The notes beneath the pieces are model-generated. The model saw nothing but the letters and a program-made list of their open reading frames with translations. It ran no database searches and had not been told where the DNA came from. A program made the position numbers and the translations under genes. DNA of 64,000 nt from Octopus vulgaris (lineage: Eukaryota): positions 167,710,001-167,774,000 of the forward strand of contig OX597815.1 in NCBI GenBank assembly GCA_951406725.2. The letters are read 5' to 3'. The first letter of the stretch is position 1. Each line of letters opens with the position of its first letter. Below, one piece after another: positions 1 to 64,000 of the stretch.

Positions 1-39
1 CCTTGTTTGTTTTCTCTGTTTAGCCCCTTGTGGGTAGTA

Positions 40-215
40 AAGAAATAGGTATTTTGTTTGCCGCTACCTTCTGAGTTCAAATTCTGCCGAGGTCGATTTT
101 CCCTTTCATTCTTTCTGGGTCAATGAAATAAGTATCACTTACGCATTGGGTCGATGTAATCGACTACCCAGCTCCCCTCAAATTTTAGGCCTTGTACCTC
201 CAGTAGAAAGGATTG
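40..215 (+). mobile_element. SINE family A copy (partial)
   Basis: Contains the family core TTCTGAGTTCAAATTC.GCCGAGGTCGA..TT.CCTTTCAT, which recurs more than 10 times in this window. Confidence 0.75.
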
Positions 216-1823
216 TTGTTGCTGATGTTGTTGTTGTTATTATTACTATTATGTTCGTATTTTTCTCCTCTTGGTACGCTAACAAATTTTCTCGATATGT
301 TAACAACATTGCTGACAATTTAAGGAGGTGCAAGAGGACTAGACTTCAAAGTGGTAGTGGCGAACCTGCGAAAATAGAGCACGTCTGTCAGCAGCTTCTT
401 GGGTATAACATTTTCTATCAATCAACGAATAAGATTGGCCAAGAAAAATCTGGAAAACACATAAAGGCATCAACACTAAAACTGTAATGAGTCCAGGAGG
501 AAGTATCATCGTGGTTTTTCGATCTTCTAGAAATACAATCTAAATCTTCTTCATACGATACTGAATGCACTTTAAAATGTGGTGAACACATTGAATAACA
601 TATAATCATGTCTAACAAAAATACTTCCCCGTTATAAAAATAGGAAATCCCGGTCATGGATATATTTTTGTGGTTTAGTTAAAGCCGACAGGGCACACTC
701 CTTAATTCTTTAACAGGATTTGGAGACTGATTTAAAAGGGAAATATTTTTTTAAAATACTGGAGATTTGGCTCGAATTCTTGCAAAATGCGGACTTCAAT
801 AAAAGCACTAAAGAATATGGTGTCGACGCTTAAATCAGGATTAAGACTATCACTCAGGTACGCAAGGATAACAACAAAAAGGGACTGGAGATGTTTGATA
901 GATTCAGGTCCTCAACTCTGCAAAAGGAATCATCGAAGATTTTTGTCGGAATTTTAGCCGATTTTGTAAATATGTCATTTTTAGGGTGTCAAATTTCCAC
1001 AAATTTCTAAAATTCTGAACACGATTACCAGGATGAAATTATTGCTGAATGAAAATGAATAATTTGAGATTTTGTTTTTGAAAGTGCCTGGCATTTGAAT
1101 TCGATTATCTTGTCACATCATATATTTGTGAAATCCACAACATGTTACATAGTTTAGTTACTAGCGGGTAAATCTGACTTGTGAGTAATCAATTTGGAAA
1201 AGTCGAAAGCATTCAACAGGGTCAGTCATCGATACATGAAAACTGTTCTACCAGCAGTCACTTTCAAGGCAATTTTTCAGCGGCTAGATAATCATTTTCA
1301 CAATTGTGACATTTTTACAGTGGTCCATGTATATGACCACATGTGGGACCTTTTCGGCATCTCGTGCTCTTTGTGACAACCATGTCTCTTCATTCATCAT
1401 TTTCTTTTTACGTACTGGCGCTAGAGTGTTTATTGAGAAAGTTGGAAACTATTAAAAACATCCACTTGAAAGGGCAGATACTAGTGAGATATTAGCATAT
1501 GCATTTGGGATGGCATTCGTGGTCTATCACTTATTCGAAAAAAAATGTGATGTGTACAAAGTAAGCGTATATGGTGAAATGTGTAAGACGGATAGTCAGT
1601 TAGAAAGGCAATTCCTTTTGAATGCTTATTTGTCGTTGAGCTAATAGTCCGTTTTAACTGTTTTAGGGGTACTTTGGTCAGACCTACCAAAAGGGAACTA
1701 GGATGAAGTGAGAGAGCAGAAAATTTCAAGTATCCGAGATGTAGCCAACATGTAAACTATGTGAAAAGTCTGGCTGCATCCGAAAAAATATATATTATGA
1801 AACAAAAATAAGCACAAAATTTA

Positions 1824-3047
1824 TTACACGAATCTGTTTCCACCACGACAGTCAACTATCTGACACCGAACACGAGTTTGATGTTGAATACATCTACGAA
1901 TTTTCCGCTCAGATAGCTATTCCCAAGACTGCAAGACGGCTTCGTGCAATTCATGCCTCGCTGTAGGGTTTTTCAGTTCAACTTTAATGGCCAAAACTTT
2001 GAAAATGCCTTCATCTAGTGGATTAAAATCCGGGTTTTGAGGCGGTTGTAATCAAAGTTGCACTGTCGGGTGACGAGCTATTACTTCGGCAATAGAAGCA
2101 TCCACATTGTTGACAATATGTGGTCTTGCATTGTCCATTTGCAATATGCGGATCCCATGTTCTTCACATCCAGTGTACGGCAGAAAAAAGCACCTTCGCA
2201 GCTTAAAGCTCTCCAATAAGGATCACCGCGTTGATGATATCGAGAGTTCCGTACATATTGTCTTTGTTCAGCAACTGGCCAAAACCCAACATAATAAATC
2301 GGTTTCAAATTTTGGCACAAGGCCAGCAGTTTCGGGGAAGGGGTAAATCGATTACATCGACCCAGTGTTCAACTGGTATCTATTTCGCTAACCCCGAATA
2401 GATGAAATACAAACTCGATCCCGGTGACATTTGAATTCAGAACGTAAATTTTCCACCAGGCGCGTCTCTGCTAATCACAGCGATAAACATAGCTTTAGGA
2501 ACATGACATGGTGGGTGTTCATAAATATGCGGTGATGTTGACCGTCTGTAAATCTTCTTGCTACCCCGAAATGTATGCCACCATTTTTCATCTAAGAAAC
2601 CTGTATGTGGTCTAACATTTGGATGTTCCTGACAAAACTGCAAACGTTTTTCCATGTTTAGGGCAGATAAAGGAGGTCTACTCACACGGCCTTGAGCACA
2701 AAATTTTAGAATATGCCTCATTATGTTTGCTGTACTGTTAGAGTATCCCAATTCTCTACCAAGTAGTCTACTGGTTGCAGTACGCCTTTCACGAATAGCA
2801 TTGATCATTCTTTCTTGCATAGCAGCATTTTTGACAAGGCTTGGTCGCCCAGAACGCTGTTTTGGCTGTATTGTTCCACAAAGAGTTGCATTTTATAAAT
2901 TTGCGCTGGTATATTGCGGTCTACTTGAAAGGCATTGCAAAGATCACTCACTGTTTCATTTGCGACCCCATCTTTAATTTGCTGGTAGCGTAGAAGTATT
3001 GCCAGTCTATCTCTCTCACTAATTTGTTCACCTCGCCTGCGAGCCAT
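1824..3047 (-). pseudogene. Tc1/mariner-superfamily transposase pseudogene, DD39D (plant-mariner/Guest-type)
   Basis: Joining minus-strand frames gives MARRRGEQISERDRLAILL..., FLDEKWW (D1), VPKAMFIAVISR..PGGK|VGFWP, LQMDNARPH (D2), QPPQNPDFNPLD (D3) and a C-terminal ...DCRGGNRFV*. There are 39 residues between D2 and D3. Frameshifts, stops and a 158-bp insertion disrupt it. Confidence 0.9.
2291..2448 (-). mobile_element. SINE A fragment inserted in the transposase, near-identical to 5333-5490
   Basis: 158 bp that differ from 5333-5490 at only 2 positions seen. No TSD. Confidence 0.9.
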
Positions 3048-5332
3048 CTAAAGTTAATAATGATTCTGCTAATTCCACGTGTAAACATGTGTTGAATAGA
3101 ACTCACTGAATGGATACTTCGTTTCTATAACTCAACCTAATAGCCGTGTATTGTTCCCTGTATTGTCTGGAATGCTTACCCTTCTGATGCTTTTGGAAAG
3201 TTTAAATGTCCTTGGTTGGATGCAAAGATATGAACTGAGATTATGATATCAGCTAAGTTTTCTTGAAGAAAAGCCGGAATCAAATTCGTTTATAAAAAAA
3301 TACTTCGTGGTTGAAATTTAGGGTAAAAAATAGACTAATCACGACAGCTTAGAATTCGGAGTGTTTGCAGACGCTCACACTGTTCTAAAGACTGGATGAC
3401 TACCTTCTGTGGTAAGACTACCTTCACATTCTAAGAGGTTTTAGAAGACATTAGTGATGATAACCCAATGCAAACTTTTCCACGGCTTTTTCTGATCGAG
3501 CAATATTTCGAATTCTACAAATAAGTGTCCTACATGTACAACTACAAATTTTAGTACTTGTCTGTTACAAACTGTGCTAGTACAGCGGAATATATACCAG
3601 AATTTATTTGGGATGGAATGAAGCGGACTAAAATATGATAGATTTAATCCGGTGTTCGTTTAAAGACCACCACTTGGACACTGAGTTGCTTTTAAATAAG
3701 TCCACTCTAGAGTAGACATTTGAGTCAGAATTCTGCTCTAAGAATAACCATGTCCCTTCTTTATTCTCTCAGTTGTACTCAGAACAGTTAGGGTCATTAT
3801 CATCCCTCTTCTTGATAAGCAACAGAAACAAAACGCATCAGATGTTTATTGCGGCAGAGCTTATACCCCTAAAAGTTCCCGTCGATATGACTAAAACAAG
3901 CTATCCTTGATACATCAAATTATATTGAAAAATTGCTGCGTTGTTTGATAGAAATTGCGATGTTCATCGGGTTCATGCTAAATCTTCTGCCGCCTTTCTT
4001 TGGTAAAACAGTTTTTTTCCAGCATGGTGGCTATGGTAAGGAGATATTGAGGTAGCCAAGTCGAAAAAGTTTATGGTCGGGTTTTTTCTCTCATCTTCCT
4101 CACCTATCATTTAATGTAGAAGGTGGTGATGGAGAGAGAATTTCCGACTTGCAATAAATTTCATGAAACCTTATGTTTTTTGTAGTGTTTTGATTTTCGT
4201 TTAACAAGATCAACTCTATGTGAGTAGGCCTATGATCAATGGCGTTTCAACCGTAACAACTCGTTTTTTATTATATTTAGGTAATATATATCTAAGGACT
4301 ATATTACCGACTATACATTATTTCTCCTTTAAGACATTAGAGTGTGAAATGAGGTCAAATTACTATTGTTGTTCTCACCAAAGGCTTGTTGCTACGGCTA
4401 TTATTGTTGGTTTTAAGAACATTGAACCATATTTTCACCGCTGTGGTTGCTTATGTGATCTTCAGTGATGTTATTATCACTATACTAGTCTAATGATTTT
4501 CTTTTAATAAGGTCTGACAATCCTCTTACATCAACTCGTGAGAAAATACCATCTTACCTTGTTTCGTATTCACTTTCATGTCTAAACTTTCAGAATAAAT
4601 TAATGATTTGTATAGCAGAAACACCGGAAATGACCTTTGCCTTATCCACACCCAGATATATAAACAAATAAAACCGTTTACTGCTAAAGATAAAAAAGAA
4701 CGAAGATTAATATTTTTTTAGTTTTAGTTTTACCGTTTATATAGCAGCATGTCATAATGCCATAAGATACTGATACATCTGTATACCTTACAGGTGTTTT
4801 GTTGGGGTGTATGCTTGTGTGTGTGTATGTGTGTGTGTTCGTGCGTGTGTGCGCGCGTGAATGTGACCGAGATAAATTGTATATCTGAAATATATACCAG
4901 AATTTTAATCATTATGGCTACAAAATAATTAAATATAGAATAGATTTTCTTCTCTTTGCTGATGTAAATCGGATCACCCATTCAAAATGATACTTAGAAT
5001 ATTGTTTCAGTGTATCAGAAATTAAGAGTACTTCTATTTTTATTCTGATTACATCAGCAAAACATAGCCTTTCATCGCACTTTTCGATGAAGAGGTGAAT
5101 GAATAACAAAATAAAGTTATGCCAATATAACACTTCTAGGCTCAGTGAGCTGAGATATGAGCAGCTTATTTAATTCTATTTTGCCTCAGTTCACCATACT
5201 GTGACAAATAAATACCAGAGTCTTTTACAATATAGCCTATCGTAGAATTGCTTTATATGCTCATTTGTTTCATCATGTAATACTCGAACTCAGCAGTGGT
5301 CATTGAAGGCCCTAAGTGAGTAAATTATAAGC

Positions 5333-5552
5333 ATAATAAATCGGTTTCAAATTTTGGCACAAGGCCAGCAGTTTCGGGGAAGGGGTAAATCGATTACATC
5401 GACCCAGTGTTCAACTGGTATCTATTTCGCTAACCCCGAATAGAGGAAATACAAACTCGATCCCGGTGACATTTGAACTCAGAACGTAAAAACTGACGAA
5501 ATACCGCAAAGCACTTTGCCCAGCAATCTAGCGTTTCTACTAGCTCGCCGCT
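5333..5552 (-). mobile_element. SINE family A copy
   Basis: Reverse complement of the family A core, including the head. Confidence 0.8.
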
Positions 5553-6345
5553 TTACAAGAATAACAAATTGCAATCTGACGTGGCATGATCTTAACTATC
5601 CAATTAATTCATCAAAATTATAGCTCTGATCTCGTAGGAGGCCAGCAAAAGATACAACCTCAGAGCTCCATCTTTTTTTTACACCAGTCAACCACTTGCT
5701 TTCGTCCGTTTTTTGTTCACAGTTCATTTCTTTATGTTGCTCATCACTCTACCCCTTGTGGTTTGCACAGACCTTTTAATATAGAAAATATTGTTTGGTT
5801 TTGTTTTGATTGTGTTTTTGCTTCTCCTTTAGATGTATGTTGCATTTCAAACAAATATAACATGGACCTTTACCATTTACTCTTTACATAACTACCACCA
5901 CACCCTTTTTTTACCAATAGCAGATTTAACCTTAACCCGCAAATATTACAAACACAAACGTTATCACGACAACCAGGCTCTACAGGAAGACACCAGTCTT
6001 ACTCACTAACACCACCAACACAAACATGACCACCTCAAACATGACCGCAACCCTGATATGAGTCTCATGACTTCTTATAAGATGTATCAGGCTTTCATGC
6101 CGTTGCCAAGTTTTGTTTGCTTCTACTGTCCACAACACAGCATTTGAAGGTAATATTTTTCTTTTATTAAAGCTTTCTATACTTCTTTCATGAATATGTA
6201 TACCCAATTTTCATACAACGCTGTTAAAAGAATATTGTTTTTTCTTTATATTATGATTTTGAATTCTCTTTATAAAGAATACAAAAGGATAACAATAAAG
6301 GAAACAGACCAAAAATTCTCCTCTTTCTGTCTCATATTCTCATAT

Positions 6346-6439
<94 letters not shown>

Positions 6440-6462
6440 AGTGTGTGTATATATATATATAT
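6346..6462. repeat. compound (TC)n(TA)n(TG)n microsatellite
   Basis: Direct reading. Confidence 0.95.
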
Positions 6463-9319
6463 AACCAAAAAATAAGCAACAAGAATGGATCGGTAGTTTA
6501 GTACAATTGTTTCATACTATAACAATTTATTAAAGCTGCAAATATTACGGCAAATATAATGTTAAGTAATCTTCAGCTAATTTCTTATAGGTTTTCCAAA
6601 CATTCTGGTGCATCTAAGTTAAATACCATATTCATTTGAATTTAAATTGTTTTGCTGAAATTATATATATATATATATATATACCTATCTCTTCTTGTAT
6701 CTCTTTCTCTCCACAGGAACATACAGTGCTTAAATATTCATACACACATAATGTTTGTATGTATGCAACAAAGGAGGAACAGAGTATTCAAAACTTGAGA
6801 GGAATGTTAAAATATTAAGATTTAATACACCCCAGCTTAGAGAACACATATTTTTCCATGAACTTCTTAGCTAAAGGATGTCTTTTGAAGCAAATAACAA
6901 TAAACCATCGCTAGTGATCTGTTCTGAAAGCATATGATAGTGATGTTTTGATCGTAATGTTTCAATGCAAGCCCTATATGAACAACAGTGCGACCATGGA
7001 GAGAGCTCAGTGTCCAAATATTTACTGACTTGTGAAGTGTTCAACAGCCGTATTGCGTGCATGATTTATTCGAATATCAGTCGAGCACATCGGGAAGATC
7101 AGCCCAACCATGATGTTTCAATGAAGAAGAGCAAGCAGCTTTCTTTAGTCTGGTGACGATTGTAGACAGTGTAGTGTGGTAGATACGAATGAATGGACTG
7201 GTAAAGGACTTACCTCTCCTGTCAAGACTTCAGTAATCTGTTTATGTGCAGCTTGGGGATTAAAGGTGAGATATTGCCCTCAGTAAATTTTCTGAAATGT
7301 AGGCCTAAAGCAGCGACTATGACCAAGTTTAATTGACTTGCACCCAATAGATGACTATAAACAGTGGCCGGAAACAGCGAAAGGGTAATTGCTCATTATA
7401 GCCGAGACCATCTATCCTCGCCTACTCAGAACAAATACTCTTTCACAGTTTCCTGTGAAATTGGATTGGGTTTTAGCCATCTCGTTATTGAATCCTAAGA
7501 AACAAATATGTATATAAACATTTTCTATTTATAATGTTTCATATGAGGAGATGCAATGTTTACCTCCTTTCCGTTGCTCTTTAGGTCGCTTAAGAAATTA
7601 TTTTCATAATTGTCGTTGTTGTTGCTGTTGTTATCTAATGCTGGACAGGTCGAACGTGTTTGTTTATTTTTTTCTTCATTCTGCTCCACGGAATAGTATT
7701 CTTCTGAAATTATCATGTACAGATGGCTTTAGAAAGGTTTCAGCCTACTTATATAGAGTTTAGACAAAGGAAAATAAGTTTGCCTACAAACAGAAAATTG
7801 GTTCCGAAATTTCCATGCCACTCCAGTCCGAACGGAAATTGATAATTAACAAAGCAATACAATTCACATACGCACACATACACACGCAAACACACATCAC
7901 ACACAATAGCAATTTAATTGCACAGCAATATATCCTATGCTGAGCACGAACAAATAGACAATACTTAGTAATCAATGTTATAATTTTGAATGTTTGTACA
8001 TGCCTGTGTAGCCACAGAAATAACCAGTATGATGGTGACATTTTACGAAGAATAGTTTGTCTCCACCTGACGAAAATGTATTGTCAGTCTATGTGCCTTA
8101 ATAAAAGAGAAATGAATTTTCTTATGTCTTTAGTCGAACAGGTGAAACAAACTCCCCTCAGAAGTACGATAGGAAGTTGTTTTCTTTCAGCTGTGTAGCA
8201 CTTACGGGATCATCTATTTAATTTTTAGACCGAAAACAGTCGCTAAACAGGTATAGATATTAAGGTACAAGCCCGACCATATACTTGTGCCTCGGCAATT
8301 AGAGTAAACAAATAAAGGTAACTATTAGGAACACTAGCAACCATATTGCTTTCGGATTTACCATTACTTTCGTATTGTTGTATAGGCGGATAATTGATGC
8401 AGAGCTAACGAAGTTTGTAATATGGTTATGATAGCTCAGAATTGAGTTTCGTTTATGAAAGGAAAGTTCATTTCAGTACTTTTGTTCTGGAGAACAGGAA
8501 AACTTAAAGGCGAGAATGTTGCCGTGAGTAACATAAATAGCAACAAAAGCAGTAGTCCCCAGGCTCAAGTACGCCACACATCAATGTACCGACGATAAAG
8601 AGAAAGGTCACCCATGTTTTCAATAGCCGACCAGGAGTCTGATGTACAACTCTCCAAACCAGGCGAACGGTTGATGAGAGGGAGAGATAAAGAAGAATGA
8701 TCAACTGCAGCAGCAACAACAAGAAGCTCTAATTTTAGATCCCCGAGAAGCTGGAGAATACATGATCTCGACCCCAGAAGCCGCAAAATGAGAGCTTCCT
8801 ACCTAGCCAACAGTATCTCTTCATCATCTTGTGACAATGGGGAAACAGTGGAAGCTGAAGATGGGGGGGGAGTCCAGGAAGAAAATGAAGATCTAGCAGA
8901 CAAACGTGAACCCTATCTATAGAGATATGTAAAACCCAATAGAACATCAGTAACAGCGACGACGAAAAAAGGAAAATTTACGGTCGTCTCGAAAGCTGAA
9001 CCAGTAATTCACAACCAAAAGAACCCATATGTGACGCAAAAATATTTAGCTTTCATATATTAATTTTCCAAAGTGAAATAGGGTTGGAATACAGGAGAGA
9101 CACCAGTTATTTATATCTTGATAATAATTATAGTAGTCTCAGCTTGAAGAGTGGCAAACGGAAAAAAAACGTGGGATGCCCTAAGATACCATTCCAAATA
9201 GTTTGTTTCATTTGCCTGTTGAGATTTTATCATACGTCCTACATTTTATGAGAATTTTGAAATTATTATTTTATATAACGTATCGCCCCAATCTGTTTAT
9301 ATCAATACTCAGCTTTGTA

Positions 9320-10000
9320 GGGAGGTGAGCTGGTAGAATCGTGAGCACGCAGGAGAAAATGCTTAGTGGCATTTCATCGTCTTTACGTTTTGAGTTCGAA
9401 TGCCACCGAGGTCGACTTTGCCTTTCATCCGTCTGGGGTTCAATAAAATAAAGTATCAAACAAGTACTGGTACCGGTGGTATATGCAGAAGCTTTCTCCA
9501 AACTTTGTATCTATTTTAGAAATAATTACTAATGGCAACAATCTGGCAAAATTGTTAGAGCGCCGGACAAATTGCCTAGGGTCATTTCTTGCAGTTCTTT
9601 ATGCTCTGCATTCAAATTCTGCTGAGGTTGGCTTCTTGCCTTTTATTCGTTCAAGCTCGATAAAAAGGGTTCTAGTTGAGCATTAGGCCGATATAATCGA
9701 CTTTTTCATTCCTCCAAAATTTTAGGTCTTAGCAGAAAGGGTTATTATTTTTAGGTGGTGATTCGCTGGTAGTGTTGTGGCGAAATCCTCACAATTTAAA
9801 AACGGTTGTGAGATAGTAGAATTGTTAGAGCATCGGAAAAACGCTTTAGAATATTTCTTCGAGTCATCTGAGTTCAAATTCCACCTGGGGCAACTTTGAA
9901 TTTTATTCCCTCCGAGGTTAATGAAATAAAGAACCAGTCAAGTTTTAGGGTTGATGCTATCTACTATCCCTTGCTTCCTTTGTGCTAAAATCTGAAATCA
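9320..10000 (+). mobile_element. three tandem diverged SINE family A copies
   Basis: The family A core occurs at about 9390, 9610 and 9870. Confidence 0.75.
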
Positions 10001-10304
10001 GCATTATTATCATTATCAAGTTTTCAACAATCTCATTCGAGTTTCTACTGCCTCATCAGTTTCATGTCTGTGAGGGCAGCACTGTGATTTTCGTCATATT
10101 ACTTCAATGATTCATCTGTTTTTGTTTGTCTTTTTTTTATAGAATATAGCCTTATGTGAATTGTCTTATTTCGTTGTGTTTTAGTCTGTCCTCTTAAGGT
10201 TATTTGAACTACATTATCTAACACGTCCTTTTATTATTTAAGAACTTAGGGTGGGATTTAGTGGAGCAGAATCTACTTTTCTCACGTTGAGCAACCATAT
10301 GGGT

Positions 10305-10769
10305 CAGTGACTCTCAACCGAGAGCCCTATACCCCCTAAGGGCCACGTGAAAAAAGTAGGGTATTTAGGATCACAGATGTTTCTTAGGAGGCCACACACA
10401 AATTTATTTATTTGCCAAATACACGATCACTTTGTCATAATCCTCATATTTCATATTTCTTTGTACTAATTCCAACAGCATAAATATTGAACATTAAAAG
10501 TTTATTACTCTGTACTATCTAGTTGCTAAAATACAAAACAATCACATAGAGCAATAAGCAGGTTTTTATGAACTTATTTGGCAACACTTGAAAACCAAAA
10601 GAATGTAACATTAGACGCCGTAAACTTGGTCACTAGCTTCCGTTCATCTGGGTGCATTTGATTTCTGTTACTGTTTGAAAAAACAGTAAGTTATGATTTT
10701 AATGTTTTATTCGCATTTCATTATTGAATGAGGTGAGTAAGCAACTGCTGCGTTTAGAGAAGACCATTG
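10305..10769. mobile_element. degenerate hAT-like MITE
   Basis: Starts CAGTGACTCTCAACC, similar to the 47096 MITE terminus. The right end (..GAGAAGACCATTG) is degenerate and no TSD is clear. Confidence 0.35.
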
Positions 10770-10969
10770 GTGTAGTATCTGGATCTAGACATTTAAACAT
10801 TCACTCTCATTCTCACTCACTCTCTCTTTTTCTCTGTCGCTCTCTTTCTCTTTGAATAATATATATATATATATATATACCTGATTGTGTATATGTACAC
10901 AGATACATATATGTATGTGTATTATACATACACAGATACATATATGCATATGTATTATGCATACATGCA

Positions 10970-11082
<113 letters not shown>

Positions 11083-11680
11083 GTGTATGTATATGTACAT
11101 GTGCGTGAATGTATATTCGTATACGTATATATGTTGTAGAGATCGTAGTGCTGGGGATAATTGTTGAACTAATGTCTATGGTAGAAGTGGGGATAGAAAC
11201 GATAGAAGTTAAAGCAGCCACTAATTCAATTCTTCCTCTTATATACCAACCAGCAATATCGCCGCCATAATTATAATTCAGAAAATTTTTTCTTCGGTAA
11301 CTTTTTCAGAAATATAGATTTTTATTTAAGGCCTTGTAAGCAAAAGCAGGCAGTCCTTTATCATCGTGACCAGATTATAATAAAACAGAACACATAGAAT
11401 TAGAGATATTTAATTTCAAAGTACAAGAAAGAAATGAGGATAGATAAACCACATATGGATGAAAAGCCGCCATGTATATTTTACAATGAGCATCCAATGA
11501 CCAAGTCCACTTTCCGTTTTCATATCAATTTCTTCCACACCTGAGCACTCAAAATAATGAGTTCGGAAGGCGTTTGTGAACGTTTCTTGTGAATGAATAG
11601 TTATGAAGAAGCTCATAAACTCCTGGTAATCAACATCTGAACATAAATATTTGTAGATTAACGAATTGGTTTTATTTATC

Positions 11681-12109
11681 GGATCTTTTCGGTTTGAACG
11701 GCAGTTTTTTAAAATAATTTCCACGTAACTAAACACTTTTAAACTTCGTATACTAGTAGAATGTGTTTATAAGACATCTTTTTCTCTTGGCTTTATTGAG
11801 AAAATTCTATAGTTTGTAAGATATTTGTTTTTTTCTTCAATTTCTGCAATTTCAACCAATCAATGACGTCTATTGAAGTGAAAACATTCTGTGCCGTATG
11901 AATATGTCCCTCGTGTAAGAAACAGATTGGGTTTATTTACATTTTCTGAAGAAAAAATTATACCCTTCCCCCACCCCTAACCCTAACTCTAACTAATCCT
12001 AATCCTAAAACAGATTGAAATGCAATAGATCGATACTAGGGTCATAATTATGGGTGACAATTTCATATGACACTGCTAGAAAAAACTGCCGTTCAAACCG
12101 AAACGATCC
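11681..12109. mobile_element. MITE with ~30-bp TIRs, 6-bp TSD and internal (CCCTAA)-like repeats
   Basis: Left TIR GGATCTTTTCGGTTTGAACGGCAGTTTTTT; right TIR AAAAAACTGCCGTTCAAACCGAAACGATCC. TTTATC is duplicated at 11675-11680 and 12110-12115. Confidence 0.9.
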
Positions 12110-12169
12110 TTTATCTGCTTATTGCTGGAATGCTACACATAGTTGAAATCAATATCTTTTTGAATACTC

Positions 12170-12586
12170 TTTTACTCTCTTTACTCTTTTACTTGTTTCA
12201 GTCATTTGACTGCAGCCATGCTGGAGCACCGCCTTTAGTCGAGCAAATCGACCCCGGGACTTATTCTTTGTAAGCCCAGTACTTATTCTATCGGTCTCTT
12301 TTGCCGAACCGCTAAGTGACGGGGAAGTAAACACACCAGCATCGGTTGCCAAGCAATGCTAGGGGGACAAATACGGACACACAAACACACACACACACAC
12401 ACATACATATATATATACATATATACGACAGGCTTCTTTCAGTTTCCGTCTACCAAATCCACTCACAAGGCTTTGGTCGGCCCGGGGCTATAGCAGAAGA
12501 CACTTGCCCAAGATGCCACGCAGTGGGACTGAACCCGGAACCATGTGGTTGGTTAGCAAGCTAGTTACCACACAGCCACTCCTGCG
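12170..12586 (-). mobile_element. tRNA-derived SINE family B (full length, internal CA/TA microsatellite)
   Basis: Minus-strand head GCAGGAGTGGCTGTGTGGTAA...GGTTCAGTCCC resembles Pol III A/B boxes. It matches 63470-63905. Confidence 0.85.
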
Positions 12587-13063
12587 CATTACATTTATCT
12601 TTTCTTTCTTTTCCATCTGCTTACAGTACGTTCAAATTGACATTCATTGGCTGTTCTACAAAACTGTAAAATTCGAAATTATTCGTCGTGTAGTGAATCC
12701 TCTTTGATCATACAATAGGAAGTCTTGGAAATGGAAATAGATTTTCTCGGGAATCACACATCGGAACAGATTCCAATATACATCTTTTACGCTAAAGTAC
12801 CGCTTTTATGATTCTTTCGCTTTATATGTTACTTCTTATGATATCTATTTTATCTTAATTTTCTCAGCCAATGAGTAGTAAATTTTATACATAACTGAAA
12901 GATTAAATGCTGTGGAAGTGCATTGAAATGACACGATAGTTCATCATTTTTTATAGGCAGGTAGCCCAACATGTTTCGTCAACTGTAATTTTCTAATGAA
13001 AGAGCTGAGGAAATAGTTTTTCGACGGGAGTCCTTTTTTGTGTGTGTATTTTACTTCACTGAC

Positions 13064-13227
13064 CCCGATAATTTGCCGCTCTTTTTCGTCCTCCCTGTTC
13101 TCTTCATTGGTGCAAGTCGATTGGGAGGGCATTATTCGTTGCGGCTAGGGATGGATTTTGGCTTCTGGCATTGAAAAGGAAATGAGTTTTGTAGCAATCC
13201 AAGGTGTTGTGATCTGTCGGAGATATT
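13064..13227 (-). other. candidate host exon (5' UTR plus first coding codons MPSQSTCTNEENREDEKERQIIG)
   Basis: Unique, more GC-rich stretch bounded on the minus strand by TTTGCAG| and |GTCAGT. The ATG at 13132 is open to the donor in phase 0. No recognisable homology. Confidence 0.2.
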
Positions 13228-14114
13228 CTGCAAATTACATATTAAGGTAACTTTATGTTAGATTTTATAGCTTATGATTCAACTGCACGTTTAAGCTTAT
13301 ACAAAGTAGCATTTGTTAACACGCAGTTTTATTTGCACAGAAAGTGTCCTTTTTCCAAGCCAAGATGAACGCATAATTTGTTTTATGACACATAAAAGCT
13401 CATTGGAAGAAAAACACAATGATTGATTTGCTGTGAAAAGTGACAAATCCATCGTTTTGGTCCTTCTTCTTAGAGAAAGAATGTAGAAATTTTAACACAA
13501 CAGTCGCAGAGCATATGAGGCGTTTTTGCACAGCCGTTTTGGTGCCACTTATTTGGCATCACTGATTGGACGCTGACCTATTTGACATCAGACATTATAT
13601 TTCTCGTATTTTAATGTTTCCCTCGTTCCTTCCCCCTGAACACCCCCCTCTCTCTCTGTTTATGTATATGAGGAAAAGGGAAATGTTTACGTCAATCATG
13701 TTCAGTTAGTAGACTGTGTTGACGAAAAACAGTTTGGATGTCCAATCTGCACTGCTAAATCGTCAGAGCCCTAACAGTCGCACCCAGTCGTCTCACTTTG
13801 GTCGTAATAAAGCCACTTTTGTATTAGCTCTATTGCCCACTGCTGTCCTTAGAAGAGAAAGAATATAGAGGATAGAGTTTCTCAAACATGTGTTAAAAGG
13901 TTATCCTTCATTGACCATATCAACTTCTTTTTTCAGACAATGTATCTGGGTCTAAATTACCCAACCATTTTTTTGTGTGTGTAATCCCACGTAAGTAACA
14001 GTGTACATTTTGAAAGAGATTGAGCTACTATATATAGCAAGCCGTGTGTTCTCGTAAAAAAATTCACATTGGACTGAATTACAGATTCTAACATAGATGT
14101 GAAATTAAACGTGC

Positions 14115-14305
14115 GAGGTGGCAGGATCGTTACCCCGCCTGGAAAAATACTTAGTAGCAGTTCGTCCGTTTTTACATTCTGAGTACAGATTCTGCCGAGG
14201 TTGAACTTGCCTTTCATCCTTTCTAGGGTCGATAAAATAAGTACCGGTTAATCGACTTACCCTCTTCTTCGAAATTGCTGGCTTTGTGCCACTATTTGAA
14301 ACCAA
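14115..14305 (+). mobile_element. SINE family A copy
   Basis: Family core present. Confidence 0.75.
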
Positions 14306-15271
14306 TATAGGCATAAATTACAGCTGGCGAAATATGTTATGCCGCCTGTCTATCAACTGAAGAGCAATCATCTATTTGGATATCCTCACTGTCACTAGTT
14401 TTATGCATAAAGAAGCACATAGAAGTTCTGTTTCCGCAAAGACGTATACTGAAATGCGTTCCGGTGTGTATTTTTTATGAAAATCTGTCTCTATTTGCAA
14501 GATTTCTCATTGAGAATCGCTCAAACTTGTTTTTCATTTGCAAAGTCATACTAAAACTCAAGGAATCATTTTACTTGTTTCCACTAAATGTGGGAGAAAT
14601 TTACATTTATTTCAACAAGACTTGATTTCAGAACAGTAAATATTCAATATTCAAAATAAATGAAACAGCGATCAATCTAAATTTAGAACCAGAAGGTTTT
14701 AGAATAATAAAAGCTATGTCACACAAAAACAATGTAACAAAAGAAAAAAAAATGCGTTTTAATGAAAACGTAAGTCTCCTTTCTGTAGACAAGCACAAAC
14801 ACTAATAGTCACATTAGCCATAACCAAAATAACATAGTTTCCACACACATCAACACAGACTGAACGGAAGATTTCTTCGATAAGAAATTAATTTGGTGTT
14901 ATTGGGTAACACGAAACTATTTCTACCGACGTGGAGTGTTTAATTCAGATTAAACGAACACCAGTACAACGTATAGTCAAGTTATTTCTGTTTCGCTGCC
15001 TCCGATGTACGGACGGATGGAGAGTGGTATGCGCAGAAGATCAAATATTTTCCTCCAGAAATACGAATCACATGTGAGTTATCGATATTATATAAACAAA
15101 CAGTGCAAATCACTATTTTTATTTGAAAATTACTCTCTGTTTACAAAGTATATCAGATACAGTGTTGGATATCGCAATTTCTTCAATTAAAAACAGCAGA
15201 GCAGGGTAAGTTAACGACTTAGCGAATACTTGCAGTAATTTTGTTAACTTTATGATTCCGCAAGGATTCAC

Positions 15272-15307
<36 letters not shown>

Positions 15308-15849
15308 ATTTGAACAATTGTGTGTGTATGTACGCGCTGTATGTTTGTTTGGTTGCGTACATGTGAAAGAAGAGAATGGACAAGAGAAGAGGTAAATAAA
15401 CAGTAGGAGAGGGCGAAACAGATAAATATATATGAAAAGAAGGGGAGAAAGAAATATAGAGAAAGAGAAAGGGTGTAAGGAAAGAGAAGGAGATATAAAG
15501 AAGGTAATACAGAGAAAGAAAAAGTGATCTAGTGAAAGAGGTACAGATTTAGAGAAAGAAATAGAAGACAGCATAGAAACAGACAGGAAGTAAGTAGTTT
15601 GATACTTTCCGCCACCACTCGTTAGTTTTATCATGCTCGTGTTTATCGAAGTTACCTAAACTTATCTTCTCACCCACAACTCAAGATTGGTGGGCAACTA
15701 TTACTGTTTCTGCGTCTTTCTGTCGGTTATGTTTCCCCCCATCGACTCGCCAAGGAACCTAGTTTATATTGTCGGAATTATAAATGATATGGGTGAAAAC
15801 AGAAAAAGACGAATAAAAGGAAAGAATAGAAGTGGATAGCCTGAGAAAA

Positions 15850-15882
<33 letters not shown>

Positions 15883-16246
15883 ATCACGTGCGAACTTACT
15901 CTTGTGCGCATGCATGAAAATCAAACAAATACACACGAGCTAACAAATAAATGTCCACCAAACACATGAACTTGCATATGAGTACATTTATTGGCACATA
16001 TTCTCATTCTTTTACCGGTGTCAATCAGACAGCGGCTACATTGTGACAGTGTATTCAACGATTTTTTAGGCGAATTATCTAGTACTTTGATTAATTATCT
16101 CTGGAAGAATGATAGGTAAGGTCAAGCTAGACACATAAGATATTGACAGGAAAAAATTCTAGAACGTATTCCAGCTCGATACAGCGGCGTTTCTGTCCTA
16201 CGCTGATATATGTATGTGTGAGTATATGTGTGTGTGCATATATATA

Positions 16247-16259
16247 CAGATAGATAGAT

Positions 16260-16330
<71 letters not shown>
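16247..16330. repeat. (GATA)n microsatellite
   Basis: Direct reading. Confidence 0.95.
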
Positions 16331-16331
<1 letters not shown>

Positions 16332-16883
16332 GTAGGTAAGTAAATATGCCTCAGAATGACTAACCCCACCACACATGTATATAGGTAAGCCGCCCAAGTC
16401 GACTTTGCCTTTCATCCTTCCGGTGTCGATAAAATGAGTACCAGTTGAGTACTGGGGTCAATGTAATCGACTATCCCCCTCCCCCAAATTTTAGGCCTTG
16501 TACCTATACTAGATACGATTGTTTTGCTATAACTGAACACAAAAATCATTTACGTATATATACATATGTATGTGTGTGTGTGTGTGTGTATACAATAAAC
16601 ACACACACATATATGTATGTATATAGGTAAGTAGATTTAGCGGTTGGAATAACCGTCTAAGGGATAAGATTATCCGTTATTACTACCGGTATAAATTACA
16701 TATGTTAATCCTGGGCATGGATATGCAAACATACTATGCTCATGGGATACAGGTAATAACAGAATAAATGAGAGTTTATCGGGGATCATATTGAAAATGA
16801 GCAAAAAATGGAGCAACAAACAAATTGACTGTCATCGGCAGTCAAATTGTTTGTTCATCAAAAGTTTTCTCTACTTTCTGCTC

Positions 16884-16951
<68 letters not shown>

Positions 16952-16974
16952 AGAGACACACACACACACGCATA

Positions 16975-17289
16975 TCTATATACATAAATGTGTAATGGTG
17001 TCTGTCTGTGTGTTTGGGGTTACTCTAACTCCTCACACATCGTCCAACCGATTTTAATGAGTTTTGGATCATAGATCGATCACATACCTTGAAGTTTAAA
17101 TTAGGCCGGAATTTTTCGAAAACTTGATAATGCTCAGTTGGCATCGATTTTCGTGAGCTCAATCGGGCGTTTGAATGGAAATTCCCATAACGATGTTATT
17201 TTTCAAAGGAAATGCTTATTCAATACAACATCAGAGGTGGGCTAAACTTCAACATGGAAAATACGAACAACGCCGGGTCCAATGGCTAG
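16975..17289 (+). mobile_element. non-autonomous Helitron-like element
   Basis: Starts TCTATATACATAAA with a TGTCTGTCTGTG motif and ends ..CAACGCCGGGTCCAATGGCTAG, fitting the Helitron TC...CTAG pattern. The subterminal hairpin is degenerate. Confidence 0.6.
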
Positions 17290-17311
17290 AATTATTTTAA
17301 ATAAGACTATT

Positions 17312-17618
17312 CTTAAGTTATGACAAAGCAATAAAAACAATTTTACATTAATCTGATAGGTTATTCTATACACTTGTTGAATACAAATTTATTATTCTTA
17401 AATAAGAATATTATTTACAGTGACTTCGAAGTTTCGTACAGTTAAGTCATCGACGGGCTGTAATTCGATGATGTCTTAGCTAGCCGAAACTTCGAAACTT
17501 CGAATTGATTGTTAATAATATTCTTATTTAATAATAAAAAATTTTGTTTTCACCAAAAGTATAGAGTAACCCATCAGATTAATGTAAAATTGTTTATATT
17601 AATTTGTCATAACTGAAG
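17312..17618. repeat. diverged ~300-bp palindrome (fold-back element)
   Basis: AGTTATGACAAA..AAACAATTTTACATTAATCTGAT.. is mirrored by ..ATCAGATTAATGTAAAATTGTTT..TTTGTCATAACT. Confidence 0.85.
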
Positions 17619-17805
17619 GCAGCGAGCTGCCAGAATTGTTAACTCGCCGGGCGAAATGCTTAGAGGCGTTTCATCTGTCTTTAGGTTCTGAGTTCAAATT
17701 CCGCTCAAGTCGACTTTGCCTTTCATCCCTTCGGTGTCGATAAAATGAGTACCAGTTGAGCACTGGGGCCGATGTAATTGACTATCCTGCTCCCCTAAAT
17801 TTTAG
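17617..17805 (+). mobile_element. SINE family A copy
   Basis: Head GGCAGCGAGCTGCCAGAATTGTT plus the family core. Confidence 0.85.
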
Positions 17806-17853
17806 ACGATTGTTTTGCTATAACTGAACACAAAAAACATTTACGTATATATA

Positions 17854-17889
<36 letters not shown>

Positions 17890-17925
17890 TGTATGTATGT
17901 ATGTATGTATGTATGTATGTATGTA

Positions 17926-18240
17926 TGTGGAGGCGCAATGGCCTAGTTGTTAGGGCAGTGGACTAGCGGCCGTAGGATCGCGGTTTCGATTTCCATACCG
18001 GGCATTGTGAGTGTTTATTGAGCGAAAACCCCTAAAGCTCCACGAGGCTTCGGTAGGGGATGGTGCCGATCCTTGCTGTACTCTTTCGCCACAACTTTTT
18101 CTCACTCTTTCTTCTGTTGGCCTGCTCGCTTAGCCAGCGGGATGGCATCGTTTGAAGGCTAAAACAATGAGAAGCGCATTGTAACCAGCGATGTGTAGCA
18201 ACATCGGAGAGCCTGGTCGGTCACGGTGATCACGGTGATA
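17926..18240 (+). mobile_element. tRNA-derived SINE family C
   Basis: tRNA-like head GTGGAGGCGCAATGGCCTAGT.GTTAGGGCAG..GGTTTCGATT and tail GGTCGGTCACGGTGATCACGGTGA. Sister copies lie at 25657, 43860, 45611 and 56498. Confidence 0.85.
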
Positions 18241-18649
18241 TATGTATATATATATATATATATGCATATCGTTACACACGCACATACACTTATACACATA
18301 CATATTTAGGTGTGAGTGTGTGTGAGTATATGAGTCTGTGTGTTTTTCTATGTACAAACGAAAGAAAAAGAACTTAACACTACCCTCGGAAGTTTATATT
18401 AACAGTTTGCTCAGACGTGTGTTACAAAATGTTTCAAACGATATGACATTCTGATCATTCGAAGGCCCTGGAACTGAGTGATAAGGACTTTACGAATTCC
18501 GATGAAGTATCTTTAATATCTGGTGGTACGTGAAGTTGAACCTGGGACCACATTATGTATACGTACGAAACGAGAGTCGGAGAAATTCGAAGATGAAGGA
18601 AACAGAACTAGTGTTGTTAGTGTCATTAATTTAATAAATAAACATACTA

Positions 18650-19040
18650 TAGGTGCAGGCATGGCTGTGTAGAAAAAAAGCTTGCTTCCCAATCACATGG
18701 TTCCGGATTCAGCCCCGCGTGGCACCTTGAGCAAGTGTCTTCTACTATAGCCTCGAGCTGATCAAAGACTTGTGAGTGGATTTGGTAGGCGGAAACTGGA
18801 AGAAGCCAGTCATATATAGATATATGTACATATTTGTGTGTGCTTGTCCACACACAATCGCCTAACAACCCATAATGGTATGTTTATGTTCGCCCTAAAC
18901 TAGCGGTTCGGCAAAAGTGACCGATAGAATAAGTACTAGGCTTGCAAAAGAATAAGTGCGAGATCGATTTCTTCGACTAACATCCTTAAGGTGGTGCTCC
19001 AGCATGGCCACAGTCAAATGGCTGAAAGAAGTAAAAAAAA
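18650..19040 (+). mobile_element. SINE family B copy
   Basis: Matches the family B head and tail. Confidence 0.8.
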
Positions 19041-19118
19041 GAATATTCTTATATCGAATGTTTTACCCGAGATTGGGATTTCCTCAGTTTCTTCTAAGCA
19101 GGGGCACACAATAATTAT

Positions 19119-19207
<89 letters not shown>

Positions 19208-19208
19208 C

Positions 19209-19481
19209 TACCCTTAACGTAGTTCTCGGGGATAATCAGCGTGACACAGAGAGTGACAAGGTTGACCCTTTGAAATACAACTACAACTCATTTTTGCCAG
19301 CTGAGTGGACTGGAGCAACGTGAAATAAAGTGTCTTGCTCAAGGACACAACGCGTCGCCGGGAATCGAACTCACAACCTTACGATCATGAGCCGAATGCC
19401 CTAACCACTAAGCCACGCGCCCTCACATTATATATATATATAACGTGCAAATGGCTGAGCATTCCACAGACACGTGTACCC

Positions 19482-19484
<3 letters not shown>
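19209..19484 (-). mobile_element. SINE family D-type copy, apparently permuted, between inverted repeats
   Basis: Minus-strand head GAGGGCGCGTGGCTTAGTGGTTAGGG at ~19400-19426. TACCCTTA occurs at both ends. Confidence 0.75.
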
Positions 19485-19552
<68 letters not shown>

Positions 19553-19838
19553 ATAATTATTGTGTGCCCCTGCTTATAATCAAAATAAGCAGCAAGGATA
19601 TCCATAGGTAATGCAGTACCATCGTTTCATGCGACTCCATTTAACAGAACAATGCAATCATTTCATTACATCAATTTAAAATGTAGAGGAATCTTCAGCT
19701 GCACAAAAAAAAACAAAAAAAAAACGTAGAAATTAATTGAATTAGAAGGACACGTTAGTATAATTTTACCTAAAATCTCCAAGAGGATAAGGAGATAGAC
19801 AAAGAACCTGTTTTACCAACAACATCATAATTGTAACT

Positions 19839-19891
<53 letters not shown>

Positions 19892-20349
19892 ATCGTTAGC
19901 CATTACACACATTTTTTTTACTCTCCTTGTTTTTTCTGTGTATTTTTCTGTAGAAGAGCGTAGGCTCGAAACGTAAGAGACTTTTTTCTACTCCTGAGCG
20001 TTATACTAATACATCTGTTTGTTTTGTGCACCACCTGCCTTCGTTTTTTGTTTTTTTCGTAAACTTTCCTTATATATATATATAAGGAGTGTTTATGAGG
20101 TTTTGGGAATACAAAACACACACAAAAACACACAACAGAACGCATGTTGCTATCTTAGTCTGTAATGAACGCTCAATCTGTTAGGATGTAAAGAAATATG
20201 TCGATTTTAACCCTGAAGAGATCTCTACCTTTTAAATTCATAATGCAATTATAGTTGTAAAATGAAGGAAGGTGGCAAGAAAACGATCGTAGGCGTTGTG
20301 TAATCAACAGTTATGTAAATAAATTGATTTTAATGTAGTCAAACTCTCC

Positions 20350-20591
20350 ATGTTCTTTATATTATATATATATACATATATATATAGATAAATAGATATA
20401 TAGATATATATATACATACATACATACATATATACAAACATACATATATACATATATGCATGCATACAGGCATACATACATATGTATATATACATATATA
20501 TTTATTTATTATACTCATACACACATATACATATATGTGCTGGATATAAATGTGTATGTGTGTATGTGTGTGTGCATATATATACATATAC

Positions 20592-20639
<48 letters not shown>

Positions 20640-20845
20640 GTATATATATATATGTATATATATATGTATATATATGTATATACAGATATATATAAATGTT
20701 TATATATAAAAGATAAGGATAAACAAGTTTATAGGTGGCTATATATATATATATATATATATATATAGCTATAAATGTTTATGTATATATGTATAGATAC
20801 ATATATATATACATATATACGTATATATATAAAAACATTTACAGG

Positions 20846-20929
<84 letters not shown>

Positions 20930-21262
20930 CGTGTGTGTGTGTATGTATATATATATATATATATTTATGTGTGTGTGCTTATGTATATGTATGTATGTAT
21001 TTAAACACGTGCATATTTACGTGCTTGTGTATATGCGTATGTGCGTGTGTGCGTGAGTGTACACAAGCTTAGGAGAAAACAATGGCCGGTGTTAGAAGAT
21101 TTGGTTATACAAGCTGAAGTAAAATCAAATAAAATACAAATGCAAATAAACTGAGTATTTAAATAAATATGCCCACTACTTGAGGGAATGTTTATGCATG
21201 TGTCTAATAAAATATATTACGAGTCTTATACAAACCCTGTGTGTACAAGTACGTGTATATAC

Positions 21263-21306
<44 letters not shown>

Positions 21307-21533
21307 GCGCACATATGTATATCAATATATATATATATATATAAAATAAGGATAACCAAGTATATAGGTGGCTATATATATATATATATATATATACATA
21401 TAGCTATAAATGTTTATATATATATGTATAGATACATATATATTCATATATACGTATATATATATAAACATTTATAGGTATATATATATATGTGTGTGTG
21501 TGTGTGTATGTGTGTGTGTGTGTGTGTGTGTTC

Positions 21534-21567
<34 letters not shown>

Positions 21568-21587
21568 TTATATATCTATATATATAA

Positions 21588-21659
<72 letters not shown>

Positions 21660-21660
21660 C
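20350..21660. repeat. compound TA/TG/TACA microsatellite field with an internal duplication
   Basis: Direct reading. Confidence 0.85.
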
Positions 21661-22961
21661 AATGTATGTACAGGTGTCTCAATGCGTTTTCTTATATGAC
21701 AAAGTCCCAGCGCTAGTGTATGTGCGTATTGATATGTGTTAGTTTACGTGTGTATAGGGATTATTATTTTTAACAGCGCGTGTTTCATAGTTTATTGACA
21801 TATATATATGTGTTGTGAGTATTGATGTTACATGTGACTCTGCTGTATGTGCATATGTGCGTATGTTATAAATGGGTGTTTATTTATTTATTAGTCGGTG
21901 TGTGCATGCGATATGTTTGTGTTTCTCCGAATGCGCGTGTGGATGTATATGAACGCACCAAACACATACACACAATATACAAACATACTCATTGTGAGTA
22001 TCGTTGTGTGTGTGTATATATATATATATATATGAGTACGTGTGTGTATGTGTTTGAGCATTGTGTGAGGATTTTCATCAGTAGGACAATTATGACACTA
22101 TCGCTAACGCCGACTCGTCACCATACTGAGCCAAGCTACACCCTTCCTCACTGTACATTCTCCTCCCCATTACACTACATGATATTACACATCACACCAT
22201 ATCACTAAACTAGACCACGCCATACCGTAAAGATATGAAACCATGTCGTATTTCCAGTAGGTTAAACCAAGCAAATCGAAGCGAACGGTAACTTTCTGAA
22301 TGTCACGTCCGACGACAAATGTCATGGGATTTTTGTAGTTGTGTAGCTCGCTTCATGATGAGTTATGTCTTATGCAGCCTGCTTCTCGAAAAATGCTACC
22401 CATGTGCGCTCTATACGGTTGTTTGACCCGCAAGAAATAGCAGCCAAATCTCTCTGGCATCAGTGCGTAACAGGAGGAAGATTTGGCTGCTATTTTATAT
22501 ATAGTGATTTTGGCAGTGTTGCCACCATGCTGAAACTACTACTTGGACACATCTTTTTTCCCAAGCTATTTCTAGAGAAAGGCGAAGGCCTTCTGGGTTT
22601 TGTAGAATCCAAATTAATTTGATTAATGTTAGTCTTGATAGGGTTCAATTTCAGCTGCTGCAAGTGTACCTACAAGAAGGACACGCTCGTCATTAATGAA
22701 CGAAAGGTGTGACGATATTCCAAGTTATTATAGTGGCAGAAAACAAAGTAGAGTGGTCAGACAGCAAAGGTAAAATCATGAACAAGGTGCTGCAGAGTGG
22801 CTTTGAGTGATTTTATACCAATCAGACGACTGGCCTTTTTCTGAATGTTGTCGATAAAGTTCATATGCAGCAGCAACAGTACTTTGACATTAGTTCTCCA
22901 ATGTGGGTTACATATGAGCTAAGTAGAGTGTCAGAATTTTTGAGAGTCAAAGTATTATGAG

Positions 22962-23195
22962 TGGAGGCGCGTGGCTTAGTGGTTAGGGTGTCAGCATCAT
23001 GATCATAAGATTGTGGTTTCGGTTCCTGGACCAGGCGACGCGTTGTGTTCTTGAGCAAAACATTTCATTTCACGTTGCTCCAGTCCACTCAGCTGGCAAA
23101 AATGAGTGACGCTGCGATGGAGTGGCGTTCCATCCAGCTAGGGAACACATACGCCATTGAAACCGGGAAACAGGGGCCACGTTTATTATTATTTT
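22962..23195 (+). mobile_element. tRNA-derived SINE family D
   Basis: GTGGAGGCGCGTGGCTTAGTGGTTAGGGTGTCAGC..TGTGTTCTTGAGCAA; near-copy at 42191. Confidence 0.85.
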
Positions 23196-23806
23196 TTTGT
23201 AAAGTATTATATGGTCTTCAAAGGAATGACCAATATTTTGGATGCGGTTTTAGCTACATTGAGGATGATTTTTTCGCCAGAAGTGATTCTCAACGATAGT
23301 GAAGCACAAAAATTTGAGTGGCCATGGGAGATCAAAACATGAGTGTACATATATAATGTGAGATATAGTGCAATCCTGTTTTCTCGAGTTGAGCTGTGCC
23401 AGCGAGTTTTGCTTTGGAAAAGGGCAAGATTGCTGTATTCTAACTGGGGATGTTTTCGAAGTTTTCTGTTCATATAATCTGTGTAGTTTGGATGAGTGGA
23501 TAATGCATTATTGGAGAATGTTATGAAGAAATCATGGATAGCGTTATCCATCAACAAGAACGTTGCTGGATGCTGCGACAAGTATATCATTCATGTACAG
23601 CAGGTAGAGAGTGAAGCATAGCAAGTCTACACTAACTCACACTTATTCTTAATACTTATTCTTTATACTTTCATTGTACAAATATCCTATACCACATCAA
23701 AAATTAATTGAGGTATTTAATACAAGACAGGACTGATTCTGAGCTTTCAATTGGAAATTTAAGGAATAAGTGTAACTATTCCAATACCCAATAACACACG
23801 CACACA

Positions 23807-23844
<38 letters not shown>

Positions 23845-24192
23845 CGCGCGCACTTGTATGTGTGTGTGATTATGTATATGTGTGTATATATATGTATGTA
23901 AGTATGTATGTGCGTGTATGTGCGTGTGCATTTGTGTATGTGTGTGTGCATCGTATACATATGTGCATATGCATAATTTTATGTATACGTGTGCAATTTA
24001 CATATATATGTTAATATATTTATATATGTATATTCCTATTTATACGTATATATATATGCATATATATATATATATGTATATATACATATTACATATATTG
24101 AGTATATATATATATATATATATACTTATGTATATTACATATAATGTATATATATATGATACATACGTACATATGTATATATACTACATATA

Positions 24193-24238
<46 letters not shown>

Positions 24239-24589
24239 CATATGTACACACAGAGAGACACACACCCACGCACATATACATGCTAGCAATTCAGATTTCT
24301 TCACTCATCTCCCCACCATTTCCCTCACTTTCTACCTGTTAGCTACCTTCATTTCTAAACAGAGCTCTCTTGAACATTCCTCCTACCTCTTACCCTACCC
24401 CTCTCGGCAATGTGCTGCTTAGCTAGTCCCACTAGAGTCATGATGTCTCCCCAAAACTGACATCCTCTGACCCCGGAGCACAGATGGGATTACGATGTGA
24501 CGCCTGCTTGTATCCATCCGAGTTTAAGGTTTTATCATCGACATCGTCTTCATAATCATCAGTATAACCAAAAGCCACCCTCCAGCGCC

Positions 24590-24665
24590 TCCATCGCCAC
24601 CACCACCACCACCACCGCCACCATCACCACCATCATCTTCTTCGTCGGCATCATCGTCGCCGACG

Positions 24666-24700
<35 letters not shown>

Positions 24701-24960
24701 CTCACCACCGCCACCACTGTCAGCATCATCATTGTTGTCGCCACCGTCTTCATCGCAATCGAATTATCATTTTTTATATTCATGTATGAATTATCATCAC
24801 AACCATCGTCATGCCCTCGTCTTCCACCTCCTCCTTATCATCATCATCATCGACGACTACAAATACAGGTCGTCATTCCCAACATCATCATTATTATCAT
24901 CATCATCATCATCATCACCCCCACCAACAACAACAAAAGCAACAGCAGCAGAGCCAGCTT
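24590..24960. repeat. (CAT/CAC/CAA)n trinucleotide low-complexity region
   Basis: Direct reading. Confidence 0.85.
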
Positions 24961-25489
24961 TATCATCGTCGTCAGTAAGCAAGCAGGTCAGGTTAAGTCA
25001 GTCAGCTTATATTACGTTATTGTGTAGTTGTCGGTAGATCGACTGACATCTTGCCAGCTGTTAGACACAACTAGGTGATAAGCGTTGATAGTCAAACAGA
25101 TATGTTGAATGAGATGGCAAAGATAAAAAAAAAACTTGAAGGTAAGCCTCCACCACTAACAACAACAATAATAAATAGCATAAATGTTTATAGTATGTCT
25201 GCCTGTACGTCTACTTTCTCCGCTGTTACGCCCTTATCATTTCACTCTTCCTCATTTCGGTGATATTGTTGTTGTTGTTGTTCTTGTTGTTAATCAGTAA
25301 GCTTTCGCTGATTGAATGACCACCATTTAAAATCCACAGGAAACATACTTGACACTTCTTTCTACCTGTTTGAAGGTATCCAGACGCAAGAAATTTCTCG
25401 TCCAGGGGAGGTAATACTGTTGCGCATTGTAAATGTTTTCCTATCTTTGAATTTTTTCTTTTGTCTTTTTTAACTTTTATATATATATG

Positions 25490-25556
<67 letters not shown>

Positions 25557-25561
25557 ATATA

Positions 25562-25598
<37 letters not shown>

Positions 25599-25617
25599 GT
25601 GTGTATATATATATGTG

Positions 25618-25656
<39 letters not shown>

Positions 25657-25912
25657 GTGGAGGTGCAATGGCCCAGTGGTTAGGGCAGCGGACTCGTGGC
25701 TGTAGGATCGCGGTTTCGATTTCCAGACCAGGCGTTGGGAGTGTTTATTGAGCGAAAACACATAATGCTCTATGTGGCGATCCCTGTTGTACTCTCTCAT
25801 CTTTCTTCTGTTGGCCTGCTCGCTTAGCCAGCGGAGTGGTGTCATTTGAAGGCTAAAACAATGCGAAGCGCATTGTGACCAGCAACATCTGAAAGCTTGG
25901 TCGGTCACGGTG
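25657..25912 (+). mobile_element. SINE family C copy
   Basis: Matches 17926-18240. Confidence 0.85.
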
Positions 25913-26009
25913 ATATATATGTACATATATATATATGTATATATATGTATATATACGTTTAAATATTTGTTGTGCAAGATTTTTTATGTGAAGTCGTGTG
26001 TTGAAACAG

Positions 26010-27603
26010 ATATTGTTATATTTCGGAATGGTCATATTGCCAGTTTAGCCAATAAAAACACACGCACTATATATTTGGTGTTATTTTGCTTCAGTGATAT
26101 TTATTTTTTACATTAATCTTAATCTTATTTCGGCCAAAGTTCTTTCGTCACACTCCTGTGACCGCATCAGTGGTCCTTTGTTTTCTTCTCACTTACTTGT
26201 GTCTCTCCTTACTAACCGTCAGCCATTTTGTATTTCTATTGTATGTCTTCATTTGCGCATGCTTATATCTCTATGTGCGTCTATGTTTATTTAGTGTGTG
26301 GGGGGGGGGATGTCTGTAATATTTGTATCTTCTGGTTATATACATTCTTGTAATTTGTATTTTGTTTTTGTTGTTGTTGCTTTTGTTCTAATTTTGTTCA
26401 TGTGTTTACATCCACCCATTATTATCATTACATATGCTTGTATGTATGTATAACAACAATATTAGTAATAATAATAATAAATCTAATCGAAAAAAAATAA
26501 ATAAATTTTAAAAAAAAAAAATATATAAAAAATAAAAAAAAAAAAAGAAAAGAATATACATATACATATATATATATACATACATATACATATACATATA
26601 CATATATATATATACATACATATACACATACATATACATATATATGCACATATACACACATATATACACATATAGATATTCATTTCTATTTCTTTAATTA
26701 CCTGTGTATTTATTATGTTTGCAGGATCCACTATTGTCATATGTTGTGGTGTGCGCTATTGCTCCATTCTAGTTTTCTATTCAGGCTAGGTTTATTTTCT
26801 ATTATATGTGTAGCTTCTGTAATTTGTCTAATTGTTGCATCTGTTCTATGTGTTGACAATATCTTAATCTCTATGTTATTGATTGATCCCCCGTGTTCTT
26901 GTTCGGCGTGTTGGTACAGAATCGATGAGCTTTTACCTTCCTTGAGTTGTCTCCAATGTTCATTCACCCGCTCACCAATGCTTCTTGCAGTTTCCCCTAC
27001 GTATGTTACTGTCTTGTTACTGCATCGTCCCTCTATACATCTTATACTATAGACCACATTTCTGGCTTTACAGTTCGTTTGTGGGCTAAATCTACATACA
27101 GTGCAATAGTTATCCGTACAGAGAGTTCTACTAAAAGGATAGCTTCTACCAATTATAGATCTGATAGGGTTGCCTGGCTTTTCAACAACCTTAATTCTTA
27201 GTTTAAGTTTATCTAGGGTCCTTCTAAAGCGGTACGCTAGTTCACCTCCAGGGGTGGTGTCAACGAACATGACACTCTGGTATTTATGGCTATCATACCA
27301 AGAGTTGGCCTTCCCTATTTTCTTTTTTGTCCTTTCTATAGTGTTCCATGACTTGTTCCTATAGAGTGGGCAAATCCCATTCCTATCATTACATAATATA
27401 TTATCAAATTTCTTCATGGCTCCTTTGTATACTCTGATCCTTTCTTTATGGCTGTAACCTGAGAACTGCATGCGGTGAATGAAATACTGTATGTGTCTCT
27501 TTAATTCTGTAGGCTCGCACATGCGTGACACATTTCTCATTATTCTGACGAGGTCTGCCATCAAAATATTGAATTTGGCATTGCCCGCAATGGCTGTGTT
27601 CCG
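26010..27603 (-). repeat. inverted copy of the PLE 3' end (RT thumb, GIY-YIG, 3' UTR)
   Basis: The translation RNTAIAGNAKF...WSNSAHHNI* is identical to the C-terminus of the plus-strand ORF. Differences were seen only in homopolymer tracts. Confidence 0.95.
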
Positions 27604-30325
27604 CAACAGGGGGATTGACAGGGACCAACAGACAGACATAAAACCCAACACTAATATAAACAACACATGTACCAGAAACAGGAACAATGAATATATCACT
27701 AGCGATGATAGTAATAATGGCAATGGTAGGAATAAAGGTAATAACAATAATAGTGGTAGTAGTAGTGGTGATGGTAACAGTAGAAGTAGTAATGAGGATA
27801 GTAGTGATAGTTGTGGTGGTAATAGGAATACTAGTAGTAGTGGTAATGGTGATAATAATAATAGGAAGGCTGATGTTGGAAACAGTAACGATAATGAAGA
27901 TAACCCTAGAGAGACCATTGACATGTATACCCATCCCTTTGACACTCAATTCTTCAACGTATGCGACAAAACTTACTGCATGAACCGAATTTATCCAACA
28001 ACATTACCCTTCAACAAAAGGGTATACATCCCAAGACGTACTAATGACCACATGGAAGCACAGTTCACTATAGCTAGGACCAAACTTAGACAGATTTTAG
28101 GTTTATACATTAAGAGACGGAGACAGAATAAGACAGATGCCCAACAACTAGGGATTAAACCTGCATGTGGCCTACAGAAGCTCATTCAGCGCACGAGGAA
28201 CGGAGAGGTGATATGCCTTCCCACGGATAAGTCAGGCAGGATGTCAATAGACAGCTTACCGAACTACATCCAGGCAATGCAACCTCATATCGCCAATACA
28301 AAAGTAACAACTGTACAGGCGCATGAGGAGAGAGAAAAGGTCCTCAATGCCCACATGATGATGTGGACAATTGTTCTGGGACCTCAGAAACGTACTGCAA
28401 AGAATTTCCAAGCCTGGAACAATGATATCCCGGCACTGTATGGACTTCGCAAGGACCATAAAGGTTTTACTGACCCTATAGCAGGACCACCAACAAGACC
28501 AGTCTGTGGAGCGAATATCGCTAGCAATTACAGAATCTCCTACTTCCTCTCAATGATCATACGCCCTATAATCAGGATGTCACCTGATGTGTGTGACAGC
28601 ACAGAAGATCTCCTAAGCAGGATCAGTGACTGTAACAAAACTTGTGACTTGACAGGATGTATAGTAGGTAGCATGGATGTGGTATCCCTATACCCATCGA
28701 TTGACGTAGATTTTGCAGTGGAGAAGTGCGTGGAGATGATCAACGAGAGCCAGGTGGAGTTCTGTAATGTCGACACAGAAGAACTGGGCCTCCTACTTAG
28801 ACTGACATATAATAGTGAATACTTAGATAAACATAATCTTAGTAGTTTCTGCCCCAGTAGATGTTTAAGAGGTAGACCGCCTACAATTACTTCTATGGCT
28901 AGGAAGACACATATAGAAAGATGGCGCGGATGGACCAGAGCCATACGGAGCCCCGCAAATGTCCATCAGGTAAAGAAAATGATCGCACATGCACTAGGAG
29001 CTAGTATAAGAGTTACCCTAAAAGGCCACACATTTAAATTTAATAATAAAATATATGCCCAGGACGTGGGGGCAGCCATCGGTGTTAGTATCGCTGGTGA
29101 TGTGGCCAACCTCTTCATGGTATGGTGGGACAGAAGGCTTAAAGAATGCCTACTGCAGAAATCCATACTCGTAAACATGTACTCTCGCTATGTTGATGAT
29201 ATCAATATAGTAGTAAAGGCACCCCCACAAGAGGGTACTGTTGATATAGTAATAGAAACTAATACTATGGAGAGCATCCAGCAAATAGCTAACTCCATCC
29301 ACCAGAGTATTAAGGTCACAATAGACTACCCCACTAAACACCCCAACCATAGACTACCAGTACTAGACACTGAACTCTGGCTAGAAATTGTGAAAAATAA
29401 AACCCAAATCCTTCATTCATACTATGCAAAACCTATGGCCTCAAAATACCTGATCCACCGGAACACAGCCATTGCGGGCAATGCCAAATTCAATATTTTG
29501 ATGGCAGACCTCGTCAGAATAATGAGAAATGTGTCACGCATGTGCGAGCCTACAGAATTAAAGAGACACATACAGTATTTCATTCACCGCATGCAGTTCT
29601 CAGGTTACAGCCATAAAGAAAGGATCAGAGTATACAAAGGAGCCATGAAGAAATTTGATAATATATTATGTAATGATAGGAATGGGATTTGCCCACTCTA
29701 TAGGAACAAGTCATGGAACACTATAGAAAGGACAAAAAAGAAAATAGGGAAGGCCAACTCTTGGTATGATAGCCATAAATACCAGAGTGTCATGTTCGTT
29801 GACACCACCCCTGGAGGTGAACTAGCGTACCGCTTTAGAAGGACCCTAGATAAACTTAAACTAAGAATTAAGGTTGTTGAAAAGCCAGGCAACCCTATCA
29901 GATCTATAATTGGTAGAAGCTATCCTTTTAGTAGAACTCTCTGTACGGATAACTATTGCACTGTATGTAGATTTAGCCCACAAACGAACTGTAAAGCCAG
30001 AAATGTGGTCTATAGTATAAGATGTATAGAGGGACGATGCAGTAACAAGACAGTAACATACGTAGGGGAAACTGCAAGAAGCATTGGTGAGCGGGTGAAT
30101 GAACATTGGAGACAACTCAAGGAAGGTAAAAGCTCATCGATTCTGTACCAACACGCCGAACAAGAACACGGGGGATCAATCAATAACATAGAGATTAAGA
30201 TATTGTCAACACATAGAACAGATGCAACAATTAGACAAATTACAGAAGCTACACATATAATAGAAAATAAACCTAGCCTGAATAGAAAACTAGAATGGAG
30301 CAATAGCGCACACCACAACATATGA
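27479..30325 (+). CDS. PLE reverse transcriptase - GIY-YIG endonuclease polyprotein (first ~42 codons come from the antisense inverted arm; native part starts at 27604)
   Basis: RT motifs TDKSGR, LYGLRKDHK, RPVCGA, GSMDVVSLYPSI, QDVGAAIG..ANLFMVWWD, RYVDD, LPVLD. Cys linker C-x4-C-x2-C. GIY-YIG VVYSIRCIEGRC..YVGET..R..EH..QH...H..EA..LN. No internal stops. Confidence 0.93.
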   Translation: MKYCMCLFNSVGSHMRDTFLIILTRSAIKILNLALPAMAVFRNRGIDRDQQTDIKPNTNINNTCTRNRNNEYITSDDSNNGNGRNKGNNNNSGSSSGDGNSRSSNEDSSDSCGGNRNTSSSGNGDNNNRKADVGNSNDNEDNPRETIDMYTHPFDTQFFNVCDKTYCMNRIYPTTLPFNKRVYIPRRTNDHMEAQFTIARTKLRQILGLYIKRRRQNKTDAQQLGIKPACGLQKLIQRTRNGEVICLPTDKSGRMSIDSLPNYIQAMQPHIANTKVTTVQAHEEREKVLNAHMMMWTIVLGPQKRTAKNFQAWNNDIPALYGLRKDHKGFTDPIAGPPTRPVCGANIASNYRISYFLSMIIRPIIRMSPDVCDSTEDLLSRISDCNKTCDLTGCIVGSMDVVSLYPSIDVDFAVEKCVEMINESQVEFCNVDTEELGLLLRLTYNSEYLDKHNLSSFCPSRCLRGRPPTITSMARKTHIERWRGWTRAIRSPANVHQVKKMIAHALGASIRVTLKGHTFKFNNKIYAQDVGAAIGVSIAGDVANLFMVWWDRRLKECLLQKSILVNMYSRYVDDINIVVKAPPQEGTVDIVIETNTMESIQQIANSIHQSIKVTIDYPTKHPNHRLPVLDTELWLEIVKNKTQILHSYYAKPMASKYLIHRNTAIAGNAKFNILMADLVRIMRNVSRMCEPTELKRHIQYFIHRMQFSGYSHKERIRVYKGAMKKFDNILCNDRNGICPLYRNKSWNTIERTKKKIGKANSWYDSHKYQSVMFVDTTPGGELAYRFRRTLDKLKLRIKVVEKPGNPIRSIIGRSYPFSRTLCTDNYCTVCRFSPQTNCKARNVVYSIRCIEGRCSNKTVTYVGETARSIGERVNEHWRQLKEGKSSSILYQHAEQEHGGSINNIEIKILSTHRTDATIRQITEATHIIENKPSLNRKLEWSNSAHHNI

Positions 30326-31084
30326 CAATAGTGGATCCTGCAAACATAATAAATACACAGGTAATTAAAGAAATAGAAATGAATATCTATATGTGTATAT
30401 ATGTGTGTATATGTGCATATATATGTATATGTATGTGTATATGTATGTATATATATATATGTATATGTATATGTATATGTATGTATATATATATATGTAT
30501 ATGTATATTCTTTTTTTTTTTTTTTTTTATATTTTTTTTTTTTATTTTTTTTTTTTTTTTCGATTAGATTTATTATTATTATTACTAATATTGTTGTTAT
30601 ACATACATACAAGCATATGTAATGATAATAATGGGTGGATGTAAACACATGAACAAAATTAGAACAAAAGCAACAACAACAAAAACAAAATACAAATTAC
30701 AAGAATGTATATAACCAGAAGATACAAATATTACAGACATCCCCCCCACACACTAAATAAACATAGACGCACATAGAGATATAAGCATGCGCAAATGAAG
30801 ACATACAATAGAAATACAAAATGGCTGACGGTTAGTAAGGAGAGACACAAGTAAGTGAGAAGAAAACAAAGGACCACTGATGCGGTCACAGGAGTGTGAC
30901 GAAAGAACTTTGGCCGAAATAAGATTAAGATTAATGTAAAAAATAAATATCACTGAAGCAAAATAACACCAAATATATAGTGCGTGTGTTTTTATTGGCT
31001 AAACTGGCAATATGACCATTCCGAAATATAACAATATGTATATATATATATATATAAATATATATGTACATATATATATATATA

Positions 31085-31250
31085 TATATATGTCGTCGGA
31101 CAGTTTTGATAGTCCGACGAACGGGAACGTGAAACTCCGAGTAACAGCTTTTGTTAAATTTCTGATGCTTTTAAATACAGCATATTACTCTACTTCTGGT
31201 ATTTGAGTACTCTGTTTTCCACCTAGTTTCACATTTATGTGTTTACTCCG
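31085..31250 (+). mobile_element. short hammerhead-like-motif element in (TA)n
   Basis: Terminal hairpin TCGTCGGAC..GTCCGACGA overlaps CCGACGA-ACG(GGAA)CGT-GAAACTC(C)GAGTA. Confidence 0.45.
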
Positions 31251-31279
31251 GTATATATATATATATATATATACATATA

Positions 31280-31920
31280 TGGATATGTGGGCACAGGACG
31301 TCACGCAATGTGTACAACGAAAAATACGAAGCATGAGTACATGGAACATCAACTATTATTTCGAACAGCGAAAGACATAAATAGAAAACAAAACAAACAA
31401 CATAAAGAACGACCCTTCATCACTTTTGGGCTGCTTTTCTAGTCCTGTATTTCGAACATTTAACAACAATATAAGCTTTCGATAAAACAGTTGCTCTTGC
31501 AAAGCAGATTAAATAAAATTTGGGATTTTGCGGAGGGTCAAAATTGGTAACACAAACAGGACAGTGAAAACAAACAGGAAGGGCTGCTAAGCCTAAACGG
31601 GGTTGTGATGGCGAACGCGTAAATCGAGCTTGGACAGGAGACGAACAAGAACACGTTTTCCTTGTTCTAGCTACAACGGAGAGAAATAAAGAAACACAAG
31701 TTAGAAGAAAGAAAGATGGTCGATGGTCACGTAGGAGCCACGTGAGCAAGGGAGGAGGAGTGAGGGAGAGAGAGTGACAGAGTAATAGGATAGAATAGCG
31801 GGAGAAGAGGTGGTAAAATAATAAGAGAGAGGAGAGAAAAACGAAAGAGTAAAAAGATATTATAGAGTGTATATCAGATTTATTAAAATAAAACTTGCTC
31901 TGAAGAGGATGTGTGGCGTT
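31280..31920. mobile_element. interspersed repeat, homologous to 48135-48720
   Basis: Shared ACATAAAGAA.GACCCTTCATCA..TTTCGA.CATT..AGTTGCTC..AAATAAAATTT.GGAT and GATGGTCACG motifs. The antisense strand carries a TGATGAAG motif. Confidence 0.65.
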
Positions 31921-31999
31921 CAATCATATAATAATATAAATAATATATATATGCATATATACATACGTATATGTACATACTTTCATCTATACGTGTATA

Positions 32000-32242
32000 T
32001 GAGACCCTGAGTTGACGAGTTTTTTTTTTTAAACAAATATAAAAAAGTTAAACAGCTATTTTGTGTGTGGCAACGTCGCAACATGTGGCGACACTGGTTT
32101 TGACGCGTCTACACAGCGACGGAGTAAGAGAACGGTAGAAATTTCATTGCTACTATAGGAAATTGTTGCTCTGCTTTACGAGTTTTCGCTTTACGAGTCT
32201 TCTCCGGGAACAAATTAACTCGAATATCGATCCATTACTGTA
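32000..32242. mobile_element. remnant of a pogo/Tigger-like DNA element end
   Basis: The end ..TTACGAG..AATTAACTCGAATATCGATCCATTACTG|TA resembles Tigger-type TIR plus TA. Confidence 0.35.
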
Positions 32243-32254
32243 CTTTTTTGTTAT

Positions 32255-32685
32255 CTTTTATCTTTTACTTGCTTTAGTCATTAAACTGTGGCCATGCTGG
32301 AGCATCACCTCGAAGAACTTTTAGTCGAATGAATCGACCCTGGTACGTATTTTTAGTTATGCCTGGTACTTATCCTATCGGTGTCTTTTATCGAACCGCG
32401 ACGTTACGGGGACGTAAACACTGCAACATCGGTTGTCAAACGGTTATGATGTACAGACACAGACACAAAGACACACACATACACACACACACACAAATAT
32501 ATATAATATATTTGTGTGTGTGTATACGATGAGCTTCTTTCAGTTTCCGTCTACTTAACCCACTCACAAGGCTTTGGTTGAGGCGATGCTATAATAGAAA
32601 ACACTTGCCCAAGGTGCTACGCAGTGGAACCGAACCAAGGACTATAAGGTTAGGAAAGAAGCTTCTTACCACACAGCCACGCATG
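32255..32685 (-). mobile_element. SINE family B copy
   Basis: Matches 12170-12586. Confidence 0.8.
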
Positions 32686-33629
32686 TTTTAGCATTGGGGA
32701 TGCGGCCATGCTATAGTAATACATTGAAGAGTTTAGTCGAAGAAATCGCCCCCACCTCCCGTACATATCTTAAAGCCTGGTAAATATTCTATCGATTAGT
32801 CTATGCTTTTTCAAATATATTTGACACATTACCTTCTTGTTGTCAATTCAACGAAAGTAATTGCTGAACAAATAAATGCCATTTTCATTTTGTGGAGAGA
32901 AGAGTTCAGTTATTTCCAAGTCATTATTTTCTCATTAGAATTGAAAAGAATATTCTTTTCTGATCTTTGCTACTTCTTCAATGAGAACTATGAAATATGA
33001 GATGACACGGATTAAAATTGTTCATAATCTCATTTTTCACCCATTACCCTTATTCATCCACGCTCGGTTTTTCTCAATTTTTCATCTCTATCCACTAAAT
33101 TCCTCGCTGATAATCAAACATATCTTCAATTATACTCTCATATATCTCTCTAATGTTTCCATTCTTCGCTAACCGTTAACAAATCACTCTTCATATATTT
33201 CTATATGCTTCTACCTGTCAGCCTTAGACCTTTATATCACTCTTTCAAAACCACAGAAAATATTTGTTTTTGTCAAAGATATATTCACATACAACCACCT
33301 ATATGCACTCTTCACACACTCCCGCACACTCATGTATGTCTAAATATGAGTATCATTATGTGAGTACATTTTAGATTAATAGGCGTCGAAGATTAAACAG
33401 TAAACTCGTAGAAAACTGATCTGCAAACCCATCTTTTAATTCTCGATTTTAGCAATTTCCCACGAGGTATTTTAACTCAAGCCGACGAGGGAGTCTTTAT
33501 GTGGATGCTGAACTTGCTAGAGATAGCAGAAAAATCTCTCAAATTACACCATACCAGAAAAGGATGGTCGTGGTTAGAATGTCTTTGGTCACATGTCTGT
33601 TTGAATTGTACTATTATGGGGCTAATTCT

Positions 33630-33842
33630 GTCTACTACCGGTACAATACCTGAAATTTTGGAGGAGGGAGTTAGTCGATTATATAAACCCCGGTGCTCAA
33701 ATGGTGTTTTATTTTATCGAACCCGAAAGGATGAGAGGCAAATTCGACCTCGGCGGAGTTTGAACTCAGAACTTAAAGAGATGGGAGAAATGTTGCTAAG
33801 CATTTTATCAGGTACCCTAATGATTCTGTTGGTTCGCCGTCT
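33630..33842 (-). mobile_element. SINE family A copy
   Basis: Reverse-complement family core. Confidence 0.7.
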
Positions 33843-34339
33843 TTTGACGGTTAAACAGTAACTCCACAACTTCACAACCCAGTTTCTGATGAAATCAGTA
33901 CAGTTAATTTTCAATTGATCGAACACGTGTGTGTTTAGGATACTGCACCGTTAAGTTGGTATCTTAGATTCACACGTATAGCTATGTAATTATTTTTTCT
34001 GACATAAACTTGACTGTTTTTGCTGCATCTGGTTGTGTAGACCACATGTTTTTGGGCTCAGTCGCACTGTGCTGCATCTTAGTCAAGTGGCTTATACTAT
34101 GTCCCTCGACCGATCAATACCTTGTGAGTAAATTTGGTAGATGGAAACTGTACAGAAGCTTGCCGTTATGTGTGTGTGTGTGTGCGTTTATGTATATATG
34201 TATTGTGTATGTGTTTGTGGAATTGTGTGTATATTCTACCACCGCTCGACAACCAGTGTCAAGATTTGATCGACCAAGTTTTCATGGCTACAGTTAAACA
34301 AATGAAACAAGTAAAAGATTAAAAGAATATCTATATATA

Positions 34340-34570
34340 TGTTTTACTTCTTTCAGTCATTTGACCGTGGCCATGCTGGTGCACCGCCTTTAGTCAAGCA
34401 AATCGCCCCCCAGGACTTATTATTTATAAGCCTAGTACTTATTCTATCGGTCTCTTTTGCCAAACCGGTAAGTTACGGGGACGTAAACACCAGCATCAGT
34501 TGTCAAGAGATGTTAGGGGTACAAGCATAGCCAAACATGCACACGCACACACACACACAGACACACACAC

Positions 34571-34631
<61 letters not shown>

Positions 34632-35035
34632 AAAGAATTTTTTGCGTAATAACATAAAAAAAACCAAGGCTGTGTAGATATGCGCTAATATCTACACACC
34701 CTTGGTTTTTTTCTCTTATTACGCAAAAAATTCCTACATACACACGCTGACATAGAACCAACGTTGAACCCTTTATTTACAATATTAACGAATCTGGAAC
34801 TAAACTATGGTCTGTCTATAGCACTTATTCAGCATTACCTGACACAATTATCTCTTATATATATATATATACAATGAGCTTCTTTCAGTTTCCGTCTACC
34901 AAATCCACTCACAAGGCTTTGGTCGGCCCGAGGCTATTGTAGAAGACACTTGCCGAAGGTGCCACGCAGTAGAACTGAACCCAGAACCATGTGGTTGGTA
35001 AGCAAGCTACTTACCACACAGCCACTCCTGTGCCT
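34340..35035 (-). mobile_element. SINE family B copy interrupted in its microsatellite by a ~230-bp insert
   Basis: SINE halves lie at 34340-34530 and 34872-35035. Confidence 0.85.
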
Positions 35036-35164
35036 ACATTAAATAAATCTTGCATAAGTATTTGTTTTTATGTGGTTTAGCATATTTTACATAATATAAA
35101 AATGTTGTTTACAAAAAGGAAACCAAATATTTATGTACTTCTTGTAATCATTATTTGATGAAGT

Positions 35165-35355
35165 GACACGCCGGGTGAAATGCTTAGCAGTATTTCATCT
35201 GTATTTGTGTTCTGAGTTCAAATCCCGCCGAGATCCACTTGCATTTCATCATTTCGGGGTCGATAAATTAAGTACCATTTGCGTACTGAGGTCGATCTAA
35301 TCGACTGGCGCCATCTCCCAAAATTTCGGCCCTTGTGCCTAGAGTAGAAAAAATT
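35165..35355 (+). mobile_element. SINE family A copy
   Basis: Family core present. Confidence 0.8.
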
Positions 35356-36084
35356 ATCTGACCAAGTGCGGTGAAACGAATTAAAGCTCAGCTTATTTGA
35401 GCTGAACTCAAATAGTGAGTTCTAACAATACATAACTGCTTTCCAGTAAAACAGAATTATTCAGTATTATTCAGATAAGGTAAATGATATTGTGTGATCG
35501 GAATATCTTTCTCTTGGTTGGTGAACTGTTGAGGATATTTGATAATCAGCAAATATGTTTTTTAATGAGATTTTTTTATATGCATTTTAACTTCTCATTT
35601 CAAGTATCTCTGAGGCAGACTTTACCTGCTGTAATTTTTCGTTTGTTAGAATAAGTACCAACCAATTATTAGGCTTTTATATGATTGATATTATCGACCC
35701 CCGCCCCAACCTAAAAATTTGCGGTCTTGTTGGTTTGTTAGAAATCAACATATTTCTTAAATTCATTGCTCTCCCATATGGTTTTCTCGTTAGAATTCAT
35801 GGATCTCATCCAAACAGCAAAGGTTCAATGCTCAGATCTCTTAAACTTTTGGAAGAACGGAAAAGTACACGTACTTAACAAAAAAATCTTGTGGTATTTC
35901 GAAACATACATTTAAGCTTTGGAGTTCAAATTACCCAAAGGCTAGAAAAATAAAATTAAGTTGTAAAATCAATAAAAGTGTTTTGTGAATAATATTAGTG
36001 TTTCAGTAATCGATACAGGATAGTGAATCTGATATAATGACTTAAAGAAACCAACATCGGTTCTTAAGCACAAACACATCGGTT

Positions 36085-36232
36085 TTCTTTCATTTTCCGC
36101 CTACCAAATTCACTTAGATGGCTTTAGTAGACCCAAGGCTATAACAGAATACAGTTGTCCAAGTTGCCATGCAGTGGGACTGAAACTGAAACATTGTGGT
36201 TGGGAAACAAACTTCTTTCCACACAGCCACAA
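36085..36232 (-). mobile_element. SINE family B head fragment
   Basis: Matches the family B 5' half. Confidence 0.65.
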
Positions 36233-36853
36233 ATTTTTCTTTAATATATTCGGATGGTTGACCACCAAAAATTCGATAGATTTATAGTCCATATCATATA
36301 TCACAAATAAGAAAAGGAATTTTTCGAGGATATACCTGTAAAACTGCCAAAAGTGTCAAATGAAGTAAGTAAAACAATCGAAGAGATTTATTTTCCTTTC
36401 TACATGATTTTAGATATAAAATAATTTATGGATGAGTAATTAACACGCATTAACACTCGTAGTTATCAATCGAGTAAAAGCGAGTGAATAAAACGTGAGA
36501 AAATAGAGAGGCGATGACAAGAGATGGTGAAACATGATGAGAAAAGAATTAGGATAAAACGTACATGAATGGTAGAGTAGTTTAAGTGTGTGTTGCTTGG
36601 TTAACCTTTACGCTGGTATGTGTGTTGGTGCGGGAAATATAGATAAGTATCCATAACGCCATCTTTCTCCATCCCTCTCTCTCTCTCTCTCTCTCTCATA
36701 CACATACACCCCCCCACACACACACACTTTTCTGTGTTGATATGTGTGTACGTATGTGTGTGTATGTGTGTTTGTATCTAAGTCTGTAGATATATATATA
36801 CACAAACACACATATACATACATATATATATATATATATATACATATATATAC

Positions 36854-36885
<32 letters not shown>

Positions 36886-36911
36886 GTATGTATGTATATA
36901 TATATAAATAC

Positions 36912-36957
<46 letters not shown>

Positions 36958-37904
36958 ATTATATACGCGCACTTCGTACAACATAGTTTATTAATAAAAC
37001 TGTCAATCAAACACCAATATGTTTATAAATGCATTCATTCAACAACAAGCACACGATATAAATAATTATATGTCTGTACGTTGGTGTATATATAATAATA
37101 TATGTTTTAAAATATGGTATGTAAAGTATGTACAGATCTATGTATATGTGTGGATATGTATACACACACACACATACGCACGCACGCACACACACTTACT
37201 TAAACATTCATAAATATATGTGACAATATACAGATCTGTATGTATGTATGTATGCATGTATGTATGTATGTATGTATGTATGTATGTATGTATGTATGTA
37301 TGTATGTATGTATGGCCGTGTGTGTATAAAATGTTATACGCTTTAGACACGTAACTTGGCCCCAAAATATTTATACTTATGATCGTCTCACTCTCCATAT
37401 ACGTGCCTCCAATGTATTTGTTAGTCAGCAAAAAGTCTGTACCATTGGTCGTACTAGAAGACCTACATAAACCGAAAGATTATAACAGCAAGGTGTGATT
37501 AGTGCAGTTGGTGTTTTTTTTTTTTAAAATTACCACAGTTTAGTATATGTTGAAAATAACAACATGCATTTATGAGTGACGATAGAGGGAGTGGCGAAGG
37601 AGTGCACTGATAGCGATTTGTACTTAAATTTTTTCAAGTTCAGATAAACGAACAAAGTTATAGATATGAACAAAAGAGAGAGACGGGAAATAGAAATGTA
37701 GGGTATTTAACGTCGTCTGGAGTCTGGATGTTTGTGTGAGTTCATTTGAGTGCATCGAGTTTAAGTTATAGTTGTGCAACTACGGGTTTGCTCGTATAGT
37801 TTTGTGCTTTGTGTTGTGTGGTTCTGGTTTATGCACATACGCATTAATAAAATAATTGCGAGAACTGCCACCCAAAATAGTTGCACGTTCAAACAGATAA
37901 GAAT

Positions 37905-38213
37905 ATATGTTTCTTTGTTCCTTCTCGAGCCATGCCTGGCTCATAAGGGCCGGTTTCTCGGTTTCCTTGGTGTATAGTTTCCCCACCTGGACGGGACGCC
38001 GGTCCGTCGCAGGCGAGCTGCAAGACGCAGGAGGAAAGAGTGAGCGAAAGTTGCAGCGAAAGAGTCAGCAGAAGTTCGCCATTACCTTCTGCCGGAGCCG
38101 CGTGGAGCTTAGGTGTTTCGCTCATAAACACACACATCGCCCGGTCTGAGATTCGAACCCGTGATCCCTCGACCGCGAGTCCGCTGCTCTAACCATTAGG
38201 TCATGTGCCTCCA
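37905..38213 (-). mobile_element. tRNA-derived SINE with a family C-like head and family D-like tail
   Basis: Head GTGGAGGCACATGACCTAATGGTTAGAGCAGCGGACTCGCGG; tail GGCGTCCCGTCCAG..GAAACCG.GAAACCGG.CC..ATGAGCC, as in 42350-42420. Confidence 0.8.
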
Positions 38214-38239
38214 CAAGAATATATGTAGTATACGCATAT

Positions 38240-38450
38240 TCTTTTCTACTCTAGACACAAGGCCCGAAATTTTGGGGAAGGGGGCCAGTCGATTTGATCG
38301 ACTCCAGTACGCAACTGGTACTAATTTATCGACCCCAAAAGGATGAAAGGTAAAGTGGATCTCTGCGGAATTTGAACTCAGAACATAAAGACAGACGAAA
38401 TATCACTAAGCATTTCGCCCAGCGTGCTAACGTTTCTGCTAGTTCGCCGC
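38240..38450 (-). mobile_element. SINE family A copy
   Basis: Reverse-complement family core. Confidence 0.85.
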
Positions 38451-38654
38451 GTTGTAGCACTCATATCGAATACATACATAGTTGCTATTATCAGTTACCA
38501 GGCGGAAGTTTGCTTTCTGATCATATAATTCCAGGTTGAATCCTACTGTATGGCAGCTTGAGTAAGTGTCTTCTAGTATAACCCCAGGCTGATCAGAGCC
38601 TTGTGAGTGAATTTAGCAACATTGACACGAAGCGAAGCCTCTCTTTGACACACG

Positions 38655-39470
38655 ACCGCTACATCACATTACACTTTGAAAGCTATGCATTTGCAATCGT
38701 TGAACAGGAGATTTTTACTAGATACCTAATCAACAAAAGAGACAGTTGAATCCCTTGAAGTTCCAAGACGCAACCGTAAATGTAGATTATATCATATTTC
38801 TATGGAAGTCATTACATATGTGATTAGATTAGCAGCTGCCCAAAAATGTCAAAATACTACCTCCCAATACGACATGACGTTGTCGCAAAAACACTATGCA
38901 ATGCCATTCGGAAAAAACACAACCAAATCTGTCCTGGAATAAGTATAGAGAATCCCCCTGTTACTGAATACGCATACATATACCAGCACAAAGAATACTG
39001 GTGGAACATTCCCATCAAAACATCTGTCAAGAGTAAGCATAACAGGTCGGATACTGTTGTTTGTACTGTCATAGACATTGGCTGTCTTGCTGATGTGAAT
39101 ATCGTTATCGTTTTAAATATCAAAGAGAAAGAAGATAACTGTGGACAGCTGCTTCTAAACCTCCAGCTTCTATATCTGGAATACTAATTTTCATTTATAC
39201 CAATAATAATTGGAGCACTTGGTTTTTGTAAGTAAATGCTTAACTGTCAGTCTGAATTAGCTTGGATTTTCAGAAAAAGAAATCAATCAACTGATTTGTA
39301 CACTACGACCACAATCTGTAAGCAGAATAGTAAAACTATGCGAGACTTTTCTCAGGTTTAAAATGTGATATTGTTTTCGTTATCTACATTCCAAAATGGA
39401 GCTTTGTACCTTTGTTAGAAACCAGCTCTTTCTTCAGAGGAAGAATGTAGAGGTCTAAAAGCAGAAGAAA
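38655..39470 (+). mobile_element. 3' end of an R4/Dong-like RLE non-LTR retrotransposon (degenerate)
   Basis: Fragments YAFAIVEQEI.TRYL, decayed CCHC knuckle, SCPKMSKYYLPIRHDVVAK, WWNIPI..KHNRSDTVV..IDIGC..EKEDN..IPIIIGALG. Followed by (TACA)n. Confidence 0.8.
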
Positions 39471-39510
39471 TACATACATACATACATACATACATACATA
39501 CATACATACA

Positions 39511-39542
<32 letters not shown>

Positions 39543-39678
39543 CAACCGGCCAGATATTGTGTGGGACCACAGAGAAAAGATATGTGGTTAGAAAAATACA
39601 AGAGAAAGAAAACATCTATGGACCATTGATCAGGCGTTCGCAACTCCGGTCGCCAAGATACACTTTCAGCTTAATACC

Positions 39679-39726
<48 letters not shown>

Positions 39727-39736
39727 CATTATTATT

Positions 39737-39817
<81 letters not shown>

Positions 39818-40111
39818 ATTATATTATTATTATCATTATTATTATTATTAATATTATTATTATTGGTGCAACAGGATACGTACTAACCCATCTAGAGCAA
39901 AGTATGGCTGAACTCGGATCTTGGGGTGAGAACGCAAATCCTTAATTTATATGCTACAAATGATCACAATATATGGGACTATAAACATCAGCAAGACATT
40001 CTTAACATGTAATGGATGGTGGCTAAAAGAAGATACTTTCTTTCATAACCTTGTTACAAAGTAAGATGGCCTGTCAAAATTTACTCTAAAATTAAGAGAA
40101 AGAGAAGACCG
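39543..40111 (+). mobile_element. second R4/Dong-like RLE LINE 3' fragment, split by (ATT)n
   Basis: [33 protein letters not shown][I]n GATGYV..GTINISKTFL. Followed by (TACA)n. Confidence 0.75.
39680..39864. repeat. (ATT)n/(ATC)n microsatellite
   Basis: Direct reading. Confidence 0.95.
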
Positions 40112-40207
40112 TACGTACATACATACGTACATACATACATACATACATACATACATACATACATACATACATACATACATACATACATACATACATACAT
40201 ACATACA

Positions 40208-40762
40208 TGGCTGCCCCCTCGTTATCGAGTATGGCCATTGCACGAAGCTTAATCAATGTTGTTATCATGCAATGCCTGCGCAAGAAGATTTTTTTTAAAG
40301 TGAGGAAAGGCTGTGCACTGAGTCAATCCCACTCACTAAGCAACAGCAGCCATAATCCGAAAAGAAGAACAAGTCAACATCATCGGTAACCACTGAGCTG
40401 CAGGTTTTATGTCGGAGTTATCCCAGTTACCTGAGTTACCTTCTCATTGAAGGATGCCCTAAAAAAGGCTAGGAGTCCTTCACTCCCAATGGTTTAACCG
40501 CGCTATCGGGTATTCAGTCCTATTATTTCTATGTCCCCGCGCATGATACAGCCTTAAGACATTTATTGGATGGCCATTACTCTCAAGAGTTCCTCGTCCT
40601 TTGACGGGTTTTGTTTTTCATCCCGCAAGGTGTCCAATAAACACCCTCCTCACCAAGCAAGCTTGGTGGGGTTGCCAGTTTAGTCGCCGACGACACGACC
40701 ATGCAACAGGTTGTACTGGGTTACATGTTACCAGTAGCACTCGAAAATAATCTGACATAAAC
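40208..40762 (-). mobile_element. non-autonomous RTE-derived element (5' UTR plus 3' end) with a (TGTA)n tail
   Basis: RTE-type 5' motifs TGGTCGT..GGCGACTAA and GAGAAGGTAACTC..ATAAAACC. A partial second copy lies at 57725-57928. Confidence 0.65.
40675..40726 (-). ncRNA. HDV-like ribozyme fold (L3 shortened)
   Basis: P1 AUGUA(A)/(U)UGCAU, P2 CCAGU/ACUGG, P3 ACA/UGU, then GG, P4 UCG..CGA and J4/2 CUAA, in canonical order. Confidence 0.55.
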
Positions 40763-41294
40763 TTACATACATACATACATACACTGGCCTACATAACTTT
40801 TCTGCATAAAATTGTAGGAAAGCTTGGTTTCTCCCCCTACCCACAAAAAAAAAAAATACAAAACTGATTGATTCGCTTTTTTCCAATGCAGTCTATTAGA
40901 AGAACAGCCAATTTTTGTAAAACATTTAGAAATTCTCCATTTGTGGTTACTGCATGATAATTTGTATACAGTCACATTTATGTATGGAATACATATGCAT
41001 TACATACCTACGCCCATCCACTACGCGAATGCCGCTGAAATCGCATGCACATACATATATGCATATATCGACCAATTTCAATTGCGTCAAATCCTAAAAT
41101 ACGTGTGTGTGCCTGTGTCTGTGCGTGTGTCTGTGTCTGTGCGTGTGTACGTGTTTCTTAGAGGAGGCTATGTTGGGATACTACCTTCATTGTATACACA
41201 ATTTCAAAATTTTTTTAATATTTAGGCAAAGGAACACATACATGTTCATAAAACATACAGATATGTACACGTGTGGGCGTGTGTGTGTGTGCGC

Positions 41295-41401
<107 letters not shown>

Positions 41402-41569
41402 ATGTATTGTTTGTGTGTGTGTGTGTTTATTCTCTTATCGGTCCTGAAATTTGGGATTACAAATGGGGCTGTGAGAAACCCATCCTTTATTCTGATACAG
41501 TAGTGTCAATGATTACGTTATTCAATATATCCTTCACTATATCCTTCCGTTTCTTTAAACAATAAGAAG

Positions 41570-41965
41570 TGGTACTAGGTCTGTGGGTAGACCGATCTTA
41601 CGCTACAAAGATGTTTGCAAAAGGGACATGAAGGCCTGCAACATCAATATTAGCGGTTGGGAGGCAGTTGCCGGCAACCGTGGAGAATGGCGACGTACCG
41701 TAAAAGAGGGAATACAAAGGAGTGACAGAGAGAGAGAGGGAGAAATGGAAAGAAAAGAAGAGACGTCAACAAGAGACTATGGCACTACAACCAGCCAGGA
41801 ACAGTCTTCGCTACATTTGCGGTACCTGCCAGAGGGAGTGTTTGTCCAGGATAGGACTACACAGCCACAGCAGGAAATGTATCAGGACATGAAATATAAA
41901 AGCCGGACTAGACTACTTTATGCGCAACTCCATTGTCCCCCGAGACAGAAAAGATGCCAACCAAG
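41570..41965 (+). mobile_element. RTE/BovB-like LINE 3' end
   Basis: GRPILRYKDVCKRDMKACNI...W...A.NRGEWR, then YICGTCQRECLSRIGLHSHSRKC (C2H2-type finger) after a frameshift. Confidence 0.85.
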
Positions 41966-42190
41966 AAGTGAATAGATATATTTGGCTGTCATTTTCAACA
42001 AGGTATGTGACCTCACAGAGGCTACGTAGTTGGATCATAATATTAGTGATTATATTAAGGCCGCAGGCTGGCAGAATGTTCAGCGGCATTTCGTCCGTCT
42101 ATACATTCTAAGTTCAAATTCCGCTGAGTTCGATTTTGCAGTTCATGTTGTCGGGGTCGATAAAATAAGTATCAGCATCGATAAAATGAG

Positions 42191-42450
42191 TGGAGGCTCG
42201 TGGCTTAGTGGTTAGGGTGTCAGCATCATGATCGTAAGATTGTGGTTTCGATTCCTGGACCGGGCGATGAGTTGTGTTCTTGAGCAAAACACTTCATTTC
42301 ACGTTGCTCCAGTCCACTCAGCTGGCAAAAATGAGTAACGCTGCGTTGGACTGGCGTCTCGTCCAGCTGGGGAACACATACGCCATTGAAACCGGGAAAC
42401 CGGGCCCATGAGCCTGGCTGGGCTTTAAAAGGGTGCATTTATTATTTATT
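42191..42450 (+). mobile_element. SINE family D copy nested in a SINE A
   Basis: Matches 22962-23195. Confidence 0.85.
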
Positions 42451-42470
42451 TATTATCAATAAAATAACTC

Positions 42471-42848
42471 TATTCAGTGATGGGGGCTGGTTGGTTATCT
42501 AATTCTAAGTATGCGTTATTAGGTTCTGTTCGTGCGGTTGCTCAGAGTATCTCTTGTGAAGTTAGCATGTCATTAATTTTAATAAGTTGTTTATCATTAG
42601 TGGGTAGAGTTAAGTTAGTAAGGTTGTTACAATATCAATGTGGAAGTTGGATTCTTTTTTTTTCTGTTAATTTTTTAATATTTTTAATATGAATATGTAT
42701 TGCGGGGTCTCATCGGACTCCATTTGATACTGCTGAGCGGGAGTCAGAATTGGTTTCTGGTTTTAATTTTAAGTATGGAGCGGTTGGTCTGACGTTGTTA
42801 TTTATGGCTGAATGTGGGAATATTTTGCTTATGAGGTTTTTGAGTAAT
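42471..42848 (+). pseudogene. nad1: NUMT: mitochondrial NADH dehydrogenase subunit 1 fragment
   Basis: [29 protein letters not shown] and AGSHRTPFDTAERESELVSGFNFKYGAVG..LFMAECGNIL are decayed ND1 motifs. An in-frame TGA fits mitochondrial Trp. Confidence 0.93.
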
Positions 42849-43640
42849 GTGGTCGATGTAAGCTACTTACTCACTCCCCCAAAATGCTGGCTGTGTGCCA
42901 AAATTTGAAGTCAATATTAGTGATTATATTTATGATGGCTTTATAAAATTGAGTGTAAATTGCAAAGGGAAGTATGTCATTTTATCTTGTGTGTTGTTTT
43001 TAATTAAAGCAGTCAGTTATGTAACTTCCAGCATATGTGATGTGCCCTTTGTGGATAAGCTTTGGCTTACTTAGCCCAGATGAAGTTGACGAGTTTCCGT
43101 TGAAAAACATTTTGGAAGATACGTTGAAAGAGTCTTTACAAATACAAAAGAACAGATGCTAAAGTGCATATGTTCTGAACATAAGGGGTTAAGTGTAGGA
43201 AACTGTTATCAGCGGAGAAATATAAATGTCTGAAAGTAACAATGAGCAGGGTTTGACACAAGTAAAAATACAGTTGATAGAATGAAAGATATAAGGTTAG
43301 AGAGATTAAAAGTTCTTGAAACGCTAACAAGTAGAAAATGTGTGAATCGTCAAGAGACTCGATGGCGTGTAGTGCTTTGTGGGTTTTGGAGAGGAATTCT
43401 AATAGGAAAACAGGATTAAATGGTGGTCGAGTGTGAAGCTGGGAGGAGATGAAATACATTACAGGCGGATGAGCTCATCCTGTAAGTGATAAGTGAGCAT
43501 GGTGATGGCAGGCAGCTTACCATTTTAGAAAACCAGAGATCATGGAAATATAGATTTAAAACTGCTTATCAATCACATGGAGGATTTTCCTTTTCTAACA
43601 TTCATTCTGGAATGTTTGCGTGTGGGACATCCCCACCATG

Positions 43641-43679
<39 letters not shown>

Positions 43680-43728
43680 AAAAAGAAGTTTGAAAACGCC
43701 ACTATATAAGATAAATTTTAATTTTCTT

Positions 43729-43783
43729 AGAAATTTTACATGTTTCGGTTCTTCATGAAAAAACGAACCTTATCAAAATATCT
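43729..43783 (-). ncRNA. minimal type-I hammerhead ribozyme motif (U3/A8 variant)
   Basis: Minus strand reads UUGAUAA-GGUUC(13 nt)GAACC-GAAAC-AU-GUA, with a palindromic stem III. Confidence 0.6.
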
Positions 43784-43859
43784 TAAAAAGTTAAGTGTAA
43801 TAAAAAAGTTCATAATTGTTTCTTACAGGTCTGAACAGGATCCACGTGGTGGTTTTTGT

Positions 43860-44145
43860 GGGTAGTAAGCATAATAGCTGTCTTATGTGTTCGAATTCCC
43901 AGACCGAGTGTTGTCAGTGTTTATTGAGCGAAAACACCTAAAGCTCCAGGAGGCTCCGGCAGGGGATGGTGGCGATCACTGCTGTACTCTTTCGCCACGA
44001 ATTTCTCTCACTCTTTCTTCTGTTGGCCTGCTCGCTTAGCCAGCGGGGTGGTGTCATTTGAAGGCTAAAACAATGCGAAGCGCATTGTGACCACCGATGT
44101 GTAGCAACATCTGATAGCCTGGTCGGTCACGGTGATCACGGTGAT
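43860..44145 (+). mobile_element. SINE family C copy (degenerate head)
   Basis: Body matches 17990-18240. Confidence 0.8.
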
Positions 44146-44170
44146 ATATATATATATATATATATATATA

Positions 44171-44536
44171 GGGGTAAAATATGAAAATTCAACGAAAATG
44201 CACATTGGAAATAACAAAAGGCTATTTATGACAGGTAACGACACATATATACATTTAGATGGACTGAGGTAGTAATAAGAGTCATAAAAGTCATTATTAT
44301 GAGATGATTATAAGATGATAATAATATAGTAAGAGAACAAAGCGAACCATGATTTCGGCAAAAAGCTATTCATCGTTTTGAAAACACCGCATCTTATAAT
44401 CATCTCATAATAATGACTTTTATGACTCTTATTACTACCTCAGTCCATCTAAATGTATATATTTGTCGTTACCTGTCATAAATAGCCTTTTGTTATTTCC
44501 AATGTGCATTTTCGTTGACTTTTCATATTTTACCCC
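44171..44536. repeat. fold-back element with 147-bp inverted arms in (TA)n
   Basis: Arms 44171-44317 and 44390-44536 show ~2 mismatches around a 72-bp spacer. Confidence 0.93.
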
Positions 44537-44567
<31 letters not shown>

Positions 44568-44569
44568 AC

Positions 44570-44603
<34 letters not shown>

Positions 44604-44642
44604 GCACATACATATATATGCATGCAAACATATATATATACA

Positions 44643-44699
<57 letters not shown>

Positions 44700-44899
44700 G
44701 GGATCCACAGATTGATCAGCACCAGATTATTTTCTAACTTTAAAGAGTAACTTACATGTGACGTCATCGCGCGTGAATATCAGACATTGTGAGGCGCAGT
44801 ATTATAATGTTTCGTTTGTTTCTTTCCATGAATAGGAAGAGAGTGGCAAAATAACGTTTTTCCTGTAATTACTAATTATTATATCTTATTGCAGCGAGT

Positions 44900-45430
44900 A
44901 GGCTGTGATACACACATTAGAGGGTGTTACTTCCTATGTATGGAAAGAGTGTATGCTTGGCTTGTGGTGTTCAGATTGCATGCGGATGAGAGCTGGGGGG
45001 GAGGCGGATATGAGGACGTGTAAAGGATGGTACCGTCTCAACAGGAGTGTATCATACTAGAAATGGCAGTAGTTTTCAGAAAATGATTCGAAGCTAAAAC
45101 CGAACAGTGGGACAGCCATAGATAAGAGAATGTGAGCTTCGCTGACTCACTCTATGGTAGACCTTTGAAGCGGGAAACTTCCGAGATAGGAATCAGACAA
45201 CACATGAAAGATATTTCCATACCAGGCGCGGTCAAAGGTGTTACTGATATCATGAATAAGATTTATCTTGCCAAAGATCTAAAGATACAAAAGGTCACTG
45301 ATGCATGACGCAGGAAAGTAGACCCGCGTTAGAAGCGGTTATACAAACACCGTACTGAGTGCCAGTTAAACGGAAAGCGGAGACAAGGTGATGAAGACAT
45401 TCCGAAAGTGCTTCCAACAAGAATGATAGG
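44900..45430 (-). mobile_element. highly degenerate LINE RT fragment (CR1/Jockey/I-like)
   Basis: Minus-strand QYG and DISNTFDRAWY resemble QYGFR and DISKAFDRVWH. Confidence 0.45.
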
Positions 45431-45559
45431 AGCAGAGATATATTCTTTGTCGGAAATTGGGCACACATTTTTGTGCTTTCATTATCGGAGTCAGGTCCAT
45501 CCATCCATCCACGCATACATACATACATACATACATACATACATACATACATACATACA

Positions 45560-45592
<33 letters not shown>

Positions 45593-45610
45593 GTATGTAT
45601 ATACACATAT

Positions 45611-45890
45611 GTGGAGGCGCAATGGCCTAGTGGTTAGGGCAGCGGACTCGCGGTCGTAGAATTGCGGTTTCGATTCCCAGATCGGGCGTTGTGAGTGTTT
45701 ATTGAGCGAAAACACCTAAAGCTCCACGAGGCTCCTGCAGGGGGTGGCGGCGATCTTTCGCCACAACTTTCTCTCACTCTTTCTTCTGATGGCCTGCTCG
45801 CTTAGCCAGGCTAAAGCAATGCGAAGCGCATTGTGACCAGCGATGTGTAGCAACATCTGATAGCCTGGTCGGTCACGGTGATCACGGTGA
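45611..45890 (+). mobile_element. SINE family C copy
   Basis: Matches 17926-18240. Confidence 0.85.
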
Positions 45891-47095
45891 TATACACATA
45901 TACAGAGAGAGAAAGAGAGAGAGAAACAGAGAGACAGAATATGATAACAATAACACGGAAGAAGACTATTTGACTGTAGTAATAGTTGAGATACCTTTAG
46001 GACGTGTGCCTTTGTTGTGTAGTAAAGCTAGTAGAAGCGTTTACAAAATCGATGATTTTGCAAAAAAATACTTTGATGTTTAATGAAAGAAGCACCACGT
46101 CGAAAGTGGTGGTACTCTTCGAAATTCAAAACTATTTTAGATTCTTGTCCTCCTTACTTATATGTACCCTTCGGAAACGTTTAGAAATTAAAATGCAATG
46201 TTATCATCAGTTTAAATATGCTTGTGGCACGTAAGCAACTGTTCTTCTGGCACGTAAGCAAGTGTTTTGTCAGGGAGTGTTTTGTCAGGGAGAAAATTCC
46301 TTGTTGTAGACAAATGGTGAAAATAGACCTAAATCAGCACGCAGCGTCACCTACTCAGACTGTGAGATGCAAACATTTCGCATTTCGAGATAACCACTCT
46401 GAAATGCTTGCATCTCACAGTTTGGGTAGGTGGCGTTGCATCTTGGTTTAGGTGTATTTATACTATTGAATAATTTGCTAACGGGTTCGAACGTGTTACA
46501 AGCATCTTTGAACTGGTAATAACACTGCATTTATACACATCACTGCTCAGCGCTCCCGCCCCTTAGAAATGAAAATATATGTTGCGAAAATATAAACTAG
46601 AAGTATGTATTAATGAGATTCAAATTGCGAACATATTAGAATTTTAAGACAATATTAGGCAATATTTCAAACTAGCAAACTAGTTTTCAGTGCACAGCAT
46701 TTTATGTGAGATCGTTATTTGTAGAATTAAATAAATTTTCTCGCTAGAAAAAATATTTTTCTAATCATGTTTTGATAAAGTTTTTTTTTCTTGTGTTATC
46801 TAACAGGATAGTGGATATATTTCATTCGTATTTCAGTACACAGAACATTTGATATACGAACTCTATATCTGATTAAACATCGTGAAAATGTGCAAAGCGA
46901 GCAAAAATTTCAAGACGGCGCTAAATTTCTAAAAGTGCGTGAAAATAATTGCGAAGACGTACAAACATATACATACACACATACAAGTAAACATACATAC
47001 ATAGACACTCTCACACATATATACATGCATACATACAGACATATATATGTGTAGATATATATACCCACATACTTGTGTGTGGATAGCATTTCATT

Positions 47096-47349
47096 CAGTG
47101 TTTCTCAACATATTTTTTTATCTATAGACCTCTTCTGATTCCTGTTTAACTCGAGTGGACCGCCCTAGCCATTTGATGTTTTAAATAATCACATACTTTT
47201 ATAATTAAATACCATTTGAAATTTGCATAAATCAATTCTTAAAACATTTTGTGTAATGTAAAAGTATAACCACTTCATTGCTGATAAATTTTAACAACAA
47301 ATTCTTATAAGGACCCCTAATTCTTATGGTCCCCGGTTGAGGTCCACTG
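47096..47349. mobile_element. hAT-like MITE
   Basis: TIRs CAGTGTTTCTCAAC / GTTGAGGTCCACTG. 8-bp TSD ATTTCATT / ATTTAATT (7/8 match). Confidence 0.75.
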
Positions 47350-48083
47350 ATTTAATTAAAATTTGAACAGTTAAAGTATATAGGTATTGAATAAGAGCAT
47401 ATTTGTAGATGTTTCCGTGTATCATTGCACCTAAGGTTATAATAAAAACAATAGTGGTATTAACTACTAACATTATAGAAAATAGTAGTTTAGCTTTGTA
47501 AAAGGGCAATGAAAATCTCTTTGGGGGAATTTAGATACTGCAGTTCGTAATTGCTGATCAAATATACTTACAAATAATTAATAATATATAATCTAGGTTC
47601 TGTAGAGTTAATTCTAGATAAACTGTAATTTAATATAATATAACAAAACAGGATAGGATGCGCTGTATTGTACAAATACTATCAGAAGTCTAACTCTGTT
47701 GAAAATTATAAGGAGGAACCGAGGATGGAGTCAGTATCAGAACTAAAACGGTAATTTTTGCACTTTAGTATATTATATTAATATTATAAGAATGGAAGGT
47801 GTTTGCCCAGTAAAAAGAGATGAGTGTTTCAATTCTAGCCAACTTTCAATCAGCTATGTCCTCGTTGAATAATGTTTGCAAAACTTTTTCTGTCTCTTCC
47901 CCTCTTTCTCTCCCTCCCTCCTTCTGTTTTCTATCACACACACACATGCACACACAGAGAGACACATACATGTGTACGTATGTATTGTGTGTATGTATGT
48001 TTATATATATATAACATATATATATATATAATATATATATATACATATATATATAAATATATATATATATATATGTATATATA

Positions 48084-48116
<33 letters not shown>

Positions 48117-48134
48117 CGTGTGTGTGTGCATATA

Positions 48135-48720
48135 TGGGTACAGGAGATCACCAACAGTAAACAACATGAAATACGAAAACAAATGAGTTCAATACGCAAA
48201 AAACGAGAGAAGCAAATGGAAAAACAGGACAAATAACATAAAGAATGACCCTTCATCAGTTGTCGGCTGCCTATCTATTCCTCATTTCGAGCATTGAGCG
48301 ACAATATGAGTCTTCGAAGATAGTTGCTCCCAGAAATACTAAAATAAAATTTTGGATCTATGGAGGGTCATAGTTGGGAACGAAAACAGGAAAGTGAAAA
48401 AATACAAGGAAATCGAACGAAAACAAACATGGAGGTTCGTTAGACTAGAAAGTGGGTAAAATAGCGAACGCTGAAGAAATATTTTCTTTGACAAGAGAAA
48501 AGATAGAAGAGAGAGATACGATACATCCAACCTCTAAGATATCCTTGAAAGAATAGAACGATGATCACGTGAGGAAAAGAAAGATGGACGATGGTCACGC
48601 GTGAGCAACGAGAGTAAAGGAGAATGAGAGGGATAGAGAGACAGATAGAAAACGGTGATGGGGAGAAAAAATGGAATTTATATACATACGTACATGCATA
48701 CATACATACAAATATACGAT
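48135..48720. mobile_element. interspersed repeat, homologous to 31280-31920
   Basis: Shared motifs as listed for 31280-31920. Confidence 0.65.
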
Positions 48721-49160
48721 ATGAAACACACAGTATCACAGATATAGATATATACATATACATCCATATATAATAATGTATACAAAAATACCTATATAAT
48801 ACATAAACACGGATTCGTATATATGTCATGTTAAGAGGAAGAAGTTAAGTCTCTCAGCAAACCTTGAAGCGCTACAAGTATGAACATCTGATTAACAGCT
48901 ACATCAGATTGATTAAAAAACCATCAGCTTCACATCTCCGACATATCTGTCTCTCTCACCCCTCTCTCCCTCTTTCTCTCCTTTACTCTCCCACTTTCTC
49001 TGTCTATCTATATATCTAGTCATCTGTCCTCCAGGTCTTGGTGCGTCTGTGTTTGTATGTAGATGTTTGTAAATGTCGGCAATGTTTGTTTAATAGCACA
49101 ACTTTCTTCAATCAACCAGACACTTTTCGTCTCACTCATCCTCTCCCTCTCTCCTTCTTC

Positions 49161-49242
<82 letters not shown>

Positions 49243-49439
49243 TTTCTTGTGTTTCTTTTTCTTTGCCATTTCTCCTTTTACTCGCGTTTCGGTAATATCT
49301 TTTGCGCTATCTCTCTACTAATATTACCATATATGAATAAAGAGTGAGAGAGAGAGAGAGAAATAGAGCGACACACACACATATATTTCTATATATACAT
49401 ATAGACATATATGTATGTATATGTATGTGTATATATATG

Positions 49440-49566
<127 letters not shown>

Positions 49567-49819
49567 CTTGCTTGCTTATCTGTTTTTTGCTGTAATTCAA
49601 GAATCCACGGATAAAAACTAAAAACGAAACAAAGTATTAAAAAATAGTTTAAAGAGATGAGTGGAGATGGCGGGATATTCACCCCACCCACGTCCGAATT
49701 AAGAAATATTTGCGATTCTTATCATGTGCAACGGTGAATATCTCAGGACTGGTTTTACAACCGTATGATCAAAATCTCCAGGAGAACCAATAAAGGGAGA
49801 TGGTAAATCTGATGTTCAG

Positions 49820-50360
49820 AATGATGATGCTGATGACGTTGATGATGATCATGATAATGATGATGATGATGATGATGATGAGAGGAATGGAGGAGGAGAG
49901 GTGATACGGCGGGAGAGTAAAAGTGACGACGAAAATGGCGATGATGACGACATCAACCACGCTGGCGGTGGCGAGGATGGTGATGATGATGATGATGATG
50001 ATGATAATGATGATGATGGTGATGATAATGACTATGATGATGATGACGATATGCTGGTGATGATGATGATGATCATCATCATCATGGTCATGAAGTTGAT
50101 GACGATGATGATGACGATGATGATGATGATGACGATGATGATGACGATGATGATGATGATGGTAGTGGTGGTGATGATGACGACGATGATGATGACGATG
50201 ATATAGAGGTCGTCGAAAATGACATCGATGACAATGATGATGATGGTGGTTGTGGTAGTGGCGGTAGTGGTAGTGGAGGGGTGATGAGGATGATGATGAT
50301 GATTATTATTATTATTATTATTATTATTATCATTATTATTATTATGAAGATGATGATGAT
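49820..50360. repeat. (GAT/GAC/GGT/ATT)n trinucleotide field
   Basis: Direct reading. Confidence 0.9.
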
Positions 50361-50577
50361 GAAGGCACCATCCGGCAATATTGGATCTTATAGATAACAT
50401 TTGACATGTGTTACCGTTTCCCAAAGCATCTGTAGTCCCAATCGCGAAGCCTACCGCTGCTTCTACCGTTTTCCAAGAACTGTTGATAGACTTTCCGTAA
50501 TATCTCTTTTTATTTTCATTTTCTTTAATTTGTGAAAGCAGCAATGGTGTTGGTGATACTATATATGTATATGTATG

Positions 50578-50636
<59 letters not shown>

Positions 50637-52153
50637 CTGTATGTATGGCTATATATGTGTGTGTGTGTGCTTATATATATATATATATATCATATACATT
50701 CATATGTATGTATATGCTTGTTCGTACGTGTGTCTGTAATGTTCATTTAAGTGTTTGTGTGTTTATTTATTTCAGATCAAAAAAGCCCTTATTAAATTTG
50801 GTTCTGTGAATACTGAAGGGAAGGCCTGAGTTGACAGGCTTATGCCGCGCTAAACATAGGCTTCAATTTCAAATAGAAATACCGCGTCTTCGTTAATACA
50901 GATCCTTTTGAAGCGGAAGCATTTTGTAAATTCCTGTTCCACGTTAAGATGTAAATAATGAATTTTAAGTGGGGAGGCACAAGGCATAGGGATGGCTAAA
51001 CGCGAATGAACTGATAAACTGTGTGAACGAATATATATACTCAGCCGGGAAGAAATAGTAGCTAAAATCACCCTCGGATCACATCGTACCATCTTGGGTT
51101 GTATCCTACCCTGAGACCATATCCTATCCTTTGATCTCATTCTAACATCTAGAATCTTGGATCACATCGTAGCCTCGGATCACAATCTACTATTTCAAAT
51201 AAGGATAAAATGTTTTTGGATAAAGCATTTCTCGGTACTTCTAAAAGTATGATGTTCACGGATGTAACGTAAGACGATACATCCGTGACCATCATGCTGG
51301 GTCAGTTCGGTCAGAGCTAAGCAACCACAACAGTAAAAGCAACAATGACAAATAGAATATATTTCTACCGTGCCAAGATTAACCTGTTTACTATGTAACG
51401 GCATTGATGCTTCAAAAAGAAAGGACCATCCGGAAAAGGCCAAGATCTCTTTAAACCACACCCTACTACCTATAAATGAAGCACAAATAGGATAACGTAG
51501 TTTTTGATATATCTATAGCTAGAAACAAAGTAGATCCGCCATAGCCGAAATTACTTTAATCATGGGTCTCTTATATAAGGTCTCACCTGAGGCTAAAAAA
51601 ATTAATCTTTATTATAAAATATGGCTTACACTTTTTACCAATGTCGGAGTTGAAGAAGGTGGCGGGCAGACGAACACAAGCATATGTTGCAATAGCAGGA
51701 AATAAAGGAGAAGGTATTTTTAGAGCTTAAATGAAACATGAATAAAAAGGAACCGTTCTCTAACGGATAATTTATCTTCAGCACAACGCAAGCTGGAACT
51801 GACTCCAAACTGTGACGTTGCGTCATACGACGAAGCGAAAGTATTTGAGCTGCGGATCAACAGGGTCGGTAACAGACATCAAAGTCAGTAATGTCGAAAA
51901 GGCAAAAATTTCATCGCAACATAACTGCATCAAAAAGAGGAAAAATAATCTTTTTTTCAGCCAATCCACGCCATCACAGCTTTTTGCAGTAGAGTGGGGG
52001 AGATAGTGATGTCAAATTATAGATGAACTATCGAAATAGAAAATCAAATCATTCTAATGATAAAGAAAGAAATTCAGGTGTGTTTCTTTTTCAAAATGAA
52101 AAGCGAATGCTAGAGTTGAGATACCTTTAGGACGTGTCTGTATTGTAATATAA

Positions 52154-53053
52154 CTAGCAAACAAAAATAAGGGGGATTTCCCCCTACCTCGGGTGTCTTT
52201 CATTATGATGGCTGTTTATATTCCGACTGACTCAGTTAACTCAGTTTAACACTCTCGGGAGATAAGAAACGTTCATTGCAATATTCCTCACATTAAATGG
52301 TAATTCTGATACCATCTGAAGTCTGATAGCCTGCAAAAATACCGAATAATGCTGTGATGCATAGTTAAATTATTAAACACTCCCCCGCATAATATATCTT
52401 ACCGTGCAGCAATTGACTGTATTAAATGATAATCCACACCGTTATTTTCCCATAAGCGACCACTAGAAGACAAAAGACATCTAAAAAGGAATCTAGCATG
52501 TAAACTTAAACTGATAAAATAACTTAGCGGTTCGTCGATGGAGATCGATAATATAACTTAGCGGTCCGCAATGGAGATCGATAAAATAACTTAGCGGTTC
52601 GCCAAACGTGATCGACAAAATAACTTGGCAGTTCTTCAAAGGAGATCTAATAATTAACTTAGCGGTTCGCCAAACATGTGCGATAAAATAAGTTAGCGCT
52701 TCTCTTTGACTCTCCCTCGCTTTCTTTTAGTCTCTATCTTTCTCTATCTATATCTCTTGCATTTATAAAAAATTAGATTTTCTCGCTTAAATTACAAATT
52801 CGCTTCCACTTTACCGTGCTGAAAATTTGATTGAAATCGATCAAAAGGTCTCCAATCTAGACCTCCAAGTGTCCCCAAAAATCAATAAGATTTGTTTTTA
52901 TTCCAAAGGAACCACTGTAGCGCGCCAAAACGTGTCCCAATCAATTTCTCAACTCAAGTTACCCCTCCTATAATTTTCAATCCCCTTCCATTTAGATCCC
53001 TTTTTACATAAAAATCCAATTTGTATCAATGTTCGTCTTCTTCATTTTATAGA
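52154..53053 (-). mobile_element. non-autonomous Helitron/Helentron-like element
   Basis: CTAG end with a subterminal hairpin AGGGGGATTTCCCCCT; the opposite end TTTTATAGA is a TC start on the minus strand. Confidence 0.5.
52513..52702 (+). repeat. ~34-bp minisatellite, ~6 copies
   Basis: Unit resembles GATCGATAAAATAACTTAGCGGTTCGCCAAA.GA. Confidence 0.85.
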
Positions 53054-53054
53054 T

Positions 53055-54018
53055 TGGACATATATACCCGGCCTTGCACGGGATTAAAATAGTTTATTAT
53101 TGTTATACTTGTTCTGGTATTAAAACCCGATTTTATTCGGGTTTACGCGGGCCACATTTTAAAAGATGAGGAATTTTGCCCTAGTGGCCATGCATTTCGA
53201 TTGAGTTAACTCAAAGATTCCATGCAAACTCGCTAACAATTTTAGCCTAGGTGTACATATTTACTGCTCAATCCGACCACATTATATATATATATATACG
53301 CATTAAATATGTACATATATACGCATTATATATACACTTTATATATATATAGACATATATATATGCATACACATTATATATATATTTATATACACACACG
53401 TAATATATCTTATTAATATCTGTTATGATTGTACGCTGGTGGAGGGCGATAATAATTCAACGTTCTAAAAGACCTGTAGTGAGAATATTTAAACGTTTGC
53501 GGCTGTCAACGCTTTCTCTCTATTGATACAGACGGACGTAGAGTGAGAGAGATGGTGGCAGAAAGAGTGATAGAGAGACGACGAAGGTGTCAAACGTCGT
53601 TATAGAGAGAAAGTTATAGAAAGAAAGTGCAGACAGACGTACAGAGAAAGAAAGAGAGAGAGAGAGGCGGTGGAGAAAGAGTGACAGAGCTGGTGAAAGT
53701 GGCGGAGGAATGAGAGTGGAATCTGTCAAACGTCTTTATAGAGAGAAATTGGAGGGAAGGGAGGAAAGAGAGAGACGGAGGGAGACAGGCAGATATGCGA
53801 AAGAGAGAAACGACAAACACTTGTCAAAGTGTGGGGTTTTTTGCCCTAGTAACAATAGCTTTTGAGATAGGGATTTCTAACTTAGCCCACTCACTTCCTC
53901 GCCTCTTTTTACATGTCCCTGTAAATTTTGGAGCTGATCCGACCCGATCTAGTGCCCCTTAACCCGTTCCAATCGCAAAACCAGACAAACAAACTTTTTG
54001 GCATTTCAGCTTTATAGA
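53055..54018 (-). mobile_element. non-autonomous Helitron-like element
   Basis: Minus-strand start TCTATAAAGCTGAA..GTTTGTTTGTCTG and subterminal hairpin CCCGTGCAAGGCCGGG. The terminal CTAG is not intact. Confidence 0.55.
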
Positions 54019-54532
54019 TACATACAAGATAAAGTTAACTTACTATGGTCAGTAAAGATAAAGATTCATTACTTCATATTAATTAAGTTTCTGGATCTAG
54101 GTTCAGGGAATTGGCCATCCTTAATGGTAACAACAAACAGGAGATAAGGAAAGGAAATGAAGTTAAGAAAATAAAAAAACAACATAATTTTTAAAAGCAT
54201 ATAGAAACACATATCAAAAAGGTATTATAAATGAATTCAATAGGAAACCGACAGCTGGAGATATAAGATTAAATGAAGTGATAAAATTGAACAACAATAA
54301 TTTTCAAGTAGGGTTAAAAGGTCAAAAGACCACATATATGGACCTTGACTCGAACTACATTTTCCAACCACACCTCAAAATACTTTCTATTGTATTTCAG
54401 CTGCAATGAACTCTGCATTATAATCCACTGCATTGGCTTACTATATTATCTGTTACCCACGTCCGCTCGAGCAGCTTTCTGTGATAGCTATACGCTTCTA
54501 TGAATCCATATATTGCACTACAAATTGCTCTA

Positions 54533-54575
<43 letters not shown>

Positions 54576-54619
54576 TATATATATACATATATATATGCCT
54601 GTGTGTGTATGTATGCATG

Positions 54620-54653
<34 letters not shown>

Positions 54654-55558
54654 TGTATGTATGTATGTATGTATGTATGTATAAAATGTGACTTGATAAA
54701 AGCTAGTTTTCCAGAGCAAATTAGAATGGACTATTCGAAAATTTGTGGTACTTGTTTCCTGGTGTGGAAACTTGTTTATTGTTATTATTTGAAGTACACC
54801 ACATTCATCATCATCTTTATCATCGTCATCATCATTATTATCCTTTCAACGCGTACTTTCTTGTGCTTGCATGGGTTAGGCGAAATATGTTGAGGCAGAT
54901 TTCCTCTGGCTGGAAACCATTCCTTTCATCAGCCCTAACGTGTTTCCAAGCAAGGTATTTCCCCATCGCCAGTTACGTTTCAACAGAAGACTGGAATCGA
55001 AAGACACATTTTGTATGAGAGGGTTCACGACAGAAAAGTTTTAAAACATAAAGAGTTGTGAAAATCGCGTGAGGCACAAAGACAGCAGTTTTTATTGTTT
55101 CCAATATAATTAGGACGTTGTAGGATTCTAGCTTGATCCACCAAGTCCTACATTAATGTGGTTGAAATTAGAGAGGATAGAAGAGCAATTATTTGGAAAC
55201 TGAAGAATGAAGCATAAAGACTTTGTAACAGACATGATTCAGGAAGATAATGAGTTGGATTAAAGCTTAGGGCAAACAACAACACCTTATCAAATAATAT
55301 AAGAAAATCATTGCTGCATGTTTAGAGAAGTTACAGTTTTCATTTGGCACGATGTGGTTAAGGCATAGATAACAAAAGTACAAATGTGGGCTAAAAGAAC
55401 CCGGTCATTCCATGGTGGTATATCAATACGGTTTAGCATGAATGGATTAAGATGCATTGTTGGGGAAGTGTTAAAATTGTTCTGATGTTAGGAATGTCTT
55501 GGCATATATACCCGGTGTATAATGTGTCTGTTTATATGGACGCGTACGCATGTGTGCG

Positions 55559-55667
<109 letters not shown>

Positions 55668-56300
55668 GTATAGATATAGATATTTATATATATATGTATG
55701 TATATATATATATATATATGCATATGTGTATGTGTAAATAGGTGTTTATATGTATATGTATATATAACTATATATATATATACATAAGCATATATATATA
55801 TACATACAGACATACATATAAATATATACATATTATTATACATATTAATACACACACACACATATATATGTATATTCAGTTGCATTCTCACATAGACCAC
55901 GATAAAAAAAAATACGTCTTCTTTAAGATGAAATAAAACTACTATATTCCACTTTTATACTCATCTGGTTTTACTTACCCTTAGACCTGTGTATCACTTA
56001 TTTGAGTTAGTTTGTGACAGATAACAAGAGAGAGTGAGAGACCATACAAAAAACAGCCACAACTGTGCGTCTCGTGAAGAACATATGCTGTTCAGAGTAC
56101 AATTACAGTTAGGAAAACACGATGTTTTGATGATTAACAATTTCTCACTTCCGTCTTTTAATCCACATTAAGTTTCAATTTTTTTCTTTACATTTCATTC
56201 TTTAGTTTTATTGTTTATTTGCTGGTTGTAATATAGATAAAATAGCTCCTGCTATTGGATGGTTTTGTACTGCATCGATGCCTCATGTAGTTAGGAATGT

Positions 56301-56359
<59 letters not shown>

Positions 56360-56398
56360 CATACATATATATAAATATATACATATATATAAATATAC

Positions 56399-56495
<97 letters not shown>

Positions 56496-56497
56496 AA

Positions 56498-56787
56498 CGT
56501 GACCACGTGACCGACCAGGCTATCAGATGTTGCTACGCATCGCTGGTCACAATGCGCTTCGCATTGTTTTAGCCTTCAAATGGCGCCACCACGCTGGCTA
56601 AGCGAGCAGGCCAACAGAAGAAAGAGTGAGAGAAAGTTGTGGCGAAAGAGTACAGCAGGGATCGCCACCATCCCCTGCATGAGCCTCGTGGAGCTATAGA
56701 TGTTTTCGCTCAATAAACTCTCACGACGCCTGGTCTGGGAATTGAAACCGCGAGTCCGCTGCCCTGACCACTGGGCCATTGCGTCTC

Positions 56788-56790
<3 letters not shown>
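56498..56790 (-). mobile_element. SINE family C copy
   Basis: Reverse complement of the family C body. Confidence 0.85.
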
Positions 56791-56881
<91 letters not shown>

Positions 56882-56909
56882 ATATACATAAATATAAATA
56901 AATAAATAA

Positions 56910-56953
<44 letters not shown>

Positions 56954-56974
56954 TAGATATAGTGCTATATATAG

Positions 56975-57010
<36 letters not shown>

Positions 57011-57012
<2 letters not shown>

Positions 57013-57500
57013 TTAATTCCTTAAAATATTTCAGATGTATATCACTGCATATCTCTCCCACCTCCGCTCCAGGGAGAAGAGTTTTAATACTTTCACTCTT
57101 TCCCAGTAGCTGATATGTTGCATTGAGACGATCCTCTTAGTGTAGCTTCGTTGGATTGCTTCGAGTTCTGCTGTTAACTTTATATTGTGTGGTGATCGTA
57201 GTTGGGAGCAGTAGTCCAAGCGGCTGAGGACGAATGTCTTCCAATGGACCATCAGTGTCTCCTTCTCTCTTGTTCTGAAAGTTCGGAGGATCCATCCAGT
57301 TAGCCGTCAGCATTTTATTACCAAATTGGCAATATGCACTTGGAAAGATACACCATTGCTCATGTCAATGCCCAGGTCACACACTGATTTTGACTCAGGA
57401 ATTGCAATTCTTCCCGGGTCAGTGGATTCGGTCTGCATATCATTCACTTTTGTGTGCCAGTACCGCAGGGCTTGGAACTTCCCTGCATTAAACTGCATGT
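57011..57500 (-). mobile_element. CR1-like LINE ORF2 C-terminal fragment between (TA)n tracts
   Basis: [65 protein letters not shown]. Confidence 0.85.
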
Positions 57501-57543
57501 TGATATATATATATATATATGTATATATGTACATATATATACC

Positions 57544-57609
<66 letters not shown>

Positions 57610-57678
57610 GTACACATGTATATATATATATAAATATATTTATATATATATATAAATATATATGTATATACATATGTA

Positions 57679-57724
<46 letters not shown>

Positions 57725-57728
<4 letters not shown>

Positions 57729-57928
57729 AAACCTGCGGCTCAGTGGTTACCGATGATGTTGACTTGTTCTTTTCGGATTATGGCTGATGTTGCTTAGTGA
57801 GTGGGATTGACTCAGTGCACAGCCTTTCCTAACTTAAAAAAAATCTTCTTGCACAGGCATTGCACGATAACAACATTGATTAAGCTTCGTGCAATGGCCA
57901 TACTCGATAACGAGGGGGCAGCCACCAT
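57725..57928 (+). mobile_element. 3' part of the non-autonomous RTE-derived element
   Basis: Reverse complement of 40208-40410. Confidence 0.8.
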
Positions 57929-57929
57929 G

Positions 57930-58002
<73 letters not shown>

Positions 58003-58038
58003 GTGTATATATATATATATATGTACACACATATATAT

Positions 58039-58115
<77 letters not shown>

Positions 58116-58542
58116 CCCAGAAACCCTCATGCAGAGGCAATTATACAATAACGTAAAATAAAATGCATATTATGTAAAGTTAATGAACGCTTTAGATATA
58201 ATAGTCACAAGATTCGTACAAAACACTTTACAACCAATGAATGGTGAGCTGGGATTATTATTGTCCCGATGATAAAAGAAAAATTACCTGTCCTTTTTAA
58301 CCAATGCTAAAATGTCTATTCGTGTGAGAATAGCAAGTACATTTCCTCAATTGTTGCTGTTCATCGAACTAGAACCTTTAATGCAAAAACAGCAATGAAA
58401 GCGAATTTCTCTTTTTCTTAGTTTTGTTTTTTTTGGGGTTCTTTACAATTTTCTTTTGCTCTATTTCTGCTTCTATTTTTTTTTTGTTTTTGTTTTCATA
58501 ATCAACGTATTTTTGTTTATTTTAACTTTCCACCTGACTTTC

Positions 58543-58589
<47 letters not shown>

Positions 58590-58713
58590 TTTGTTTGTTC
58601 CTTTTTTTTTCATCTTATTATTATTTTGCCCTTCTGTCAAAATTTTTTTGGGGTACTCTTTTAAACTTTCATAACTCTCTGGCCCTTCTGTTCTCTCTGT
58701 ATTTGTTTCCCTA

Positions 58714-58757
<44 letters not shown>

Positions 58758-58791
58758 TGTGTGTGATGTATGCGCGCGCATGTGCAGATAA

Positions 58792-59226
<435 letters not shown>

Positions 59227-61810
59227 TGTTTCTTTATTAGCCACACAGGGCTGCACACAGATAGAACAAATTACAAGGTAGAGCTTTTCTTTTGAAGGTT
59301 TAAGAAAAAAAAAAAAAAAAAAGGAAGGGGAGTTTCGATCAAAAGGGATCGTAAAAGGAGAGAAAGAGGACAAAAAAAGGGGTTTAAAAAAAAGGGGGAG
59401 GAAAAAAAATTGATCAATAGGGATCGTTATCACAGAAATGTCAATATGAAGTGTAAAGGGGAGGACAGGTGAGGTTTACCCGTGCAAAGAAAAGCCTACA
59501 GGAAAAGACCACGGTAACCTCAGTCAATGATGTCACATTTTATATTTCTTTTTTTTTTTTTTCAAATAAGCAACTCTCTGTTTTCGATTTCTGGGTTCAT
59601 AGGACTATGCTCAAGGTGGCTTCGTCATTCATACGTGCCATTCTTGCTACATTCATCCATCTTTTTTAAAACATTCGCTAGACAAAACTTGCCTCTCTAC
59701 TCTCACTTTCCTTTTCAAGTGGTACTTGAAGAAGTTGATGAGAGATTGACCAGAGAGGAAAGTGTTTGTCTCCAATCCTTTCAGACGCGTCCACCAGATA
59801 CATTCTTTCGCCATAGCCACAAGGATGATGAAAATAGCTCTTCCTTCCCGTTTGAAGGAAGGAGGCGTGACAATATTGACGATAGACTCAGCTGATAAAC
59901 CGACTCGTCCCACACGTGACAGCAGTTGTTCGACATAAGCCCACAGGTCGGAAATTGTTGGACACTGAACGAGTGCGTGCAGAACGGTTTCGTCGCTCTG
60001 ACCGCATCTCGGGCAAGTCGGTCCAGTGTTCTCGAGCCGTGTCTGTAGAGCTTATCCCGAACGGGTAGCGCTTCTCGGTAGCACTGCCAGGCCAGGGATC
60101 TCTGGAAGTTGTCCATGGGCCCTGGCCCGAAAGTCGTCCTGAACAGGCGGGTCAGGTACTCCTCGTCGACGTCCAGACTCGCCCCGAGCTCGTCGTCGTA
60201 CCTCCCCTCCACTAAACCCCTATAGAATGCCTTTGGTTGTGTTGGAGTCACTTAAGGTCGACCCAGGACGGCAGAGTTGCTTGAGAGCAACGCGACACTC
60301 GCGGTGCCATTCGCCTAGCCTCGGTCTCTGCTTGATCCACGACTGCAGTTCGGTCCAAGGAGACGAGCTGCGGGAAAGCGTGCCGCACAAAAGGCGACCA
60401 CCCCTGTTCACCGTTGTCTATGAAGTGCCGGAGATATCGCAGTCTCAGCGCATGTCTGCGCATCATCAACCACGGCATGCCCAGCCCTCCATTTAGCGGG
60501 TGTTGGCAGCAAATGGATCGCCTAACCATCGGAACGTTTCCTTTCCACAAGAAGCGGAAGAGTATGCGTTCCAGTTTGGTGATGGTAGGGTCGGGACAAG
60601 GCACGACGGTCAGACGATACTCGATGACGGATGCGATGTACGCGTTCGCCACCTCCGCCCGACCTTTTAGGGATAGCTTTCTCTCAGTCCATTTCTGGGT
60701 GAGAGTAGCCACCCTAGTCGTTATCTCGCCCCAGTTCTTCTCCATTTGGAGGTCCGGACCGAACCAGACCCCGAGCAATTTAACCGGTCCGTCCGTCCAG
60801 CGTCCCACGATGGAGACGCTGTTGGACGGCATGGGCTTGCTTCTCCAGGTGCCGAGCCGCAAGCCCACTGACTTTTCCCGGTTAATTTTTGCTCCCGTTA
60901 CCGCTTCGTATTCTTTCAGTGTCTCGCCGACCAGCTCGATGTGCTCGTAGCTCGACACTATGACGGTGACGTCATCCGCGTATGCAGACACGCTCGTCCC
61001 GCATCCCAGCTCTCGCGGGATGCCCCTCAGAGTCGCCAGCTTCCGCAGTAGTGGCTCAAGAGTCAATACATACAGCAGCGATGAGAGGGGGCATCCCTGA
61101 CGAACCGAACGCATGATGTTAAAAGGTCTCGATAGATGACCATTTACGCGAACTACTGAGCGGATGCCGCTGTATAAGGCAGCGATCCAACCGCGGAAAA
61201 CTGGACCGAAACCAGCCGCTTTGAGGACTGCCTCCAAGTAGTGATGGTCTACCCTATCGAAGGCTTTTGATTGATCCAAATTGATCAGCGCCCCACCCAT
61301 GCCAGGATTTTAACTACCCTGTCTATGATGTAGCGCATCAGGTGGAGGTTGTCATGAATACTTCTACCCGGCACGGCGCATGTTTGCGCCTTGTCGATTA
61401 GTTTCTTGATGACAAGCGCCAACCTCTCGGCTAACACCTTGGCCAAAATTTTCAAATCTGCGTTGAGCAGAGTGATGGGCCTGGAATTATCTATGGCGTC
61501 CCCCTTGTTTGGGTCTTTCTTGATCAGTGCCACTGCTCCTCGCTTTACAAAAGCAGGAATACTCCCGTTCTGCTGCCAGTTGCAGTAGACAGCTGCCAAG
61601 ACGCCTCCAAACAAGTCTGGCATATGAAAATAAAATTCGTAGGGCAGACCATCCAAGCCTGGTGACTTGTCTCTCGCGCAGCCTACCATCGCATCCTGTA
61701 CGTCCGCAGCTGTGATAGGCTTTTCACAAGACTCCACCTCCCTTGCTGAGAGTCGTGGCAAGGCATGCAGGTAGGCACTAAAGTCCACTCTGCTTTCTGA
61801 CTCACCACTT
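59227..61810 (-). mobile_element. 5'-truncated L1/Tx1-type LINE; frameshifted ORF2 reverse transcriptase pseudogene
   Basis: KSPGLDGLPYEFY, RPITLLNADLKILAK, LDQSKAFDRVDH, VRQGCPLS, YADD, GGLGMP, and the knuckle CPRCGQSDETVLHALVQCP, split over several frames. Flanked by GACA/GATA repeats. Confidence 0.93.
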
Positions 61811-61944
61811 ATAGACAGACAGATAGATAGACAAACATATAGATAGACAGGCGGATACACAGGCAGAAAGACAGGCAGAAAGACAGACACCCCAAATTAG
61901 TTTCTACTTCTACTTCACATTTGAATTTATTCTTTTATATAAAT

Positions 61945-62015
61945 CAATTCGTTTTGCAAGACTCCTGGTGCGAAATCGTATATTGAAACAGATATTGTTG
62001 TATTTCGGGATGGTC
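61945..62015 (-). repeat. short homologue of the PLE 3' terminus
   Basis: TGCAAGA..TTGAAACAGATATTGTT.TATTTCGG.ATGGTC is shared with 25973-26033. Confidence 0.65.
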
Positions 62016-62064
62016 GTTTCATTTATTTATTTACTTATTTTTGCCAAATTTATATGTATATTCT

Positions 62065-62430
62065 TTTATTTGTCTCAGTCATTTGACTGCGGCCATGCTG
62101 GAGCACCGCCTTAAATGGTTTCTGGTCGAAGAAATCGACCCCAGGACTTATTCTTTGTAAGCTTAGTAATTATTCTAACGGTCTCTTTTGCCGAACCGCT
62201 TAGTTACGGTGACGTAAACACACTAACAGCGGTTGTCAAGGGATGGTGGGGGACAAACACATACAGAAAGGGTCACACGTGTGTACACACACAGACACAC
62301 AGATACAAACACACACATATATGTATATACATGGTTATAGTAGAAGGCACTTGCCCAAGGTGCTATGCAAGGGACTGAACCCGGAACCATGTGGTTGGAA
62401 AGAATGCTCCTAACCACTAAGCCACGCCTA
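62065..62430 (-). mobile_element. SINE family B copy (internal deletion)
   Basis: Matches family B. Confidence 0.8.
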
Positions 62431-63469
62431 TATATCAATTCGTAAGTGTGTGTGTGTGTGTGTGTAAGTGTGTGTGTGTATTCTATATATAAATATATTA
62501 GTATACTCATATACACACATACATATATGTGGGTGTGAGTTTATGGACGCACAAACACATTTATACGTACATAGAGAACTCTCTGATGTTGCAGTATATT
62601 TTATAGTCATATTTTGTTGTTGCTGTTGTTTTTTTTTTATATAATTAATTGTCACTGTGTGTAATTTATACATTCATTTAGTTATTGTTATCGACATTAT
62701 CTTCTTTTATACTCTCTGACCTGCCTACTGATTTCTATAGCATTAATCCTTTTAGGCTGTGCAAGTATCACTCAATTTCATTACCTCTTCTATATAACTC
62801 TGGAATTTTGTGCTAATATAATGTCACCATTATTACAATGAAAGTCTGCCAGAATCGGTAGATCACCAGACAGAATATACACTGTGGATTGCTTGCGTCC
62901 TTTTATCTTCAGTGTTATAATCTTGCCGGCATAGACTTTACATTCCATCGATTTAATTGACTGACCCTTCAAATAATACGTATAGTATTGTGTATCACTT
63001 GAAAATTATTGTTAGTGAAGCAGTTTTGGCAGCAGTTATGTTTTAGGTTTTATATCATCATACATTCTGAGTCCCTCGTAGATCGCTCGAATATGCGCTA
63101 ATATTATCTAAAGAATGATTAAATCAAGTATGCATCATTTCTAAGTAACATGACCTTGTGGCATTTCGATACAAATTTCTAGTGACGCTTTAGTAATAGT
63201 AAAGAGCATAATCCCAAACTATGCAATAGAACCCAGTATTAGACGGAGGTATTGTAGTAGCAGTAAGACGCGTCATGCCTAAATGGTTTAAACCTTCGCT
63301 TCGGAATCACAAAGTCCCAAACTCAATCTCATTGCAAAGTATCTTGGACAAGTGCCTACGGCAATAACTGCAACTTGACTCAAGCCTTATGGACAGAGCT
63401 GAGTAGACGGGAAATGTCCGCAACACGGATTGTACTTCAAATGTTATCCAAATGTGAATAAATGTGACC

Positions 63470-63636
63470 TATGCGCAGGAGTGGGTGTGTGGTAAGTAGC
63501 TTGCTTATGAACAACATGGTTCCGGGTTCAGTCCCACTGTGTGGCACCTTGAGCAAGTGTCTTCTACTATAGCCTCGAGCCGACCAAAGCCTTGTGAGTG
63601 GATTTGGTAGACAAGAAACTAAAAGAAGCCCGTTGA

Positions 63637-63730
<94 letters not shown>

Positions 63731-63905
63731 ATGTGTGTTTGTGTATCTGTGTTTGTCCCACCAACATTGCTCGACAACCGATGCTGCTATGTTTACGTCC
63801 CCGTAACTTAGCGGTTAGGCAAACGTGGCAGATACAATAAATAGTAGGCTTACAAAGAATAAGTCCTGAGATCGGTTGCAATCAAATGACTGAAACAAGT
63901 AAAAG
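63470..63905 (+). mobile_element. SINE family B copy with internal (TG)n
   Basis: Intact head with A/B-box-like motifs. Confidence 0.85.
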
Positions 63906-64000
63906 AATATGAATTAAACAGCAATATCTAGAGCAAAAAGATGGTAGATTGCAACAAATCTAGTCAATTTGCTTATGTAACACAGGTTCGTTCAAACAAG

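What the first reader, a model, noticed from the sequence alone, without database searches (positions are those of the whole stretch)
17312..31037. Candidate system: autonomous Naiad-like PLE plus small hammerhead-bearing fold-back passengers
Seen: an inverted-arm architecture recurs at several scales (17312-17618, 19095-19576, 26010-31037, 31093-31119, 34635-34733, 44171-44536), mostly in or beside microsatellites. Minimal hammerhead-like cores recur at ~17465, 18499, 19948, 30877, 31113, 43729(-) and 44342(-). Established: PLEs carry minimal hammerheads, often integrate with inverted truncated copies, and are the proposed mobilisers of non-coding retrozymes. Inference: this genome hosts diverse non-coding, ribozyme-bearing elements mobilised by PLE RT/GIY-YIG into microsatellites, seeding long dsRNA hairpins.
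Basis: partly seen in the sequence, partly recalled or inferred. Interest (0 to 1): 0.8.

Follow-up and report, generated by a model that had tools for sequence, protein, structure and literature searches.

The report
Octopus Penelope retrotransposon with hammerhead stubs
A young, front-truncated Penelope-type jumping gene with a mirror-image copy of its tail and a small hammerhead ribozyme motif sits among short hammerhead-bearing fragments that are likely dead tail-end stubs of other Penelope-type families rather than passengers of this element, a known pattern, although its reverse transcriptase has an unusually long extra segment.

Summary
The inverted arms are real. 26010-31037 is a very young Penelope-like element (PLE) of an Octopus-like genome. 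It is not a Naiad: RT comes first, then a C-terminal GIY-YIG with a Nematis-type linker. It is not autonomous as it stands: about 200 N-terminal residues and the upstream pLTR are missing. The head-to-head inverted copy, one-sided 53-nt tail and (TA)n flanks are published PLE features. Its hammerhead (30877) is real and lies in a true pLTR, just upstream of the ORF start. Of the other six hammerheads, three hold up (43776, 19948, 31114), one is weak (44373), two are unsupported (17465, 18499); an extra one lies at 6576. Motif counts alone barely exceed shuffles, but motif plus downstream (TA)n does (6 vs 1.2; 0/500). The small units share no sequence with the PLE and are not tandem; 31114 matches published Hydra-clade PLE hammerheads. 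They are best read as 5'-truncated ends of other PLE families, not retrozyme passengers. One fold-back (19099-19572) looks MITE-like. What remains unusual: a conserved ~70-residue insertion in the RT fingers and an A9C ribozyme core.

The parts
25957..26009 (-). 53-nt PLE 'tail', present only at the left end, abutting (TA)n; it extends the pLTR-encoded ORF start from about 8 to about 26 codons
   Evidence: other copies end at (TA)n at both the tail and no-tail positions (loose ends in run X11)
26010..27603 (-). inverted 5'-truncated copy (head-to-head) of 29459-31037, with a second copy of the hammerhead at 26176-26132
27604..30325 (+). uninterrupted but 5'-truncated PLE ORF: RT (DKS, YVDD), thumb, short Cys linker, C-terminal GIY-YIG endonuclease with CCHH; 98% identical to an Octopus vulgaris protein
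   Evidence: model pLDDT 87.7; best structural matches are telomerase RTs, with I-TevI GIY-YIG at model residues 693-792
28676..29071 (+). RT motif A to motif B' interval of 131 residues, i.e. about 70 extra residues at the position of the telomerase insertion-in-fingers
   Evidence: 129-138 in 92 of 93 homologues with both motifs, of 120 fetched; about 60-63 in canonical PLEs, counted by me from Fig. S1 of PMC8557442
29942..30322 (+). Nematis-type short linker (C-x4-CxxC-x7-C) and GIY-YIG endonuclease
   Evidence: compared by eye with Fig. S2 of PMC8557442
30326..31037 (+). 3' non-coding region and pLTR: internal microsatellite and T tract, hammerhead, then the ORF's start codon at 31012
30871..30915 (+). 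minimal type I hammerhead: core with C at position 9, bulged G, 5-bp stem II, 4-nt loop III, predicted cut after 30910
   Evidence: family variation
31093..31251 (+). 159-bp (TA)n-flanked unit: 27-nt palindrome at the 5' end, Hydra-clade-type hammerhead (core 31114, U4C), 108 nt to (TA)n; likely 3' stub of a Hydra-type PLE
   Evidence: 17-nt identity with the Hydra-2_Ajap hammerhead
19887..20070 (+). 184-bp (TA)n-flanked unit with a minimal hammerhead (core 19948, A6U, so likely inactive)
43680..43888 (-). unit ending in (TA)n with the best-scoring hammerhead (core 43776, U3-A8 covariation, palindromic loop III)
6462..6663 (-).
44171..44536 (-). (TA)n-flanked fold-back, 147-bp arms; decayed hammerhead-like motif (core 44373) in the 72-nt spacer, same polarity as in the PLE; a TA-target MITE is not excluded
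17312..17618 (.). old fold-back (77.5% self-match) with a hammerhead-like motif at its centre by eye only; no (TA)n flanks, no clear target duplication
18490..18590 (+). hammerhead-like motif by eye only (core 18499); not supported by either test
19099..19572 (.). terminal-inverted-repeat element beginning CAGGGG, arms extended by (GATA)n, SINE-derived interior, no hammerhead; flanking 8-mers match 6 of 8; MITE-like, likely not part of the PLE set
34635..34733 (.). short microsatellite-flanked hairpin, no hammerhead; origin undetermined
61940..62015 (-). old (80%) fragment of the same PLE end including the tail

Best explanation
26010-31037 is a recent, 5'-truncated insertion of an RT-then-endonuclease Penelope-like element with an inverted partial copy, a one-sided tail and a hammerhead motif in its pLTR, and the small hammerhead-bearing units are likely the 150-370 bp 3' stubs left by aborted insertions of other PLE families. 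Inferred working, by analogy with studied PLEs: a complete partial-tandem master copy elsewhere is transcribed. Its GIY-YIG domain nicks (TA)n. The RT primes on the nick and starts inside the pLTR/ORF-start RNA at one of two sites, giving ends with or without the tail. Synthesis usually stops early, so most copies keep little more than the pLTR with its hammerhead. A second, oppositely oriented synthesis at the same site builds the mirror arm, with a different turn point each time. The hammerhead would cleave only weakly and as a dimer, and may be dispensable for insertion, which would let core variants (A9C, U4C, A6U) spread or decay. Shown here: anatomy, truncation, pLTR identity, family conservation of the hammerhead, high copy number of the 3' end, and copy-specific inversion points. 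Inferred: the enzymatic steps and the parentage of most stubs.
For: Domain order and motifs. The pLTR carries the ORF start: the peptide from 26035(-) is the best of 1204 Met-start peptides in the window against an N-terminal profile of 8 relatives (E 0.017), and in 4 of the 10 related loci tested the ORF N-terminus begins 73-154 nt after the hammerhead core (E 1.6e-30 to 7.5e-4). Frequent variants in codons 4 and 6 of that start are synonymous. Relatives: of 12 distinct loci with the ORF end and at least 180 nt beyond it, 6 have a descriptor hit (5 downstream, 1 in the upstream repeat), 4 more show a decayed motif by eye, and 2 show none. In 8 of these, 84.5% of stem cells pair and 7 of 9 pairs change on both sides (sequences were picked for the structure, so this leans positive). 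L004 begins with an inverted copy of its own hammerhead region; 11,970 contigs of run X1 lie on the 3' end, with summed depth up to 2.3 million against 39-94 for the listed single pieces; 3 of the 10 listed joints are strand inversions, each at a different place and in one contig; no place where many molecules begin or end; depth falls gradually, about tenfold, toward the 5' side in X5, X10 and X11; loose ends of (TA)n occur at both tail and no-tail positions. Within the hammerhead the 4 variable sites are position 9 (C to A, 31%), loop II, N17 (U to C, 77%) and one G-C to G-U change. Hammerhead plus downstream (TA)n is enriched. The 31114 motif equals the 3' half of a Hydra-clade hammerhead, and Hydra PLEs occur in Octopus and insert in (TA)n. 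Literature: inverted 5'-truncated copy and tail (PMC8557442); head-to-head repeats, junction palindromes and pLTR holding the first codons (PMC3846280); minimal hammerheads mostly as single motifs from truncated PLEs, and as opposite-strand pairs 100-700 bp apart (PMC4209133); two internal RT starts explain the tail, and hammerhead cleavage is not needed in vitro (PMC11167929).
Against: No parent element was recovered for any small unit: no genome is held, and reads were laid only on the PLE end. The 5' boundary of the high-copy 3' segment could not be read (26348-26465 skipped as repeat), so a discrete non-autonomous derivative is not excluded; in X1 depth stays high up to that point. Variable-site density inside the hammerhead (4 of 45) is not lower than outside (16 of 346), and no two-sided stem change was seen within the octopus family. 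The independent model finds only 30877/26170 and 43776. None of the 8 motifs folds better than shuffles (z from -0.96 to +1.58). Several small units are (TA)n-flanked on both sides and of similar size, which fixed-length families would also give. Summed contig depth is not a copy number, as the tool itself warns.
Confidence: 0.75

Rival explanations
1. One reading: the small units are independent non-autonomous, ribozyme-dependent elements (retrozyme-like) mobilised in trans by PLE proteins, this one included.
For: Four units are compact and (TA)n-flanked on both sides. Non-autonomous PLE derivatives are published (bioRxiv 10.64898/2026.07.22.740005; PMC7229834). The PLE's own 3' end is very high-copy in run X1 and its 5' limit was unreadable.
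Against: No homology to this PLE's pLTR, whereas published retrozymes match their PLE's pLTR and a studied PLE needs its own ORF-start RNA. No tandem arrays of these units, which define animal retrozymes. Cores are mostly mutated. Hydra-type signature at 31114. Inversion points are copy-specific.
Confidence: 0.13
2. The fold-backs are ordinary MITEs of DNA transposons, and hammerhead-like motifs in them are incidental.
For: 19099-19572 starts with CAGGGG and has flanking 8-mers matching 6 of 8; that this is the hAT pattern is recalled, not tested. 44171-44536 and 34635-34733 are TA-flanked, as Tc1/mariner MITEs are (recalled). A Tc3-type transposase fragment lies at 2440-2892.
Against: The 8-mers match equally well as inverted repeats, so a duplication is not proven. 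The large fold-back encodes RT-EN. 44171 has a hammerhead-like motif with PLE polarity in its spacer. No clear duplication at 17312 or 46313. None of the small fold-backs has a second copy in the window.
Confidence: 0.07
3. Most hammerhead-like motifs outside the PLE are chance matches in AT-rich DNA.
For: The relaxed count is no higher than shuffles (13 vs 10.6; 9 vs 9.6). No hammerhead family is among the 150 listed of 306 Rfam matches. This is probably true for 17465 and 18499.
Against: Joint enrichment with downstream (TA)n (0 of 500). Independent model hit at 43776. 17-nt identity of 31114 to a published PLE hammerhead.
Confidence: 0.04
4. The 1.6-kb inverted arms are an assembly fold-back artefact.
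For: The arms are identical apart from homopolymer tracts; the junction was not tested with reads.
Against: One-sided element-encoded tail, separate (TA)n flanks and unrelated neighbours on both sides. The same layout occurs in L004 and in the literature.
Confidence: 0.01

Closest known systems
Canonical EN+ Penelope-like elements, Nematis/Neptune type (Craig et al. 2021, PMC8557442; Arkhipova et al. 2013, PMC3846280)
   Same: Single ORF with telomerase-like RT then GIY-YIG with CCHH and a Cys linker; pLTR holding a minimal hammerhead and the first codons; inverted 5'-truncated copy; one-sided tail; (TA)n target.
   Different: Motif A to B' spacing of 131 residues against about 60-63; DKS instead of DKG; tail 53 nt against 30-40; hammerhead position 9 is C; clade not placed on a tree.
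Hydra-clade PLEs (PMC8557442, File S2)
   Same: The 31114 hammerhead has the same 4-bp-plus-1 stem III and cleavage context, 17 nt identical to Hydra-2_Ajap; about 100 nt to a (TA)n end; Hydra-1_Obim exists in Octopus. 6576, 44373 and 17457 have similar stem III by eye.
   Different: U4C core; no ORF attached; no parent found. The large PLE itself is not Hydra (it has CCHH and DKS).
Naiad PLEs
   Same: (TA)n targeting, inverted copies, CCHH and Cys motifs, some insertion between RT motifs A and B'.
   Different: Naiads have an N-terminal endonuclease, CxC, DKA, an insertion of about 20 residues and no canonical hammerhead.
Animal non-LTR retrozymes (PMC7229834; bioRxiv 10.64898/2026.07.22.740005)
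   Same: Short, non-coding, low-GC units with a type I hammerhead, linked to PLEs.
   Different: Retrozymes are head-to-tail tandem repeats with mostly canonical hammerheads and abundant circular RNA; here the units are single or inverted, minimal and mostly mutated.
Telomerase RT insertion-in-fingers (IFD)
   Same: Same position between motifs A and B' and comparable length (about 118 residues in human TERT, counted from Fig. S1); telomerases are the top structural matches of the whole model.
   Different: The insertion does not superimpose on TERT IFDs in the domain search (Z 5.7 or less, rmsd 10-15 A for the telomerases with long insertions); homology not shown.

Membership tests
Penelope-like element (EN+) | telomerase-like RT and GIY-YIG endonuclease in one ORF | tested here: met
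Penelope-like element (EN+) | pLTR containing a minimal type I hammerhead and the ORF start | tested here: met
Penelope-like element (EN+) | inverted 5'-truncated copy and optional one-sided tail | tested here: met
Penelope-like element (EN+) | this copy complete (full ORF plus upstream pLTR), i.e. autonomous | tested here: not met
   about 200 N-terminal residues missing; no direct pLTR upstream
Naiad | GIY-YIG N-terminal to RT | tested here: not met
   endonuclease at model residues 693-792, after the RT
Naiad | DKA motif | tested here: not met
   DKS here and in 61 of 88 T/S-D-K matches among the fetched homologues, DKA in 3
Naiad | no canonical hammerhead | tested here: not met
   hammerhead present here and in relatives
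Nematis | short Cys linker before GIY-YIG, CCHH present | tested here: met
   7 residues between CxxC and the next Cys; short in Nematis rows, long in Neptune rows of Fig. S2 (by eye)
Nematis | no insertion in the fingers | tested here: not met
   131 residues vs about 63 in the C. remanei row
Nematis | RT falls in the Nematis clade on a tree | not testable with these tools
   no reference Nematis/Neptune sequences were available to the tree tools
Neptune | long Cys linker | tested here: not met
Hydra clade (large element) | CCHH absent, DKT, length under 3 kb | tested here: not met
Hydra clade (unit 31093-31251) | Hydra-type hammerhead about 100 nt from a (TA)n end | tested here: met
Hydra clade (unit 31093-31251) | attached Hydra-type ORF in longer copies | not testable with these tools
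   no genome held
Non-LTR retrozyme (small units) | head-to-tail tandem repeats each with a hammerhead | tested here: not met
   no such array among 112 tandem-repeat rows; no second copy in the window; only 64 kb seen
Non-LTR retrozyme (small units) | self-cleavage and circular RNA | not testable with these tools
   needs an assay
Minimal type I hammerhead (30877) | conserved core, stems I and II, palindromic loop III, NUH site | tested here: inconclusive
   core differs at position 9; loop III only partly palindromic; stems met; model E 8.5e-5; activity untested
MITE (19099-19572) | terminal inverted repeats with a fixed-length target duplication | tested here: inconclusive
   flanking 8-mers match 6 of 8 as direct and equally as inverted repeats; single copy
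TERT-type IFD | structural homology of the insertion to the telomerase IFD | tested here: inconclusive
   position and length fit; no convincing superposition

The most novel reading that the evidence does not exclude
The large element belongs to an undescribed lineage of PLEs, widespread in environmental (ENA, JGI) assemblies, that joins a C-terminal Nematis-type endonuclease to an RT with a conserved, folded, telomerase-sized insertion in the fingers. That combination breaks the published rule that C-terminal-endonuclease PLEs lack such an insertion. Its pLTR hammerhead tolerates A9C (also in relative L003), and its 3' end has amplified massively in Octopus.
Probability: 0.4. Interest if true: 0.5.

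Novelty: new variant of a known kind. Interest (0 to 1): 0.3.

Why it matters
The proposed system is not new. PLEs with minimal hammerheads, inverted truncated copies and scattered hammerhead stubs are published, and so is the PLE origin of retrozymes. The window is a clear cephalopod example, and a warning that hammerhead stubs should not be called retrozymes or passengers without tandem structure or fixed ends. The residual value is the element itself. It has an open RT-EN frame, and relatives with full-length ORFs exist. A 70-residue finger insertion in a C-terminal-endonuclease PLE would bear on how often the telomerase-type insertion arose and what it does in template handling. A high-copy family that segregates A9 and C9 hammerheads offers a natural test of whether PLE hammerheads need to cleave at all.

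Tried and rejected
Own genome: none held, so no genome-wide scan or family consensus. Rfam scan: 306 matches, the 150 listed are microsatellite-driven miRNA and similar hits, no hammerhead among them; 156 not shown. A 24-nt pattern from the 31114 hammerhead found nothing in viral contigs. Genome contigs gave 2 weak Streptomyces matches (E 1e-4, 2e-4), dropped as irrelevant. No RNA holder is on record for the ORF; run X10 is only guessed to be RNA, so expression is undetermined. NCBIfam and PDB sequence searches gave only weak bacterial RT hits. Pfam gave RVT_1 below cut-off and no GIY-YIG hit for the PLE ORF. Single-strand folding does not separate any of 8 motifs from shuffles. The first hammerhead alignment was mis-anchored and discarded; L001 and L030 were left out of the second because of deletions near the core. 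A broad N-terminal profile of 24 homologues did not list the window's pLTR peptide in its top 12; only the profile of 8 closer sequences did. The idea that the ATG inside the hammerhead core starts the ORF was dropped (stop after 19 codons). The domain-only fold search gave no IFD superposition. Four short window motifs searched and two of the four stem III motifs had no match in the Craig et al. supplement; a third matched only unrelated coding sequence. Earlier-findings searches by place and by sequence were empty. Literature: 10 searches returned no paper on octopus hammerhead elements or on a C-terminal-endonuclease PLE clade with this insertion. Lunse et al. (RNA Biol 14:1499), Arkhipova 2006 and Repbase were not available and may describe the A9C/U4C variants or this lineage. 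The figures and supplements of PMC4209133 and the supplements of the 2026 preprint were not seen either.


Full report
Setting. The window is microsatellite- and SINE-rich animal DNA. The long ORF at 27479-30325 is 98% identical to a protein annotated in Octopus vulgaris, so the host is that species or a close relative. No genome is held. Family-level evidence therefore comes from 37 metagenome loci of relatives and from contigs of four public runs laid on the element's end.

The large element. 26010-27603 is an inverted copy of 29459-31037, joined head-to-head to the unique part at 27603/27604. The arms are identical over 930 coding bases and differ only in or at homopolymer tracts, so the insertion is very young. 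Both ends abut (TA)n, and the left end has 53 extra bases. The ORF is open but starts inside a low-complexity stretch and lacks about 200 N-terminal residues present in full-length homologues; there is no upstream direct repeat. The domain order is RT, thumb, short Cys linker, GIY-YIG with CCHH. The model (pLDDT 87.7) matches telomerase RTs best and I-TevI at its C-terminus. Craig et al. (PMC8557442; passages and parts of the supplement seen) define Naiads by an N-terminal endonuclease, DKA and no canonical hammerhead; all three fail here. The linker length resembles Nematis rather than Neptune. So this is neither a Naiad nor an autonomous copy.

Its 3' end is a true pLTR. The hammerhead at 30871-30915 is found by a covariance model built from eight relatives and no window sequence (E 8.5e-5). 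A start codon follows 135 nt after the core. With the tail it encodes about 26 residues, which rank first of 1204 Met-start peptides in the window against an N-terminal profile of 8 close relatives (E 0.017); a broader profile of 24 did not list it in its top 12. In 4 of 10 related loci the ORF start likewise lies 73-154 nt after the core. This is the arrangement described by Arkhipova et al. (PMC3846280, passages). Frangieh et al. (PMC11167929, passages) explain the tail by two internal RT start sites. Of 12 distinct relatives with enough downstream DNA, 6 have a descriptor hit, 4 a decayed motif by eye and 2 none. In the 8 aligned, 7 of 9 pairs change on both sides, with the caveat that I selected them for the structure.

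The family in public runs. Run X1 lays 11,970 contigs on the last 390 bases, with summed depth 25,000-60,000 times that of the listed single pieces. The tool warns that this is no copy number, but it shows a very abundant repeat. Depth declines gradually toward the 5' side in three runs, and no place collects many ends. Three of ten listed joints are strand inversions at three different positions, each in one contig. Copies end in (TA)n with or without the tail. This is what 5' truncation with insertion-specific inversion predicts. The 5' limit of the abundant segment could not be read. Inside the hammerhead four sites vary: position 9 (C to A, 31% of depth), loop II, N17 (U to C, 77%) and one stem I pair (G-C to G-U). 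The C9 core is thus a family trait, also seen in relative L003 and unchanged in contigs of two other organism labels. Variable sites are not rarer inside (4 of 45) than outside (16 of 346), so constraint is not shown statistically.

The small units. A structural descriptor supports 43776(-), 19948, 31114 and a new one at 6576(-), weakly supports 44373(-), and does not find 17465 or 18499. The independent model finds only 43776 (E 0.017), and folding energies separate none from shuffles. The overall count is near chance (13 vs 10.6; 135 of 500 shuffles as high). Hits with (TA)5+ within 200 nt downstream are not (6 vs 1.21; 0 of 500, microsatellites held in place). Descriptor and cut-offs were set after seeing the candidates. 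The polarity and distance (38-180 nt) are those of the PLE's own end. The units share no sequence with the PLE end or with each other and form no tandem arrays. The 31114 motif is identical over 17 nt to the hammerhead of Hydra-2_Ajap, and Hydra-clade PLEs are known from Octopus and target (TA)n. Its 5' palindrome is of the kind described at PLE inversion junctions. Cervera and de la Pena (PMC4209133, first two of four parts read) already report thousands of single minimal hammerheads attributed to truncated PLEs, opposite-strand pairs 100-700 bp apart, and the U3-A8 core. U4C is known from a viroid (PMC3088659, passages). Of the remaining fold-backs, 19099-19572 has no hammerhead and looks MITE-like, though its duplication is ambiguous; 34635-34733 has none and is unexplained.

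Mechanism. Most likely (0.75): master PLE copies of several families nick (TA)n, prime reverse transcription inside their pLTR, usually stop early and often add an inverted arm. This leaves hammerhead-bearing stubs and fold-backs, and the window's large element is one longer product of the same process. The enzymology is inferred from other PLEs. The passenger reading (0.13) is not excluded for the doubly (TA)n-flanked units. It lacks the two marks of published retrozymes: tandem structure and homology to the partner's pLTR (PMC7229834, passages; bioRxiv 10.64898/2026.07.22.740005, three of five parts read, supplements not seen). Long dsRNA would form only on read-through transcription, for which there is no evidence either way. 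Two earlier notes of this scan on shark windows reached the same reading; they are not independent support.

What is unusual. The distance from RT motif A to motif B' is 131 residues, and 129-138 in 92 of the 93 homologues where both motifs were found (of 120 fetched). I count about 60-63 for Penelope, Nematis and Neptune, about 87 for a Naiad and about 118 for human TERT in Fig. S1 of Craig et al.. That paper states that canonical C-terminal-endonuclease PLEs lack the insertion in the fingers, and a short Cys-rich insert at this place was noted in two rotifer families. The segment folds confidently but does not superimpose on telomerase IFDs, so homology is open. Ten literature searches did not return a description of such a lineage, but Repbase, Arkhipova 2006 and Lunse et al. 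were not available, and no tree with reference clades could be built. Other papers seen as passages only: PMC8967140, PMC6765202, PMC6962438.

Verdict. Observation partly confirmed; interpretation partly supported. The system is a known PLE pattern, with the clade and autonomy mis-called and no evidence for passengers. The element is a variant worth placing on a tree. Interest 0.3.

Noticed in passing
window 28676-29071: About 70 extra residues between RT motifs A and B', conserved in 92 of 93 scorable homologues and confidently folded; not expected in C-terminal-endonuclease PLEs.
   Followed up: partly
window 29459-30380: Runs under 7 different organism labels hold 81-93% of the sampled words of this ORF stretch: either very close species or recent spread between species. 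Not resolved.
   Followed up: no
window 6462-6663 (-): Additional (TA)n-flanked unit with an intact-core, long-stem-II hammerhead.
   Followed up: partly
window 19209-19484: The interior of the TIR element is a SINE-related segment bounded by an exact 8-bp direct repeat (19209 and 19477), with a short piece placed ahead of the SINE head on the minus strand; it may be circularly permuted, which I did not test.
   Followed up: partly
   Followed up: partly
window 31385-31781 and 48221-48645: Two diverged (76-80%) copies of another repeat with only the first half of a hammerhead core on the minus strand; a similar half core ends at (TA)n near 31900-31930.
   Followed up: no
window 54937-54986 (-): Descriptor hit (score 6.5, A6U core, 6-bp stem I) not near (TA)n; unresolved.
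   Followed up: no
window 59650-61896 (-): Broken non-LTR retrotransposon RT (Pfam RVT_1, E 1e-20).
   Followed up: no
window 2440-2892 (-): Tc3-type transposase fragment (Pfam PF01498, below cut-off).
   Followed up: no
window 27604-27920: The Asn/Ser/Gly-rich stretch at the truncated N-terminus recalls the Asn-rich inserts described in rotifer PLEs (PMC3846280); protein P0001 also begins inside it.
   Followed up: no
L030:2132; window 17465: The same swapped first two core letters occur in a PLE relative and in the 17312 fold-back; decay or a variant.
   Followed up: no
L001:493-1165 and 5610-6053: A relative with a 936-bp direct terminal repeat containing 105-bp tandem units, i.e. a partial-tandem PLE.
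   Followed up: no
window 52513-52702: 5.6 copies of a 34-bp unit resembling part of a local SINE; no hammerhead.
   Followed up: no
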